From an uncultured virus (IMG/VR IMGVR_UViG_3300037070_004147) (taxonomy: Duplodnaviria > Heunggongvirae > Uroviricota > Caudoviricetes): a stretch of 64,000 nucleotides of DNA. The DNA is taken from the IMG/VR virus record IMGVR_UViG_3300037070_004147. One strand, 5' to 3'. Position numbers and translations under genes: made by a program. Shown here piece after piece: positions 1-64,000 of the stretch; position 1 is the stretch's first letter, and each line of letters starts with the position of its first letter. The notes below the pieces were generated by a model. It did no database searches, had not been told where the DNA came from, and was given only the letters and a program-made list of their open reading frames with translations.

Positions 1-152
1 GAAGAAGACAGCGCCTGCGCGCAAATTAACGCTATGGAGATTTTGCTCCTAATACACCGATAACCCCTCTGTGATGCATCTGAGATAGCGTTTAGCCCTG
101 TGATGGCGTATATGGGATCTCAGGGAGATATGGGGGCAGGAGGGCCCCGAAC

Positions 153-416
153 ATGGGTAAATGGCTCTATGCAGTGGCGTGCGTCTCGATTCTGGCGCTC
201 ATCGGATCCGTCACCATTAGCGAGCTTCGGGCGAATAGTCCCGAGCAGAAGCGAGCCGATATGGAGGTGGAGTGCCGAAGTCAGATCTTGAAGGCCAAGG
301 CCAGGAAGGATCCCAACTACCTAAGAGGCCGGGACATCATGCTCTGCACGGCTGCCGGCGTTAATGTCGGAGAGACTTACAGGGAGAGTTTTCAGGCCTA
401 CCCGGTCAAGGGCTGA
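153..416 (+). CDS. hypothetical membrane-anchored protein
   Basis: 87-aa ORF, N-terminal hydrophobic segment, AGGAGG upstream. Confidence 0.6.
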   Translation: MGKWLYAVACVSILALIGSVTISELRANSPEQKRADMEVECRSQILKAKARKDPNYLRGRDIMLCTAAGVNVGETYRESFQAYPVKG

Positions 417-456
417 CTCCTGACAGCCTACTGACAAAACCTAATGGAGGGACGAA

Positions 457-711
457 ATGGAAGCCAGCGACGAATCCCAGGACGCCGATGCGCGTCGAAC
501 CTTTACAGTGACGATCCCGGAGGAAGGGGTGGAGCATGTTCCGCCGACCCGTGAGGCGTCGCATGCTGAGGTAAATCGGATCAACGAGCTACGTCGCCGG
601 CACAACGAGCGCTTTCCGTTTTTCACGGTGGCTGGAGAGGTGCTAGCTAAGCAGCCGGTTCTCACGCGACTCCTGGCCTCGGCGGGTCCGCTCACTGGCT
701 TGAGGCGGTGA
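457..711 (+). CDS. hypothetical protein
   Basis: 84-aa ORF, GGAGG RBS, directly upstream of terS. Confidence 0.55.
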   Translation: MEASDESQDADARRTFTVTIPEEGVEHVPPTREASHAEVNRINELRRRHNERFPFFTVAGEVLAKQPVLTRLLASAGPLTGLRR

Positions 712-717
712 CGGCCG

Positions 718-1218
718 ATGGCGCGACCGCGTAAGACTACCCGAGTCGACGGCGCCCAGGAGCTAACTCAGTTGGTGAGGGAGACAAAGGCGGCCGCGTT
801 CACGCCTATCCTGCCACCAGCATCGGTGCCGCTCGAGAAGGCAGACCTACCCTTCTTCCACGCCATCATCGACGAGTTCACCCGCGCGGAGTGGTCCGAC
901 CATCAGCTGCAGGTTGCAGCCATGCTCGCCAGGATCATGCACGAGATGGTCCTCGACCAGATCCGCCTCCGCGAAGAGGGCCCAGTCACGATATCGGCTC
1001 GTGGCCTTCCGATGCCGAACCCGCTTAAAACGTCTATTCAACAGGGCGCGAGTACTATAATATCGCTCCGAAGAACGCTATCGCTGCAAGCTAACTCCCA
1101 CGCCGACTCGCGCACGCTCACGCGCGAGAGAGCCGCTAGAAAGAATATCGAGGGCACGCTAGTAGAAGATGCCGAAGAAGAAGATTTGGATAGCCTCTTA
1201 GCGGGTTCTAATGACTGA
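718..1218 (+). CDS. terS: terminase small subunit (P27-like)
   Basis: MARPRK start; EEGPVTISARGLPMPNP..LRRTLSL pattern typical of P27-family TerS; upstream of terL. Confidence 0.8.
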   Translation: MARPRKTTRVDGAQELTQLVRETKAAAFTPILPPASVPLEKADLPFFHAIIDEFTRAEWSDHQLQVAAMLARIMHEMVLDQIRLREEGPVTISARGLPMPNPLKTSIQQGASTIISLRRTLSLQANSHADSRTLTRERAARKNIEGTLVEDAEEEDLDSLLAGSND

Positions 1219-1464
1219 ATGATCCAACTAACGCAACACGCAGAAGCGCTACTAATGTTTCTCTGCGATTTTGCGGAGTACCCTGAATGGTTCGGCCTCA
1301 AGGGTGGATCATACTTTCAGCCTCTCGCTATTAAGGAGTTATTGCTTGCTGGACTTGTTGAACTCGAGGAACAGAGTGGGCTTGTGTGGCCGACCGACGC
1401 GGGAAGGGCGTTGATCGATGAGATCTTAACCGCGGCGGACGCCGCACAGGCTTCGAGGATTTGA
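1219..1464 (+). CDS. hypothetical protein
   Basis: 81-aa ORF abutting the terS stop. Confidence 0.55.
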   Translation: MIQLTQHAEALLMFLCDFAEYPEWFGLKGGSYFQPLAIKELLLAGLVELEEQSGLVWPTDAGRALIDEILTAADAAQASRI

Positions 1465-1468
1465 ACTG

Positions 1469-1891
1469 ATGGGAATTGCTGAAAAGGGCCGTATTCAGCG
1501 GGCTCTGGGCGTTGCTGGGCTGGTTGCCAGCGAGGCACACGTTACCGCTACTGCGCGTGCTACCGGTGCGACTGATAGCGTAATTCCGGATTATGTTAAT
1601 GCTCGGGTAACCGTGACGGCCAGAGCGACTGATGCCAACGACTGGATCGTTTTGCCGGCTGCTGTCGCTGGCCGGCAGGTCACTGGTTACTCGGCGGTTG
1701 CCCATGAGCTTCGCACCCCTGCTTCCTCTGGCGTGAAGATCAACGACGTGGTTGGTGACGGCACTCAAGAGGCGGCCATTGCGGCCACGACTTTCTGGGT
1801 AGCCTACTGCACCGGCGCCACGACTGGCTGGGTGCTTCGCGCATGGAGCAAGCTGGGCGCGCCGCTGACTGCGATCATTCCGGACGCGTAA
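1469..1891 (+). CDS. putative virion protein
   Basis: A/T/G/V-rich, beta-type composition, in late operon. Confidence 0.55.
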   Translation: MGIAEKGRIQRALGVAGLVASEAHVTATARATGATDSVIPDYVNARVTVTARATDANDWIVLPAAVAGRQVTGYSAVAHELRTPASSGVKINDVVGDGTQEAAIAATTFWVAYCTGATTGWVLRAWSKLGAPLTAIIPDA

Positions 1892-1902
1892 TCTTGTCCT
1901 TA

Positions 1903-2718
1903 ATGCTGCCCCGAGCGTCTCTGGGGCTGACGCAGAATAACCTTACGGCGACGCCTTCGCAGGCAGCGCACGGTACTTCTGTTCCTGCGTCTTCGACGGC
2001 GAACACTAAGAGTTCATGGGTTCAGCTGTTCGCCGCCACCAATTTCGACGTCTGGGGGATCACTCTTTCCCTGGGCGTCGATTCCGCTTCTGCCGCTGTG
2101 AGAAGCAACCTTTATGACATTGGCGTGGGTCCTGCCGCTTCGGAGCAAGTACTTCTGTCTAATATTATGTCAACTGCCGGAGGCAATATTGCTACAAACC
2201 CGCAGTTTCCTATTTTCATTCCAGTATTTATTCCAGCTGGTGTGAGAGTAGCGGCGAGGCATCAGTCTAATGCCTCATCCCAGGGATGCAGGCTTGTAAT
2301 GTTTCTGCATGGCGGCGCCACTTCTCCGCCTTGGGCTGTATTTTCTGGTGGAGACGGAATAGGAGTAGACACCACTGACAGTGGAGGCTTATCGCACACC
2401 GCAGGATCTACTGGCGTAGAGAGCACGTGGACTAACCTTGGTTCGACTTTAGCGAGAAGCTATGGGGCTATGCTGCCCATGATCGGCCTGGGCACCGACT
2501 CCAACTTGGCCAGCGGTGTGTATCATGCTGAATTCGGTATTGGCTCCACTACGATGGCCGAATATATGTTCGGAACATCATCGACCGAATATATCACTTG
2601 TCTTATGCCCAACATCCCGTTTTACGGAAACTTCCCTGCCGGAACGCAAATGCAGGTAAGGGCAGAATGCAGCGGCGCGGCAGATGACTTGGATTATGCT
2701 TTATTGGGGTTGTATTGA
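1903..2718 (+). CDS. putative virion protein with internally duplicated domain
   Basis: Both halves end in similar motifs (IPAGVRVAAR / FPAGTQMQVR); start moved to ATG 1903 after the previous stop. Confidence 0.6.
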   Translation: MLPRASLGLTQNNLTATPSQAAHGTSVPASSTANTKSSWVQLFAATNFDVWGITLSLGVDSASAAVRSNLYDIGVGPAASEQVLLSNIMSTAGGNIATNPQFPIFIPVFIPAGVRVAARHQSNASSQGCRLVMFLHGGATSPPWAVFSGGDGIGVDTTDSGGLSHTAGSTGVESTWTNLGSTLARSYGAMLPMIGLGTDSNLASGVYHAEFGIGSTTMAEYMFGTSSTEYITCLMPNIPFYGNFPAGTQMQVRAECSGAADDLDYALLGLY

Positions 2719-3072
2719 ATGGCAATCAGTGAGGCATTTTCTGGCAGCGAGACGGTAAGTACCACAGAGTGGTCCTTAACTACCGACACTGCCGGCCCGG
2801 ACGTTGAGACTAGCGATGGTGTGTTTCAGTGTTTCTTGGATCTCAACAATTTAGCTCTCGGCGATAGCTTCGAGTTCAGAATATATGAAAAGGTTCAAGC
2901 CGCTGATACGCAGCGTGTATGCTTTTTCGCCACCTTCAGCCATGCTCAGGGAGCCGATGCTGCTATTGCAGTAGCACCGGCATTAACCTTGATTAATGGC
3001 TGGGATATGACTTTAAAGAAAGTAGCCGGCACTGATAGAGCAATTACTTGGTCTATTAGAAAACTGTCTTAA
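2719..3072 (+). CDS. putative virion protein
   Basis: 117-aa ORF abutting the previous gene. Confidence 0.6.
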   Translation: MAISEAFSGSETVSTTEWSLTTDTAGPDVETSDGVFQCFLDLNNLALGDSFEFRIYEKVQAADTQRVCFFATFSHAQGADAAIAVAPALTLINGWDMTLKKVAGTDRAITWSIRKLS

Positions 3073-3076
3073 TTAA

Positions 3077-4669
3077 ATGTGGGCATTTACTCATAGCCCA
3101 TTAATACTCTTTCAGCCGGCCGCCAGCGGAGCCGTCACTGCGACGGCGGTAATCACAGAGCAGCGAGACACCTCCACGTCCGCTGCCGCCTTGGCGATAT
3201 CCGGATCGGCGACGATTACGGAAGCTGCCAATACCTCGACGTCTGCGGCAACCCTGGCGATCTCCGCCACTCTCACTGCCGCCGAGGTCGTGGACACATG
3301 CTCCGCCCTCGGCGGCATGGTTATCGTCGCTAATGCTTCAATCACTGAGGCGGCCGACACCGGCACCTCAGCCGGCACGCTTCCGATATCTTCTAGCTCG
3401 TCGATTAATGAGACGGCCGACACCCTGACTTCGGCCGCGGCTCTGGCCCTTGTCGGCGGAACGACTAAAGCCGAAGCGGCCGATACCCTCACGTCGGCTT
3501 CGCAGCTGGCCATATCGGCCACCGCCTCGATTAATGAGGCGGTCGACTCCGCTTCCACGCTGGGCCGGCTCGCGATTAACGCTACGTACACCGCTACCGA
3601 GGCGGCGGATACGCTAACGTCGGCGACACTCCTGGCTATCGCCGCTACCCTGACTAAAATCGAGGCTGCCGACACCGCCTCCGCGGTCGCAGCGTTGGCA
3701 ATCTCTGGTTCGGCAACGATTACGGAGGCGGCGAACACCGTCTCATCTGCGGGGCAGCTTGAGCGGCTGGCATCGGCCTCCATCACGGAGGCTGCGGACA
3801 CCCTAACCTCTGCGTCTGTCGTTCCGCTGGTGGCGACCGCGAGCATCACCGAGGCGGCCGATACCGTCTCTGCGGCGGGCGCTGCGGCCCAGGCAAGCCT
3901 TGGCGCGGTGTCGGTGACAGAAGCGGCAGACACTGCCACCACAGCGGCTTCTCTGGCGCTCTCTGGGACCCTTACCGCCACTGAGGTGTCTGATACCCTT
4001 AGCGCGCTGGCCGGCGTCGCTGTGGGCGCCTCTGTGGCCTCTACCGAGGCTGCTGACACCCTACTGACATTTTCGGCCCTAGCGCTCTCCGCTACGCTCG
4101 TCCAAACGGAAGCTGCCGACACCCTGGACGCCACGGCTGCGCTGGCAGTTTCCGGCTCTGAGACGACTGCCGAGGCGGCCGATACCCTCACCTCTGCGTC
4201 CCAGCTGGCGCTTTCGGCGACCGCGGCGCTTCAGGAGGCTCCTGACACTTCGCCATCGGCAGCTGAGGTGGCCATCGTCGGTCAGGCGAGCGTCAACGAG
4301 GCTACCGATACCCTTAGCTCTCACGGCGAAACGCTGGCGCAGGGCGGTGCGGATATCATCGAAGCGAGCGATACGCTCGTGGCGTTCGTGTTTGGCGGCA
4401 AGGATCATGAAGATCCTCCCGAATATAGGATGCTTCACTCGGAGGCCGATTACCGTTGGATTGTTGCCTCTCCGGCCGATCGCATGCAATATGCTGTCGC
4501 TGATGAACGAATTGAATTTGCGAGCGCTGATGTCGGCCGCTGGTTATATGCTGTAGCTTCGAACCGTATGTTACATTCTGCGGTGGAAGATCGTTGGCAG
4601 AGTGATGACGCAGAATATCGTTGGTTGCAGGCGGATCCTGAGTACCGACTGATTAGAGGAGCGGCCTAG
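3077..4669 (+). CDS. 21-aa EAADT repeat protein (putative virion filament)
   Basis: About 19-20 repeats like ATASITEAADTLTSAAALAIS; C-terminal ~9-aa Arg-containing repeats. Confidence 0.8.
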   Translation: MWAFTHSPLILFQPAASGAVTATAVITEQRDTSTSAAALAISGSATITEAANTSTSAATLAISATLTAAEVVDTCSALGGMVIVANASITEAADTGTSAGTLPISSSSSINETADTLTSAAALALVGGTTKAEAADTLTSASQLAISATASINEAVDSASTLGRLAINATYTATEAADTLTSATLLAIAATLTKIEAADTASAVAALAISGSATITEAANTVSSAGQLERLASASITEAADTLTSASVVPLVATASITEAADTVSAAGAAAQASLGAVSVTEAADTATTAASLALSGTLTATEVSDTLSALAGVAVGASVASTEAADTLLTFSALALSATLVQTEAADTLDATAALAVSGSETTAEAADTLTSASQLALSATAALQEAPDTSPSAAEVAIVGQASVNEATDTLSSHGETLAQGGADIIEASDTLVAFVFGGKDHEDPPEYRMLHSEADYRWIVASPADRMQYAVADERIEFASADVGRWLYAVASNRMLHSAVEDRWQSDDAEYRWLQADPEYRLIRGAA

Positions 4670-4954
4670 GTGGCGATAAAGACTTGGAAGACTGAGAAGG
4701 ATCCAGGGGAGTTGCTGGATTATGGGTATGATTGGTCGAAGCTTCTGGATCCGGAAGAGGACACCATTGCCGACAGCGAGTGGATTCTTCCAGTCGGCAT
4801 CGACAGCGAAACTGCAACGTATGACGATAAGACTGTAGCGGTTTGGCTTTCTGGCGGTACCCATGGCCAAGATTATGATCTCGTCAACAACATCACGACA
4901 GAGGCTGGAAGGATTCACAGCCAGACTCTGCGCGTCAAGGTGCGTGACAAGTGA
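4670..4954 (+). CDS. putative fibre adaptor protein
   Basis: KDPGELLDYGYDWS..VWLSGGT..ITTEAGR, a recurrent small phage virion family. Confidence 0.65.
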   Translation: MAIKTWKTEKDPGELLDYGYDWSKLLDPEEDTIADSEWILPVGIDSETATYDDKTVAVWLSGGTHGQDYDLVNNITTEAGRIHSQTLRVKVRDK

Positions 4955-6549
4955 GCGATCTGACCAGAGGTCAAAAGGTTATCAGGTTTATTGAAGGCTT
5001 CTGTCGCGTACCTGAGGGTAAGCGAGTCGGACAGCCTATGAAGTTGATGGCTTTTCAGAAGAAGTTCCTTCTGGATGTTTACGATAACCCTCGAGCGATT
5101 ACCTCGCGCGCGTACTTATCGATGCCCAGAAAGAACGGTAAATCTGCTCTGATCGCCTGCATGGTACTAGCTCACACTCTTGGGCCACTCAAGAAGCGAA
5201 ATAGCCAGATTATTTCAGGTGCCCGCAGCAGAGATCAAGCATCTCTTGTCTTCAAACTAGCAGTGAAGATGATCAATCTCCACCCTAGACTAGCGGACAA
5301 GACCGTCTCTCACGTCACGCCATCCACCAAGACTATTACAGGATTGCTTGATAACGTCGAATATAAGGCAATTAGCGCGGAGGCTGGAACAGCGCATGGT
5401 CTATCGCCCGTCGTTGCGATCTTGGACGAAGTTGGTCAGGTCAAGGGCGATTACGATGCGTTTGTGGAAGCAATCGAGACGTCGCAGGGCGCGTACGAGG
5501 ACGAGGCGCTACTCATAGCCATCTCGACGCAGGCGCCTACCGACGGCGACTTGTTTTCGAAGTGGATTGATGACGCGATGTCTTCTGACGATCCCAGGAT
5601 CGTTTGCCACCTCTACACCGCGCCGGAAGGCTGCGACATCATGGACAAAGAGGCATGGCGCGTCAGCAATCCGGCTTTAGGCGAGTTCCGTTCCTATACC
5701 GAGCTTGAGGCGTTTGCGGAGAATGCAGCGCGCCTGCCGTCCAAGGAAAACTCCTTCCGCTGGTTGTATCTCAATCAGAGGATCGACGCGACGGCTCCGT
5801 TCGTTTCGCCATCCATCTGGAAGGAAAATGGCAGCGAGCCGATTCAGAGCTTCAAGGGCTTTCCTGTCTTCTGTGGGTTGGACCTCTCGGAGACGGCCGA
5901 CCTTTCCGCCTTTGTGGCGGTGGCACCAACTCCGTTGGCGCCGTCTGAGACTGGCCCTGAAGAGCTTAACTGGCTCTGGAATGTAAAGCCGGTGTTCTGG
6001 CTTCCAAAGCAGGGCCTGAGAGAGAAGTCTCGCACCGACCGCGTCCAGTGGGACGTTTGGGAGCGCGAGGGCTATCTTAAGACCACGCCAGGGCCCACCG
6101 TCGATTATGCCTTTGTCGCCGCCTACCTCTGGGATTTCTGCCAAGTCAACAATGTGCGCAAGATCGGCTTTGACCGGTGGAATTGGCGGCACTTTAAGCC
6201 ATGGCTGGTCAAAGTTGGCTTCTCTGACGTCCAAGTCGGCGTCGACGGGGTTAATTCCGACCGGGCATTGTTCCAGAAGTTCGGGCAAGGCTACGAGTCT
6301 ATGTCGCCGGCCCTGCGGACGCTCGAGGAAGATCTGCTCAACCGCCGTATGGCGCACGGCAACCATCCCGTGTTAACCATGAACGCGGCTAATGCTACTA
6401 TCGTTTCCGACGAAGCCGGAAACAGGAAGCTCACCAAAAAGAAGAGCCATGGTCGAATTGACGGTATGGTGGCCCTGGCGATGGCGCGGTCTGTAGCTGG
6501 TACCTTTGTCCAGCCCAAGAAGCGCAAGTACCAGATGGTCGTGATGTAG
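4951..6549 (+). CDS. terL: terminase large subunit
   Basis: Walker A PRKNGKS, Walker B ILDE, nuclease motifs GLDLS and RIDGMVA. Confidence 0.97.
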   Translation: MSDLTRGQKVIRFIEGFCRVPEGKRVGQPMKLMAFQKKFLLDVYDNPRAITSRAYLSMPRKNGKSALIACMVLAHTLGPLKKRNSQIISGARSRDQASLVFKLAVKMINLHPRLADKTVSHVTPSTKTITGLLDNVEYKAISAEAGTAHGLSPVVAILDEVGQVKGDYDAFVEAIETSQGAYEDEALLIAISTQAPTDGDLFSKWIDDAMSSDDPRIVCHLYTAPEGCDIMDKEAWRVSNPALGEFRSYTELEAFAENAARLPSKENSFRWLYLNQRIDATAPFVSPSIWKENGSEPIQSFKGFPVFCGLDLSETADLSAFVAVAPTPLAPSETGPEELNWLWNVKPVFWLPKQGLREKSRTDRVQWDVWEREGYLKTTPGPTVDYAFVAAYLWDFCQVNNVRKIGFDRWNWRHFKPWLVKVGFSDVQVGVDGVNSDRALFQKFGQGYESMSPALRTLEEDLLNRRMAHGNHPVLTMNAANATIVSDEAGNRKLTKKKSHGRIDGMVALAMARSVAGTFVQPKKRKYQMVVM

Positions 6550-6562
6550 AGGTGGACGTTTA

Positions 6563-8713
6563 ATGCCGTTTATTGATCTTCTCAAGCGAGGCGAAACGTC
6601 CGCGGCTCTTAACGTGGCGCAATTCGACACCAACTACACGCTGATTGAGAACGCGATCAATCAGCTGGCTGTTACCCACCCTATTCGGCCAGAAGATTAT
6701 ACAACAGGTACCGACGCTGGCAATCTGATAGCCGCGTTTAATGACGGTATCGCTACCGGCCGCCCTGTCCGTCTGGATGGCCTTTATACGATCAGTGCGC
6801 CGCTCACGACGATCTCTATGACCGGCGCTGGCACTCTGTACGTTATGGGCTCTGGCAGGATCCATATCACCGCAGATTTGAACACCACTCCGGCGCTCAC
6901 TATTCACGCGACGTACCCTGCGTCGGTAGCGGTTTCGGCCATCACGGTGGAAAACCATACCTTCCCGACTGGTGACACCTCCACCTCCAGCACGAAGATA
7001 ACGGCATCCGGCCATGGGATTGTTGCCGGTGATATCTTCAAGATCATTGCCGACAATCTGATTTCCAATTCTCCAGATCTGGACGCCAGAGTGGGGCAAT
7101 TTGGGCATGCTGCCGACGTTTTGGGCACCAGCTTTTGGATGGGCGGTCAGCTTTACGATAGCTATTCCACCAACATCCGCGTGGTTCGGGTCCGTAAGGA
7201 GGCTAGGCTTATCTGGGACGGCCCCGGCTTTACCAGTGTCGCCGGGAATGTCTGGGATACCTTGTTCCTCAGGGTTATGGGTTTCGTGCAGCCTAGGATC
7301 CGCACCTGGGTGCGCGATGGCTATTCCACCGGCGTGGACATCAAGTCCTGCCTGCAGGCAGACGTGGACATCGAGATCCTCGGGCTGAAGAATTCCGTTA
7401 CCACCCAGTCGTTTGGCTACGGTGTTCGCGACACCTCGAGCGCCTATAGCCGAGTTCGTGTTCGGTCCATTGACTGCCGGCACGCGTACACGACTAACAC
7501 CGCTGCTGCGACGACCAACGATCAGGCGTATCTTTACGGGCGCACCTTTGGCGCAGTTGTTAGCGGCCTCGCTCTAGGCAACTCGGCTTCTCCGTTCGAT
7601 ACGCACAGCGAAGGCACGGACACTAATTTTGAGAATTGCTCTAGCGGAAATAACTATCTAGGCTCGTCCACAGGCGGACAGGCAATCAGTTTGCGAGGAG
7701 CTAACAATACCGCGACAAGCTGTATTGATCGAAATAGCGCTAACGGCTTCTCTTTCATTTCTGCCGGCAACAACCTCACGGTAGACTGTTCCTTTGTTAA
7801 CTGTCGTTATTATGGTGCAGGAACGGCATTCCGCATCAACGCCTCAGATGGCGTCGGAACCGTGCTCACCCCGAGGATTATCGGCGGAGTCGGCCGTTCC
7901 TCGGCAACAACGATGGTGCAGGCGTGGGATTGCGTAGATGCCGTTATTGACGGCTTGAGGCTTGAGCCGACGGGTTCCTCTGGTCAGGCGATTCTGCTTT
8001 CCGGCAATTCCAACCTGATCGTCCGAAACCTTGTCATTGATCTGCGCAATTACACCGGTTCCAACAACTACCGCGCGTTCGCGTTCAGCACGTCCTCGAC
8101 GGGCAACTCGATTATCGTTGAGAGCGTGAAGGTTATCAATGCTACCGGTAAGTTCCAGGCGTGGCTTAGCCCAGGCTCGAGCAGCGGCTCCCTCACTCTG
8201 GCCAACTTCAAGTCCGATGCGGCTCCGTCGAGCGGTAACGTCATTAACGCCGGCACCGCGACGATCAATATCATTGACGGATGGGCGGTAGCTGGGTCGT
8301 GGACCTATTCAACCGACGTGGCGCAGGTGGATTTCCTTAATCTGGCCTATGACGAGATCAGGGTTATTGCGCGTCTCGTGACCAAGCAAACCACCGGAAC
8401 GCTGAACATCCGCACCTCCACCAACAACGGCTCCACGTTCAGCGCGACATCCGGGAATTACGTAGAGATTGCCGCTGATGGCCAGGAGACTGCCCTGACC
8501 GGAATTCCTCTCCATAACACCAATGCCACCTTGGCTAGGTCCGGCAGCGCGACGATCTCTGGGTCGAGGAACGACCAGAAGAAACAGGTGTACGCCCACA
8601 ACCGCAACGCACTCAGCACGGTCGAACTGACCGGCATTATCAATGCGGTTCGGGTTTATCCCAGCGGCGGCGGTAACCTCACTGGCGGCTCGATTTTGGT
8701 GCTTGGGAAGTAG
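6563..8713 (+). CDS. tailspike/fibre-like protein, probable beta-helix
   Basis: N-terminus shared with the 40158 and 47797 proteins; G/S/T/N-rich beta-helix-like body. Confidence 0.7.
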   Translation: MPFIDLLKRGETSAALNVAQFDTNYTLIENAINQLAVTHPIRPEDYTTGTDAGNLIAAFNDGIATGRPVRLDGLYTISAPLTTISMTGAGTLYVMGSGRIHITADLNTTPALTIHATYPASVAVSAITVENHTFPTGDTSTSSTKITASGHGIVAGDIFKIIADNLISNSPDLDARVGQFGHAADVLGTSFWMGGQLYDSYSTNIRVVRVRKEARLIWDGPGFTSVAGNVWDTLFLRVMGFVQPRIRTWVRDGYSTGVDIKSCLQADVDIEILGLKNSVTTQSFGYGVRDTSSAYSRVRVRSIDCRHAYTTNTAAATTNDQAYLYGRTFGAVVSGLALGNSASPFDTHSEGTDTNFENCSSGNNYLGSSTGGQAISLRGANNTATSCIDRNSANGFSFISAGNNLTVDCSFVNCRYYGAGTAFRINASDGVGTVLTPRIIGGVGRSSATTMVQAWDCVDAVIDGLRLEPTGSSGQAILLSGNSNLIVRNLVIDLRNYTGSNNYRAFAFSTSSTGNSIIVESVKVINATGKFQAWLSPGSSSGSLTLANFKSDAAPSSGNVINAGTATINIIDGWAVAGSWTYSTDVAQVDFLNLAYDEIRVIARLVTKQTTGTLNIRTSTNNGSTFSATSGNYVEIAADGQETALTGIPLHNTNATLARSGSATISGSRNDQKKQVYAHNRNALSTVELTGIINAVRVYPSGGGNLTGGSILVLGK

Positions 8714-8725
8714 CTGGCGTGGAGG

Positions 8726-9004
8726 GTGTTGGTGGACGATCGCGACCCTGGGCGTCAATTCAAGATCAATTATCCGCTCGCGTGGACCATTTCGTTCGCG
8801 CTAGCGGCATGGTTTGCGACGGCTGTTTATAACGTCGCCGACATCAAAAACCGTCTGAGTCGATTGGAGGATATCGCCTCAGGGGTTGATCCCAGCCGCA
8901 CTCTAGTGAACTCCAGACTGATGCACGAGGAAGTTCTCTCTGGCCAGATGGAGATCAAGATGCAAGAGATTAGCCGACGCTTGGACCGGCTGGAGGATCG
9001 ATAG
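8726..9004 (+). CDS. small membrane protein with coiled coil
   Basis: One TM segment followed by heptad-like tail. Confidence 0.55.
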   Translation: MLVDDRDPGRQFKINYPLAWTISFALAAWFATAVYNVADIKNRLSRLEDIASGVDPSRTLVNSRLMHEEVLSGQMEIKMQEISRRLDRLEDR

Positions 9005-9012
9005 CTTTAATT

Positions 9013-9086
9013 TGGCACCGGTGCAGAGAATCGAACTCTGATCTGCGGTTTTGGAGACCGTCGCTCTACCATTGAGCTACACCGAT
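9013..9086 (-). tRNA. tRNA-Trp(CCA)
   Basis: Cloverleaf ATCGGTG..CT CCA AA..GTTCGATTC..G CCA. Confidence 0.92.
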
Positions 9087-9087
9087 T

Positions 9088-9165
9088 TGGTCTGGGTGGC
9101 AGGATTTGAACCTGCGGCCTCCGCCTTCCAAGGGCGGCATTCTAACCAAACTGAACTACACCCAG
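9088..9165 (-). tRNA. tRNA-Pro(TGG)
   Basis: CTGGGTG..CCGCC CT TGG AA GGCGG..GTTCAAATC..A CCA. Confidence 0.92.
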
Positions 9166-9181
9166 GATGTTAGGGTGTTGG

Positions 9182-9257
9182 TGGAGCCGGCGGAGAGATT
9201 CGAACTCCCGACCATCGATTTACAAAAACGCCGCTCTGCCAACTGAGCTACGCCGGC
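9182..9257 (-). tRNA. tRNA-Thr(TGT)
   Basis: GCCGGCG acceptor, TT TGT AA loop, TTCGAAT T-loop; two mismatches in the anticodon stem. Confidence 0.85.
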
Positions 9258-9320
9258 AGCCTTTAGGCTGTCAGCGTCGTAGTCGGTCGAGGTCGCCAGA
9301 GATGCATCGGTGGTCCCTTT

Positions 9321-9398
9321 TGGGAGCGGGGGCCGGATTTGAACCGGCGGCCTCCGGAATATGAATCCGACGAGCACTCCGGGCTGCTCCACCCCGCG
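9321..9398 (-). tRNA. tRNA-Met(CAT), initiator-like
   Basis: CGCGGGGTGGAGCAGC start and 1:72 mismatch as in tRNA-fMet; CAT anticodon. Confidence 0.9.
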
Positions 9399-9405
9399 AG
9401 ATGTC

Positions 9406-9870
9406 TTATAGACTCGATTCGTCGAAGATTGCAACGGTGTGATTGTCGATGGCGGCCTCCGAGCGGTCGGCCGGTTTCCCGATATTCGGTATTTTTTTCG
9501 CAACCTCGAGCAGGGCTTCTGCGATATCCTGTTTATGAGCGAAATGCGTCGCCCAGATCGTCACCCAGTGTTTCGCCTCCGCCAACGTATCCGATCGTGC
9601 CGCCGCGAGGACCCTTTGCAGCCGGTCAATCTCGACGTTGGCGACGGTCTTGGCGGCAAGCGCCTCGTTCAGCCTTACCAACACGGTTTTCTCAGCTTTG
9701 GGTGAGCCCTCTCTCAACGCCGCCACGATGGCGTCAACGGGGATTATCGAAGACGTTCGCTGAATATTCCATTCTTTGTACCCTACATGAATGGCCCCGT
9801 CCTTGACCTCCCATTCCAGTTTAGTTGGCCCGTGATATCCTGCGCTCGGCATCACGCGTCCTTCATCCAA
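9406..9870 (-). CDS. hypothetical protein
   Basis: 154-aa ORF in the - strand operon. Confidence 0.55.
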   Translation of the reverse strand: MDEGRVMPSAGYHGPTKLEWEVKDGAIHVGYKEWNIQRTSSIIPVDAIVAALREGSPKAEKTVLVRLNEALAAKTVANVEIDRLQRVLAAARSDTLAEAKHWVTIWATHFAHKQDIAEALLEVAKKIPNIGKPADRSEAAIDNHTVAIFDESSL

Positions 9871-10370
9871 ACCGCCAGCACATAACGCACGCCGCCAGTG
9901 ATGGGGTTAACGTAGTGCTGGTACTCGTGTGTGGTCGGGCTAGCCACCAAGAGCCCAGGCTTAGGGACCGCAATATGGCGCATCTCCGGAAACACCAACT
10001 CACCGCCGGTGAAGTCGACTCCGCACTCATTGAGATAGAGTAGCGCCGTCCACACCCGCTGGGGCGTGTGGTTCGGCTCCCACTTATCATCGATCAGGCG
10101 CTCTGCGTCGGCGTGCAGCCGGTGCTGGTCGCCTTCATGCATCTCGCTCAGCATCGCGTATTCTACAGCGATATCCCGGTCAGCGTAGTCGCGGACCTTG
10201 GCACTCACAGCGCTGACGGCGTGCCGCAGCGTGTCGCAGGATATGGAGTTAGCCGGCGCTTCCCTGCGGCCCAAGTAGCCCTGACGTACGTCAGCACCCT
10301 GAAATGCATCGATGATTTCACGGCACTCAGCGGCTGTGATGAAGTCGGGGTAGGATAGAATGTCGATCAT
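9852..10370 (-). CDS. 2OG-Fe(II) oxygenase, prolyl-4-hydroxylase-like
   Basis: HAD..TALLYLN..FTGGELVF..HYVNPITGGVRY: HxD..H triad plus 2OG-binding Arg. Confidence 0.9.
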   Translation of the reverse strand: MIDILSYPDFITAAECREIIDAFQGADVRQGYLGRREAPANSISCDTLRHAVSAVSAKVRDYADRDIAVEYAMLSEMHEGDQHRLHADAERLIDDKWEPNHTPQRVWTALLYLNECGVDFTGGELVFPEMRHIAVPKPGLLVASPTTHEYQHYVNPITGGVRYVLAVWMKDA

Positions 10371-10609
10371 CCAGAAGTTTCCTCGTTTCGCCGGCGGGCA
10401 GCCAGCATGTTGTCGGCATATCGGTATCGGAGGTCGGCGACGATCTCCACCGTATCGCGAAGCTTCGGCCTATGCGGCTCGTTGTACGGGTTGTTCGCCT
10501 TGTCGAACATGTATTGTTTCTCGATGTCTGAGACAGACGGCTGCGGTGCATGGGCCGCGAAGTAGTCGCGAAGCGTCATGCCAAGGACGTGAGTTTCAAT
10601 GGTCATCAA
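10367..10609 (-). CDS. conserved phage hypothetical (MTLRDYFA family)
   Basis: GMTLRDYFAA..YADNMLAAR; paralog at 61253. Confidence 0.7.
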   Translation of the reverse strand: MMTIETHVLGMTLRDYFAAHAPQPSVSDIEKQYMFDKANNPYNEPHRPKLRDTVEIVADLRYRYADNMLAARRRNEETSG

Positions 10610-10914
10610 TGCTCCTCCGCATGTCGGTGCAGTTGATGCGCTATTCCCAGGAAGGATGATAGCTCCGGGATTCGCGTAAGGCGCACTGCCTCCGCTGTTT
10701 CCTCGCTGGGATATTCCATCTGCGCGAGAAGCATGCGGATGTGCTCATAGCCAGTCGGGTCTCTGGTAAGGAAGCTCCTTTCTGCGGTGATGATGGCTTC
10801 TTCAACCGTGATTCGGTCCAGGCGCTCTGGGTCGTCCATCTCTGGGTCTTCCGTGGCGTATGTCAGAATCAGATCCTTGTCGTGTTCCATTAGGAATTCC
10901 TCAAGCTGGGTCAT
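10606..10914 (-). CDS. hypothetical protein
   Basis: 102 aa, RBS AAAGGAGCCAACC. Confidence 0.7.
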   Translation of the reverse strand: MTQLEEFLMEHDKDLILTYATEDPEMDDPERLDRITVEEAIITAERSFLTRDPTGYEHIRMLLAQMEYPSEETAEAVRLTRIPELSSFLGIAHQLHRHAEEH

Positions 10915-10963
10915 TGGTTGGCTCCTTTAAGAATACCCCCGAGGCGTATGCGTTCCGACTGCC

Positions 10964-11293
10964 TCAAAGGATTGCCTGAAAGGCTTCGGGAACGTCATCT
11001 TCGTGCATGAAGCCTGCCTGGACCGCCACTCGATAAGGCTGGGCTTCTGCGTCTTCGTCAGCCCAAGCATCCGAGCCATAAACCGGATAGAATTCGGTCC
11101 ACTTGTCGGGATCGATTGAACCGAAAGCCCGAACCTTTGCGGCGAGATAATCCGTAGCAGCTTCGTCAACGAACAGGCCGCGAAGAATATAGCGTGCTCC
11201 GCGGGAGGTTTCGGCGACGATATCAAACTGATGCGGGGTTCCGTCCAGGGACGGGCCAGCCTCTACGGTTGCGATGGCGATACGGTCGGTCAT
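10964..11293 (-). CDS. hypothetical protein
   Basis: 109 aa, preceded by promoter/RBS cassette. Confidence 0.75.
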   Translation of the reverse strand: MTDRIAIATVEAGPSLDGTPHQFDIVAETSRGARYILRGLFVDEAATDYLAAKVRAFGSIDPDKWTEFYPVYGSDAWADEDAEAQPYRVAVQAGFMHEDDVPEAFQAIL

Positions 11294-11348
11294 GTCGGTT
11301 GGCTCCTTCTGTGATTCTCACCCTAGCGCCACACGTGGCGAATGTCAA
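11294..11348 (-). promoter_or_regulatory. promoter-operator-RBS cassette, copy 1
   Basis: TTGACA-N17(GCCACGTGTGGC)-TAGGGT..AGAAGGAGCCAACC. Confidence 0.85.
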
Positions 11349-12937
11349 TCCTCTCTTGGTTTTATTTCGTGGACCCCCGTAACCTCAATCAGGTTCACTT
11401 TGGCGCGGGTAACGGCGACGTAGGCCAGATTGATTTCCTGCGCCTTCTGCCACGCCTGCTTGGCGAACTTGCTGGGCATCAGGGTGTCGCGGCCCAGAAG
11501 GTAAACGTTGTTCCACTCCAGTCCCTTGGCGCGGTGGCAGGAGGCCAGCGTGATGCAGCCAGCCTTGCTGGCGCCGTCGGTGAAGAGGTTGCGGATCATC
11601 TCCACCATGTCCTCGACGCGGGACATCCCCTGTGCGCGGGCGCGGTCCATAATCACGAAGAGGGTTTCAACCTGATCGTTGAGCCGGTCCGCTTTGTCCT
11701 CCTGCCCGCGGTCCATGAACTTGGCGACTTCGCGGTCGAGGTACTCGTTGAGCTTGTTCTCGAGGGCGACGAGCGTCTTGACGGAGTTCCAACGGTTGCA
11801 GAGGCGGATGAGGCCGTCACCGATAGCGCGCCCCTCCATGCGGGCCGGAAGTCCCATGCGGATCATCTTGAACGCCAGCGACACGAGGTACTTGTTGTTC
11901 CGGCAGAGGATGGCGGTTTCGGCGTACTCACCTTTCGGTGTGTGAGGGAGGTCGGCCAGGAAGTCCCCAAAGTCTTCGGTGGTCACCGAGCCCTCGATGG
12001 CGTCCTCATGCGACTCGATGTGAGACACGATACGCTGAGCGTGGCGGATAACCGCTCGGGGGCAGCGGTAGGAAACCGACAGGGGCAGCCGGATAGCCCC
12101 ATGTTCGCGCCCCAGCTGGTCCAGGGCGTCGTTGTCCGCGCCGGTGAAGCCGTAGATCGCCTGATGCGGATCGCCCACCGCGATGAGGCGGCCACCCGGT
12201 GCCAGCAGTGCCCCAGCGAGCGCACGACGAGTCGGGTTGGTGTCCTGCGCCTCATCAACGATCACCCAGTCGTTCTGGGCAAGCTTCAAGCGGTGGACGA
12301 GAGGCAGGTAGACCATGTCGTCAAAATCGATGACGTCGATCATGTTGTTCGACCGAGCCAATGCCGTGCGCGCGAAGGCGACCGCCGTCGTCAGGTTTGC
12401 CTCTTCCGGAAGCTGGGCGTCCAGGTCGAAGTGCGAGATCATGTCGTACCAAGCGTCCACGTCGTCGATTTTGGTGACGGCGCCGATGCCACGGTTCTTG
12501 GCCATGGAGATGATCTTCAGGATCGTTCCCTCCATGTCGCGTAGATCGTAGCGAGTGACCTTATCGGCCGCTTCACGCTCGAGGATCAGGTTGTCGAGGA
12601 TCTTCTGGACTTTCTTCTGGTCGGTCTGGACTCGCTTGCTGACCATGCGAAGAGCCTGGAAACCGGCCGCATGGAAGGTAGAGAACGACACGTCAGGACG
12701 ACCGGCAAGCTCCGACATCTTCGCTGCGCGAGCCTTCATCTCCTCGGCGTTCTTTTTGTTGTAGACGCCCATCCAGACGCTGCCCGGCATGCGCGAGATA
12801 CCCTGGAGGCAGGTGGTGGTCTTGCCGGCCCCAGCGACAGCTTCGAGCAGCGCGGATCCGGATCCGTTCTCGATGAAATCGAAGAACGCCTGCTGTGCGG
12901 CGGAGGGGATGAACGGCTTGGCGGTGGCGGTGGTCAT
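11345..12937 (-). CDS. UvrD/Rep-like SF1 helicase
   Basis: AVAGAGKTT, VDEAQD, GDPHQAIYGF, SYRCP, HRAKGLEW, YVAVTRA; start set at the ATG after the cassette. Confidence 0.93.
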   Translation of the reverse strand: MTTATAKPFIPSAAQQAFFDFIENGSGSALLEAVAGAGKTTTCLQGISRMPGSVWMGVYNKKNAEEMKARAAKMSELAGRPDVSFSTFHAAGFQALRMVSKRVQTDQKKVQKILDNLILEREAADKVTRYDLRDMEGTILKIISMAKNRGIGAVTKIDDVDAWYDMISHFDLDAQLPEEANLTTAVAFARTALARSNNMIDVIDFDDMVYLPLVHRLKLAQNDWVIVDEAQDTNPTRRALAGALLAPGGRLIAVGDPHQAIYGFTGADNDALDQLGREHGAIRLPLSVSYRCPRAVIRHAQRIVSHIESHEDAIEGSVTTEDFGDFLADLPHTPKGEYAETAILCRNNKYLVSLAFKMIRMGLPARMEGRAIGDGLIRLCNRWNSVKTLVALENKLNEYLDREVAKFMDRGQEDKADRLNDQVETLFVIMDRARAQGMSRVEDMVEMIRNLFTDGASKAGCITLASCHRAKGLEWNNVYLLGRDTLMPSKFAKQAWQKAQEINLAYVAVTRAKVNLIEVTGVHEIKPRED

Positions 12938-12991
12938 CGGGTTGGCTCCTTCTGATGATTCGACCTTACAGCCACGCGTGGCATATGTCAA
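12938..12991 (-). promoter_or_regulatory. promoter-operator-RBS cassette, copy 2
   Basis: TTGACA-N17(GCCACGCGTGGC)-TAAGGT..AGAAGGAGCCAACCC. Confidence 0.88.
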
Positions 12992-12994
12992 CGA

Positions 12995-13534
12995 TTATCC
13001 TCCCAGAGATTTGCGCGTCAATCCAAGCTCTCGGCGAAGCATAGCGTATGCCGCACGCCAGCCATCGCCGTGTGGTGTTTTCCAGTCCAGTCGCTCTTGC
13101 CATGCAGGCACATCAAAATTTAGTCTGGGGTGCATTGCTTGGCGCCGCACTTTGCGCCCTATCGTGTATTGGATCGCGTGGGCAGTCTCGTGCGCGATGG
13201 CTGCCTTGAGCGGCGCCCACTCGTCTGCGGCGGCGACGAATGAGCCTATAGTCGGATCATCCGCGATACGGGCATATTCGGTAAATCCCCATCCTAACGT
13301 GACACGGCATGCGCTCGGGGTGTAGCGTCCTGGCGCGATTGAGATACGGGGCTTGACCGGCTCGTCTCGCCAATGGGAGCTATAAACTCCGCCCCAGCAG
13401 CGATAGCCGTTCCAGTTTATCGTCACGTCAACGGCCCAATCGGACGGCAACGCCATCTCAGATGTTTTCCGCTTGGCGATCCTGGCGCAAGCTTTCGCCG
13501 TGCTTCGCACGATCTTTTCGATATCGTCTTTCAT
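12995..13534 (-). CDS. SprT-like zinc metalloprotease
   Basis: AHETAH (HExxH) plus downstream HGDGW motif. Confidence 0.75.
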   Translation of the reverse strand: MKDDIEKIVRSTAKACARIAKRKTSEMALPSDWAVDVTINWNGYRCWGGVYSSHWRDEPVKPRISIAPGRYTPSACRVTLGWGFTEYARIADDPTIGSFVAAADEWAPLKAAIAHETAHAIQYTIGRKVRRQAMHPRLNFDVPAWQERLDWKTPHGDGWRAAYAMLRRELGLTRKSLGG

Positions 13535-13588
13535 CGGGTTGGCTCCTTCTGATGATTCGACCTTAACGCCACGTGTGGCCGCAGTCAA
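13535..13588 (-). promoter_or_regulatory. promoter-operator-RBS cassette, copy 3
   Basis: TTGACT-N17(GCCACACGTGGC)-TAAGGT..AGAAGGAGCCAACCC. Confidence 0.88.
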
Positions 13589-13596
13589 TCAGGAAT

Positions 13597-13625
13597 TTGA
13601 GCCGGCCCTGTGATTGGTGTAGTGT
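13597..13625 (+). promoter_or_regulatory. possible divergent sigma70-type promoter
   Basis: TTGAGC-N17-TAGTGT back-to-back with cassette 3. Confidence 0.4.
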
Positions 13626-13663
13626 GAGCGGAATCATGCCGAAGCAAAGGAAGCACGCACCTC

Positions 13664-13840
13664 ATGGAACCGCTTGATCGCGCCATGTCTAACGACCTCA
13701 AGACCGTCAAAGCCGATGTGAAGGATCTCAACCTACAAGTCCGCGCATTGCCTAGTAAGCGCTGGCTGCTGATGATGCTCCTGGCAGCTGCCGCAGCCTT
13801 CAGCGCCGGGCTTCTTATCGGCGTAAGGTGGATCTCGTGA
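13664..13840 (+). CDS. small membrane protein (58 aa, not in ORF track)
   Basis: MEPLDRAM..WLLMMLLAAAAAFSAGLLIGVRWIS; stop overlaps next start (GTGA). Confidence 0.6.
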   Translation: MEPLDRAMSNDLKTVKADVKDLNLQVRALPSKRWLLMMLLAAAAAFSAGLLIGVRWIS

Positions 13841-14562
13841 CGGAGCTTACCTGTTACCGCGTCGAGACGTCACCCCCCGAGATCGTGCCGGCGCGATCCT
13901 CACGCCAATGGATGGACGACACACCTCTCCGCTATGCGTATCGCTGCCTTCCCATCTCAATGGCCAACGCTAGCGGCTGGGAAATCCTCTGCCCGGATGA
14001 TTTCACGGCGCACTGGAACGGCGCCAACCACAAGGAAGCGATCTCTATCGACGGCGACGGCCGCAGCGCCACGTCGCACTTCGGTAATGGCATCCTGACC
14101 TTCCATGTTGGCTATTTGTTCCGAACCTCTCCCGGTTGGGCAATCTGGATGCGGGGGCGTCCAAACTCGCACAAGGAAGGTATCTACCCGCTTGAGGGTG
14201 TCGTCGAAACGGATTGGCTGGACTTCCCTGCCACCATGAACTGGCAGTTTACACAGCCGGGGTCCGTCAGCTTCTCGAGAGGTGAGACCTTTTGCTTCCT
14301 GACTTTGCTGCCGCACTCACAGATGGACGACATCCAGCCGACGATGCCGCCAATATCGGCTAACAAGGAACTGAATGCGGCCTACGCCGCTAGAAGCCAT
14401 AGCCGGAGTCAGTTTAACCAAGGGCTGCAGAAGGCGGATCCCGATGTAGTAGCTCAAGGTTGGCAGAAGAATTACACCAAGGGGCAGAATGCCTATGGCG
14501 CTAAGGCAGGATCGTACCACCTTACAAAGCGTTTGCTAAAGTCGCCTCAGCGTATAGAGTGA
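13837..14562 (+). CDS. DUF6065-family protein
   Basis: RQWMD..YAYRCLPISMANASGWEI..GVVETDW..TMNW pattern. Confidence 0.75.
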   Translation: MTELTCYRVETSPPEIVPARSSRQWMDDTPLRYAYRCLPISMANASGWEILCPDDFTAHWNGANHKEAISIDGDGRSATSHFGNGILTFHVGYLFRTSPGWAIWMRGRPNSHKEGIYPLEGVVETDWLDFPATMNWQFTQPGSVSFSRGETFCFLTLLPHSQMDDIQPTMPPISANKELNAAYAARSHSRSQFNQGLQKADPDVVAQGWQKNYTKGQNAYGAKAGSYHLTKRLLKSPQRIE

Positions 14563-14798
14563 TTGGGTTGAGTGCAGAACTAACCCGGCGAGGGGCGTGG
14601 GTTATGATTGATGGCTTCAAGATTCCTAAAGTTCCGTTGCCGCGTGGGTGGAAGATCGGCGACTGGGCCTCCAGAACCAAAAATGCCAACCTGGGACTTG
14701 TGGTTGACTTTGATAGGCACACCTTGACGGTAGACTACGAGGATGGAAGCTCGATCCGTCTACCCATCTTGTTGTGGCGGAAGGCTCAGAAGGTTTAG
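14559..14798 (+). CDS. hypothetical protein
   Basis: 79-aa ORF coupled to the previous gene. Confidence 0.45.
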   Translation: MIGLSAELTRRGAWVMIDGFKIPKVPLPRGWKIGDWASRTKNANLGLVVDFDRHTLTVDYEDGSSIRLPILLWRKAQKV

Positions 14799-14800
14799 TA

Positions 14801-14830
14801 TTGCACCATTTCCGGTATCTGCACTATAAT
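14801..14830 (+). promoter_or_regulatory. sigma70-type promoter for capsid operon
   Basis: TTGCAC-N18-TATAAT, 48 nt upstream of the start codon. Confidence 0.6.
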
Positions 14831-14878
14831 GACGCCCATTGCTTAACGGCTGTCACCTAGAGAGGGAAGCCGGTCACG

Positions 14879-16870
14879 ATGACGGTTATAAACCGAGCTT
14901 ATTCGATACTGAATGTTAAGGCGGTTAGCGAGGAAAAGCGCGAGATTCGCGGTATCGCAACCACGCCTTCCACCGATCGTATGGGCGATATCGTCGAGCC
15001 TCTCGGCGTTAAGTTTCGCAATCCGCTGGCGTTGCTTCATCAGCATGACAGCGCGCGGCCGGTTGGCCATGTTACCTTCTCGAAGCCTACGGCTAAGGGC
15101 ATCGAATTCACCGCGCAGGTTATCAAGGTCGACCAGCCCGGTGAGCTTAAGAATCGCGTAGACCTTGCCTGGGACGAAGTTAAGGCCGGTCTAGTTCGCG
15201 CCGTTTCGATTGGGTTCCGACCTATTGAGATGGCTTTTATGGACACCGGCGGCATTCGTTTCCTTGAGAGTGAAGTTTTGGAATTGTCGCTGGTTACGAT
15301 CCCAGCTAACGCTGATGCCACAATCACTTCGGTGAAGAGCATCGACCATGCCGAGATGGCCGCTCGCGGCAATACCGGCACTGACTGGATCCGCACCGCC
15401 GATCCCGACGAGCTTAAAGCCGTCGGCATCCGCGTGAAGGATAGCAACACCCCCGCCGCGTCCGGCGATACCCCGAAACCTGTCGTCAGGAGAACCAAAG
15501 TGGCGAAGAAGAGCTATGCCGATCTCATCGCGGAGTGGAAGGCCACTCGCGCTGAGAAGTCGGCCGCAATGGAAGCTATCATGTCCAAGGACGGCGGCGA
15601 GACTCTCGACGCCGCCGAGCAGGACGAATTCGACGGTATCGTCGAGGAACTGAAGCAGATCGATGGGCAGATTGCCCGCCTCACGATCGCCGAGAAGAAC
15701 GCTGTCGCCACCGCGGCTGCCGTTCCCAGCGAGCCCAAGGCGGCCTCTGAGCGTCCGACCGTTGCGGCGGTTGCGCGTTCTGCCCCGGTTGAGCCCGGCG
15801 TGCGCTTCGCTCGCTATGCTCGCTGCCTCGCGCTCTCGCATCGCGATCACCGCGACATCGAGCGCGTTGCTAACGATCTGTATGCGGATCGCGACCCGGA
15901 AATGGTCGGCGTGGTTAAGGCGGCGGTTGCTGCGGTTAACCAGGGCAACACCACGCTGGTCGGCAATATCGGCGGCTTCGGCGATTTCGTCGAGTACCTC
16001 CGCCCGAAGACCATCCTGGGCAAGTTCGGCACCAACGGTATCCCGGCGCTGAACACTGTTCCTTTCCGTATCCCGCTGATCACCCAGGACACCGCGTCGT
16101 CGGCCAGCTGGGTTGGCGAGGGCAAGGGTAAGCCGGTCACCACGCTGACGACCGCGCGCACCACTCTTGACCCGCTGAAGATCACCGCGCTTGCGGTTGC
16201 GACGATGGAGCAGCTTCGCGACTCCTCGCCGTCGGTTGAGACTGTCATCCGTAACGATCTGGCTCGCTCGATCGTTTATGGTATCGATATCGCCTTTATC
16301 GACCCGGCGAACGCTGGTACCTCGACTGTCAAGCCGGCCTCGATCACCAATGGCCTCACCGCCATTACCTCGAGCGGCCAGGACATCGAAGCTGTTTACG
16401 AGGACGTCACTGCGGTGCTCGCGACCTTCGCGGCTGCCAACAATGACGACATGAGCGACGCGGTTTGGATCATGTCCAACTCGACCGCCATGTACCTCTC
16501 GGTGCTGCGTAACACCATGGGCAATCGGGAATTCCCGGAGCTTCGCCTTGACGGTGGCACGTTCTTCGGCATCCCGGTCATCACCTCCTCGGCAGCCGGC
16601 ACGACCGTTACGCTGCTTAAGGCTGGCGATGTCTGGCTCGGCGATGAGGGCGGGATCAACGTTTCGATCTCGACCGAGGCCTCGATCGAAATGATTGACG
16701 CCCCGACTAACGCCTCGATTGGCGCGGATCCTGTTGAAACCACGTTGGTTTCGATGTTCCAGACCAACAGCGTTGCGTTCCTTCTCGAGCGTACCATCAG
16801 CTGGAAGCGTCGTCGCGCTGCGGGCTTTAAGCACGTGACCGGCGTTACCTGGGGCGTTGGCGCGAGCTAA
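14879..16870 (+). CDS. prohead protease-major capsid protein fusion (HK97 type)
   Basis: N-terminal protease (GIATTPSTDRMGD, LHQHD, VSIGF, ELSLVTIPAN), coiled coil, capsid domain (WVGEG, PASIT). Confidence 0.95.
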   Translation: MTVINRAYSILNVKAVSEEKREIRGIATTPSTDRMGDIVEPLGVKFRNPLALLHQHDSARPVGHVTFSKPTAKGIEFTAQVIKVDQPGELKNRVDLAWDEVKAGLVRAVSIGFRPIEMAFMDTGGIRFLESEVLELSLVTIPANADATITSVKSIDHAEMAARGNTGTDWIRTADPDELKAVGIRVKDSNTPAASGDTPKPVVRRTKVAKKSYADLIAEWKATRAEKSAAMEAIMSKDGGETLDAAEQDEFDGIVEELKQIDGQIARLTIAEKNAVATAAAVPSEPKAASERPTVAAVARSAPVEPGVRFARYARCLALSHRDHRDIERVANDLYADRDPEMVGVVKAAVAAVNQGNTTLVGNIGGFGDFVEYLRPKTILGKFGTNGIPALNTVPFRIPLITQDTASSASWVGEGKGKPVTTLTTARTTLDPLKITALAVATMEQLRDSSPSVETVIRNDLARSIVYGIDIAFIDPANAGTSTVKPASITNGLTAITSSGQDIEAVYEDVTAVLATFAAANNDDMSDAVWIMSNSTAMYLSVLRNTMGNREFPELRLDGGTFFGIPVITSSAAGTTVTLLKAGDVWLGDEGGINVSISTEASIEMIDAPTNASIGADPVETTLVSMFQTNSVAFLLERTISWKRRRAAGFKHVTGVTWGVGAS

Positions 16871-16890
16871 CTAGCGGGGACTGCAAACAT

Positions 16891-16916
16891 GGGGAGAGGC
16901 TTCCGGGCCTCTCTCC
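16891..16916 (+). terminator. hairpin downstream of capsid gene
   Basis: GGGGAGAGGC-TTCCGG-GCCTCTCTCC; no U tract. Confidence 0.45.
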
Positions 16917-17013
16917 GCCAAGGATCCACAGGTGGCGCTTTCCTCGCCGTTTCCCCCTCGGGCCCAGGCGGGGGCCTGCTGGAGCCTCCTGGGCAACCTA
17001 TTCAGAGGATGAC

Positions 17014-17586
17014 ATGAAGAAGTCGCTAATCGCATCGCAGAACATGAAGTACGGTACCCGCCGGATGATGGCTGGCGATACCTTCGAGGCATCTCGGGGT
17101 GAGGCTAAGCTTCTTGTGGCCCTGGGTCGTGCCCAGTTTGCGCCCGAAGAGCGTGTCGCTGATGCCGTAGTTGAGCCGGCTCCGAAGCAGCTGCCTAAGG
17201 GACGGCTGAATCCTGCTAAGGAAAAGGCGAAGTCGGTTGGCCTCGGCGATGGGAAGACTAAGGCCGCAAAGATTACCAGGGAAGATGCCATTCCGCCGGC
17301 AGGTGAGCCCGCTCCTAAGCCTGAGCCTGAGCCGGCCCCTGAGCCCGCTCCTGAGCCCGCCTCTGAGCCAGCCAAGGCCCCTGTTTTCCGCGAGGACTCT
17401 CTGTTCCCGGCGGACGATGAGGAGCCTGAGGCCGTTCCTGCCAAGGTGGGTAAGCCGGTAGGTGTCGTGCAGATCGCTACTGAGCCGTCGCCTGAGGAAG
17501 AGAAAGCCAAAGCTAAGGCGAAAGCTGAGGCTCCAGACTCTGTGCCAGCTACGCCTGATAGCAAGCCTCCGGTGAGGAAGCCGTGA
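17014..17586 (+). CDS. head-region protein with Pro/Glu-rich tail
   Basis: AGDTFEA..KLLVALGRA domain followed by PEPAPE low complexity. Confidence 0.7.
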   Translation: MKKSLIASQNMKYGTRRMMAGDTFEASRGEAKLLVALGRAQFAPEERVADAVVEPAPKQLPKGRLNPAKEKAKSVGLGDGKTKAAKITREDAIPPAGEPAPKPEPEPAPEPAPEPASEPAKAPVFREDSLFPADDEEPEAVPAKVGKPVGVVQIATEPSPEEEKAKAKAKAEAPDSVPATPDSKPPVRKP

Positions 17587-17659
17587 ATTCTAGTAATACC
17601 CCCGAAGTCCGCGTTAGGACGCTCCGGGTTAACAACCTATCAACCAAGGAGTGCATCCT

Positions 17660-18061
17660 TTGACTTTGCAGTATTCCACCAGTGTAAGAAACGCCAAGTT
17701 GGACGCAATCGAAACCGCGATTGGCACCACGGCAGTTCTGAAGATCCGCACCGGTGCGGCCCCGGCGAACGTCGGCACCGCCGACTCCGGCACCGTGCTT
17801 GCCACCCTGACCCTTCCTTCTGACTGGATGGCCGCGGCTTCGTCCGGGTCGAAGGCGAAGTCGGGCACATGGCAGGACACCTCTGCGGACGCTTCGGGCA
17901 CCGCCGCCCACTTCCGTATCTACGCATCGGACGGCACTACGGCCCACATCCAGGGCACGGTCGGTACGTCGGGCGCGGATATGATTGTGGACTCGGTGTC
18001 GTTCACCGCCGGTCAGTCGTTCACCGTCTCGAGCTTCACGATCAACGATAACAACGCCTAA
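17660..18061 (+). CDS. putative virion protein
   Basis: RNAKLDAI..LKIRTG..VLATLTL..GTAAHFRI..IQGTVG, recurrent phage family; TTG start chosen by AAGGAG spacing. Confidence 0.7.
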   Translation: MTLQYSTSVRNAKLDAIETAIGTTAVLKIRTGAAPANVGTADSGTVLATLTLPSDWMAAASSGSKAKSGTWQDTSADASGTAAHFRIYASDGTTAHIQGTVGTSGADMIVDSVSFTAGQSFTVSSFTINDNNA

Positions 18062-18170
18062 AACTCCTTACATTAAAGGAGTTTATCAGATGGCGCGTCT
18101 GCCCCACCCGTTGCTCGCGTTTTCCTTAAAGGTTGACGCGAGCAAACTTTTGCGCGGAGCGAATTAAGAG

Positions 18171-18653
18171 ATGACGACTGCATCCCCGCTCAAGGGTACC
18201 GCCACCGCCTTAACCATCACCCTTGCCTCCCTTGCTGCCAGCGCCACCGCAGGCCGCGAGAGCACCGCAATCGACGGTGACACCGATGATGCGATTGACG
18301 CGGAGCTTGGCGGAAAGATTACGACTGGCACCACCCCCACCAATGGGAACTATATCGAGATCTGGCTTTACGGGTCTTACGACGGCACGACCTATACAGG
18401 CAGCGCGACCGGATCCAACGCCGCCTTAACCCCTGCCAATAAGAACCTGTTGAAGTTTGCCCTGGCCATTCAGGTATCGGCCACCAGCAACGTTACCCAC
18501 GCTTTCCATCTCGGATCCGTTGCTCAGTATTTCGGCGGCCTGATGCCGACCAAATGGGGCGTATGGGTGCTGAATAACTCAGGTGTGGCGCTGAACAGCA
18601 CCGGCGGCAACCACGAGTTTAAGTATCGGACTATTAAGTACGAGAGCAGCTAA
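18171..18653 (+). CDS. putative virion protein
   Basis: T/G/A-rich 160-aa ORF in late operon. Confidence 0.65.
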   Translation: MTTASPLKGTATALTITLASLAASATAGRESTAIDGDTDDAIDAELGGKITTGTTPTNGNYIEIWLYGSYDGTTYTGSATGSNAALTPANKNLLKFALAIQVSATSNVTHAFHLGSVAQYFGGLMPTKWGVWVLNNSGVALNSTGGNHEFKYRTIKYESS

Positions 18654-18656
18654 TCC

Positions 18657-19409
18657 GTGGGCACTAATGTCGACGATAACTCCAATTATTTCCGTCAGAC
18701 CGCCCCGGCAGTAGTAGCGCCGCCATTCACGGTTGGCATGTGGATTAAACCTAATGCCGCAACCAACGAATGCTCTTGGGCTTTAGGTGGCACCGGAGCT
18801 TCGGTTTCCTATCGTATCTTTACCAGCGGCGGCGGCGTCAACATCAGCAACCATGACGGCACCACTGGTACCAATGCGCAGATAGCGTCCCCGGCGGTTG
18901 TGACCGGGGCCTGGATGTATGTTGTAGCTAGGGTGATGTCTACGACGAACCGTAAGATCTCAGCTGTAACTTCGGTTGCCGGCGTTCAGCATGCCAGCAG
19001 CGTTACCAGCGCGACTGCGCCAACGTGTACGCAAATGAGCATCGGCACATGGTATACTAACGCCAGCGCAAACCAGTTCAGCGGCCATATTGCCGAGTTC
19101 TTCTTTGCCGACGTGGACGTTCAGGGCGACGGCGCTCAGTTGACCGATGAGTTAGTGATGCAGCTAGCCTTCCGTGGCCCATGGAGCGTCTCGCATCTAG
19201 TGCCGCGGATTCTCGAGTACATTTCGTTTCGTTCTGTGGTGGCTCCCACCGGGGGTATCATCATGGCACCGGCCTCTGATTTCTATCAGAAGGGGGCGAC
19301 TTCTCGGCCCTGGACGAATACGGTGGCGGCTACTCTTATCAGCGACCATCCTCCGCTGTATGATGATTATGTTCGGCCCAATCAGATTAAGAAGTTTGTT
19401 CCAATCTAG
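18657..19409 (+). CDS. LamG/concanavalin-like domain protein
   Basis: FTVGMWIKP..GAWMYVV..FSGHIAE pattern. Confidence 0.65.
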   Translation: MGTNVDDNSNYFRQTAPAVVAPPFTVGMWIKPNAATNECSWALGGTGASVSYRIFTSGGGVNISNHDGTTGTNAQIASPAVVTGAWMYVVARVMSTTNRKISAVTSVAGVQHASSVTSATAPTCTQMSIGTWYTNASANQFSGHIAEFFFADVDVQGDGAQLTDELVMQLAFRGPWSVSHLVPRILEYISFRSVVAPTGGIIMAPASDFYQKGATSRPWTNTVAATLISDHPPLYDDYVRPNQIKKFVPI

Positions 19410-19425
19410 CTAGGGAGGTGCTGCC

Positions 19426-22302
19426 ATGGCTTTCGGCTTTCTAGTACTACCCCTCGCTAGCTCTGCCGAGATCACCGGCAATGCGACCATCAACGAGGCG
19501 GCTGACACTTCCACCTCGGCTGCCGTTCTCGCGCTTTCCGCAACCGCCTCCATAACTGAGGCGGCGGATACCTCTACGACCGCGGCGACGCTGGCTATCA
19601 GCGCCACGGCCACAATCACCGAGGCGGCTGATACCTCCACCGCAGCTGGTGCCCTGGCGATTGTCGGCACCGATACGACCACCGAAGCGGCCGACACGCT
19701 CACCTCTGCGGCCGCACTGGCCATCTCGGCAACGGCTTCGATTAACGAAGCCGCCGATACCTCCACGTCTGCGGCGGTGCTCGCTCTATCCGCTACAGCC
19801 TCCATCACCGAGGCTGCCGACACATCCACCGCATTGATGACTCGCGATCTGTTCGCGACCGCGAGCGTCGACGAGACCGCAGACACCTCGACCAGCGCCG
19901 CGGCTTTGGCGATCTCTGCTACGGCTAGCATCAACGAGACAGCGGACACTCTGACTTCGGTTGCTGCGCTCGCCTTGGCCGGTACGGAAACTAGCACTGA
20001 GCAAGCCGACACCCTTAGCGCGCTGATGACGCGCGATCTGTTCGGCACGTTCACAGCGACCGAAGCTGCCGACACGCTGACGTCTGCGTCTATTCTCGAG
20101 GTGCTGGCGACGCTGACGGCGACTGAGGTTGCCGATACCCTCACCAGCGCCGCTGGCGTGGTCGTTGGCGGCTCGCTGGATAAGACCGAAGCTGCCGATA
20201 CGCTCACGTCCGCCAGCGTTCTAGCTATCAGCAGCGCATCAACGATTTCCGAGACCGCCGACACTCTGACGTCGGCGGCGGCGCTCGCCATTGTCGGCCT
20301 CGGTGGCGGCAACGAGCAAGCCGATACCATCTCGGCTGCTGCCACGCTGGCGATATCTGCAACGGCTTCGATTAACGAAGCGGCGGATACCGCCACGACG
20401 TTGATGACGCGCGATCTGTTCGCGACCGCGAGCATCAACGAAACGGCAGACACCCTCACCAGCGCCGCTGGCGTGGCGGTGGGCGGCTCTCTTGATGCGA
20501 CTGAGGTAGCGGACACCCTAACAGGAGTCGGCGCTCTAGCGCTTTCTGGTGCGGTCGACGCAACAGAACTGGCCGACGATGGATCCAGCACCGGCGAACT
20601 GGCGATTATCTCTAGCTCGTCGCCAAACGAGACTGCCGACACCCTAGACGCTGCGGCGGCTCACGATCCGTTCGGCGATGTGAGTGCCACTGAGGCGGCA
20701 GATACGCTGGACTCGGAAGGCGCGTCTGTCATCTCCGGCAGCGCCGATATCTACGAGACGCCTGACACCATCACTACCACGACGATCCTTCTGATCGTCG
20801 GCACGGCCGACTCTACCGAAATAGCAGATACAGTAGATGCCGTTGGCGGCAACACCGGCGAAGGCGTCGTCATCGCGACAGAGGTAGCGGATGATGTCGT
20901 CGCGGCCGGCGGCATTCCGATCTTTGCGCTGTTTAATGAATCGGAAGCTGCCGACACCTTGAGCGGCCTGGGGCTGTTCGATCTGTTCGGCACGGCGGAT
21001 CTCACCGAAGCCGCCGACACCAGCGACTCGGCGGCGGTGCTGGATATCACCGCGACCGCGGATATCAACGAGACTGCTGACACTTCAGACGCCACGGGCT
21101 CTATCGACATCGTTGCGTCTATAGAGGTGACGGAAGCGGCTGACACGCTGGATGCCCTAGCCGGCGTCTTCGTTTCCGCCGAGCTTGAGGCCACCGAAGT
21201 CGCAGACACGATGTCTGCTGACAGCTTCCTGACAACGAATGGCTACGTCGACGCCACGGAGGTTGCGGACGACTGCGTTTCTGACGGTATCATCCCGCTC
21301 AACGGCGGGGCCGAGATGGCCGAAAATAGCGATAGCCTTGACGCTTCTGGGCAACTCGCCATTGTGTCGTCGGGGGTCGATGCCACCGAGGTGGCCGATA
21401 GCCTCGACGCTGCAGCCATACTGGAGATCCTAGGAAATGTTGAGTTTACGGAGTCTGCCGACTCGAACCAAGCGTCTGGCGAAGTTGCGATTGCGGGTTC
21501 GATCGCAATTGATGAAGCCGGAGACACCCTCGAATCATCCTCGGTCCTGCTGGTTACTGCCAGCCTGGATTCGACGGAAAGCCCGGACGGAATCTCTAGC
21601 GCGGCGGGCCTCGGCATCATCGCGCTCCTTACCGCAACCGACGTTTCGGATAGTTTCGAATCAACCGGCGCACTTGCGCTCACCGGGTCTGTCGCCGGAA
21701 CTGAGGCTGGTGACACTCTAAGCTCTGACGCCGTCAGGGGCCGCGAAGCCGATGTAAACGCCACTGAGGCTGCGGACACTGCGTCTGCAGCTGGCGCATT
21801 GGCAATTGTCAGTAGCGTGTCAGTAGCCGAGGTTGCTGACACGACTTCCGCGGCTGGCATCCTGGCGATTTCCGGCACGTTGTCGGCGACCGAGACAGCC
21901 GACACTGTAATCACTGATTCCCTACTGGGTCGCGCCGCTTCTGCCTCGTTGTCTGAGGCTGCCGATACGCTTCAGGCTGCCGGGGAGACGCCCATCGTGG
22001 CGACTCTCAATAGGAACGAGACAGCCGATACCGTTACCTCCGTTCTTCTCCCCGGAAGAACCGCAGTATCGACTATCACGGAAAGGCGAGATACTATCTC
22101 TGCCGCCGGACTTAATCCGGAAACGCCGATTATCATTCCGCAGGGGCGGCGAGTTAATCTGGTTGGCGTTCTTAGAGATAGGATTCACATGGTCGGCAGG
22201 ATCCACGGCGGGCCTAATGCGGGGAATGTTGTGGAGTTCCCGAGAATATCTCTGGTCGGCAGGACGATGACGGGTATTAGGCTGATTGGGAGAATGAAGT
22301 GA
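19426..22302 (+). CDS. long 21-aa EAADT repeat protein (putative virion filament)
   Basis: About 40 repeats; paralog of 3077..4669; GGGAGG RBS. Confidence 0.85.
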   Translation: MAFGFLVLPLASSAEITGNATINEAADTSTSAAVLALSATASITEAADTSTTAATLAISATATITEAADTSTAAGALAIVGTDTTTEAADTLTSAAALAISATASINEAADTSTSAAVLALSATASITEAADTSTALMTRDLFATASVDETADTSTSAAALAISATASINETADTLTSVAALALAGTETSTEQADTLSALMTRDLFGTFTATEAADTLTSASILEVLATLTATEVADTLTSAAGVVVGGSLDKTEAADTLTSASVLAISSASTISETADTLTSAAALAIVGLGGGNEQADTISAAATLAISATASINEAADTATTLMTRDLFATASINETADTLTSAAGVAVGGSLDATEVADTLTGVGALALSGAVDATELADDGSSTGELAIISSSSPNETADTLDAAAAHDPFGDVSATEAADTLDSEGASVISGSADIYETPDTITTTTILLIVGTADSTEIADTVDAVGGNTGEGVVIATEVADDVVAAGGIPIFALFNESEAADTLSGLGLFDLFGTADLTEAADTSDSAAVLDITATADINETADTSDATGSIDIVASIEVTEAADTLDALAGVFVSAELEATEVADTMSADSFLTTNGYVDATEVADDCVSDGIIPLNGGAEMAENSDSLDASGQLAIVSSGVDATEVADSLDAAAILEILGNVEFTESADSNQASGEVAIAGSIAIDEAGDTLESSSVLLVTASLDSTESPDGISSAAGLGIIALLTATDVSDSFESTGALALTGSVAGTEAGDTLSSDAVRGREADVNATEAADTASAAGALAIVSSVSVAEVADTTSAAGILAISGTLSATETADTVITDSLLGRAASASLSEAADTLQAAGETPIVATLNRNETADTVTSVLLPGRTAVSTITERRDTISAAGLNPETPIIIPQGRRVNLVGVLRDRIHMVGRIHGGPNAGNVVEFPRISLVGRTMTGIRLIGRMK

Positions 22303-22661
22303 GCAAGAATAACTTCCCGATGTATGCTGGTGACACCCTGTCTATTGTCATTACCGTATTAGATGATGCCGGGGAGCCGGTGGATCTTTCCGATGCAACT
22401 TCAATTCGCTGGCAAATGGCGACATCCATCAGGGCTGCTGAGCCGTTGGTCGTTAAGGAGCTAGGAGACGGTATCGAATTGGTAGATGACACCACTTCCG
22501 ATTTCGAAGTTTCATTGTTGTCTGAGGACACTGAGAATATTGCGGCTGGAACTTATTACCACGAGGCTGAGGTTATTCTCGAGACCGCCGGACTGGATCC
22601 GATTACTTCTACCGTCATTGGCGGCAACATCCTGCTTCGCCCGTCGCTGATTAAGGCCTAA
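22299..22661 (+). CDS. BppU-N-like adaptor protein
   Basis: GDTLSIVITVLDDAGEPVDLS..L..EDT..GTYYHE. Confidence 0.65.
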   Translation: MSKNNFPMYAGDTLSIVITVLDDAGEPVDLSDATSIRWQMATSIRAAEPLVVKELGDGIELVDDTTSDFEVSLLSEDTENIAAGTYYHEAEVILETAGLDPITSTVIGGNILLRPSLIKA

Positions 22662-22663
22662 CA

Positions 22664-22969
22664 ATGAAGCCCTTCCCTAAGCCTATGGTTGAAGAGATAG
22701 GGGTTACCAATCTGGGACCAGTGCCCAATGGCATGTCCTTTCTTGACGCAACCGTGGCGATGCGGCAGCAGCGTAAGTACACGATTAACCCTAACTGTCA
22801 GTCTCGACGGCTGACTGTTTGCGAGACGATGCGAGAGATTTACCGGGCCGCTGAGAATATTCCGGAACCTCATAAGCAGATAATTCAGGAGTTGGCGGCT
22901 GCTGGCTTTGACTATGGTAAGAGAATGAACCAGCGGATGGTTGATTTGAAGGCGGCGCTTAGTGCTTAA
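22664..22969 (+). CDS. hypothetical protein
   Basis: 101 aa, coupled to the glycosyltransferase. Confidence 0.6.
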   Translation: MKPFPKPMVEEIGVTNLGPVPNGMSFLDATVAMRQQRKYTINPNCQSRRLTVCETMREIYRAAENIPEPHKQIIQELAAAGFDYGKRMNQRMVDLKAALSA

Positions 22970-23885
22970 GGTTCTCACTTGGCTTTGGGATCAGCCCGGC
23001 GGACGCACGCGGTACACTGCGGGTCACGTTAATATCTGGGCTGCTATGGTCGAGCGGCATCTTTCCCTGCCTCACACGCTTGCATGCGTCACTGATACCC
23101 CTGAGGGCTTACGTGACGACATCGAGATCATTGTGCCGCCGGGTGATTTCGTTGGCATCGAGACTCCCACTTGGGGTGGCGGGCTGCCGAATTGCTTCCG
23201 CCGTTTGGCGATGTTTCGCCCGGACGCCGCAGACATCTTTGGCGAACGTTTCGTGTGCATGGACACCGATTGCGTAATTGCCGATTCCCTGGACCCCCTG
23301 TTTGAGAGGGATGAGGATCTGATAATGTACCGCGGGACTAACTTCTCGCGGCCGTATAATGGCTCTATGATGATGCTGACTGCTGGGTGTCGTCCTAAGG
23401 TGTACAATCTATTTAAACCAGAACTAGCCAGCAAGGCAGGATATCAGTATGTTGGCTCCGACCAGTCTTGGATTTCCTATGTGCTAGGCGAGGGTGAGGC
23501 GGTTTGGGGTCATGAGGATGGAGTTGCGTGGTTCGGAAGTCGCTGGAACAGAGACACCAGAATTATGTTCTTTCCTGGGCACCCCAAGCCGTGGCATTTG
23601 GTGGGGCGGTCCAAACTAGTGACGGATAATTATTACGGCGCTGAGGGTGGTCGTTGTATTATACTCAGCGTTGGCAAGACGCTTTGGCAGGATGCATTAC
23701 GAGCAATGGCGGAACCTTATGATGCCGTAATCGCCTTGCCGGAGGTTGCAGACAAGTGGGCCGGTCCTCTCCGCGAGGTCTGCAATGACGAGACTGCGGC
23801 GCTGATTGCCGCCAGAATGCACGGCTTCGATGAGGTCGTAGTGTGCGGCAAGATGGGGGACGCTGAATGCGCATTCTCGGCTTAG
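22962..23885 (+). CDS. GT-A fold glycosyltransferase (GT8-like)
   Basis: ACVTD, DxD (MDTDCVI), YNGSMM, SDQSWI, FPGHPKPW. Confidence 0.8.
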   Translation: MLKVLTWLWDQPGGRTRYTAGHVNIWAAMVERHLSLPHTLACVTDTPEGLRDDIEIIVPPGDFVGIETPTWGGGLPNCFRRLAMFRPDAADIFGERFVCMDTDCVIADSLDPLFERDEDLIMYRGTNFSRPYNGSMMMLTAGCRPKVYNLFKPELASKAGYQYVGSDQSWISYVLGEGEAVWGHEDGVAWFGSRWNRDTRIMFFPGHPKPWHLVGRSKLVTDNYYGAEGGRCIILSVGKTLWQDALRAMAEPYDAVIALPEVADKWAGPLREVCNDETAALIAARMHGFDEVVVCGKMGDAECAFSA

Positions 23886-25615
23886 ACATCAAGCGCCTCC
23901 CAAAGCCGGTTAAGAAGCTGCAGCAGATTGACGGCCGCGGTGGCGGCTGGATCAATGTCATCCGCGAGTCGTTTCCTGGCGCCTTTCAGCACAACGTGAC
24001 GCTGGAAGTTCCGAATATAACTTCATTCGGGGCAGTGTATGCATGCACAACCCTGATTGCATCAGATATTGCCAAGATGAGGATCCGTCTTGTTCAGATG
24101 GATGGCGACGGAATTTGGCAGGAGACTGAAAATCCTGCTTACTCTCCCGTGCTTCGTAAGCCAAACCATTATCAGACCCGCATTGAATTCATCAGCCGTT
24201 GGGTTTTGTCCAAGCTGCTTTACGGCAATGCGTACATCCTGAAAGAGCGCGACACTCGTGGCGTCGTAACCGCGATGTACGTCCTTAATCCTCAGTGGGT
24301 CAAGGTGTTAGTTACTCAGCAAGGCGACGTGTACTACGAAGTTAACAAGGACGAACTTTCAAGTCAGTATTCAGAGAATGCTACTATTCCGGCTAGGAAT
24401 ATCATTCACGATAAGATGAATACCTTATTCCACCCGCTGGTTGGGGTGTCTCCGATCTTTGCCTGCGGCTTGGCCGCGGTGCAGGGGATGCGGATCCAGA
24501 ATAACTCCGCTGGCTTCTTTGCCAACGGGGCTCGCCCCAGCGGCGTTCTCTCGGCTCCGGACGAGATTGGCGATGAGACTGCGGCTCGACTCAAGACGTA
24601 CTGGGAAGAGCAATTCAACGGGCAGAATGCCGGTAAGATTGCTGTGCTTGGTGACGGCCTCAAGTACGAGCCCATGATGATGACGTCGGCGGATGCTCAG
24701 GTGATTGAGCAGCTGCGCTGGACGTCTGAGAATGTTTGCAGTGCCTTCCATGTCCCGGCGCACATGATCGGCGTGGGCCCGACGGAGAGCAATAACAACG
24801 TAGAAACTCGCCTGCAGATGTACTACTCGCAGTGCTTGCAGATTCACGTTGAGTCGATTGAGCTTCTGCTGGACGAGGCGCTAGGTCTCGCCCCGGCCAC
24901 CGATGCCTCTCGGCCGCTCGGCACAGAGTTCGATCTCGACGCTCTGCTTCGGATGGACACTGCTTCGCTGATCAAGGCGGAGGCTGAAGCGGTCGGTGCC
25001 GGTATCAAGACTCCGAACGAGGCTCGCTATCGTCTGGGCTTACCGCCGATTTCTGGCGGTGAGAGCGCGTATCTCCAGCAGCAGAACTTTAGCCTGGAAG
25101 CGTTGGCCAAGCGCGACGCTCAAGACGATCCGTTCGCTCCCGCTACAACCCCGGCCGCTGAGGCGCCCATTGCGCTGCCGGCCCCGGATCCGAAGCCGGC
25201 TGATGAAGCGAGGCAGATCACTGACATGGTCACGGCGCTTCGCGAGTCCATGCCGCGGGAGATCGATCCATCCGAGATCGTCGAGGGTGTGGTCGAGCGC
25301 GTCTCCACCCCGTTCGACAGCTTCTCTTCGCAGCTAGAAGACATGCGCCAGAAGTACGCCGAGCGCGAGGCTGCAAGGCTGGAGGCGGATGCTCTTGCCA
25401 GAGAAGCGCTCGAGGCTGCGCGTAGCGAGACGGAGCGGCTCGCCAGCGCCATCGAAGAGACCAACAGCATCGAAGCAGCCCGGCTCGCTCGTGAGGCTGC
25501 GGAAGCGGCTGAGCGGCTCGCCGCGGAGCAAGCCGATGCTGAGGATAAATCGGAAAGTCAGAAGCTGGCCGAAGCGCTGCGGCTGAAGTTCTTGGAGGAA
25601 GTCGATGGCGCTTGA
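23867..25615 (+). CDS. HK97-family portal protein with C-terminal extension
   Basis: AVYACTTLIASDIA, GNAY, GVSPI, FFANGARPSG, TPNEAR. Confidence 0.95.
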   Translation: MRILGLDIKRLPKPVKKLQQIDGRGGGWINVIRESFPGAFQHNVTLEVPNITSFGAVYACTTLIASDIAKMRIRLVQMDGDGIWQETENPAYSPVLRKPNHYQTRIEFISRWVLSKLLYGNAYILKERDTRGVVTAMYVLNPQWVKVLVTQQGDVYYEVNKDELSSQYSENATIPARNIIHDKMNTLFHPLVGVSPIFACGLAAVQGMRIQNNSAGFFANGARPSGVLSAPDEIGDETAARLKTYWEEQFNGQNAGKIAVLGDGLKYEPMMMTSADAQVIEQLRWTSENVCSAFHVPAHMIGVGPTESNNNVETRLQMYYSQCLQIHVESIELLLDEALGLAPATDASRPLGTEFDLDALLRMDTASLIKAEAEAVGAGIKTPNEARYRLGLPPISGGESAYLQQQNFSLEALAKRDAQDDPFAPATTPAAEAPIALPAPDPKPADEARQITDMVTALRESMPREIDPSEIVEGVVERVSTPFDSFSSQLEDMRQKYAEREAARLEADALAREALEAARSETERLASAIEETNSIEAARLAREAAEAAERLAAEQADAEDKSESQKLAEALRLKFLEEVDGA

Positions 25616-27431
25616 TGTTGATGTGATCGCAGACGCGCTGTTCGCGGGAACGACTAGACTTCTTGAGCGAAAGTTGGCTCCGGTGCTCGCGGCGAACGCG
25701 GCACTGCTAGAAGAGAATGAGCGACTTTCGCAGCGGCTCGCCCTCGTTGAGGGACGGGAAATCCCGGTGTTTGATCCTAGTGAAATCAACGACGAGTTAG
25801 GCCATGTGAAGCGGGTTCTAGAGTCGCTGGAAGTTGATAAGCGCATCGAGGAGCGGCTCACCGGCGTCACCAAGACACTTGAGGACGGCTTGGCTTCCAT
25901 TCCGCGGCCTGAGCCGCTGCCGGACATTGACGGCATGGTTGCCAAGGCCACTGAGGGGCTGCAGGAGCGGCTCAAGGGTGTCGAGGGTACCGTTTTGGGG
26001 CTACCGACAGTCGAGGCCATAGAGGCCGCCGTAGCGCCTCTGCGCGAGGCTGTGGATGCCGTTAAAGCGGTCGAGGTTCCTGACGTGACGGGCTTGGTCG
26101 AGGCTGAGGTGGCTAAGCAGCTAGCGCCGCAGCTGTGCCAACAGGTAGGCCCAGAGGATATCGCCGCAATCGTTGCGGCCGAGGTCGACAAGATCCCAGT
26201 TCCGCAGGATGGCAAGGACGCCGAACTGCCGGATATCGCTGCGATGATCGCTGCCGAGGTTGCGAAAATCCCCGCGCCCCAGGACGGCAAAGACGCAGAA
26301 CTCCCAGACATCGCGGCCATGGTTGCTGCCGAAGTTGCTAAGATTCCGGTGCCGGCTGACGGCAAGGACGCCGAGCTTCCGGATATCGCGGCGATGGTTG
26401 CGGCCGAGGTCGCTAAGATCCCCGCACCGGCTGACGGCAAGGACGCTGAGCTTCCCGACATTCCGGCGCTGATTAACGAGGCGGTCGCCCCGCTTGTCGC
26501 CGAGGCGGTTGCCCAGATTCAGCTACCGGAATTGCCGGATGTTAAGTCCATTGTCGCGGAAGAGGTTGCCAAGATCCCTGCGCCGGTCGATGGCAAGGAC
26601 GCTGAGCTTCCTGACATTCCAGCTTTAGTCGCTGAGGCGGTTGCCCAGATTCAGCTTCCGGAGTTGCCAGACGTCAAGTCTCTGGTCATGGAAGAGGTCG
26701 CTAAGATCCCCGCACCGGCTGACGGCAAGGACGCTGAGCTTCCCGACATTCCGGCGCTAGTTGCCGAAGCGGTTGCGCAGGTTCCGCTCCCTGAACTGCC
26801 TGACGTCAAGTCACTTGTCGCCGAAGAGGTGGCCAAGATCCCGCCCGCGCGCGATGGCAAGGATTACGACCCTGCGGTGCTTGACGAGCTTAAGTCTGGG
26901 ATTGAAGCTCGCTTTGCCGAGCTAGATGCCGATCACAAGCAGATCGGCGGAATCGTAGCCGGAGAAATCCGGAGCGCTCTAGACAGTCTCCGAAAGGAAG
27001 TGCCGCAGCTGGCGGCGCCGACGTTCCGTCTGAACGAAGACGGCGAACTCATCGCCAAGAATCAGAACGGCGAGACGTTCAATGTCGGCAAGGTCCGTGG
27101 CAATGACGGCCTGGGCCTGGATGACATCGAGGTTGATTACGACGGCGAACGGCGCATCAGCTTTAAGATGCGCGGAGCCGGCCGTGAGACAGAACCGCGC
27201 ACCTTCGTTCTGCCTATCTCGATTTACCGTGGTGTGTGGCAGCAGGACCAGACTTACGAGAAGGGTGACAACGTGACTTGGGCTGGCTCTATTTGGGTAG
27301 CTCAGACGGACACTGCGGCCAAGCCGGAAACCAATAGCGACTGGAAGCTGGCGGTTAAGCGCGGCCGCGACGGCAAGGATCGTGTAGCGCCTCCCACGCC
27401 CAGTGCGCCTACGCGAGGGGGTCGGCAATGA
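25605..27431 (+). CDS. portal-associated repeat protein
   Basis: Repeats VAAEVAKIPAPADGKDAELPDI; C-terminal YRGVW..GDNVTWAGSIW..AVKRGRDG. Confidence 0.8.
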   Translation: MALDVDVIADALFAGTTRLLERKLAPVLAANAALLEENERLSQRLALVEGREIPVFDPSEINDELGHVKRVLESLEVDKRIEERLTGVTKTLEDGLASIPRPEPLPDIDGMVAKATEGLQERLKGVEGTVLGLPTVEAIEAAVAPLREAVDAVKAVEVPDVTGLVEAEVAKQLAPQLCQQVGPEDIAAIVAAEVDKIPVPQDGKDAELPDIAAMIAAEVAKIPAPQDGKDAELPDIAAMVAAEVAKIPVPADGKDAELPDIAAMVAAEVAKIPAPADGKDAELPDIPALINEAVAPLVAEAVAQIQLPELPDVKSIVAEEVAKIPAPVDGKDAELPDIPALVAEAVAQIQLPELPDVKSLVMEEVAKIPAPADGKDAELPDIPALVAEAVAQVPLPELPDVKSLVAEEVAKIPPARDGKDYDPAVLDELKSGIEARFAELDADHKQIGGIVAGEIRSALDSLRKEVPQLAAPTFRLNEDGELIAKNQNGETFNVGKVRGNDGLGLDDIEVDYDGERRISFKMRGAGRETEPRTFVLPISIYRGVWQQDQTYEKGDNVTWAGSIWVAQTDTAAKPETNSDWKLAVKRGRDGKDRVAPPTPSAPTRGGRQ

Positions 27432-27712
27432 TCTCCTTAATCACTTACGACGAGGCTCTGGCGCAGCTGCGGCTGGATGAGGGTGCCTTCGATGAAGACG
27501 ACATCAAACAGAAAATGGAAGAAGCATCCGACATCGTGGTGGGCTACATTAAGCACCTTGATAACTCGTGGTCAGAGGACACGTGCCCTCCGCGGATTAA
27601 GGCGGCTATTAAGATTGTGCTCTCAAACCTCTATGATAATCGAACGGATGATCCTCTTACTCCGGGTGTTAAGAATATCCTCAAGCGTGATCGCGATCCT
27701 GCTCTCGCTTAA
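27428..27712 (+). CDS. head-tail connector (HK97 gp6-like)
   Basis: LAQLRLD..P..IKAAI..LYDNR. Confidence 0.8.
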   Translation: MISLITYDEALAQLRLDEGAFDEDDIKQKMEEASDIVVGYIKHLDNSWSEDTCPPRIKAAIKIVLSNLYDNRTDDPLTPGVKNILKRDRDPALA

Positions 27713-27734
27713 TCTCCGAAAGGGAGTTGTCTAA

Positions 27735-28238
27735 ATGACGGTTACGGCAGAATTCAAGGCGACACTGGCCTTTCGGCAGGTTGGTAGCAACGATCTCGGC
27801 GGCCCGAACTTTAACGGCGAGGTTGAGGCCGATCTTCGGTTTACCGATGGCACCACGGCGAACAAGGCCGATCTCTTCTGGGCCGACACGCGCACGCTGG
27901 CTGCGTCGGCTACTGAGGATCTGGACCTTGCCGGTGTTCTCACGGATGCGTTTGGCACTACGGTGACCATGGCGGAAGTTGTGGGCATCATGGTCAAGGC
28001 CGATGCGGCCAACACCAATGACGTGGTGCTCGGTGCCGCGACTCAGCCGATCCCGCTCTTCGGCGGTACGCTGGGGACGTTCGCGGTCAAGCCGGGTGGT
28101 TTCTTTGCGATTGGCGCTCCTGGCGCGGCCGGTCAGCTTACGGTTGGTGCTGCGGCGACGGATGACCTCAAGGTCACCAACAGCAGTTCCGGCACTTCGG
28201 TCACCTACACCATCGCAGTTCTGGGACGCTCTGCCTAA
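27735..28238 (+). CDS. putative virion protein
   Basis: 167 aa, A/T/G-rich, between neck genes. Confidence 0.65.
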   Translation: MTVTAEFKATLAFRQVGSNDLGGPNFNGEVEADLRFTDGTTANKADLFWADTRTLAASATEDLDLAGVLTDAFGTTVTMAEVVGIMVKADAANTNDVVLGAATQPIPLFGGTLGTFAVKPGGFFAIGAPGAAGQLTVGAAATDDLKVTNSSSGTSVTYTIAVLGRSA

Positions 28239-28240
28239 CC

Positions 28241-28576
28241 ATGTCCATGAACGAAGACCTTGGTCCGCTGGACCGCCGCGTCACGATCGAAAGGTCGATC
28301 GCCATCCCTGATGGGCTGGGCGGCGAAGAGGCTTCGTGGGGCCGGCATGCTGACGTGTGGGCAAGCTACTATCCAATCAGTGATAGCGAGCGCCTGCGCG
28401 CGGCTGAGGTTGCGGCTACTATTACGGCAAGGTTCCGCATCAGGTGGGGCCTAGACGTGGGCCCTACCGATCGGCTTGTTTTCGATGGACGCATTTATGA
28501 GATCGTCGGCGTCAAGGAGATTGGCCGGCATAAGGGACAAGAGATTACTGCGGGCTCTAGGGCGGAGGCGATTTGA
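28241..28576 (+). CDS. head closure / head-tail adaptor
   Basis: LDRRVTI..DGLGG..VWA..FRIR..GRIYEI. Confidence 0.88.
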   Translation: MSMNEDLGPLDRRVTIERSIAIPDGLGGEEASWGRHADVWASYYPISDSERLRAAEVAATITARFRIRWGLDVGPTDRLVFDGRIYEIVGVKEIGRHKGQEITAGSRAEAI

Positions 28577-29043
28577 TGGCTGGTCCAGTTCTTACCTTCA
28601 GGATCGAAGGCCTGAGCGAGCTTCAGGCAACGTTGGCCGATTTGCCCAAGGCCACTCAGCGGAACGTCGTTAAACGTGTGCTTGCTAAGCGAGCAGAGCC
28701 GGTCGCCGCGGCGGCCAGAGCGTTAGCGCCTTACGATGAAAAGGCTGGCGGACGACACCTGAGGGATTCAATTACGGTCAGTGACAAGCTAACGCCGCGT
28801 CAGGCTTCGCTGAATCGTAATTACTTCAAGCAGGGTGCTGTTGAGATGTACATTGGTGCCGGTCCATTACGGCAGGCTACTTTCATGGAATTTGGCACCT
28901 TTAAGGATCCTCAGCAGCCCTTTCTCAGGCCGGCCTGGGATGCTCTAGGTAAGGCGGTGCTTGAGGGTATTAAGGACGATCTTTGGGCCGAGATAAGCAA
29001 GGCGGCCGGCCGCAGAGCCCGCAAGCTCGCTAAGGCAGGATGA
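28576..29043 (+). CDS. HK97 gp10-like tail component
   Basis: IEGLSEL..LRDSI..EFGT..QPFLRPAWD. Confidence 0.85.
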   Translation: MAGPVLTFRIEGLSELQATLADLPKATQRNVVKRVLAKRAEPVAAAARALAPYDEKAGGRHLRDSITVSDKLTPRQASLNRNYFKQGAVEMYIGAGPLRQATFMEFGTFKDPQQPFLRPAWDALGKAVLEGIKDDLWAEISKAAGRRARKLAKAG

Positions 29044-29444
29044 TGGCACTCGAGGAAGACTTCCGCTCGCTGATTACGGCTAACGCACCGCTTATGGCGC
29101 TAGTGCGTGTAGTTGCGTGGAATGAGAGGCCTCAGGGCAGTCAGCTTCCAGCCATCACGCTCAACCTCATTTCCCAGCCGCATCGCTATACCTATAGCGG
29201 GGCGGATACCCTAATTCAGTCCAGGGTGCAGGCAGATATCTGGGCACTTAGTACAAAGGCTGTTATTGATATAGACCGCCTGCTTGTTCCGGTGGTAGAT
29301 GGCTTTCGAGGGACCATAGGTAATACAGAGTTTTCTGTGATCTTTATTGAATCTAGGTTCGATGGGACCGAAGACCCGGCGACGGGATCGGCGCCGATCC
29401 ACCGCATCTCGCGCGACCTTATGGTCAATCACAAGGAGGCTTAA
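29040..29444 (+). CDS. tail terminator (DUF3168-like)
   Basis: RPQGSQLPAITL..RVQADIWA; position. Confidence 0.8.
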   Translation: MMALEEDFRSLITANAPLMALVRVVAWNERPQGSQLPAITLNLISQPHRYTYSGADTLIQSRVQADIWALSTKAVIDIDRLLVPVVDGFRGTIGNTEFSVIFIESRFDGTEDPATGSAPIHRISRDLMVNHKEA

Positions 29445-29449
29445 CTTAA

Positions 29450-29863
29450 ATGTCAGACGCAATTCTTGGCTATGGCATCACTTACGAGATCGCCGCGGCG
29501 AACGGCAATACCTTTCATCCTCTCGGGGAAGTTTCGGATATTGAGTTGCCGTCGGACGAGACCGAGGAAGTTGATGTCACGCACTACGAGTCCCCCAACA
29601 GGACCCGTGAGTTCATCGCCGGCATGATCAATACCGGTGACGGCTCGTTCACCATCAACTGGATCCCCGGTAACGGCACTGATCTCTTGCTGCGCGATCT
29701 GCGTATCTCGGGCGAAGTGCGTACGCATCGGATCACGTTTCCCAATGCGGTGTATGTGACCTTCCCTGGCTTCATCAAGGGTTACACCCCTCAGGCGCCA
29801 GTGGACGATAAAATGTCGGCGCAGTTCACCGTTAAAAAGGCCGGCGCGGAGACTTGGGGTTAA
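29450..29863 (+). CDS. tail tube (major tail) protein
   Basis: VDVTHYESP..REFIAG..INWIPG; position. Confidence 0.85.
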   Translation: MSDAILGYGITYEIAAANGNTFHPLGEVSDIELPSDETEEVDVTHYESPNRTREFIAGMINTGDGSFTINWIPGNGTDLLLRDLRISGEVRTHRITFPNAVYVTFPGFIKGYTPQAPVDDKMSAQFTVKKAGAETWG

Positions 29864-29869
29864 TCGACC

Positions 29870-30229
29870 ATGGCGAACAAATCTCGCGGTGAGCTTAAGC
29901 TTCCCGGAACCGAGTACACGATCCGCTACACTATTAACTCGCTTTGCGAGCTGGAGTCAGCGGCTAATGTCTCGATTCCGGAACTTCTAGAGAAGCTTCA
30001 AAACCGACCGACCCTGTCGGTCATTAGAACCCTTCTCTGGGGAGGACTCAGGTACCATCATCCTAATGTCACCCTCGATGACGCGGGAGACTTGATGGGG
30101 GAAGTTTTCACTTCAGAGGACACCGTTAAGATTATTAGTGAGGCTTTGGCGGCATCTCTTAACCCGAAGGGTAAGGACACAGAAGAGGACGCAGGCGAAA
30201 AAAAAGAACAGCGCCTCGCGACTGGCTAG
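29870..30229 (+). CDS. tail assembly chaperone (G)
   Basis: TINSLCELE..LLWGGL..H; between tube and tape measure. Confidence 0.85.
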   Translation: MANKSRGELKLPGTEYTIRYTINSLCELESAANVSIPELLEKLQNRPTLSVIRTLLWGGLRYHHPNVTLDDAGDLMGEVFTSEDTVKIISEALAASLNPKGKDTEEDAGEKKEQRLATG

Positions 30230-30501
30230 AACTTCTCGCTGAGTACATCGCGTGCGGGGGGGATTCGGAAACCTTCTGGAACATAACTCCACGGGAACTA
30301 TCGGCTCATTTTCGGGGCGCGGCATTAAGGGCGAACAGAGAGCATGATGCGAGAGCTTGGCTGGCGTGGCATACCGCGGCGCTGCCTGGGGCTAAGAAAT
30401 TCCCCAAATTCGAAGACTTCATATCCGGGAAGCCGAAAGCCAAAGCAAAGAAGTCTGCCCAAGAGTTGGAAAATATGATTAGGTTCTGGTTGAGAACCTA
30501 G
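30205..30501 (+). CDS. tail assembly chaperone T segment, -1 frameshift extension
   Basis: A8 run at 30198-30205; -1 frame open to TAG 30501 with FWNITPRE motif; no own start. Confidence 0.8.
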   Translation, partial: RTAPRDWLELLAEYIACGGDSETFWNITPRELSAHFRGAALRANREHDARAWLAWHTAALPGAKKFPKFEDFISGKPKAKAKKSAQELENMIRFWLRT

Positions 30502-30515
30502 GGGAGTTATAAGCT

Positions 30516-32441
30516 ATGCCCAGTTCAGTTATTGGCTCCCTGAGAATTAACCTAGGGCTTGACGCAGCATCGTTGGACCCAGGCCTTCAGAAAGCCAGTT
30601 CCAGTTTTAAGAAGTTCGGCAACGACGTTGAGCAAAGCACGCGGCGTGGCCGAGATGGTATGGGCAAGTTTGGCCGTGGCGTCCAGAACTTCAGCTATCA
30701 GGCTCAGGACTTTGTCGTTCAGGTTTCCGGCGGGACTAGCGCTCTACGAGCTTTAGGTCAGCAGCTTCCGCAGGCACTCGGTAGCTTCGGCTTGCTAGGC
30801 GCTGCCGTTGGTATCGTCGCGGCCAGCTTACCTATCGTCATCACCTTATTCAAGAATATGGGCAGCGAGAGCCTGAATCTGTCCGGCAGCATTACGCTTC
30901 TTGAGGATTCACTCAAGGGCCTTAACGAATCCGGAGTGCATGCGGCTCAGGATATAACTGACAAGTTTAACGTAGCCTTTCAGGCCATAGCTGAAAACAA
31001 GGCTCGGGTGGCCATCGAGACGGTTAGGGCCGAATTCCAATCGCTAACCGCTACTACAAAGGAAGTGTCTAACGGGTTTCTTGGGTTGTTCGCGGCAGGC
31101 GAAGGGTTGCTTGCGCAGTCTAAGATGGTGGAGGGGTGGCAGCGCTTAGGTAAGGCGCTTAATCTTAGCGATGACAACGCTAAGCGTCTGGACGCCTCTT
31201 TGACCGAATTGGCCAATTCGGCGCCCGAGAAACTTACTCAGAATGCTCAGAAAACTCTGGCAATCATGGCGGAGATTGCCAATGTGGCCACCACCGCAGT
31301 GGGTCCAGAGTTCGAACAACTGGAAAAGGACGTCCGTCTTACCGCCACGAACGCTGCGACGTTAGCGTCCAACACGGGTGGCGCAAACGCCGCTGCGGTC
31401 TCTCTGTTGACGACGTGGGGCTCCTTGGCCGCAGCCGCTCAGTCGACTGCCGGCTGGGCAGCGGCGGCCGCATCCGCCACGGCGCGGGCCACGCAACAAG
31501 CCGCCAATATGTCAAAGGCAGTCTCCTCCATCAGGGGAGGCGCCGGGACGGCCTTTGGCGGTAAGCCGGGGTCTTCGGCCAGTGATTTCTCCGTAAGCGG
31601 TATCCCTGGTTTCAGCGGTGCCGCGTCTTCTTCTGGTTTTGACAATTTGGGTACGGTGATCACTGAGGCCCCCTCATTAGGTGGAGGCGGCGGTGGCGGT
31701 GGCGGTCTTAGCGATGAGGCTAAGGAGCTTAAGAAGCACTTAGACGAGTTGAAATCTTCGGCGGAGGCGGTGTTTGCTAACACGAGGACTCCCGCCGAAG
31801 CCTTTGCGATCCAGATGCGTGACATCAACGAGTTGCTTACCACCGGCAACATTGACTTGGTCACGTGGGATCGGGCGGTGGCGCAGGCTAAGCAGACCCT
31901 GGCTGAGGCCGGAGAGGAAGGGTCGGACACGTTCAGAAACTTCTCAGACGATTTCGGCGACGCTGTCTCGAGCATCGTGCAGGGCACCTCTTCGATCGGC
32001 GAGGCGTTCTCGGATCTTTTCGCGCAGATTTCTGGCGACCTTATCTCCTCTGGCATCACCAGCGCGCTGTCGGGACTCTTCGGAGCCGCAGCATCTGGCG
32101 GCAAGCCGGCTAGCCCCGGTTTGTTTAGTGGGTTCTTGGGCGCCATGGGCATTAAGACATACGCGAGCGGCACACGCTACGCTGCCGGTGGCCTATCGCT
32201 GGTGGGAGAAGCTGGTCCGGAGTTGATCAATCTTCGGCGTGGTGCGCAGGTTCACCCCAACGGCAGCTTTGGCGGCAACGTGGTGACATTCGCCCCCACA
32301 ATTCATGCGCCTGGGGCAGACGCGGCCGGGCTCCAACAGGTACGCTCGGAAATGCAGGCGCAGTTCCTTGAGTTCAAAACCACGTTCCGTGATAATGTAG
32401 CTAACAGTAACCGCGACCATAGGTATCGAGGGCGGGTGTAG
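30516..32441 (+). CDS. tape measure protein
   Basis: IGSLRINLGLD start, QAQDFVVQ..QQLPQ, A/G-rich helices, VGEAGPE. Confidence 0.9.
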   Translation: MPSSVIGSLRINLGLDAASLDPGLQKASSSFKKFGNDVEQSTRRGRDGMGKFGRGVQNFSYQAQDFVVQVSGGTSALRALGQQLPQALGSFGLLGAAVGIVAASLPIVITLFKNMGSESLNLSGSITLLEDSLKGLNESGVHAAQDITDKFNVAFQAIAENKARVAIETVRAEFQSLTATTKEVSNGFLGLFAAGEGLLAQSKMVEGWQRLGKALNLSDDNAKRLDASLTELANSAPEKLTQNAQKTLAIMAEIANVATTAVGPEFEQLEKDVRLTATNAATLASNTGGANAAAVSLLTTWGSLAAAAQSTAGWAAAAASATARATQQAANMSKAVSSIRGGAGTAFGGKPGSSASDFSVSGIPGFSGAASSSGFDNLGTVITEAPSLGGGGGGGGGLSDEAKELKKHLDELKSSAEAVFANTRTPAEAFAIQMRDINELLTTGNIDLVTWDRAVAQAKQTLAEAGEEGSDTFRNFSDDFGDAVSSIVQGTSSIGEAFSDLFAQISGDLISSGITSALSGLFGAAASGGKPASPGLFSGFLGAMGIKTYASGTRYAAGGLSLVGEAGPELINLRRGAQVHPNGSFGGNVVTFAPTIHAPGADAAGLQQVRSEMQAQFLEFKTTFRDNVANSNRDHRYRGRV

Positions 32442-33083
32442 ATGGGCTTCTCTAGCTTTCCGGTCCCTCTCGACGAGTTCATTGATCTCGTTCCGATTCG
32501 CTCCGTTCACTGGGCCCTGAAGGAGTTCATCGATACCTCGGGCATGCCTCAGCACATGATCACCGCGCAGTTTGCGGACCCGCTGTGGACTGCGACGATC
32601 ACCACTTCGGTGATGACCGATTTGCAAGCCCGTCTGGTCCGCGGATACATGCGCCGCATCGGAGCGCACGGCACGTTTCTGCTTTACGACTCCTCATGCC
32701 TATACCCAGCCTTGGATCCGGATGGCAGTGAGATTGCCGGCAATAATGTGACGGTGTCTCAGGTGGGCAACGACAATCGATCCATCCGCCTTAGCGGACT
32801 TCCGGGCGGATATCGCCTTCGCTGGGGCGACAGAATTCAAGTCAGGTACTCCTCGCCAGTATCTTATAACGTCTATGAGGTCAGCGACGTCGCCACGGCC
32901 ACCAGCGGCGGAGTGACCAATATGTTTGAGGTTACCCCGCCTTTGCGGGTTGGCATCCAGGCCGGCAACAGCGTCGGCATTCGCAGGCCGTCAGCCAAGA
33001 TGCAGTTTCTCAATTACGATCCTGGCATCTCCGAGATCGGCTTTACCCAGCCGATGACTTTTGAATGCATTGAGGTTCCATGA
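32442..33083 (+). CDS. distal tail protein-like
   Basis: Position after tape measure, 213 aa. Confidence 0.65.
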   Translation: MGFSSFPVPLDEFIDLVPIRSVHWALKEFIDTSGMPQHMITAQFADPLWTATITTSVMTDLQARLVRGYMRRIGAHGTFLLYDSSCLYPALDPDGSEIAGNNVTVSQVGNDNRSIRLSGLPGGYRLRWGDRIQVRYSSPVSYNVYEVSDVATATSGGVTNMFEVTPPLRVGIQAGNSVGIRRPSAKMQFLNYDPGISEIGFTQPMTFECIEVP

Positions 33084-33730
33084 CGCTTGCGATTAATGCC
33101 GCGGCACAGGCGCAACGTGAACTCCGCGCAGGGTTCGCGGTTCATTATCTTGTGTGGATTGACGCCAAGAACCGAGACACCGGTCAGGTGCAGGGCGTGG
33201 GCTTCTGGACGGGCTGGCGTTCCGAAAACATCACCGTAACGGATCAGTTTTCTGGCGTGGTGCAGACGCTTCCGTTCCAGGCAGGTGCGCTGATTAAGGT
33301 TAAGGATCTCAGGTTTGAGTCTGGCCTGAACATCCGCCCAGTGACCATATCACTAAGTCGGCTGAACGAGTCGGTGCTTGTCGCCATGATGGAGTACGAG
33401 CCTCGGGGCGCTCCGATCCAACTGTGGAAGCGCACCTACAATACCAACGGCGTTCCTCTGGGGGTGGAGGCCCTCGATAAGGGGTCAGTTAACAAGGCCC
33501 CCAGCGAACATCCAGCTGGCGGCGGCGAGTGGACTATTGAGGCTGAGTTCGTTTCTGACGTACGTTCATTGACGGTCACCTCTACCGGCAGCAAGAGCAA
33601 CGAGTCACAGAAGAAGCGTATGGGTGATCTAATCAGGCAGCACAAAACGGTAGCAGCCGATTGGACAGTCCATTGGGGGACTAAAGATATCCGGCACGGT
33701 AAGGGCGGAAACTCGGGGAACTTCTCTTGA
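33080..33730 (+). CDS. tail tip / hub protein
   Basis: GFWTG motif, position. Confidence 0.6.
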   Translation: MTLAINAAAQAQRELRAGFAVHYLVWIDAKNRDTGQVQGVGFWTGWRSENITVTDQFSGVVQTLPFQAGALIKVKDLRFESGLNIRPVTISLSRLNESVLVAMMEYEPRGAPIQLWKRTYNTNGVPLGVEALDKGSVNKAPSEHPAGGGEWTIEAEFVSDVRSLTVTSTGSKSNESQKKRMGDLIRQHKTVAADWTVHWGTKDIRHGKGGNSGNFS

Positions 33731-34137
33731 AGCGTAATTCCAACTGGCGCTCTCAGTTAATAGAGTACATTGACAGGGCCCGGCAGCATCCGTTCGAATA
33801 CGGAGAGCAGGATTGCGCCCTCTTCGTTGCTCAGGCTATTGAGGTTATGACGGGCGTTGATTTATTTAGCGACTTGAAAGGGGAATATGCTTCCCTAGAA
33901 GAGGGAATTGAAAAGCTTAAAGTTAGCGGCTTCACAGATCACATCGATATGGTGTCTAAGATCTTCGATGAGCATCGGAATAAAGCTAATACGCAGATGG
34001 GCGATATAGCCATCATTGACACACCGCAAGGACAAGCTCTCGGGATAGTCGGCGGCGCTGAGATCTTCGTGATGCGTGAGAAGGGTTTGGGAACTATGCC
34101 GCTGATGTCTGCCACTCGTACGTTCAAGGTCGGCTAA
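33727..34137 (+). CDS. NlpC/P60-like tail assembly protein (DUF6950-like)
   Basis: PFEYGEQDCALF..MTGVD..GDIA. Confidence 0.75.
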   Translation: MKRNSNWRSQLIEYIDRARQHPFEYGEQDCALFVAQAIEVMTGVDLFSDLKGEYASLEEGIEKLKVSGFTDHIDMVSKIFDEHRNKANTQMGDIAIIDTPQGQALGIVGGAEIFVMREKGLGTMPLMSATRTFKVG

Positions 34138-37100
34138 ATGCCTCCTGTCGTCGCAGCAGTAGGCGGCGCAGCCACCAGTTTCGCGCTTGCCACCGGGGCT
34201 TCGACCGCGGCGGCAACGGCGTTCGGCACCTTCGCCGGTCAAGCATTCGTCAACATCGCGGCCGGTGTTGCCCTGTCCGCAGTCTCTCGTGCGCTGGCTC
34301 CGCAGCCGGAGACTACCAGTCGAGGCACCAAGGTCTCTATCACCGTTGGCGAGGATCAGCCGCAGTCGTTCTTCCTGGGCAAGTACGCCACGGCCGGTGA
34401 CTTGCTGTATCACGGCAGCTGGGGCACCGAGGGCGACACGCCCAACATGTATTACGTGCAGGTGATCGAACTATCCGATCGCCCCGCACGGTTTAGCCGT
34501 GTCTGGGTTAATGATGCGTACGGCACCCTTGCCGGCACCGAGGATGACGAAGGTCGCGGCTTTGCCGTCGAGGAGTTCAAGAGTCCGAACACCGGCAAAG
34601 ACAATCTCTGGATCAAGTTTTACGACGGAACCCAGACGGTTGCGGACCCATATCTAGTCTCCAAGTTCGCCGAGGAAGAGACGCGGCCGTGGACGTCCGC
34701 CATGATCGGCCGAGGCATGGCTTACGCCATCGTCACGGCTCGCTACAAGCCGGAGATCAATCAGGACAAGCCAGACTGTCTCTTTGAATTGCGAGCCTGG
34801 GGGCTTTACGACCGACGCAAGGACAGCACGGCATCAGGCTCTGGGGCCCAGCGCTGGACCGACTGGCGGACGTGGCAGCCGTCTGACAACCCGGTCGTGA
34901 TGATCGACAACATCCTTCGCGGCATCCGAGATCCCATCACCGATCAGTTCATGTGGGGCGGCCCGAATATCGACAACACGTCCAAGCCGGCGAGCGTTTG
35001 GTTCGCGGCTATGAACGCTTGCGACGAGACTCTCACGCTTCCTAACAGCAATACTGATGTAAGGTATCGGGCTGGGCTTGAGGTCCGCGTTGACGAAGAG
35101 CCGGCGGCGATTATCGAGGAATTGCTGAAGGCGTGCTCCGGCGAGATAGCCGTCGCCGCCGGCAAGTGGATTATCAAGGTTGGCATTACAGCGCCCGTGT
35201 ACGCCTTCACGGATGCCACGATGATCACCACTGCGACGGACCAGTTCGATCCGTTCCCGCAGCTGGACGATGCCTACAACGAGGTGCAAGCGAAGCATCC
35301 GGAACCAGAAGAGGGCTGGAACGCTAAGGACGCGCCGCCTCGAAAGAACGAAATCTATCTCGCCGAGGACGGTGGCAAACGGAATGTCGCGGACATCAGC
35401 TTCAAGGCCGTGCCTTACTGGCGACAGGTGCAGCGCCTTATGGCTGCGGCGCTCAATGATGGCCGTAGGTTCCGGCGGCACACGGTAGTTCTTCCGCCTG
35501 AGGCGCAGTTCCTTTCGCCGCTGGATGAGGTGTCGTGGACGTCCGTCAGGTACGGATATTCCAACAAGAAGTTTGCCATCGATCTGGTCGAGCATCTCGC
35601 CAACGGAACGGTGGCGGTTTCTCTGCGTGAGCGGGACCCGACAGACTACGACTGGGATGATGGCCTGACTGTGCCGGTTGTTCCGGTCACGCCCGGTGTC
35701 GTCGTCCCGCGGCCTCCGCAGGTTGCTGCGTTCGAAGTCGAGGGCGTCGCCATCCTCGATACTAATGGCGTCCCGAGGCGGGCGGCTATCAAGCTGCTCA
35801 CGACTCCGGCTGCCAACGTCACGGGCATTCGCTATCGTGTCTTCCTGGCCGAATCGATGGCGCAGCTGCCGGCCAACACTATGGCCAACCCCGGAGACAC
35901 CGAGACGGTCTCCACAGAGACGATGTCGCTCGAGGACGATCCGGCGGCCCTGGCTGGCGTGCCGGCGACGTACAGCGTGCTGACGGACGTTGACGGCGAA
36001 GCCTACATCACCGACGGCATCCTGCCGAACGAAGACTATCTCGTTCAGATCCTCTTCGAGCCGGTAACCACCAATCGTCTCTGGTCGGAATTGAAGCCGG
36101 TCCACACCCCGGACATCCGCATCGGCGAGCCAGACCTTGATGACGTAATCACCGATAAGATCCGAAAGGCTCAGGAAGACGCCGATGCTGCGGCTGCTGA
36201 CGCTGTAGCAGCGCTGGCTGCGGCCGATGAGGCTACCGCATTAGTCCAGGGATTGAGCGGCCCCGTGCTCGCTCAGCTTCAGACGCTGGCCGATCAGCTG
36301 GCTGGTCTGCAAACTGGCGACGTTCAGGAGCTAATGGGCATCGCTGTCGCCGGCCTGCATCGTGGTTGGGCCAAGGACCCGACATTCAACTACTGGACGG
36401 GCACCGCCCCAACCTGGGTCCCGACGTACTGGGATAGTGTTGGCTTCAGCACTTTCGCCAGCAAGTCAACTGCTGGATTTTATCCAAGCTCCTTGCTGCT
36501 CACCATACCAACCGGCACGCACACGGTTTATGTCCGTGGATCTTCCCTCACTGCAAACCAACTGCCAGCGGCAGATTTTGCGGCCCCCTATGTGGTTATG
36601 GGTGTCCTCCTGCGCGTGCTCTCTGGCAGCGCCACCGGCGCTCAGGCCAGGATTGAATGGCATCGCGTCTCTAGCGGATCGTGGATAAGGGGACACGCGC
36701 TTGGCCAGGACAACAGCCTGGGGCTTTTCGGAACGTGGGGCTTTTCCAACGCCGTCGATCGCATGCAGAGCAAGGAGGTGGTTTGGGAAAAGCCATTTGC
36801 CGACGCGGCAGACGGGATGCGCATTCACTTCGAGTTTAAGGGGGCATCTTCCGGAACGTCCGCTCTAACTATGCGCCTTGATTATCTGGACGTCCGCGGC
36901 GCGACCGAAGGAGAGATTGCCGGATACGTAGCGGACGAGCACGCTGAGGCTGCGATCAATCAGTTCGCGGTTACGATAACGGGCCCAGGCGGGGCGCTTG
37001 CGGCGCTTCAGACCTCTTTGCGGGCGGAGTTTGCCGCGGCTGACGCCAGCATCGTCGACACATTCATTGTTGTCGGCGGCGACACTACGGCTATGGCCGG

Positions 37101-39024
37101 TAGGATTACCACGCTGGAGGCTCGGTTCGGCGGGCAGAACTTCGTTCAGAACCCTATCTTTGAAGACGGATTCCGTGCAGTTGGAGAGGAGCCAGATTGG
37201 TGGGACTTCTGGCCGGTAACATTCACCGTCATACCTCGCGATCCGGCATCTGGTATTTCGGCTCTTGCTAACGCGCCTACGAGATTTGTCGCAAAGTCTG
37301 TGTACGACGCCAGCATAGCGCGAGTAGCCCGCGCGCACGGCCCCCAGCCTATTGTCCCCGGTGAGAAGCTTAACGCTTCTTTTCGCTGCGCTGGGTTCGG
37401 TACCAACTTCGAAGCGAGAATGAGTATCAGCGTCCGCTTCATCGCGGCGGATAAGCTGACCACAGTCTCTCTGGTGACCAAGACTCATCAGGTGCAGGCT
37501 CCCCCAACGTGGAGGAAAACCGATTTCGCCGTCGTTGTAGACGGCGGCACTGTTCCTCCGTTTACGGCACCGGCTGGTGCGGGATATTTTGAGACGTATA
37601 TTCGCCGCGAGATCGGAGGCGGCAATCCGGATAACTTCGTACTCTTCACGAACGTCGAGGTCACTAAGGTTGAGGATGTCGCCTACGCTCGAGCGTCTGA
37701 ATCCTTGGTGGCGTCCAGCACGGCCAGCGCAGCAGTCGCCGCATGGGACTTGCAGGTCAGGGCATCCTTCGCTGACTTTAACTCCATGGTGCATGCCACA
37801 GCTGCGGCCGTGGCAACGACCGACAAGGCCGCATCTGCCTTCGTCATCCGCGCTACCGCAGGCGGCGGCTCAGCAGGCCTGAGGATCGTTGCGTGGGACA
37901 ACGATGAGGTCGGCTCCGGCGGAGCGGTAGTTCTCGACGGAGACAACGTCATCGCCCCTGGCACAATGTCAGTGGGCACTTTGGTTGTGACCGATCTTGG
38001 GCATAACATGGTGCCGGACGACCAGATCCAGTCTGGGCGAGATTGGACCGGCGCAGACTTCTTCGTGATTCCGAATAGCACCGATGCGAACCCCGATAGC
38101 ATCGGTGAGATGCGGTATAATCACACGCTCGGCACCATCGCCCGTACCACGTCTTCCGGTGGGATCTCGCAAGCGTTTCCCGTGCGTCCTGGGCAGAGGC
38201 TGCAGTGTACCTACCAAGCCAGAAGGCTTGGCGGCACCCGAATGGTGGCCCGCATCCAGCTGCAATGGTATGATCGTAGCGGTGTCGCCATCTCTCCGAC
38301 AAACAGCACCTTTGGAGATCTGGACACCACGACCACTAACTTATTGACGGCAACGGCTAGGGTTATCGTGCCGGCGACGGCGCGGCGTTGTCGGTTCCAG
38401 TTCGTTGCGATGCCTGGGACTGATTCCAGCATTCGCTTCTTCTCGCCCTCGGTGATTTCCAACGAAGACGCGTCGGTGCTGATTACGCCGGATGGCGCGT
38501 TCTTCAACGAGTTGACGGCGCAGACTCTGTGGGTCGGCACGGCCAACATTAAAGATCTTAACGTCTCTCGTATCAAGGTCGGAACTGGCGCGGTTTCCAA
38601 CCAGTCAGTGGCGTTCAGGCTGACTGATACGGCGATTCCGGGTGACTCCGCGTTCATTACCGTGCTAACTACCAGCATCACCAAGACGGCAGACGAGGCC
38701 GCCATGGTTCACCTGTACTTGGAGTTGGTGACAAGCGCCCAGTTCCAATGGAGCGCAGGGCTTACCACTACTGGCATCACCGACTGGCGCATGACTAGAA
38801 ACGGTAATGTAATTTGGACCACAGCCGGTGCGGGCAATGACTTCTTGTACCGTCAATGGTTTCCGGATGTGAGTAATTTTTCTGGGCTGCAGACATATGC
38901 ATTTCAAGTTAGACTGCGTCCCGGCAGTCCGTCCCCAGGTAATACCGGAGCCACTCTTGTTGGTCAGATCCGTAATTTGGTGTACAACAATATAACGATG
39001 GCCATTAGTCAGGTGGTTAAATAG
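34138..39024 (+). CDS. central tail fibre / tip attachment protein (J-like)
   Basis: 1628 aa; LYDRRKDST..W..SDNP; C-terminal carbohydrate-binding-like domains. Confidence 0.88.
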   Translation: MPPVVAAVGGAATSFALATGASTAAATAFGTFAGQAFVNIAAGVALSAVSRALAPQPETTSRGTKVSITVGEDQPQSFFLGKYATAGDLLYHGSWGTEGDTPNMYYVQVIELSDRPARFSRVWVNDAYGTLAGTEDDEGRGFAVEEFKSPNTGKDNLWIKFYDGTQTVADPYLVSKFAEEETRPWTSAMIGRGMAYAIVTARYKPEINQDKPDCLFELRAWGLYDRRKDSTASGSGAQRWTDWRTWQPSDNPVVMIDNILRGIRDPITDQFMWGGPNIDNTSKPASVWFAAMNACDETLTLPNSNTDVRYRAGLEVRVDEEPAAIIEELLKACSGEIAVAAGKWIIKVGITAPVYAFTDATMITTATDQFDPFPQLDDAYNEVQAKHPEPEEGWNAKDAPPRKNEIYLAEDGGKRNVADISFKAVPYWRQVQRLMAAALNDGRRFRRHTVVLPPEAQFLSPLDEVSWTSVRYGYSNKKFAIDLVEHLANGTVAVSLRERDPTDYDWDDGLTVPVVPVTPGVVVPRPPQVAAFEVEGVAILDTNGVPRRAAIKLLTTPAANVTGIRYRVFLAESMAQLPANTMANPGDTETVSTETMSLEDDPAALAGVPATYSVLTDVDGEAYITDGILPNEDYLVQILFEPVTTNRLWSELKPVHTPDIRIGEPDLDDVITDKIRKAQEDADAAAADAVAALAAADEATALVQGLSGPVLAQLQTLADQLAGLQTGDVQELMGIAVAGLHRGWAKDPTFNYWTGTAPTWVPTYWDSVGFSTFASKSTAGFYPSSLLLTIPTGTHTVYVRGSSLTANQLPAADFAAPYVVMGVLLRVLSGSATGAQARIEWHRVSSGSWIRGHALGQDNSLGLFGTWGFSNAVDRMQSKEVVWEKPFADAADGMRIHFEFKGASSGTSALTMRLDYLDVRGATEGEIAGYVADEHAEAAINQFAVTITGPGGALAALQTSLRAEFAAADASIVDTFIVVGGDTTAMAGRITTLEARFGGQNFVQNPIFEDGFRAVGEEPDWWDFWPVTFTVIPRDPASGISALANAPTRFVAKSVYDASIARVARAHGPQPIVPGEKLNASFRCAGFGTNFEARMSISVRFIAADKLTTVSLVTKTHQVQAPPTWRKTDFAVVVDGGTVPPFTAPAGAGYFETYIRREIGGGNPDNFVLFTNVEVTKVEDVAYARASESLVASSTASAAVAAWDLQVRASFADFNSMVHATAAAVATTDKAASAFVIRATAGGGSAGLRIVAWDNDEVGSGGAVVLDGDNVIAPGTMSVGTLVVTDLGHNMVPDDQIQSGRDWTGADFFVIPNSTDANPDSIGEMRYNHTLGTIARTTSSGGISQAFPVRPGQRLQCTYQARRLGGTRMVARIQLQWYDRSGVAISPTNSTFGDLDTTTTNLLTATARVIVPATARRCRFQFVAMPGTDSSIRFFSPSVISNEDASVLITPDGAFFNELTAQTLWVGTANIKDLNVSRIKVGTGAVSNQSVAFRLTDTAIPGDSAFITVLTTSITKTADEAAMVHLYLELVTSAQFQWSAGLTTTGITDWRMTRNGNVIWTTAGAGNDFLYRQWFPDVSNFSGLQTYAFQVRLRPGSPSPGNTGATLVGQIRNLVYNNITMAISQVVK

Positions 39025-39441
39025 ATGGCCGACGAAACCTTAGATAGGCTTTATTATTCACTGTGGGCCCCCGTAACGGGAGACGTCATCCAGACTGGCT
39101 TCGTGAGGTGGCCGGAGGAAGCCGAGCAGTGCGCTATCGTCATGAACCTCAATCTTTATTGGGGTGAGGCGGAATGGATAAATCCAACAACTGGATTGGC
39201 GGGCATCCTTACGAACATAGAAGTTCCGGACGCCATAACTCTTTCCGTTGATGCCGAGTGGATTCTAGCTTTGCCGTTCGAGACCCAGGTATATCAAGAC
39301 GGAACACTCATAGGTACTTCTGTAACTTCTCCGGAAAGTTTCTCTTTCGGCTATCCTGCGGTTTATGAGATGAAGTTCGTGCCACCTCCAGGGTGGCGTC
39401 CCGCAACCACTACAGTAACGGTGATCGACAATGGTGTTTAG
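39025..39441 (+). CDS. hypothetical tail-region protein
   Basis: Abuts the J-like gene. Confidence 0.6.
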   Translation: MADETLDRLYYSLWAPVTGDVIQTGFVRWPEEAEQCAIVMNLNLYWGEAEWINPTTGLAGILTNIEVPDAITLSVDAEWILALPFETQVYQDGTLIGTSVTSPESFSFGYPAVYEMKFVPPPGWRPATTTVTVIDNGV

Positions 39442-39814
39442 GATCTCAGGCTTCGATAAGCTGACCTCTTGGCGATTTACGGTTAAGCCGTTCCGGGCCG
39501 CGCTCAAGAAAGCGGCGGCGATGGTTTTTGTTAATGACCATCAGACAACGGTGCTAGACATTATAGAGACGTTGGCCGCATCATCGGACACACCGCTGAA
39601 TGTGCGCATCGCTCTTAATGAGGTGGTTCAATTTGAACGAAGCCATCCTGACGTTATGCTTTGGGGCTCTCTGCTGGTGGAGTTGCTGGGTGTCGGTCTC
39701 CCGGTCGACGACTTCTTGGATGCTCTGTTCCTTGCCGCCGAAGCCGTCGAGCGCGGACAGAATGATGTCGCGAGCAAGCATGTCTCGCGGCTTCAGGAGA
39801 TGATTGATGGCTAA
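39431..39814 (+). CDS. hypothetical tail-region protein
   Basis: Coupled ORF. Confidence 0.55.
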   Translation: MVFRISGFDKLTSWRFTVKPFRAALKKAAAMVFVNDHQTTVLDIIETLAASSDTPLNVRIALNEVVQFERSHPDVMLWGSLLVELLGVGLPVDDFLDALFLAAEAVERGQNDVASKHVSRLQEMIDG

Positions 39815-40157
39815 TGTCGACGACGGCGCAACGCAGACCTTAGACCAGGGCGGATACATCGTCACTTGGTATGTGGACGGCGGTGGCGTAAAGCGTTGGA
39901 GAAAGCTTGCCGTTCAGGACCTAAAGACTGTACGGGATATTGCTAACGCAGCGCCGACGGCTGAAGAGCTTGGAACTGCGGCCTTTGAAGATGCGGATAC
40001 TTTTGTTAGAGTGAGTGAATTGACGGTGCTTTTGGCGGGCTTGCAGGCCCAGATTGATTTCCAGTCCATTCAGATTGCGAACCTCATCACGTTGGTTGGG
40101 GCAGACTTCATCACCATTCTCGAGCCCGGTATCGTTGACCCGACGGTGGTTACATAA
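39807..40157 (+). CDS. hypothetical tail-region protein
   Basis: LGTAAFEDAD fibre-like motif, coiled coil. Confidence 0.6.
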   Translation: MANVDDGATQTLDQGGYIVTWYVDGGGVKRWRKLAVQDLKTVRDIANAAPTAEELGTAAFEDADTFVRVSELTVLLAGLQAQIDFQSIQIANLITLVGADFITILEPGIVDPTVVT

Positions 40158-40934
40158 ATGACAGTTCTGGATCTCACTAAACGGCTAGAGACGGTAGCGC
40201 CTCTTAATCAAGCTCAGTTCGACGGCAACTACACGCTGATCGAACAGGCGATGAACCTTAAGGTCGATTCCACCGACCCTCGCCTGACTAACGCCAGAAC
40301 GCCTACAGCGCATCAGCATCCGTTAAGTGATATTCCGGAGGCCGTGACAGCGCTCGCAGGCAAGGCCTCTGTATCGGCCCTAGCGGCTCTGGCTGATACC
40401 GTCAGCAACTTAGTTGACGATGTTGCCGGCCTTGAGCGCGCGCCGCAGGTTCTGAGCGGCCTCGGAGTTCCGTCAAATACTCTAGGGTTCAATGGCGACT
40501 TCTATATCGACATCACTGGCGATAGTCGCGTATTGTATGGCCCCAAGGGGAAGATTACCCCCAACGTATGGCCGCTTCCTGGCATTAGCATGACGGCGGT
40601 CGGCGGTACGACGTTCACTACTATTACGCTTGCCGCATTAGAGGCCGGCGCGAATGCCGGAACACTGGAGACAAACGTTGAGTACCGCATCACCGGTACA
40701 GACAATACTGCCGTAGTCCTCTCAAACTCATCGGTGCCAAACGTGGTTCAGATTAGCAGTCCAACCGTGAAGACCCGCCTCTTGGTTGACGTATTGGAGG
40801 GCCGAGTGCTTTCCTCTAACAACCCAACGTGGAATTACATTTTCGACGTGGACCTAGAGGATCTTATCATTACCGACCCAGGGCAGAACCTTACCGGGAA
40901 CGCCGTGCCGGGTTCCGTTGAAATGCAGATCTAG
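40158..40934 (+). CDS. tail fibre-associated protein
   Basis: Shared N-terminal anchor, DPRLTNARTPTAHQH, GFNGDFYID..LYGPK. Confidence 0.75.
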   Translation: MTVLDLTKRLETVAPLNQAQFDGNYTLIEQAMNLKVDSTDPRLTNARTPTAHQHPLSDIPEAVTALAGKASVSALAALADTVSNLVDDVAGLERAPQVLSGLGVPSNTLGFNGDFYIDITGDSRVLYGPKGKITPNVWPLPGISMTAVGGTTFTTITLAALEAGANAGTLETNVEYRITGTDNTAVVLSNSSVPNVVQISSPTVKTRLLVDVLEGRVLSSNNPTWNYIFDVDLEDLIITDPGQNLTGNAVPGSVEMQI

Positions 40935-40947
40935 TAGGTGAACTGAA

Positions 40948-41727
40948 ATGACGGACGTCACTCACGTTGATATGATTGACGGCTCCTGGCCGGCGGACAC
41001 CGGTACATGGAATGCCGCCAAGATCAATATGCACAAATCGGCGATCAATTCCAAGGTGGATAAGGTCGGTGGCTTGTTCATTTCAACCGTAGCCCCAAGC
41101 AATAGCTTTGGGGTGAACGGAGAATACTACTACAACACTAGCGAGTCCCTGCTGCACCTTAAGACTGCCGGTACCTGGGACGATGGCGTGGAGTTCAACC
41201 GCAACGCTTACCAGATTTGGCTGGATGAAGGCCGCATCGGCCCAGGCGGCGGTAATGGCGTAGACGATTTCCTAGATAGCCTCGTTGGGCCCGCCGGTAC
41301 CTTTAATAAATATGACGTCTCGGTGCTGCCGTCGTCGCTTGATGACAACGCGCTATATTTGCTGAGATCGTCGCCTACCCCCGCGACTTACGCCACGGCC
41401 GCAGACAGAACAATCACCGCTGCAGATCTCCTAACCACCATCATCGTTAGGGATTGCGCCGGCGCCAGCCGCACTGACACGCTGCCCACTGCGGTGCTGC
41501 TAGTTGCGGCTCTTACCAATCCCGTCGTCGGTCAACGCATCGATTGCGATATCATCAACGGCTCTGACGCCAACGAGGTAATCACCATCGCCGCTGGCTC
41601 CGGCGGCAGCTTCGACACAAACCAGACCGCCGCGAGCCGGGTTATTCCGCAGAACGCCACTCGAAAGGTGAGGATTAGACTCACTAACGCCGGGGTGTCT
41701 ACAGCTACGTATAAGGTCTACATGTAA
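40948..41727 (+). CDS. tail fibre-associated protein
   Basis: GVNGEYYYN, AYQIWL..DFLDSLVG motifs. Confidence 0.7.
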   Translation: MTDVTHVDMIDGSWPADTGTWNAAKINMHKSAINSKVDKVGGLFISTVAPSNSFGVNGEYYYNTSESLLHLKTAGTWDDGVEFNRNAYQIWLDEGRIGPGGGNGVDDFLDSLVGPAGTFNKYDVSVLPSSLDDNALYLLRSSPTPATYATAADRTITAADLLTTIIVRDCAGASRTDTLPTAVLLVAALTNPVVGQRIDCDIINGSDANEVITIAAGSGGSFDTNQTAASRVIPQNATRKVRIRLTNAGVSTATYKVYM

Positions 41728-41728
41728 C

Positions 41729-44092
41729 ATGGCCGTCCTTGCTACAGACCCCAGTACTTTCGCTGCCAGGGTTACCGCCGCCGCGTCTGGTGATACTCTT
41801 TCACTGGCTGGTGGGCAGTATGGAGTCAGGGGGCTTACGAAGGCGCTCAATAGCTGCACACTTAAAGCAGCAAATCCTAATGATCCCCCCATCTTTTGGG
41901 GAATTAGAATCGCCGGCAGCGAGCGAATGGGATATTTCAACTCCCTCGCCGGATCATCGCCGGGGTCGGTTAGCAACCTAACCCTTGATGGAATTCACTT
42001 TATCGCTCCCCGCGTGTTTAGCCTAAGCAAGGGCGCAAATACCAACGGCGCCTATGATCTGGCCGACGATTTAGGTCGGGGTTTGTCTTGGCGTATTGCT
42101 CCCGGTACTCCCGGATTTAGAACATACGATGCCCAGGACGCCTACATGATGGCGGTTGCCGGAGTGGGCAACAGTACCAACACCTTGATCCAAAACTGTT
42201 ATTTCAATGGATACGGTAGGGCTTTCTCCATTTCAGGCGGCAGCGGCTTCACGTTCCAGCAAAATACAACGATTGACCTTACGGAAGACTTTTTCTTCAT
42301 TGGCGGTGGTTCCAACATCACCATCCAGTGGAACCGGCAGATCCGTTCTCAGCCTGTTTCCATGCGGGACGCATATCTAGGGTGGGATTACGGCAAGAGC
42401 GTCGACCAAGTCCCGCCGCCGCACTCCGACTGGTGCCAGCTTTACGGTAAGACCACCAATTTCGTTTATCAATATAACGACATCTTCGATGACACCGAGC
42501 GGTGCCACCCGCTGTTGTGCAAGATTAGAGATGGCGGCCCCCAGGGCGGTCAGGTCATCCCGCAGAGTGGGTGGCATGTCGGCGTTAAGGTGATCAACAA
42601 CTACTGCGCTTCATCGCATGGGACGCAGCTGTGGGTGAGCCATAGCGTGGCGCCAATGATGTCTCGCAACAAGGGCATTAAGGTCGGCGGCTCTCCTAGC
42701 CTTCAGGTGTCGCAAGAAACGGTTGTGAATGCTACCGTCACCAACAACGTTGGCGCATCGCTTCACTTCGGACCCAACCCGGATTCCGCTCCGAATGATC
42801 CGGTGCCGGGATGGACTAAAAGCGGCAACCAGCAAACCAACGATATTAACGTGCTGCCTTCCGGCTGGGTGGAGGTCCGTCAAAGCAAGGTCAGCGGTGG
42901 CGCTCGCTTTGCCGGGCAGTATGGTAATTCTGGTGGGGTATCTCCGCCACCGCCTCCGCCGCCGCCCCCAACCAGCACGCCGATCTTCACCACCCTTCCA
43001 TTGCTTCGTCCGACTCCGACAGTGGTCACCGGGGGCAGGCTGACTGCTACGCCAGCGGTTGCGGATGGCGATCCAAATCCGACCACTTCCCATCGTTGGT
43101 TTAGGGGAGGGGTGCTGGACGCATCCATCACCGGAACGACTTATGACACGGTCACCGGTGATAACGGCGTGGATTTCACCTATCGCACTCGAGCCAATAA
43201 TGGCGTGGGCGGCAACGTGGACTCCGCGATTAGCAATACGGTTCGCGCACTGTCCCCGCCTCCGCCGCCACCGCCGGCCACGGCGCCATCATTCTTCACG
43301 GCTCCTGACTTGAACCCTAACGGCTCGGTTCTGGTTGGAGCAGTTATTACCGCTACGCAAGCTTCTGCCACCGGCGGTACTCCCATTACTCTTTCAAACA
43401 GGTGGTTCAGGGGCGGTATTTTAAACTCTGCCGTAACTGGATTAACCTACACGACAGGTACTCCCGATCTAGGGGCGGCGATCACTTACCGCACTCGCGC
43501 CAGCAATAGCGGAGGGACGATAGACTCCGCCCTGAGCGACGCTGTGATGGTTCTGTCTCCGCCGTCTCCGCCGCCTCCACCGCCACCACCGCCGCCGACC
43601 CTTCCGGATCCATTAACGTCTGGGCAGGTTGAGTTCCGCGAATTGGTCCCGGACCCGACGAAGCCGAATGATGCGAGGCGGACATTCACAATTACCGTTC
43701 CGGCGAGTTCTCCGGCTGCTGACGCCGTAGCGTTCCAGTGGAGCAGTGCGGCGGATGATGACGTCGGGCACCGCGCGATGGTAAAGCTCGACAATGTAGG
43801 GACTGACCGCGTCTGGAGGGCCCAAAGCAATTCGTCCACGTCTAACGCTCATCTCCGTTTCCCGGAGGGGACGTTCGACACGGTCCATCTTTATTACCAG
43901 TTGGCCGCGGGCGGTCAGTTCTCGCTAGCCTCGACCTACACCTTTACCGTGACTGTCCCGTTTGTCGGCGATCCCGATCCGGATCTGACACAAGTGATCG
44001 ATTTAGACTTCCTTCGCCGAGCCATCACGACAGAAGGGGACGCCTTCCAAATCGTGACTAAGGATCGCGGCGTAATCTGGACCAAGCCTTAA
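41729..44092 (+). CDS. beta-helix fibre/depolymerase with poly-Pro linkers and Ig-like repeats
   Basis: Beta-helix with PHSDWCQ; three Pro tracts; two RWFRGG..YRTRA repeats. Confidence 0.8.
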   Translation: MAVLATDPSTFAARVTAAASGDTLSLAGGQYGVRGLTKALNSCTLKAANPNDPPIFWGIRIAGSERMGYFNSLAGSSPGSVSNLTLDGIHFIAPRVFSLSKGANTNGAYDLADDLGRGLSWRIAPGTPGFRTYDAQDAYMMAVAGVGNSTNTLIQNCYFNGYGRAFSISGGSGFTFQQNTTIDLTEDFFFIGGGSNITIQWNRQIRSQPVSMRDAYLGWDYGKSVDQVPPPHSDWCQLYGKTTNFVYQYNDIFDDTERCHPLLCKIRDGGPQGGQVIPQSGWHVGVKVINNYCASSHGTQLWVSHSVAPMMSRNKGIKVGGSPSLQVSQETVVNATVTNNVGASLHFGPNPDSAPNDPVPGWTKSGNQQTNDINVLPSGWVEVRQSKVSGGARFAGQYGNSGGVSPPPPPPPPPTSTPIFTTLPLLRPTPTVVTGGRLTATPAVADGDPNPTTSHRWFRGGVLDASITGTTYDTVTGDNGVDFTYRTRANNGVGGNVDSAISNTVRALSPPPPPPPATAPSFFTAPDLNPNGSVLVGAVITATQASATGGTPITLSNRWFRGGILNSAVTGLTYTTGTPDLGAAITYRTRASNSGGTIDSALSDAVMVLSPPSPPPPPPPPPPTLPDPLTSGQVEFRELVPDPTKPNDARRTFTITVPASSPAADAVAFQWSSAADDDVGHRAMVKLDNVGTDRVWRAQSNSSTSNAHLRFPEGTFDTVHLYYQLAAGGQFSLASTYTFTVTVPFVGDPDPDLTQVIDLDFLRRAITTEGDAFQIVTKDRGVIWTKP

Positions 44093-44113
44093 GACTGAGA
44101 AGGATGTAATCTC

Positions 44114-44479
44114 ATGACCGTTACACTAGACGCAATTGCCTGTATCCCGCGCCAGACCGCGGCTTGGCTTACTGCGAACAACCCGGTGTTACCGGCCGGC
44201 GCTCGGTACATGGAGACCGACACCAAGCGGTCGAAGACCAACAACAACCTGACCGCCGCCGCCACTTGGAATTCGCTGGCTTACGATCTGGTCGGTCCGC
44301 AGGGGCCCGCAGGTTCCAGCGCATATCAACTCTGGCTAGGCCAGGGCAACTCGGGAACAGTCAACGATTTCCTCGATTCCCTGATCGGAGAGGGCACACA
44401 AGGCGAAAGCTTTTACCTTGTGGTCGGATCCAGTATCCCTTCAGTGCAGGCCGGCAACACGCTTTACGCACGGATTTAA
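44114..44479 (+). CDS. Mtd-N-like fibre-associated protein
   Basis: TAAWLTANNPVL..G..METDT; SAYQLWL..DFLDSLIG. Confidence 0.7.
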   Translation: MTVTLDAIACIPRQTAAWLTANNPVLPAGARYMETDTKRSKTNNNLTAAATWNSLAYDLVGPQGPAGSSAYQLWLGQGNSGTVNDFLDSLIGEGTQGESFYLVVGSSIPSVQAGNTLYARI

Positions 44480-44482
44480 TTA

Positions 44483-47400
44483 ATGGCCACTATTAACGTC
44501 GCTGGAGATCGGACCGCGCTACTAGACGCGATCATGGACGCTTCGGTTAGCTCCGACGACGTTATCCGCGTCGGTCCAGGGGTTATCGCTGAGTTCGCTT
44601 GGCCTCGAGACTTGAGGCGGCCACTGACCCTGGCGCCACAGAACATTAGCAACCCGCCGACCATGCGCGGGATCATGTTCGGCAACCCCGGCAATCTGAA
44701 AAATAACTTTGCGCATCTCGGGAGTGCCCCTAAGGCCAGCACTATCCAGCAGTTGACCATCGATGGCCTTTATTTCGAGGCTCAGCGATTCACGACCGGC
44801 AAGGATGCCGGCGGGACCACTCGCAACATCACGGTCGGGGGCCGCGGATGGGGTTGGCGCGTCGCCGGCATGGCTCATCCCGCCGGTGCTTTGGGCAGCT
44901 ATTCCGAAAACAGCAACATGCGCGGGATTTGGACGTTAGACCAAGTCAACGGCATGACCATTAAGAACTGTACCCTTAATGGTTATGCTAATGCGGCAGT
45001 TTTCCAGGGCTCCAACGTTAGGATGTCCCATTGTACCTTCGAGGAAAATCACGAAGATATTATCAAATATACCAACTTCAATAACCTTATTCTTGAATGG
45101 ATTGAGGCGAGAGACTTCGCTCCCATCCCACAGCAGGTGGCTAACTGGTGGGGGTGGAACAACACTCAGTCGCCGCCGCATGCTGACTATCTGCAGATGC
45201 TGGGGTCCGGCTCCGGATTCACGTTTCGCTACTCCTCGCTGGTCGACACGTCTGGTCTGGTTCACGCCGGCCTGTGCCGCCCACCGGATGGCTACGGCAA
45301 GACGCCCAACGTTGTTTTCGACAACAATGAGTTTTATTGCAATAACACCAATGGCTTGGCCATCGGCGATGCAACTAACCTAACCGTCATTAAGCAGAAG
45401 ATCCACCGTCCGGACGGGGCTCCGATTTGGGGGCCGCAGGGCCCAGCCAATTCTGAGCCGGTCCTTCAGATTATGCCGACCAGCGGTGGCAACCTTAACC
45501 TTCACGACAACATGGCTCCCCGCCTCTGGGGCCTTGCCGAAAACGGTGCCGTCGCCACCAGAACCAACAGCCATACCAGCTTCCCCGCTGGCTTCCGCCA
45601 GATTCGCAAAACACAGGTTAGCTCTGGCGCAGAATATACTGGGGCGTACGGTGGCCCCGGAGACGTTGAGCCGCCGCCACCTCCGCCCCCGCCGCCCCCG
45701 CCGCCGCCACCGACACAGCCGTCATTTACCTCCACTCCGGCGGTTAGGCCGGTTGGGCCAGTTGCCGTCGGCACCACGCTTACGGCGACTCCTGCGGTCG
45801 CCATAGGCTCTGCGCCGCTTACGAACACCAATCAGTGGTTCCGAAACGATGTGGTGTTTCTGTTCGGGGCAGGCGTCCCCAACACCTACGTTACTGTTTT
45901 GGGCGATGCTGGAAAGCAAATCAGCTACCGGACGCATTCGGCAAACGCCTTCGGAACCACGGCCTCCGCGGAGAGCAACGCGGTCAACGTTCTGTCCCCG
46001 CCACCTCCACCGCCACCTTCTACCGCCCCTGTCTTTGTCACGACGCCAGAACTCGACCCTGAGGTGTCCGTCGTGTACGGCGCTGTCCTTGTGGCAACTC
46101 CGGCCTCGGCCAGCGGCAGCGCGCCGATAACCTATGCCAACCGCTGGTTTAAGGATAACGTTCTTAGCGCCGGAACGACTGGAGGCTCCTACACCACCGT
46201 CCTCGCGGACGTCGGCAAGACCATCAAGTACCAGACTCGGGCAACCAATGCGGCAGCTCCGAGCGGTGTCGATTCCAGCTTCAGCAACTCGGTTGCGATT
46301 CTGGCGCCTTCTCCGCCACCGCCGCCTCCGCCGCCTCCGCCACCGCCGCCGCCGCCGCCCCCGCCGCCACCGCCGGATACTCCGCCGGACACGCCGGTGA
46401 CTCTGGCAGCGGGGCAGGTAGCATTCTATGGACTTGCACCAGATCCGGATTCGCCAGAGACGGACCAGAGGCGAGCATTTCAAGTTTCAGTGCCGCAGCA
46501 TAAGACGTTGCGGTTTAGCGGTGGGAACGCGTCTATCGCCTCCGGCACCACGATTAACGATCAGACTTCCGGCGCGACAGCCGTCACCTCAGGCGTGCCT
46601 GTGGTGGAGAGCGGCAGCTACGGTGCAGGAACCGCAGCTGGTTATATCAACCTGACTAGCTGGACGGGTACCTGGGGAACTGGGAACAATATCCGAGTCG
46701 TCACCACCGTTCGCGGTGTGGTTACCAAGGTACCGGTTTTGTCTCCGGCTTACGGAGCCGCTGGGCTTAGGTGGCACTCTGCCGCCGAGACACTGCCGGG
46801 CCAAGCCAGGGCGATGTTTAAGCTCGATGCTCTCGGGCCGGCCGACGAGGAGATCTGGCAGGCAACGTCGAACGTGACTCAGGGCACCGTTGGTCAGGTA
46901 GTCCCGCATCTTCGTTATCCAGGCGAGTCGTTCGACGACGTTCAGATTCTTTATACGCTGGTCACCAATCCGGCGGTGCGGTCTGAGTTTACCGCAGTCG
47001 GACTGATCGCAGATATCGTTATCCCACCGGTTGGCGGCGGCGGAGAGACGTGGATCCCGAAGTGGGTCATTGAGTTCCCGTTGGTCCGCGGCCTCTACTT
47101 TGAGGGTGCGGTTCTGAAGGAGGTTCAATACCTCAATCAGGTGGCGTGGCGTAAGCCGGCTCCTGCGCTGGTGGGCTCCAACACGGTTGCTGATCGGTCG
47201 ATCTCGCAGCCGAATATTCCGTCTGTCTACGCCAACAACGACAGGTTGTTTGCCTTCGCGTACGGCACCGGCTCGACCCCGTTCATCAACCCGGTTGATG
47301 CGGGCTCGCTCTGGACTGAGGTCTATCCTAGCGCCACCCCCGGCGCGGCTAACCAAGTGTTCGCTCTGCTGATTGGCACCGCCACCAGCGGCTCCATGAC

Positions 47401-47770
47401 GCTGGGCAGCTTCTCGCGCGCTGCCGGTAAGACGATCTCCTTCGCCTACCGCGGCGTTCATGTCGCGTCGCCGTACATCATCAGCACGCCTCAGTTTAAC
47501 AACACCTCGACGACGCTGGCGATCCCCGGCCTTACCATTCCGGCAGGTGACGACAACTATCGCATCATCTTGCTGGTAGGTAATGCGACCGGTCAGACGA
47601 TGAGCACTCCGGCTGGCTTCGAGCCGGTGCGCACCAGCGGCGGCAACCCGCGCATGACGGTGTTCCAGAGCATCGATGCTCAGGGCTCGTTTGCAGGGAC
47701 GACGTCAACGATGGGCGGCAGCGCTCAGTCGTTCGGCATGTCCATGGCGCTTAAGCTTAAATGGCCGTAA
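44483..47770 (+). CDS. beta-helix fibre/depolymerase with poly-Pro linkers (paralog of 41729)
   Basis: PHADYLQ; Pro runs up to 21; same domain order. Confidence 0.8.
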   Translation: MATINVAGDRTALLDAIMDASVSSDDVIRVGPGVIAEFAWPRDLRRPLTLAPQNISNPPTMRGIMFGNPGNLKNNFAHLGSAPKASTIQQLTIDGLYFEAQRFTTGKDAGGTTRNITVGGRGWGWRVAGMAHPAGALGSYSENSNMRGIWTLDQVNGMTIKNCTLNGYANAAVFQGSNVRMSHCTFEENHEDIIKYTNFNNLILEWIEARDFAPIPQQVANWWGWNNTQSPPHADYLQMLGSGSGFTFRYSSLVDTSGLVHAGLCRPPDGYGKTPNVVFDNNEFYCNNTNGLAIGDATNLTVIKQKIHRPDGAPIWGPQGPANSEPVLQIMPTSGGNLNLHDNMAPRLWGLAENGAVATRTNSHTSFPAGFRQIRKTQVSSGAEYTGAYGGPGDVEPPPPPPPPPPPPPPTQPSFTSTPAVRPVGPVAVGTTLTATPAVAIGSAPLTNTNQWFRNDVVFLFGAGVPNTYVTVLGDAGKQISYRTHSANAFGTTASAESNAVNVLSPPPPPPPSTAPVFVTTPELDPEVSVVYGAVLVATPASASGSAPITYANRWFKDNVLSAGTTGGSYTTVLADVGKTIKYQTRATNAAAPSGVDSSFSNSVAILAPSPPPPPPPPPPPPPPPPPPPPPDTPPDTPVTLAAGQVAFYGLAPDPDSPETDQRRAFQVSVPQHKTLRFSGGNASIASGTTINDQTSGATAVTSGVPVVESGSYGAGTAAGYINLTSWTGTWGTGNNIRVVTTVRGVVTKVPVLSPAYGAAGLRWHSAAETLPGQARAMFKLDALGPADEEIWQATSNVTQGTVGQVVPHLRYPGESFDDVQILYTLVTNPAVRSEFTAVGLIADIVIPPVGGGGETWIPKWVIEFPLVRGLYFEGAVLKEVQYLNQVAWRKPAPALVGSNTVADRSISQPNIPSVYANNDRLFAFAYGTGSTPFINPVDAGSLWTEVYPSATPGAANQVFALLIGTATSGSMTLGSFSRAAGKTISFAYRGVHVASPYIISTPQFNNTSTTLAIPGLTIPAGDDNYRIILLVGNATGQTMSTPAGFEPVRTSGGNPRMTVFQSIDAQGSFAGTTSTMGGSAQSFGMSMALKLKWP

Positions 47771-47796
47771 CGCCGTGATTTCAGGGGTGTAATTGA

Positions 47797-48981
47797 ATGC
47801 CGACTCTCGACCTTATTAAGCGCACCGAACTCGCCGATGCGTTTAATATGACGCAGTTCGATGCGAACCTGACCGCTATCGAAATTGCCGTGAACGCCAA
47901 GGCCGAGCTTACGGACCCGCGCTTCACCGACGCACGCACGCCGGTGACGCACCAGCACACGCTTACCGATCTGCCGGCGGTGGTTACGGCTCTGGCCGGC
48001 AAGGCCAGCCAGTCGGCTCTGGACTCGCTGGCAACCACCGTCGCGGGCTATGTTGCGACCAACGACGCTCGTCTGAGCAATGCTCGAGCCATCGCCGACG
48101 GCAACTATACGCTGTTTACGGTGGCGTCTGGTGTGGCCACTCTGGCGTCCTCCATCGTTACCGCGGCGAAGATGGCGAACGGGTCGCACGGGCTCTTTAC
48201 CTACGCCAGCAACGTGGCGACGGTGAACACTAAGACGATCGGGCCGACCGCTCTGACGGACTCGGACTTCGGCGCCTTCACCGTTCTCAACGGCGTGGCA
48301 ACACTCGACAATGGTTCGGTCGCTGCGGCTAAGTTGGTTGACGCCAGCTTCGGTCTTTTCACCATGGCTGCCGGTGTCGCAAGCATCAACACTAAGAAGG
48401 TGGGCCCGACCGCACTCACCGACTCCGACTTCGGCGCCTTCACCGTTCTGAACGGCGTAGCGACGTTGGACAGCGGTGTGGTCGTGCCGCTGGCGCTGGC
48501 TAATCAGTCCTTCGGACTCTTCACCGTCGCATCTGGCGTGGCTTCGATCAACGACGGCACCTCGGTCGCCGACGTTGTGGCTGGCACCGCCGCCAAGCCG
48601 ATTACATCCGCTGCGATGAAGAGCACTTGGGCGCCCAGGATTGTCACGCCGGTCTCCGGTGCGGTGACATGGGACGCAGCTGATGGTCTTTGCGTCGTCA
48701 TCCCCGAGGGCGCCAACAACCTTCAGCATGACAACGCGCCGTGGACTAATCTGCCGCTCGACAAGGATGCAGATGTCTGGGTTTATGCCGGAGCTAGCGC
48801 CCGCACCAATACGTGGTCGGATCCGGGCAGCAACCTTATCCTGCCGGTCGATAACGATGCCCCCTACAACGGCACTAATAGATGGAAGCACTTTATCTAT
48901 CGCTGGGTCTGCGACCCGGTCACGCCGTCCGCAACAACTAAATATCGCCGCGTGGTGATTTTTGGTGGCTACTTCTCATGA
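47797..48981 (+). CDS. tail fibre protein with internal repeats
   Basis: Shared N-terminal anchor; repeats of (F)G(A/L)FTVxxGVA. Confidence 0.75.
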   Translation: MPTLDLIKRTELADAFNMTQFDANLTAIEIAVNAKAELTDPRFTDARTPVTHQHTLTDLPAVVTALAGKASQSALDSLATTVAGYVATNDARLSNARAIADGNYTLFTVASGVATLASSIVTAAKMANGSHGLFTYASNVATVNTKTIGPTALTDSDFGAFTVLNGVATLDNGSVAAAKLVDASFGLFTMAAGVASINTKKVGPTALTDSDFGAFTVLNGVATLDSGVVVPLALANQSFGLFTVASGVASINDGTSVADVVAGTAAKPITSAAMKSTWAPRIVTPVSGAVTWDAADGLCVVIPEGANNLQHDNAPWTNLPLDKDADVWVYAGASARTNTWSDPGSNLILPVDNDAPYNGTNRWKHFIYRWVCDPVTPSATTKYRRVVIFGGYFS

Positions 48982-49643
48982 GCGGTGGCGGCTTTCGCGC
49001 TTCTCGACAGAAGACTAAGCGATGGGCCGGTGGTGTGTCGCTTATCTCTTATGTCGCATCGAACGGCGTTAACTCGACTGGCTTTACGGTATCGCCGGTT
49101 GCGATCGGAGACGTCGTTGTCGGCACGGCTTTCGATGTAGCTTCCGCTGATGGGATAACGTTGGGCTCCGGAGTGTCCCAGCCAACCCCTGGCGGTCTCA
49201 TAGAGAGCGTCTATGCCGATGGTGACGATCTCACACCGACACCCCGCGGCATCTATGGCATTATGGGCTATAGGGTAGCGGTCGACACGGCTCCGACGTT
49301 CAGCGGCTGGACGGGCGCTCAGCGACTGGTCGCCGCAGCCTACCATGGAGTGAACACGTCGTCTCCGATCCTCGCGGTGAACTGGACGTTGGGAAATGGC
49401 AATCCAGTATCTTATGGGGCGCTAGCTCACAACGACTCCAAGGCCTGGGTGATAGCGACGTACAGCAGCACTAACGATCAGCCCGCGGCACCCACCCTAA
49501 TCTCGAATCTAAGAAATGGGGCCGCCAGACGTTATATATGGGACAGCGGCGCAGCGATGGCTAACTACGCCGGAGAGTCCATAGCGGCTGCATTGACGCC
49601 TGGGAACTGGATCACTTGCACCATCGCCATTAGGAGCCTGTAA
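48978..49643 (+). CDS. putative fibre tip / receptor-binding domain protein
   Basis: AAYHGVNTSSPI resembles FAYRGVHVASPY in the 44483 C-terminal domain. Confidence 0.6.
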   Translation: MSGGGFRASRQKTKRWAGGVSLISYVASNGVNSTGFTVSPVAIGDVVVGTAFDVASADGITLGSGVSQPTPGGLIESVYADGDDLTPTPRGIYGIMGYRVAVDTAPTFSGWTGAQRLVAAAYHGVNTSSPILAVNWTLGNGNPVSYGALAHNDSKAWVIATYSSTNDQPAAPTLISNLRNGAARRYIWDSGAAMANYAGESIAAALTPGNWITCTIAIRSL

Positions 49644-50128
49644 TGTACGCAGCGATCATCGGCCATCTTAAGGATGGCGTCGTTTATCCGGATCCTAAGG
49701 GCAAGCCTATTCCAATCGGAGCGGCCGATCCGGAGCGTCGCACGCTGAGGGTCGCGCCTAACATGGTGGTGATCACTGCCGGATGCCCCGTGCCTCCTGA
49801 CTTGGCAGCCGATTTGGGCGGCTATGAGATTGTGGAAGAGGCACCAAAGAAGGGCGAGGTCCACGAAGGCGTGCAGGAACTAAAGGATGCCAAGGTGGTT
49901 GGTGGCAAGCTTGTCCGTAAGCTCATCAACCGCAAGAAGGTCGAGCCGGAGGGTGAGGTTGCCTTTGAGGATATTAACCCAGAGCACATTAGGATAGCTC
50001 AAGCTATCCGTATACAATCCTCGCTAGAGAGCGTGTTCGGAAAGCGAGTATCGCTGGACGCGGCCTTCAAAATATTGGATGGTGAGACCGGAGAGAAAAA
50101 GGGAAAGAAGGAAACCAAAACGAAATAG
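49643..50128 (+). CDS. hypothetical protein
   Basis: TAATG-coupled, 161 aa. Confidence 0.6.
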   Translation: MYAAIIGHLKDGVVYPDPKGKPIPIGAADPERRTLRVAPNMVVITAGCPVPPDLAADLGGYEIVEEAPKKGEVHEGVQELKDAKVVGGKLVRKLINRKKVEPEGEVAFEDINPEHIRIAQAIRIQSSLESVFGKRVSLDAAFKILDGETGEKKGKKETKTK

Positions 50129-50153
50129 GGACAAGACAGGAGACTAAGTTCTC

Positions 50154-50948
50154 ATGCCCGACGACGATCTGGACTTTCTGGGGCGCCTTGCAAAACGGTC
50201 GCGGGATATTTCCTCGGTTATCGCAGTAGTTATAGCGATTGCGGCTTTTGGGTGGGTACTTTCCGGTAACATTTACTTTAAAGAGAGCGTCGCCAACGTG
50301 GCCGGCGTCGAGACTTTGCGCGCCGATCTTAACGCCAAGCTGGAACAGTCCTCCAAGGACTTTCAGGAGTCCATAACTAAGCTTGTGACCAGCATCGATT
50401 CTATGAATCAGCAGGTTTCAGAGGTTGTACAAAGGAGTGCCGTTGGCTCCAAGGAGAGGCAAGAGCTTATCGACGAGGTCGCTAAGCTTAAGCTGGCCAT
50501 CTCAACTGACATGGACGACTCTCCGGCAATCAGGTTCTTCAGTTCCGGAAACAAAGCGGAACCTCTTAGGCCTGGAGAGCCCATTCGAATTGGCGAGTTC
50601 GTTAGATTGACATGGAGCTTCATCAAGCTCAGAGATTGCGGCAAGTCCCAGCCTGATGATTTAATTATGGACATTAACGGCGTTCAGGCACATCTTGCAC
50701 ACGCCAGCATTATTGGCGCCGACGGCAAAGGCATCGCGACCCCGGTGGATCCTAATATTAGGAACGAGATCACCTATACGGCACAGATCCCAGATGACGT
50801 TGGATTGTCTCCGGGACCGGCCAGCATTTGGGTGCAGATCGTTTACGATCCTATGAAGTGCCCCCGCCTTGGCTCAATTGATAGCCCCCGGATTCCTCTC
50901 ACCCTGACTGAGGCGCTTCCGGATGATGAAAAGAAGCCCGCCAGATGA
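50154..50948 (+). CDS. membrane-anchored coiled-coil protein (lysis region)
   Basis: One TM, coiled coil, coupled to the endolysin. Confidence 0.65.
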   Translation: MPDDDLDFLGRLAKRSRDISSVIAVVIAIAAFGWVLSGNIYFKESVANVAGVETLRADLNAKLEQSSKDFQESITKLVTSIDSMNQQVSEVVQRSAVGSKERQELIDEVAKLKLAISTDMDDSPAIRFFSSGNKAEPLRPGEPIRIGEFVRLTWSFIKLRDCGKSQPDDLIMDINGVQAHLAHASIIGADGKGIATPVDPNIRNEITYTAQIPDDVGLSPGPASIWVQIVYDPMKCPRLGSIDSPRIPLTLTEALPDDEKKPAR

Positions 50949-51754
50949 TCCCGACGCTTGAGGCGCTAGACAAGATAGCTGGCTCTAGGGTCGACAGAGA
51001 CAACGCAGCCTCGCTCATAGAGGCGTTGACGATGTACCCCTCGGCAGGCCTCGGCTTGCCGCATCGGCTAGCGCAGTTCCTGGCACAGCTGTACCACGAG
51101 AGTGGGGCGCTCAGGTACAACGAAGAGATCTGGGGCCCCACGGCGGCACAGCTGACCTATGAGGGGCGCGCCAATCTCGGTAACACCGAACCGGGCGACG
51201 GCTATCGCTTCCGCGGTTGGGGCCTTATTCAGAACACTGGGCGTGCCAACGCCACAGCCTTCCGAGACTGGTGCTGGAAACGTTCCCTGGCATCGCCTGA
51301 TTTCGCGCTGCTGCCGGAGAAGCAAGGCGATGCGCCATGGTCGGCGCTGGCGGCTATCTGGTTCTGGGACAGCCGCAACCTGAACAAGTGGGCCGATGCC
51401 GGCAACATCGAATGGATCACTAAGCTCATCAACGGCGGGCTGAACGGCTACGAGTCCCGGCTGCGCTGGCATTGGCGTGCGTCTCTGGTTCTGCTTGGGT
51501 TCGGCGTCACTGCCGCTGAGCTTCAGAAGTTCCAGTCCGCGTCCGGTCTGGTAGCCGATGGCGTGTCGGGCCCTCTGACGCGCGCAGCGCTGCACACAGC
51601 CCTGGTGAAGCTCTCCACGGCTACTCCGGTACCCTCGACGCCTACCCCGGCCCCAGCGGCCACCCTAGCCTCTCTGGAGGCACGCATTATCACACTAGAG
51701 ACGCTCCCGCAGAGGATCGCTCGCCTTGAGGCAGTTGCTGGCCTAACGAGTTAA
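50945..51754 (+). CDS. endolysin, GH19 family with peptidoglycan-binding domain
   Basis: FLAQLYHES, GDGYRFRGWGLIQNTG, TKLINGG; FQ..GLVADGVSGPLT. Confidence 0.93.
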   Translation: MIPTLEALDKIAGSRVDRDNAASLIEALTMYPSAGLGLPHRLAQFLAQLYHESGALRYNEEIWGPTAAQLTYEGRANLGNTEPGDGYRFRGWGLIQNTGRANATAFRDWCWKRSLASPDFALLPEKQGDAPWSALAAIWFWDSRNLNKWADAGNIEWITKLINGGLNGYESRLRWHWRASLVLLGFGVTAAELQKFQSASGLVADGVSGPLTRAALHTALVKLSTATPVPSTPTPAPAATLASLEARIITLETLPQRIARLEAVAGLTS

Positions 51755-51803
51755 CCCCATGGCCGCCCGGCCGGGCTGCCTCAACACTGTAAGGAAACTG
51801 CAA

Positions 51804-52295
51804 ATGAGAACTCTCCCTCTTGCTCTCATCTTGCTGGTGGCGGGAGTCTCTCTCGCCTCGGCACAGGTGGTTGTCGCTGATCCTGATTCGACCGTCTTCT
51901 TGGGCTCGTTCGTGGATTTCGTGCTGCCTATCGTCCTGACTGTCGTGACTGCCATCGTTGGCGTCGCGGCGACGTTCATTACCGCTTGGCTCAACGAGAA
52001 GTTCCATCTCGACATCGAAGCCAGCAAGCGGGACGCGTTGCAGACCACGCTGACCAATGCTGCTGGCGGCATCATCCAGAAGCTCGGCGAGCGTGCTCGC
52101 GACCTCAAGCTGGACATCCACAATCCCGTGGTCGCCGACGCGGTCAATCGCGCGCTGAAGGGTGCTCCGGATGCGCTGAAGTGGGCGAACCTGACCCAGG
52201 AAGAGATTGCTCGCCGCATTCTCGAGAAGGTCGCGCTCATCCTGCCGCCGGCACAGCCGCCCAAGCAGGCTTCCGATCTCTCCAACGAGATCTAA
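51804..52295 (+). CDS. holin-like membrane protein
   Basis: Signal-like N-terminus plus TM segment, after the endolysin; AAGGA RBS. Confidence 0.55.
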   Translation: MRTLPLALILLVAGVSLASAQVVVADPDSTVFLGSFVDFVLPIVLTVVTAIVGVAATFITAWLNEKFHLDIEASKRDALQTTLTNAAGGIIQKLGERARDLKLDIHNPVVADAVNRALKGAPDALKWANLTQEEIARRILEKVALILPPAQPPKQASDLSNEI

Positions 52296-52317
52296 AACAG
52301 GAAAGGAAACGTAAGAG

Positions 52318-52596
52318 ATGATGAAGCGTTTTATGGTTGGCGGTCTTGTTCTGGCCGCCCTTGGTTTGAGTGCATGTAACGGCATCGAAGCGCTCGGCTG
52401 GACTCGTGATCAGACCGCGTGCGTCGCTAGTGAAGCCGTTAAGGTTGCGTTGTCTGCGGACTTTGATCGTTCGAATCTCGCACCATATGTGGGGCAGATT
52501 GCCACCACTTGCGGGATTGATCTGACTGCGATGGCGAACTCCGCCGTCGAGACGTCGATTCTTGCCTCGGCTCACACTGAGGCCGTCGTCAACTAA
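52318..52596 (+). CDS. lipoprotein (possible o-spanin)
   Basis: Lipobox LSAC after a signal peptide. Confidence 0.65.
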   Translation: MMKRFMVGGLVLAALGLSACNGIEALGWTRDQTACVASEAVKVALSADFDRSNLAPYVGQIATTCGIDLTAMANSAVETSILASAHTEAVVN

Positions 52597-52611
52597 CTCG
52601 ACTACCCAAAC

Positions 52612-52639
52612 TGGTGAGGGGCGAAACCGCCTCTCACCA
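52612..52639 (+). terminator. hairpin after lysis cassette
   Basis: TGGTGAGGGGCG-AAAC-CGCCTCTCACCA; no U tract. Confidence 0.45.
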
Positions 52640-52661
52640 CTGAAATGAGGGGACTATAACT

Positions 52662-53663
52662 ATGGTTACAGTATCCAACAGCGCACAGCTGAATTCTGCG
52701 CTGCGCTCTGCTTCTGCCGGTGAGGTCATCCAACTCACCAGCGGCACCTACTCGCTTAACATGAAGGGCGTTGATGCTCACGGTGCAGTTATCACCGAAG
52801 CTGAAGGCGCGACTGCTAGTTTTTCCAAAATAGATTTCCGCAACATGCATAACGTCACCTTTGACTCGGTTCATTTTAATCTTCCGACCGCCACCAAGGG
52901 CATCGTGATTGCCAGTTCCGATGGCATCACCATTGAGAATTCCGATATCAACGGATCGACCGCGCAGGGCACTAGGGCCGTCTTCATCAACCACTCGAGC
53001 GACATGGCTCTGGTGGGCAACCACGTTGAGGGCTTCGCCACCCAGTTCCAGCTGTCCGACATTGATGGGCTGACGGTGCAGGGCAATGTCATGACCAACG
53101 CGTCTTGGGACGCGATGATCTCTGGCAACGTCCACCACGCTACCTATGCCGACAACGACATCACCCTTAATATTCCTAAGGGTCGGCTGCACACGGACGG
53201 GATGCAGTTCTATGAAAATGGCGGAGCTTCTCTGAGCGACGTCAATATCGTTAACAACTACATCAACACTCAGGGCCGTTCTCACGGCATCTACATGGGC
53301 AACAACTATGCCCATAATGGTGGCGGCGATGCCGCTTTCTTCCGGAACGTGGTGATCGACCATAACACCGTCATCACCACCAACTCGCTGGGTATCGCCG
53401 TTGGCGAGACTCACGGTCTTGACATCACCAACAACTCTGCCTCGGGCATCCGAGTCAGATATAATTCTACCGATGTCAACATCGCGGACAACTACGTCAA
53501 TCACAAGACCATCGCTAGCGGCGATAATTGGGCGCCGCATTCTGGGCACTCGTCCAGCTGGAGCGAAACCGGTACGCACGTTCAATCTGGTTCGCTGCCG
53601 GACATGACGTACGATCCGGATCCGGCGGCCGACACGTTCCACTTCGACGCGCATATGATCTGA
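52662..53663 (+). CDS. right-handed parallel beta-helix protein
   Basis: VSNSAQLNSAL..GEVIQL..GTY; repeated IENS/VQGN/IDHN turns; HTDGMQ. Confidence 0.85.
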   Translation: MVTVSNSAQLNSALRSASAGEVIQLTSGTYSLNMKGVDAHGAVITEAEGATASFSKIDFRNMHNVTFDSVHFNLPTATKGIVIASSDGITIENSDINGSTAQGTRAVFINHSSDMALVGNHVEGFATQFQLSDIDGLTVQGNVMTNASWDAMISGNVHHATYADNDITLNIPKGRLHTDGMQFYENGGASLSDVNIVNNYINTQGRSHGIYMGNNYAHNGGGDAAFFRNVVIDHNTVITTNSLGIAVGETHGLDITNNSASGIRVRYNSTDVNIADNYVNHKTIASGDNWAPHSGHSSSWSETGTHVQSGSLPDMTYDPDPAADTFHFDAHMI

Positions 53664-53708
53664 TTATTATGTTAAATGCTCTCGAGGAAACCGAGAGCGC
53701 CTTCAAGC

Positions 53709-53783
53709 TGGCTCGGGGAGGTGGATTCGAACCACCGACACACAGCTTCAAAGGCTGCCGTTCTTCCGCTGAACTACCCCCGA
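53709..53783 (-). tRNA. tRNA-Gln(TTG)
   Basis: U1-A72, GCAGC CT TTG AA GCTGT, GTTCGAATC, G CCA. Confidence 0.92.
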
Positions 53784-53848
53784 AAACTTATAGTCAATCC
53801 GTCCCTTTTGCCTTACCCTAGGTCACATATCTAAACGGGGGCAAGTTG

Positions 53849-54115
53849 ATGAATGATCTGGAGCACATGACACCATTCTATGGTACTCGCGGTGAAGAGT
53901 ACCAGCTTATGCAAGAGGAAGAGACTAAGCGACTCGAACAGAGAGATTACAAGCCAACACCGACTTTAGGCTTGGTGCTGTTTATCCTTCTTGCGACTCT
54001 GATTCTGTGGATATTTGGGGGAGAATCTCACAATTCAGATGCCCATGTTCCGCAAACACCCCAAACAGCGCCTTCTGCATTTCCTGCCTCTCCGGAGCTA
54101 ACTCCGGATAAGTGA
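53849..54115 (+). CDS. small membrane protein
   Basis: One TM segment; overlaps a convergent ORF. Confidence 0.5.
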   Translation: MNDLEHMTPFYGTRGEEYQLMQEEETKRLEQRDYKPTPTLGLVLFILLATLILWIFGGESHNSDAHVPQTPQTAPSAFPASPELTPDK

Positions 54116-54314
54116 TTACGGCCGCATCCACGCGAGCCAGGATCTCGTGGGCTACGCTCTCCGGCACGGCGATGTAGGCGGGGGCGTTAGGTTTTGGCCC
54201 GTCCCAGATCTTGTACGCTTTCCCTAGGGGACTCTGATCTTCCATGGCCCTAAGCACGTCCTCAATCTTATGTTGACGGATCCCGGACATTTGCACCATC
54301 GTTTTGAAACTCAT
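53982..54314 (-). CDS. hypothetical protein
   Basis: ATGA-coupled to the upstream gene. Confidence 0.5.
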   Translation of the reverse strand: MSFKTMVQMSGIRQHKIEDVLRAMEDQSPLGKAYKIWDGPKPNAPAYIAVPESVAHEILARVDAAVITYPELAPERQEMQKALFGVFAEHGHLNCEILPQISTESESQEG

Positions 54315-54736
54315 GCCGTAACGACTTCGGCCTTCGCTATCTTCTCCGCCTCCAAGTGCGCAAGGTGCCACATCACATGCCCGTCGCGCATGAAGTTGTG
54401 GAGGCAGATGGCGGCCACCTTAGGGGAGACTTTTGAGCCACCGCCATGGAAGAACAACTTGTTAGCCTCGACACGCGGCAACTCGGCTTTGTCGGCGATA
54501 TCCTGCCACATGCGCATCTCGCTGACGTTATGGAACAACTCAAATTCCAGCTTGCCACCGAGGCAAGCGCTCGTGCCGCACCTGGGTGTATCCGACCGGC
54601 GCTTCTCGAGATCGGAGTGCCACAGCTTGTAATCGAAGGCGCACTTTTCGTCACCGCCGGCAACGAGCCAGTCGTAAACCTCGCACATGATCTGATAGTT
54701 CATGGGCGTCAGGCCCAGCGCATTGTCCAGCTTCAT
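54311..54736 (-). CDS. hypothetical, CGTxAC family
   Basis: Paralog of the 57981 gene. Confidence 0.75.
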   Translation of the reverse strand: MKLDNALGLTPMNYQIMCEVYDWLVAGGDEKCAFDYKLWHSDLEKRRSDTPRCGTSACLGGKLEFELFHNVSEMRMWQDIADKAELPRVEANKLFFHGGGSKVSPKVAAICLHNFMRDGHVMWHLAHLEAEKIAKAEVVTA

Positions 54737-55095
54737 TCTGCAATCTCGGCATCTTGAGCAGCTGCGGTCTTCTTGCTGCGCTTCTTTCGTGTCGCCTTGG
54801 CCGGAGCCTCAACCACCTCCGGCTCCGGATCAGAGGCACCCATCATGGCAACTCGCAGCTGCATGCGCTGGCGGTATTCGGTAATGACGGTTTCAGTCAT
54901 GGACTGGATAAACGGCTCTAGCTCGTCCATCACGGCCTTGGCCTGCTGCTGGAATAGCAGCTTGCGTGCCGCATTGAGGGCAACTGCCATAATGAAGTAG
55001 CATTTGACCGGGCTTCCCGCGCCCTTCGCGATAGCCGCCGCGAACACATGGTCGATGTCAGGCACAGAAGCCGTGACCTTGCTTTCAGTTTCCAA
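54733..55095 (-). CDS. hypothetical protein
   Basis: Coupled ORF with basic C-terminus. Confidence 0.6.
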   Translation of the reverse strand: METESKVTASVPDIDHVFAAAIAKGAGSPVKCYFIMAVALNAARKLLFQQQAKAVMDELEPFIQSMTETVITEYRQRMQLRVAMMGASDPEPEVVEAPAKATRKKRSKKTAAAQDAEIAE

Positions 55096-55282
55096 TGAGG
55101 ATGCTCCTTAGGATTCTCTCTATCCAGTATTCCCAGATTAAGCCTAGCCCATATCCGACAAGGATCACCACGCCCACTAGCAGGAATAACTTGACGCACC
55201 GGGCCAGATATCGGCGATCGGGCGCGCGATAATCCAGCACATAGATCCTAGGCTTAGACTCCTTCGGCGGACGCCAACTCAT
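55085..55282 (-). CDS. small membrane protein
   Basis: ATGA-coupled, one TM. Confidence 0.55.
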   Translation of the reverse strand: MSWRPPKESKPRIYVLDYRAPDRRYLARCVKLFLLVGVVILVGYGLGLIWEYWIERILRSILIGN

Positions 55283-55473
55283 CGTCCCGGGCCCACTGCG
55301 CACGCCACAACTAGGCTATGAAGCCGCCTACCGTCAGGCGAGTCAAGGTCTGCGCTAATGATCTGAACGTGAGCACGCTCGCAGTCCAGTGCGGTAGGAT
55401 CTCCGGTCGGCTCCGGAATGCTGGGGGCGCAGGCCGCAGCCCATAGCGCGCTACCGAGTGCCATCCATCGCAT
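55279..55473 (-). CDS. small putative lipoprotein
   Basis: MRWMALGSALWAAAC lipobox-like start. Confidence 0.5.
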   Translation of the reverse strand: MRWMALGSALWAAACAPSIPEPTGDPTALDCERAHVQIISADLDSPDGRRLHSLVVACAVGPGR

Positions 55474-55507
55474 ATCCGTAGCCTCTGTCGTTTCCCCTTG
55501 GGTGGTC

Positions 55508-55554
55508 GGGAGGCCGGATGCAGGAAGGAGCCAACCCACCACACCCAGCCTCCC
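55508..55554 (-). ncRNA. putative anti-Shine-Dalgarno hairpin sRNA
   Basis: 13-bp stem with two G-U pairs on the - strand; 21-nt loop contains GGGUUGGCUCCUUCCU, complementary to the shared early-gene RBS. Confidence 0.65.
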
Positions 55555-55657
55555 TCCCGTCCTGCACCTTCTACCTTCCTACCTTTGGGAGGAATATCGG
55601 AAGGGAGGCCGCAGACACCCTCAGCCGCACCCGCAGCGGCAACGGCTGAGGAACAAT

Positions 55658-56224
55658 TTAACTCCCGGAGACGACGATTGTCCCCGGCTGATTTAGCAGG
55701 GCGCCGCCAGCGGGATCCACAAGCTGGACGTGCCCGTTCTTGACCGCCCAAGCCAAATCCGCAGCCGTGCCGCCGAACGCTCGGTAGTCCTCGTAAGACA
55801 TCCTTCGCTCCGGAGTCGACCAGAGCAACTCCAGGGACTTGAAGCCGGGCACGCTGGCCAGATGCGGGTTCTTGTCCGTGACAGCAACCAGATACTTACC
55901 GGCAGCCAGGGCAGGGCGTCCGCGTCGCTTCATCACACGGACCACGCCCGGTTCGGAAGGGTCGGGGGGTTCGGTCGAAGTGATGGCCCCGATCTCGTCG
56001 TGCAGCATCTCCGCGGCACCCTCGAGATCGTGCATGAGGATCTGCTGCCAGACTTCAGCTGCACGCTCGCGACCGATCTTGCCGACTAACGCCAGATTGA
56101 ACCGCCTCACGGCGCTAGGCAGATCCACGGCCTCGACGTCGGCACGCGTGCCGGTGATGTCTTCCGTCAGTTCCGCGACTTCCTCCTTGGAAAGCCGCAT
56201 CGCGTCGAGGTCGAATTCAGACAT
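55658..56224 (-). CDS. putative DNA-binding protein
   Basis: KRRGRP AT-hook-like motif; small C-terminal domain YEDY..GG..DLAW..G; RBS AAGGAGCCA. Confidence 0.55.
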   Translation of the reverse strand: MSEFDLDAMRLSKEEVAELTEDITGTRADVEAVDLPSAVRRFNLALVGKIGRERAAEVWQQILMHDLEGAAEMLHDEIGAITSTEPPDPSEPGVVRVMKRRGRPALAAGKYLVAVTDKNPHLASVPGFKSLELLWSTPERRMSYEDYRAFGGTAADLAWAVKNGHVQLVDPAGGALLNQPGTIVVSGS

Positions 56225-56270
56225 TTATGGCTCCTTGTCGATTCGGCAGATAATACAGCAGGTACCGGCC

Positions 56271-56486
56271 CTAGCGCAATAACCCTTCGCGTATCTTATC
56301 GTTCAGCCAAGCCACGAAAGCGTGAGGTCCAACAATCTCTTCAGGGACATCGATATCTAGATCGTCCAGGGCAATGACGAAGTCGGCGGCCGCGTCATTG
56401 CCGCCATCAACGTAACCTACGTCATAGTCGGTATCCAGTGCGCGAGCCGGAGACGGTTGGTAGTTTTTGGCCTTGCCCTCCATCAC
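56271..56486 (-). CDS. hypothetical protein
   Basis: Coupled ORF. Confidence 0.55.
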   Translation of the reverse strand: MMEGKAKNYQPSPARALDTDYDVGYVDGGNDAAADFVIALDDLDIDVPEEIVGPHAFVAWLNDKIREGLLR

Positions 56487-56752
56487 CGAAGCACCAGCAT
56501 CGTGCAGAAGATACCCATACCCAGCATGGCCATGCCCATGCCGAACAGACAGAGGTCACGATTGAAGACCATGGCGCGGAGCATCAGATTCTCCGCACTC
56601 ACCGTGTTGAATTTATCAACGAGGATTTCGCCCTGATGATCCATCTCGTTCATCTTGTCCAGGGCCATATTGTATACTGCCTGGGCAACCTCGTTGTCCT
56701 CGAAGATTTCCGGCTCCGGCTCACGGGGGTAAAGCTGGTGAACGGTTCCCAT
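56483..56752 (-). CDS. small membrane protein
   Basis: C-terminal TM; RBS AGGAAGGAGCC. Confidence 0.65.
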   Translation of the reverse strand: MGTVHQLYPREPEPEIFEDNEVAQAVYNMALDKMNEMDHQGEILVDKFNTVSAENLMLRAMVFNRDLCLFGMGMAMLGMGIFCTMLVLR

Positions 56753-56926
56753 TTAAAGGCTCCTTCCTTGATTCTCGGAATTCAAGTCCTCTTCGCGAAG
56801 GTCCCACCAGCGTTCGTCGCCGGCCGGCTCCTGATCCTCTGGCTCGTGCTCGTCGACATATGAGCGGGCCGCCGCATCAAGAACAGCACGATACCAGCCA
56901 TCGCAGACGCGCCCGCGATCGGTCAT
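56753..56926 (-). CDS. acidic hypothetical protein (57 aa, not in ORF track)
   Basis: MTDRGRVC..NQGRSL fills the gap, ATGA-coupled. Confidence 0.55.
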   Translation of the reverse strand: MTDRGRVCDGWYRAVLDAAARSYVDEHEPEDQEPAGDERWWDLREEDLNSENQGRSL

Positions 56927-57108
56927 TCTGCGTCCTCCTCAAGGTAGAACGGATCCAGCCGCTTGGCCACCCGCTGGAAAAGCCATTCGTCAACTGAGCC
57001 TTTGCGTGGCGGACGAGGACGGCCGATTTGCAGGTAGCTTAGGTTCGGGTCCGGCGACCGGGGATGCGTTTCAACAAGGCCGCGGAGTAGGCGATTTAGG
57101 AATTTCAT
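56923..57108 (-). CDS. hypothetical protein (61 aa)
   Basis: MKFLNRLL after cassette RBS. Confidence 0.65.
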   Translation of the reverse strand: MKFLNRLLRGLVETHPRSPDPNLSYLQIGRPRPPRKGSVDEWLFQRVAKRLDPFYLEEDAE

Positions 57109-57160
57109 CGTTTGGCTCCTTCTATGCGACTCATAATACGCCTCAATCCACGCGTGGCAA
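57109..57160 (-). promoter_or_regulatory. promoter-operator-RBS cassette, copy 4 (variant)
   Basis: TTGCCA-N16-TATTAT, CCACGCGTGG overlapping -35, AGAAGGAGCCAAAC. Confidence 0.75.
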
Positions 57161-57244
57161 GGATTCTTTTGAGGTGATGCCGCGGTCGTGAGCCATGGGC
57201 GGAAGTCTGCGCGCAAAGTCACAGACAGCCGAATCCAAACTCGC

Positions 57245-57451
57245 CTAACGCTTACTCTTTGCCAACTTCTGTTGAAAATCCAACACAACAGCAGCGTGAT
57301 CGGCTTTCTTTTCGCCGAGCAATTCACTGATCACTTCGCTAGCTAGAAGCAGACATTTGGCGTCTACATCTTGCGCTAGGCCTTTGCTGGTGTGCGTGCC
57401 GGTTGTCTTAAGCCATTCCGCTAACGCTTTCGCCAGGGCGCGGTCGGTCAT
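57245..57451 (-). CDS. hypothetical protein
   Basis: ATGA-coupled. Confidence 0.55.
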   Translation of the reverse strand: MTDRALAKALAEWLKTTGTHTSKGLAQDVDAKCLLLASEVISELLGEKKADHAAVVLDFQQKLAKSKR

Positions 57452-57744
57452 GCCGGCTCTCCGGGCGGGATGTACACGAGCCCCTGACCCTCGGCGACGT
57501 AGCACCCGCTGCCGTCAGGATTCTTGGACACCAAAGTCCAGGCTCCGGACTTTCGGTTGGTGAAGATCTCCATCATCGAACCGTAGGTCGAGTCCTGTCC
57601 GATCACGATCACGTCCTCGCCCAACTCTCCGCCCAGGAATTTAACGATCTGATCGTGCGGAGCGCATTGATTGTTTGCCGTCTGAGCGACACCACAGGTC
57701 GGAAGCGTAAGAGCGATAAGCAGCGTCGATAGTGATTTCATCAT
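57448..57744 (-). CDS. secreted small protein of a type common in alphaproteobacteria and their phages
   Basis: Signal peptide; C..H..L..E..G..GAWTLV..C..A.G. Confidence 0.65.
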   Translation of the reverse strand: MMKSLSTLLIALTLPTCGVAQTANNQCAPHDQIVKFLGGELGEDVIVIGQDSTYGSMMEIFTNRKSGAWTLVSKNPDGSGCYVAEGQGLVYIPPGEPA

Positions 57745-57980
57745 TTAGTCCCCCATTTCCGCACCGGGATGGGTGCGATGTCGGCTCAATCTCCCAGCCA
57801 TAAGACTCAAGCTTACGCTTAATTCTCCGGTTGCACTCCCGTTCCTCGGCCGTCAATGGCCTAGCCATTTACGGAGCCCTCTTCCCCGCAAAGGCAATCA
57901 GCACCAGTCCGGTCAACCCGCCGCCGACGGCGAGCATCTTGCTCACCGCGACGACATGATCTGCTAGGTAGGCGAACAAG

Positions 57981-58424
57981 CTAGGCGTCGCCATGGTCAT
58001 GCCTATCGCCCAGCCCGAGGAATTCACGGCACGTCTGAACGTCACCCATTGCTCGACGCCAGTTGACTTCGCCGGTCTCGAGCATGTGCCGGACGCATGA
58101 GGCTGCCTGCCCTGGCGTGGGGTTCTCCAAGAACCGATTGCCATCGAAGAAAAGCTGCTCTGCGGTCTCATAGGGGACGCCGATGATCTCCGGCAGCTTG
58201 GGATTGCTGAAGTGATCCGAACGCTCGCCACCGGTGTTGAGATCTAGCCACCCGCCGATGCAGGCAGCTGTGCCGCACTTCGAGGCCCACTTTGAGTAGT
58301 TAAACGAATACTGCCCGTCGTCTCCGCCGTCATCCAGCCAAGCCAGCAAGCGGCCCCAAAGATCCACCTGCGCTGGCGACATGTCGAACACGTTCCGCTG
58401 CGGGATTCCGAAATCGAACGGCAT
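57981..58424 (-). CDS. hypothetical, CGTxAC family
   Basis: Paralog of the 54311 gene. Confidence 0.75.
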   Translation of the reverse strand: MPFDFGIPQRNVFDMSPAQVDLWGRLLAWLDDGGDDGQYSFNYSKWASKCGTAACIGGWLDLNTGGERSDHFSNPKLPEIIGVPYETAEQLFFDGNRFLENPTPGQAASCVRHMLETGEVNWRRAMGDVQTCREFLGLGDRHDHGDA

Positions 58425-58696
58425 CAATTCTCTCCTTTGTTGAGTCCTAGTTCTTCCATTTCCTCGTCGCTGAGAGTGAACCAGATATCGCCATCACTGT
58501 CAGGGACGGGAGTGGCATTTGTTGCGTTCCTGGCCAACCACTCCGAATACGAGGAAGATATCCCGGCCTTCCTAACCTTAACGATATTCTCTCTGATAAA
58601 GCCCTCAAGGTCGGCAACGCGAGTGGCAAGGCGTTCGTTCTCGTCCTCGAGCCTGCGGATGGCGGTGAATACGCTCAACACCTCTTCGTCGGTCAT
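58424..58696 (-). CDS. hypothetical coiled-coil protein
   Basis: RBS AAGGAGCC. Confidence 0.65.
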   Translation of the reverse strand: MTDEEVLSVFTAIRRLEDENERLATRVADLEGFIRENIVKVRKAGISSSYSEWLARNATNATPVPDSDGDIWFTLSDEEMEELGLNKGEN

Positions 58697-58902
58697 GGCT
58701 TCAGGCTCCTTAAGGCCGCCGCAATTACGGATGGCTTCACCCTAGGCTCAATCATCGCCTCATGAGGATTGGGCGGGGTCCATTCTCCGACTATGTTAAA
58801 GTACCCTACCGCTCCGATCACCTGCTTTTTGGGCGGCCACATCGTTTCGATGTAGCGAGCAAACACCTCTCCGAAGGTCGCGAGGGCTTCGTCGTCGGTC
58901 AT
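58693..58902 (-). CDS. hypothetical protein
   Basis: MTDDEAL start, ATGA-coupled. Confidence 0.55.
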   Translation of the reverse strand: MTDDEALATFGEVFARYIETMWPPKKQVIGAVGYFNIVGEWTPPNPHEAMIEPRVKPSVIAAALRSLKP

Positions 58903-59252
58903 TCGCTCAGCCTCTGCTGCGCGGCCGTGAAGATCTCCCTGAGGTGCGGCTCCTTGGCCACCATCTCTCGTCGCTGCTGGCGATTCTTGCCCTGCATCTT
59001 CATAAGGAAGTATGGCCGACAATCGAACAGACGGCAAAGGAACGGGCGTATGGCATAGATGGTGCAGCCTCCCGGCCCGAGGTACCGGCACTCTCGTCGG
59101 CCGTCCTCCCGCGCCGCCATCATGATCTTACCGCCGACCACCTCCGTTTTATAGAGAGAAATGTCGTCGCCCTGGTCGGGCAGCAGCAAGATCTGCTCCT
59201 GCTTGCAGCAAGCGCGGCAGCCGTTGCATTTGAGCGGCGGAAGGTCGATCAC
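58899..59252 (-). CDS. YkgJ-family CxxCxxCC protein
   Basis: CNGCRACC..CRYL..CTIYAIRP..CRLFDC. Confidence 0.85.
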   Translation of the reverse strand: MIDLPPLKCNGCRACCKQEQILLLPDQGDDISLYKTEVVGGKIMMAAREDGRRECRYLGPGGCTIYAIRPFLCRLFDCRPYFLMKMQGKNRQQRREMVAKEPHLREIFTAAQQRLSE

Positions 59253-59653
59253 GGCACACCATCCGCTGTCACCGCCTGGATGAATTCGTCAAAAGTCCGG
59301 CGACGCAATCCCTTCCAGTCTCGCCATTCGTTGTACACATCGAAGGCCGACTTATCCCAAGTCTCTATCTTCCTGGCCTCCCTGGATATCCTCGACACCT
59401 CTCCATCGCTCAAGTCGTCTATGGTCTTGGCCATGCGATCAATCTTAGCTTTCAGCGTGTCTATCTCATCGTGCAGACGCAGGCACTCCATGGCAAGAGA
59501 CTCGTCCCTGACTGCCGCCTTGGCCGCGTCCGACAGCTGATAGGCTGGCACCCCCCACTGCACGGCAGAGCATCCTGTGCAGCCAAGGATGTGCTCCATC
59601 CCCTTAGTGGGATAGCGTACGCTGAAGTCGTGGAAGTGCTCTTCACTCGCCAC
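59249..59653 (-). CDS. hypothetical protein
   Basis: Coupled ORF with CxxC. Confidence 0.55.
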   Translation of the reverse strand: MASEEHFHDFSVRYPTKGMEHILGCTGCSAVQWGVPAYQLSDAAKAAVRDESLAMECLRLHDEIDTLKAKIDRMAKTIDDLSDGEVSRISREARKIETWDKSAFDVYNEWRDWKGLRRRTFDEFIQAVTADGVP

Positions 59654-59921
59654 GCGGCGTCTCCCAGGTCACGACGGCAGGGGCGGCGTACCAGCCTTCC
59701 TGCTTGCAGTCTTGGATTTCATCTCCGTTGTAGAACATCGCCTTGCCCCAGGCTTCGTACTCGTCCTTGGCCCTGCCGGCCCAAAACACCCCCCGCTCGT
59801 TCACGACCACCCAGATAGGGACGGTGGTTTGAACGGACGGCGTGCGGTCTCGTTGGTGCCAGTAGCGGTTGAATTCGTTTAAGTTTGATTCGATTGAGCC
59901 AACATCAGGAGTCTCAGACAT
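59643..59921 (-). CDS. hypothetical protein
   Basis: 92-aa ORF. Confidence 0.55.
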   Translation of the reverse strand: MSETPDVGSIESNLNEFNRYWHQRDRTPSVQTTVPIWVVVNERGVFWAGRAKDEYEAWGKAMFYNGDEIQDCKQEGWYAAPAVVTWETPRGE

Positions 59922-60006
59922 TCCCCGGTCTTCCTTTACGATTGCAGGTTAGACTTGAGGCCAAGGCAGCCCCAGAAAACAGCGAGAAACACGATAAATA
60001 GCAGCA

Positions 60007-60681
60007 TCATAGCACCACCTTCTGTTCTACCGCGGCGCACGCTTCGCCGTCGCTTCTGATGAGTTTGTCCATGTCAGAATATGTCACCCACGCGCGACCG
60101 TTCTGGCCCCATCCGGGACCCCAACTTTGACGCATCCTGAAGGCACCCAGGGTGCCGTCCGGATTGTGTCGCATGAGATTGACCCCGACCAGCAACCACG
60201 CATGGCCGCCCTCGACCGAACCCGTGGCCGTGATGTAGCCATCACTCGTCGGCGTGAACATATCCAGATACCAGTCGGTTCCCACCACCACGGGGCTCGT
60301 AGTCAGGATATGCTGCGCGACGGTGTCGGCATTAAGCGCCCACTGGTAGCCAGAGACATAGCCGCGCTCCTTGAGCACCTTAAAGCCGGCTCTGACACTC
60401 GTCCCTTCGTAGTCTTCGCCTTCCCACTCGTCTACGCGCTGGCAGGCATCGTAGAACTCCTTGAAGTCGATCGCCTTGTTGACGACCGGATGCGCCGTCA
60501 GAAACCCGATGCTCGAGTACGCGACGCACTGAGGCGTACGTCCTTGGTCCAGAACCGGTCCCGGCGTCATCCACGACCGGAACGTCCGCGTCGTCTTTGG
60601 TGGCGCCATGAGGTGTCGGCGATCCCGAGGGTCGGGAGCGTGGAGCCGGCCGAGGCCGGCGAGGGAGTTTGTCGTAGTCAT
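60007..60681 (-). CDS. papain-like (C1) cysteine peptidase
   Basis: VLDQG..CVAY, GGHAWLLVG, QSWG..WG..G. Confidence 0.88.
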   Translation of the reverse strand: MTTTNSLAGLGRLHAPDPRDRRHLMAPPKTTRTFRSWMTPGPVLDQGRTPQCVAYSSIGFLTAHPVVNKAIDFKEFYDACQRVDEWEGEDYEGTSVRAGFKVLKERGYVSGYQWALNADTVAQHILTTSPVVVGTDWYLDMFTPTSDGYITATGSVEGGHAWLLVGVNLMRHNPDGTLGAFRMRQSWGPGWGQNGRAWVTYSDMDKLIRSDGEACAAVEQKVVL

Positions 60682-60866
60682 TGTGCTGGTCCCGGATTGG
60701 CGATCAGATCCATCATATCTTTAACGTCAGCTTCGCAGTCGGCAAATCCTGTGACTGTCTGGGCGCCGACGCTCGTGGAGATGACGACGACAAATGCCCA
60801 CTTCCCGGAGGAAGTCTTGGTCCATCGTGCGGTTGAATTGAATGTTGGCCGGCAATGCATGATCAT
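60678..60866 (-). CDS. hypothetical protein
   Basis: RBS AAGGAGCCAA; coupled to the peptidase. Confidence 0.6.
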   Translation of the reverse strand: MIMHCRPTFNSTARWTKTSSGKWAFVVVISTSVGAQTVTGFADCEADVKDMMDLIANPGPAQ

Positions 60867-60897
60867 CTCTTTGGCTCCTTTTTAAGTTCCCGGTCAT

Positions 60898-61125
60898 TCA
60901 TGGCGTGCCTGTTTGACCGGACGTTCCCGAGGGGGTGACGAAGGGCGGCGGGCCTTTCCGGGGGCACGTCACGCTCTGGCACGTCTGCTCGCTAGTAGGC
61001 GGACAAATGCAGCCTCGAGTCGGATAGCTGGAATAGCATTTAGCACGCACCATCTTGCATCCATTCGCGGTGCAGTCCGGATCCGAGCACCAGCACATGA
61101 CGCCATATCCGCCGTCGCCGATCAT
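60898..61125 (-). CDS. Cys-rich small protein
   Basis: CWCSDPDC..GCICPP..C..CP. Confidence 0.5.
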   Translation of the reverse strand: MIGDGGYGVMCWCSDPDCTANGCKMVRAKCYSSYPTRGCICPPTSEQTCQSVTCPRKGPPPFVTPSGTSGQTGTP

Positions 61126-61252
61126 TCGATTCCCGTGAGGTACAGGTACATCAGAGTGAAGGCGCAGACGAAGGCGACAATCAGCCACAGAACTTGTGAG
61201 TCGGTCAGCGGCCCCGTCTGCTGCATGGCCGCGGTAAGCATTGCATCTTCGC

Positions 61253-61456
61253 TCACTTCTGCCTCCGCTCAATCATTGCGTCGGCTTGGCGATATGCAAG
61301 GTCTGCTGCGGATAGGGGGCTACCCCTAAGCGCATTGTCTGAGAGGATACCATTGAGCGCCTCCCCTGCGAAATAGTCGCGCAGGCTCATGCGGTAGTAG
61401 TGATGCGCTCCGGTCACCGACGACGGGAAAGCAGGGATGCTTGTGTCATCGCTCAT
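61253..61456 (-). CDS. conserved phage hypothetical (MSLRDYFA family)
   Basis: PAFP..MSLRDYFAG..AY..ADAM. Confidence 0.75.
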   Translation of the reverse strand: MSDDTSIPAFPSSVTGAHHYYRMSLRDYFAGEALNGILSDNALRGSPLSAADLAYRQADAMIERRQK

Positions 61457-61770
61457 TTGCCGATCTTCCTGTGCTCGACCCGCACTCCTTTGCCTAGCGC
61501 GGCCTTGATGCCCTCAAGCATGCCCGGCGTGATTCCGTAATCAATGTAAACGGCGCAGATTTCCGCCACCTCGTACCACGCTACGCCGGCGTTGATTCCG
61601 CGCTGTCGCTGCTCGGGCACCTTGTCATCTAGTACCTGCGTGTAAAGCAGGTGGCTGGCGAGCGGAGCCTCATCCCCGCGCTCCAGGCTGTCAAGGAGAC
61701 AGCGTAGAGCGTACGTCTGGTTGAGCGCAACGTCCCCTGCGAACGGGGACTCGATGATTACACGCTTCAT
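61453..61770 (-). CDS. DUF4406-like (nucleoside deoxyribosyltransferase-like fold) protein
   Basis: VIIESPFAGD..APLASHLLY..GITPGM. Confidence 0.7.
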   Translation of the reverse strand: MKRVIIESPFAGDVALNQTYALRCLLDSLERGDEAPLASHLLYTQVLDDKVPEQRQRGINAGVAWYEVAEICAVYIDYGITPGMLEGIKAALGKGVRVEHRKIGK

Positions 61771-61952
61771 AGCGACCCCACAGTCTTATCGCGATCGTCT
61801 TTATGCATCAGCTGTCGCACATCGTATCTAGCGGACAGAAGAGTTTCGCGCACATTGTCCAGGGCCAGAGCTTCTGCGGCAGATGCTGCATTATAGATTT
61901 GCCGGTCCAGCTTGTCGGCATCGATTTGCTCTGCGGTACGGTATTCTTTCAT
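61767..61952 (-). CDS. hypothetical protein
   Basis: Coupled ORF. Confidence 0.55.
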   Translation of the reverse strand: MKEYRTAEQIDADKLDRQIYNAASAAEALALDNVRETLLSARYDVRQLMHKDDRDKTVGSL

Positions 61953-62131
61953 TTACCGCACGCCATTCGAGTATGAAGTATTGCCGCCTCAATAGAGGCT
62001 GCCTGACATACAGCCGCTGCCATCATGAACAGTCCGAAGCTTAGCGTGGATACAGGAGCGGAGATCCCCGCGGTAACGCCGAGAACTATCGTTGCCGCAG
62101 AAAGTAAAACTGCCAGATACGCCCACATCAC
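61949..62131 (-). CDS. small membrane protein
   Basis: Two TM segments. Confidence 0.55.
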   Translation of the reverse strand: MMWAYLAVLLSAATIVLGVTAGISAPVSTLSFGLFMMAAAVCQAASIEAAILHTRMACGK

Positions 62132-62328
62132 GCCTTCTCCTTTTTCACGATGCTATCCAGCCATTGATTCGTAACATCTTTCACATTGCGCATGTCCGCT
62201 CGAACCGCATCCATGTCGTCATAGAGGCGGCCGAGGCAGTTCTGGTACACCGCGCTCTTGATCCGGATCCCGACATCAAGCCATTCGATAAGGAAAAGCT
62301 CCTCCCAGGCGCTCATTCGAACCTCCAT
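62128..62328 (-). CDS. hypothetical protein
   Basis: Coupled ORF; start may be 62316. Confidence 0.5.
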   Translation of the reverse strand: MEVRMSAWEELFLIEWLDVGIRIKSAVYQNCLGRLYDDMDAVRADMRNVKDVTNQWLDSIVKKEKA

Positions 62329-62528
62329 GCGGCATTGCCGGCGGCTTCGCCGAGGGGCGTGTCTTGGAATGCCTGCGCCACCGTAACTAGCTCCTTCCAG
62401 ATCATCATAACAGCGTTTTGATTCTGGTCGAGCAGGCTGCCGCCTTCCATGACGTCACGGAACTGATCGGCCACCATGCCGCCATGCTTATGCGAGATGA
62501 CGGCGTTGAGGATGTCGGTGTATGTCAT
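62313..62528 (-). CDS. hypothetical protein (71 aa)
   Basis: ATG directly after cassette RBS. Confidence 0.7.
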   Translation of the reverse strand: MTYTDILNAVISHKHGGMVADQFRDVMEGGSLLDQNQNAVMMIWKELVTVAQAFQDTPLGEAAGNAAWRFE

Positions 62529-62582
62529 CAGTTTGGCTCCTTCTGATGACTCCAACCTACCGCCACGCGTTGCCTACGTCAA
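62529..62582 (-). promoter_or_regulatory. promoter-operator-RBS cassette, copy 5
   Basis: TTGACG-N17(GCAACGCGTGGC)-TAGGTT..AGAAGGAGCCAAAC. Confidence 0.85.
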
Positions 62583-62771
62583 CGATTCGTTCGCCTTCAC
62601 CAGCATATAATTGGCGCGGGCCTCGAGGGTGTCGGCGGCATGCCGCCACGCCATGATCTGACCCTTGCGACCAGAGGCGTCCTCAGCCTCAGCCTCATCG
62701 GCCCTAACCCGCATCTGGGATGCCATCTCAAACAGCTTAGCTACAGCCGCTGGCGATGATGTGGCGATCAT
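62574..62771 (-). CDS. hypothetical protein
   Basis: 65-aa ORF. Confidence 0.5.
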   Translation of the reverse strand: MIATSSPAAVAKLFEMASQMRVRADEAEAEDASGRKGQIMAWRHAADTLEARANYMLVKANESLT

Positions 62772-62989
62772 GGTTTGCTCATCCCTTATTCCCTATACCC
62801 TGGGTATATCATCGTCCTAGAGGATTCTACCCCTACCCGCTTATATCCCGCAACATTCGAAAACGTGAACGGATGTGCCCTTTTGTACAATTGCCATGGG
62901 CGTTGGGATAGGCGTATGTTAAATCGCGTTCATGCGAATCACAGCCACGTTTTCGTCCCTCGTTTCCGTAGGCTGGGATTATCATGATC

Positions 62990-63065
62990 GGCCCCGCGCG
63001 GATGGGTCGTAGCTGTTCCAGAAAGAGCGGCGCCCCCTTCGATTCATTTTCCGCGCGGGGTTTTT
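62990..63065 (+). ncRNA. putative structured small RNA or terminator
   Basis: Three stacked helices with G-U pairs, ending in TTTTT. Confidence 0.45.
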
Positions 63066-63085
63066 GAGGGCCGCGGTGGATTGAG

Positions 63086-63466
63086 TTGATTACGCCCGTC
63101 ACTGAATGTCCCATCGGCCCCGGAGGCAGGCACTCATTCCAAGACGACGGATTATGTGAGTTTTGCGGATCCATGCCACTAGCGGAGACAGCGGAGGACA
63201 GCGAGATGGCGGAACTACGCAGTGAAGTCATCGCGCTCAAGGGACGGGAGATTGTGCTGGAAGCTCTGTTAGCCCGCGTGCTGCGTGCCACCCAGGGCGA
63301 TGAGGACTCAGACGCCTTGCTCATGATGCCCACCGACATGAAGGTCCTAGAGATGGCCTTGCGTCGCGTTCGCGACGGATTCGATTCGGGAGCGACGGCC
63401 ACGCTGCAACTTATCTCAGAAATCAGGGGTGCCCTAAAGGATCTAAACGACGGCATGGAGCGTTGA
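63086..63466 (+). CDS. hypothetical protein
   Basis: 126 aa, C/H-rich N-terminus, helical body. Confidence 0.6.
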   Translation: MITPVTECPIGPGGRHSFQDDGLCEFCGSMPLAETAEDSEMAELRSEVIALKGREIVLEALLARVLRATQGDEDSDALLMMPTDMKVLEMALRRVRDGFDSGATATLQLISEIRGALKDLNDGMER

Positions 63467-63497
63467 GCGCACAAGGAAGCTCAAGGGAGCCCATCAC

Positions 63498-63671
63498 ATG
63501 AACATCGACAGCGACACAATTAGCTTCATCCTCTTGGCGTTCGGGATGGCCGCGGTGGCGGTCTATCTCACTTCCAGTGTATTTTGCGCCGTCTTCTATC
63601 GAGATAGGAGGGACGTCGATCAGATCACGATGGGCGTCTTCCTGGCAACGGTGCTCGCGTTTCTATTGTAA
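63498..63671 (+). CDS. small membrane protein (57 aa, not in ORF track)
   Basis: GGGAG RBS, two TM segments. Confidence 0.55.
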   Translation: MNIDSDTISFILLAFGMAAVAVYLTSSVFCAVFYRDRRDVDQITMGVFLATVLAFLL

Positions 63672-64000
63672 TTTCCCCTAGACTCAGTTTTCGCCGCTTG
63701 TTAAAGTGCTCCCATCTTATACCCGACGCTACTAGTCGGGATAATCCTTGGGGTTTGTACCAGAGTTGCCTAGGAGTCTGCTCGCTCCGAAAAAGATACA
63801 GGCGATCCCACGTTCCCCGGAAGCCGCCAGCCTTGATCCCGCTGGTAACTTTGGCCTCCTCAGAAAACGGGTTGGTGACTGGCGGGAAAGACCGCGCTCA
63901 TTACCATAACGGTCCATACTTCTCCATTATCAGCCAAAGGGCTGGAAAGAATACTGCGCAAAAACCGCAGAATATCGCTGCGCCGTAGGCTTCTGATGCG

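Follow-up and report, generated by a model that had tools for sequence, protein, structure and literature searches.

A hairpin within an early operon of an uncultured soil phage displays the complement of the phage's own early-gene leader tag

RESULTS

We observe that the most stable hairpin in the genome of an uncultured soil phage carries in its apex the exact complement of a 14-nt tag found immediately before the start codons of early genes of the same phage, and that this complementarity between apex and early-gene leader is confirmed, at the level of sequence, to be beyond chance. The best explanation, to which we assign a probability of about 0.45, is that the hairpin is an operon-embedded anti-leader RNA that would meter the tagged early genes. 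The window (the whole 64-kb stretch of DNA that was analyzed) belongs to an uncultured soil tailed phage with recognizable portal, tape-measure, tail-fibre, and helicase genes. The closest deposited relatives of its portal protein come from phages of Gram-negative hosts, at about 46 to 52% amino acid identity, and a megablast comparison with deposited phages returned no match to the window. Two contigs of the viral collection represent the same phage, and the stretch is present, in whole or in part, in seven soil-metagenome runs.

Genes on the + strand occupy most of 13.8 to 52.4 kb and are structural, and those on the − strand occupy 9.4 to 13.6 kb and 52.6 to 64 kb and are small, mostly orphan, and of early type. 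All five tRNA genes lie on the − strand among these early genes, with Trp, Pro, Thr, and Met clustered at 9013-9398 and Gln alone at 53709-53783. The + strand carries several repeat families: two large open reading frames (ORFs; 3077-4669 and 19426-22302) are made of about 21 copies of a common 63-nt (21-aa) unit, the ORF after the portal gene (25605-27431) has internal tandem repeats of 75 nt and 132 nt (two families), and two long ORFs of the tail region contain 9-nt-periodic, CCG/CCA-rich repeat runs (42937-43615 and 45667-46408; three families).

A strand-specific hairpin with an anti-leader apex

The hairpin and its parts are as follows.

55508..55554, − strand: hairpin of 47 nt, with a 13-bp outer stem that includes two G-U pairs and with 5 predicted inner pairs
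55529..55534, − strand: predicted open apical loop UUGGCU, with an unpaired probability of 0.99 to 1.00 for the six bases
55524..55537, − strand: anti-leader that complements GAAGGAGCCAACCC exactly; at this site, the only inverted copy, the motif is in + strand sense

Read on the − strand, positions 55508-55554 are GGGAGGCUGGGUG / UGGUGGGUUGGCUCCUUCCUG / CAUCCGGCCUCCC and fold at −33.9 kcal/mol (z −5.4), with none of 200 shuffles folding as well. The + strand folds more weakly (−20.2 kcal/mol, z −2.8), because the two G-U pairs of the − strand turn into C-A on the + strand. Among 31,976 windows of 50 nt taken from both strands, the hairpin ranks first (−35.3 versus a mean of −12.1, standard deviation 4.3). 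The first-pass annotation of this DNA had claimed a − strand hairpin with a 13-bp stem and strand-fixing G-U pairs, and we find its sequence and coordinates to be correct and the − strand to be favored by the fold. It had also claimed a 21-nt loop antisense to early-gene ribosome-binding sites (RBSs). The anti-leader complementarity of that loop stands, but its full openness does not, as the predicted fold adds 5 pairs and leaves unpaired only the six contiguous bases UUGGCU and three single bases; 8 of the 14 anti-leader bases are predicted to be paired inside the hairpin. The open loop UUGGCU is complementary to AGCCAA, which is the private part of the tag and not the generic Shine-Dalgarno (SD) sequence.

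The tag and its single inverted copy

The exact 14-mer GAAGGAGCCAACCC occurs three times in the window (at 12939 and 13536 on the − strand and once, inverted, in the hairpin) against 0.00 expected from 100 shuffles, and the base-composition expectation for one inverted copy is 3.4e-4. Of the two − strand copies, the one at 12939 stands directly before the helicase ATG and the one at 13536 directly before that of a 179-aa gene. When up to 3 mismatches are allowed, the 7 matches found are at chance level (6.4 expected), and the signal therefore resides in the exact and near-exact copies. The longest matches to the loop's complement lie at 13536 and 12939 (14 nt each), followed by those at 11297 (13 nt), 10916 (12 nt), 62533, 57112, and 56758 (11 nt each), and 60871 (10 nt); two further matches, at 56228 and 62390, span 9 nt. 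All eight matches of at least 10 nt outside the hairpin are − strand RBSs that lie 1 to 6 nt before an ATG, and no + strand gene start in the window has a loop-complement match of at least 9 nt.

The motif AAGGAGCC has 12 copies on the − strand, of which 10 belong to RBSs and lie 1 to 9 nt before an ATG; its single + strand copy is the hairpin itself. AAGGAG is followed by CC at 12 of 28 − strand sites versus 1 of 16 + strand sites (0 of 15 + strand sites outside the hairpin). By these counts the tag is class-specific to the − strand early genes. In the hairpin, similarity to the leader cassette described below ends at the tag borders, and the tag sits in the apex. To our knowledge, GCCAACCC would not pair with the 16S tail. 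Each match includes some generic anti-SD sequence that would fit any AAGGAG site.

Several earlier claims about these matches are borne out. The pairing lengths first given (14, 14, 13, and 12 nt plus shorter RBS matches) agree with the lengths above, the hairpin is indeed opposite in orientation to every RBS copy, and the absence of a + strand start after the motif holds in that the first ATG, GTG, or TTG is a TTG 48 nt downstream. The helicase label of one target gene is secure (PHROG 1967, E 3e-105), and the label "SprT" given to 12995-13534 finds no support in Pfam or PHROGs.

Tagged leaders as ends of a promoter-operator cassette

The RBS shared by these genes is the 3' end of a 64-nt cassette that is present in four copies and one variant and forms one repeat family. 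Its order is TTGAC(A), 17 nt containing the palindrome GCCACGCGTGGC, TAnnnT (TAAGGT, TAGGGT, or TAGGTT), about 10 nt, the 14-nt tag, 1 to 3 nt, and ATG, the palindrome being 12 bp long and located within the promoter spacer. The cassettes and the internal RBSs with longer tag matches are listed below.

12933..12996, − strand: cassette of the helicase gene, with TTGACA, 17 nt containing GCCACGCGTGGC, TAAGGT, a short leader with the exact 14-nt tag, and ATG
13530..13593, − strand: cassette of the 179-aa gene, with the exact 14-nt tag
11290..11353, − strand: cassette of the 109-aa gene, tag 13/14
62524..62587, − strand: cassette of a 71-aa gene, tag 12/14 (11 contiguous)
57106..57160, − strand: variant cassette at the head of the hairpin operon, with TTGCCA, 16 nt, and TATTAT; tag 12/14
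10915..10928, − strand: internal RBS with tag and without cassette, 12 contiguous nt
60871..60880, − strand: internal RBS with tag, 10 nt
56758..56768, − strand: internal RBS with tag in the hairpin's own operon, 11 nt

Shorter versions of the tag are found at internal RBSs at 10915, 60871, 58711, 56765, and 56236. From the spacing of its elements, we infer that the cassette combines a sigma-70-type promoter, whose spacer would contain an operator, with a 5' untranslated region (UTR) of about 20 nt; by the same −35/−10 spacing, the target of the hairpin would be nearly the entire short 5' UTR, adjoining the predicted 5' end. The identity among the best targets is owed to cassette duplication as well as to selection. 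The tagged RBSs had been described as a "barcoded SD" shared by about ten genes. A private tag that extends beyond the SD does exist, but it is the end of a duplicated promoter-operator-leader cassette and not a stand-alone SD, and the number of targets resolves into roughly five cassette leaders and five partial RBS matches.

Four other viral contigs show the same promoter-operator design with a different common leader, GAAGGAGAGACGAG, and an extra upstream half-site. They have almost no proteins in common with the window, and no inverted leader copy was found within these 8- to 18-kb fragments. The recurrence of the cassette across such distant phages suggests, from its sequence, a common repressor specificity. 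A search of genome contigs with the cassette pattern returned one hit only, apparently a chance match in a metagenome-assembled genome.

The operon around the hairpin

The hairpin lies in the following − strand neighborhood.

55658..56224, − strand: upstream gene of 188 aa, with RBS AAGGAGCCA and its stop at 55658
55477..55657, − strand: structured intergenic spacer of 181 nt that contains, besides the tag-mirroring hairpin, a first hairpin at 55619-55651 and a purine/pyrimidine hairpin
55279..55476, − strand: downstream gene of 65 aa, with a signal-peptide and lipobox-like (AAAC) N-terminus; its start is 31 nt past the hairpin

The location is intergenic, as had been claimed, in the 181-nt gap between the 188-aa and 65-aa genes. 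A 211-nt stretch over the spacer folds with a z score of −3.1, and the spacer contains three CCUCC motifs. For the 188-aa protein, a protein search gave one homologue, 86% identical and located on a 1.5-kb contig; Pfam and PHROGs returned nothing, and the ESM Atlas gave sub-threshold hints of a C-terminal winged helix (residues about 103-174). The 65-aa ORF has no family hit; we infer its lipobox from the N-terminal sequence, and it may be an accessory, exclusion-type gene. Two − strand ORFs over the spacer (146 aa and 87 aa) were considered as coding sequences and rejected, as they overlap better-supported genes and as variant contigs from two runs carry a 1-nt deletion at 55584, which makes it unlikely that the spacer is coding.

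Between 55657 and 55555, no promoter of the sigma-70-like type, which was the type covered, was found by eye or with a scan tool. On both strands the stem lacks a trailing U tract, with GACCACCC as the − strand tail and TCCCGTCC as the + strand tail, so that of the two parts of an intrinsic terminator the stem is present and the U tract absent. The two marks of a stand-alone small RNA (sRNA) gene, its own promoter and its own terminator, are thus both missing, and a discrete sRNA gene is not indicated; any action of the hairpin would therefore take place within the operon RNA or after processing. The earlier proposal of a trans-acting sRNA is partly supported: the hairpin, its − strand preference, and the tag complement are sustained and the estimated energetics are favorable, but a promoter and terminator of its own were not found.

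Pairing energetics

Freeing all 14 anti-leader bases is predicted to cost 6.2 kcal/mol. Duplexes between the hairpin and its three best targets are calculated at about −30 to −32 kcal/mol, with target opening costs of 2 to 7 kcal/mol, and the estimated net pairing is about −19 to −22 kcal/mol for these three targets and about −5 to −16 kcal/mol at the weaker sites, where net energy is the sum of duplex and opening energies and takes no account of the strain that a long helix would meet in a closed loop. We used duplex and opening energies because RNAcofold, which gave 0 to −8 kcal/mol, cannot represent loop-to-linear pairing. A 14-bp helix in a 21-nt loop is topologically strained, and this counts against the anti-leader reading. 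As UUGGCU complements the private part of the tag, tagged leaders would be favored over ordinary RBSs.

Strain variation and the search for relatives

A variant contig from one of the soil runs differs from the window at 12 positions over 55497-55759, and 9 of these differences lie at or beyond 55657. The intergenic part (55497-55656) has at most 3 substitutions and one deletion in 160 nt, whereas the adjacent gene has 80 differences over 632 nt (Fisher P = 9e-6). This contrast fits a spacer under constraint, although a mosaic junction where the gene ends would give the same picture. A variant contig from the same run joins 56280 to 56493, so that 212 nt with a 71-aa ORF (56271-56486) are absent, which is gene presence/absence variation between strains.

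Beyond the phage's own contigs, we found no relatives carrying the hairpin in viral, metagenome, or genome contigs. The 188-aa protein matched 2 loci in viral contigs (its own and one 19-residue match) and was confirmed in 0 of 107 candidate stretches from metagenome contigs and 0 of 67 from genome contigs. In viral contigs, both the stem pattern with a free loop and the loop 19-mer retrieved only the phage's own contig, and searches with the 14-mer and a 16-mer retrieved chance matches and the phage's own contigs; in metagenome contigs, an 18-mer occurred at 20 loci, none of which was a hairpin on inspection. Helicase relatives were located at 34 loci (24 to 46% identity), 30 of them without a repeated 11-mer tag by the criterion applied and 4 with repeats of another kind. 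The first-pass annotation had proposed an Rfam search, and this places the hairpin in no family: over the window only the five tRNAs reach the gathering score, with nothing credible in the hairpin region.

An inverted tag in Cluster K phages

The closest precedent for the layout is found in the Cluster K mycobacteriophages, where the start-associated sequence (SAS) is a 13-nt tag, GGGATAGGAGCCC, located 3 to 7 bp before the start codons of 11 to 19 non-structural genes (PMC3203893). According to the same account, SAS conservation exceeds what an SD needs, the tags are accompanied by a single inverted copy in K1 phages, and the partner, "either RNA or protein," was left undetermined by the authors (PMC3203893). 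A subset of the genes is preceded by the extended element (ESAS) of 46 to 47 bp, with SigA-like hexamers and an inverted repeat (PMC11373665). The role of SAS was still called unknown in 2024 (PMC11373665) and in 2025, in a text in which neither "antisense" nor "hairpin" occurs (PMC12699233).

In phage Anaya, we find 16 SAS copies on the + strand and one inverted copy inside a 385-nt gap. On the transcribed strand, a two-part hairpin presents this inverted SAS as its 10-nt loop, CCUCCUAUCC; the z score of this hairpin is only −1.6 in its GC-rich context. The site of the Cluster K inverted-SAS hairpin is JF704106, about 59849-59899, and an ORF is annotated over it in some records. In an alignment of 13 Cluster K phages picked across the identity range of 150 hits, 94% of cells in the stems are paired and 3 pairs are changed on both sides, and the anti-SAS loop is kept in 8/13 phages, degenerate in 2/13, and replaced by unrelated sequence or deleted in 3/13. 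The layout is thus shared with an unrelated lineage, which speaks for the anti-leader reading, but since the Cluster K hairpin persists with unrelated loops, its function there does not need an anti-tag loop.

DISCUSSION

Candidate mechanism and alternatives

As an anti-leader RNA, the hairpin would be made within the early − strand operon, with transcription starting from the variant cassette's promoter (about 57160), and would base-pair with the short 5' leaders and RBSs that bear the private tag AAGGAGCCAA(CCC). The open loop UUGGCU would nucleate on AGCCAA of the tag, after which pairing could extend to at most 14 nt, with the five weak inner pairs being opened at a cost of about 6 kcal/mol. 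Such pairing would cover the SD and nearly all of the ~20-nt 5' UTR of the helicase, 179-aa, and 109-aa genes, with weaker pairing at five to seven other early RBSs, and translation of the tagged class would be lowered or shut off as the operon RNA accumulates.

The alternative that survives best, although we consider it rather doubtful, is that the hairpin is a structural operon signal (an RNase III-type processing site, an mRNA stabilizer, a terminator or attenuator without a U tract, or an insulator) and that its loop match is functionless, for instance an inverted-cassette scrap left by recombination when the downstream gene was acquired. An intra-operon intergenic stem of about 19 bp with internal mismatches, adjoining the hairpin at 55619-55651, would suit such a signal, as would a downstream 65-aa gene that resembles an added accessory gene and the lack of any promoter or terminator marking a separate sRNA. 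The Cluster K phages strengthen this alternative, as some of them keep the well-paired hairpin with its double-sided pair changes but no anti-tag loop; how exact the match is, and where it is placed, weakens it. It leaves unexplained why an exact 14-mer, expected at 3e-4, sits in the apex of the most stable hairpin and why the match ends at the tag borders; moreover, the inverted copy is as intact as the best two copies, while three other cassettes differ at 1 to 2 positions, and a U tract is absent on both strands.

That a protein of the phage or its host reads the 14-bp tag as double-stranded DNA, as another regulator alongside the binder of GCCACGCGTGGC and irrespective of orientation, seems improbable. 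In favor of it, four or five operator-bearing promoters have the tag at about +5 to +18, an asymmetric DNA site may occur in either orientation, and the ESAS repeats of Cluster K are thought to be protein sites (PMC3203893, PMC11373665). Against this stand the partial tags at promoter-less internal RBSs, always 1 to 9 nt before the start codon, which indicate a role in RNA or translation, and the G-U pairs, which give strand specificity at the RNA level; nor would a DNA site explain the position in a hairpin apex. Slimmer still is the chance that the + strand is the functional one, as the relic leader of a lost + strand gene or as an antisense or read-through + strand RNA whose loop would present a leader mimic, a decoy for any binder of the tag: the motif is in sense orientation there, the weaker + strand hairpin leaves it more open, and a GGGAGG-N4-ATG at 55508-55520 opens a 43-aa ORF, but that ORF is of low complexity and without support, no start codon lies within 48 nt past the motif, the + strand upstream shows nothing promoter-like, neither a promoter nor an operator of the cassette type adjoins, the neighboring genes and a tRNA gene are all on the − strand, and a relic should decay, yet the motif is intact at 14/14. 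Both of these readings are less likely than the anti-leader RNA and the structural operon signal.

If the anti-leader reading is true, one short RNA would set the translation of an entire gene class, as a phage counterpart of the protein translational repressors and as a compact, programmable regulatory part. Private RBS tags on phage early genes, in the form of the Cluster K SAS, have been without explanation since 2011. We raise tentatively, and consider on balance unlikely, the broader idea that SAS-type tags have their missing trans-factor in the lone inverted copy and that this circuit evolved separately in Cluster K1 mycobacteriophages and in the present soil phage of Gram-negative type; a separate origin would account for the different tag sequence retained by each phage. 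If the anti-leader reading is false, the window still holds an ESAS/SAS-like promoter-operator-leader cassette outside the actinobacteriophages.

Comparison with known systems

The R sites of T7 are intergenic RNase III processing hairpins of a phage early operon. The window hairpin resembles them as a long imperfect hairpin between early-operon cistrons, with cleavage being putative, and we know of no RNase III processing hairpin that mirrors the leaders of other genes. Loops with C/U-rich anti-SD sequence are found in the sRNAs RsaE and RNAIII. The CI RNA of P4 is a c4-like phage RNA, and c4 itself shares an operon with its target and is freed from the transcript by processing.

With the cuckoo/CcsR sRNAs, the hairpin shares a CU-rich anti-SD sequence in hairpin loops (PMC4615179); sRNAs of this type are chromosomal, stand-alone, and aimed at generic SDs, whereas here the exposed bases match the private extension of the SD. 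The c4 antisense RNA of P1/P7 displays in its loops complements of sequences around the RBS (PMC12197685; Rfam RF01695), and the window hairpin would be like it in being a phage RNA with short loop complements of the RBS region. Unlike the window hairpin, c4 controls, in the account cited, one operon (icd/ant) for immunity and not a tagged class of about ten genes, and the c4 model RF01695 gives no match at the gathering score, nor at an E value up to 10 within 55200-55900. DicF of the Qin prophage is an sRNA encoded between genes of a prophage operon, which is processed and blocks translation by RBS pairing (PMC12197685). Its targets in that account are host mRNAs (ftsZ and others), unlike those proposed here, and it has no sequence or Rfam similarity to the hairpin.

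The likeness to SAS and ESAS concerns the design as a whole. The window has an asymmetric tag of 13 to 14 nt with an AGGAGCC core, placed in one orientation a few nucleotides before many non-structural starts and conserved past the SD; a subset of its tagged genes is preceded by an element of ~46 to 50 bp with −35/−10 hexamers and an inverted repeat; and, as in K1 phages, there is one inverted tag copy away from gene starts, which in Anaya also lies in a hairpin loop. The two tags are different in sequence (GAAGGAGCCAACCC versus GGGATAGGAGCCC), and so are the operators, the phage lineages, and probably the hosts; unlike the window, Cluster K phages outside K1 carry SAS tags but no anti-SAS loop. 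SAS membership is defined by at most 2 mismatches to GGGATAGGAGCCC (PMC12699233), and the window tag has more, with only AGGAGCC in common by eye. Judged on sequence, the window cassette and tag are an analogue of SAS/ESAS and not a member, and homology is not indicated.

The first-pass annotation had not recognized the hairpin as a described system. This holds for the RNA circuit, as the literature searched yielded, by title and among the matches listed, no phage RNA aimed at a tagged early-gene class, and the passages on SAS in the three Cluster K papers do not connect the inverted copy to an RNA (PMC3203893, PMC11373665, PMC12699233). It does not hold for the layout, for which SAS with its single inverted copy is a precedent. 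By design, the element is closest to SAS/ESAS, and by the mechanism proposed for it, to c4 and DicF.
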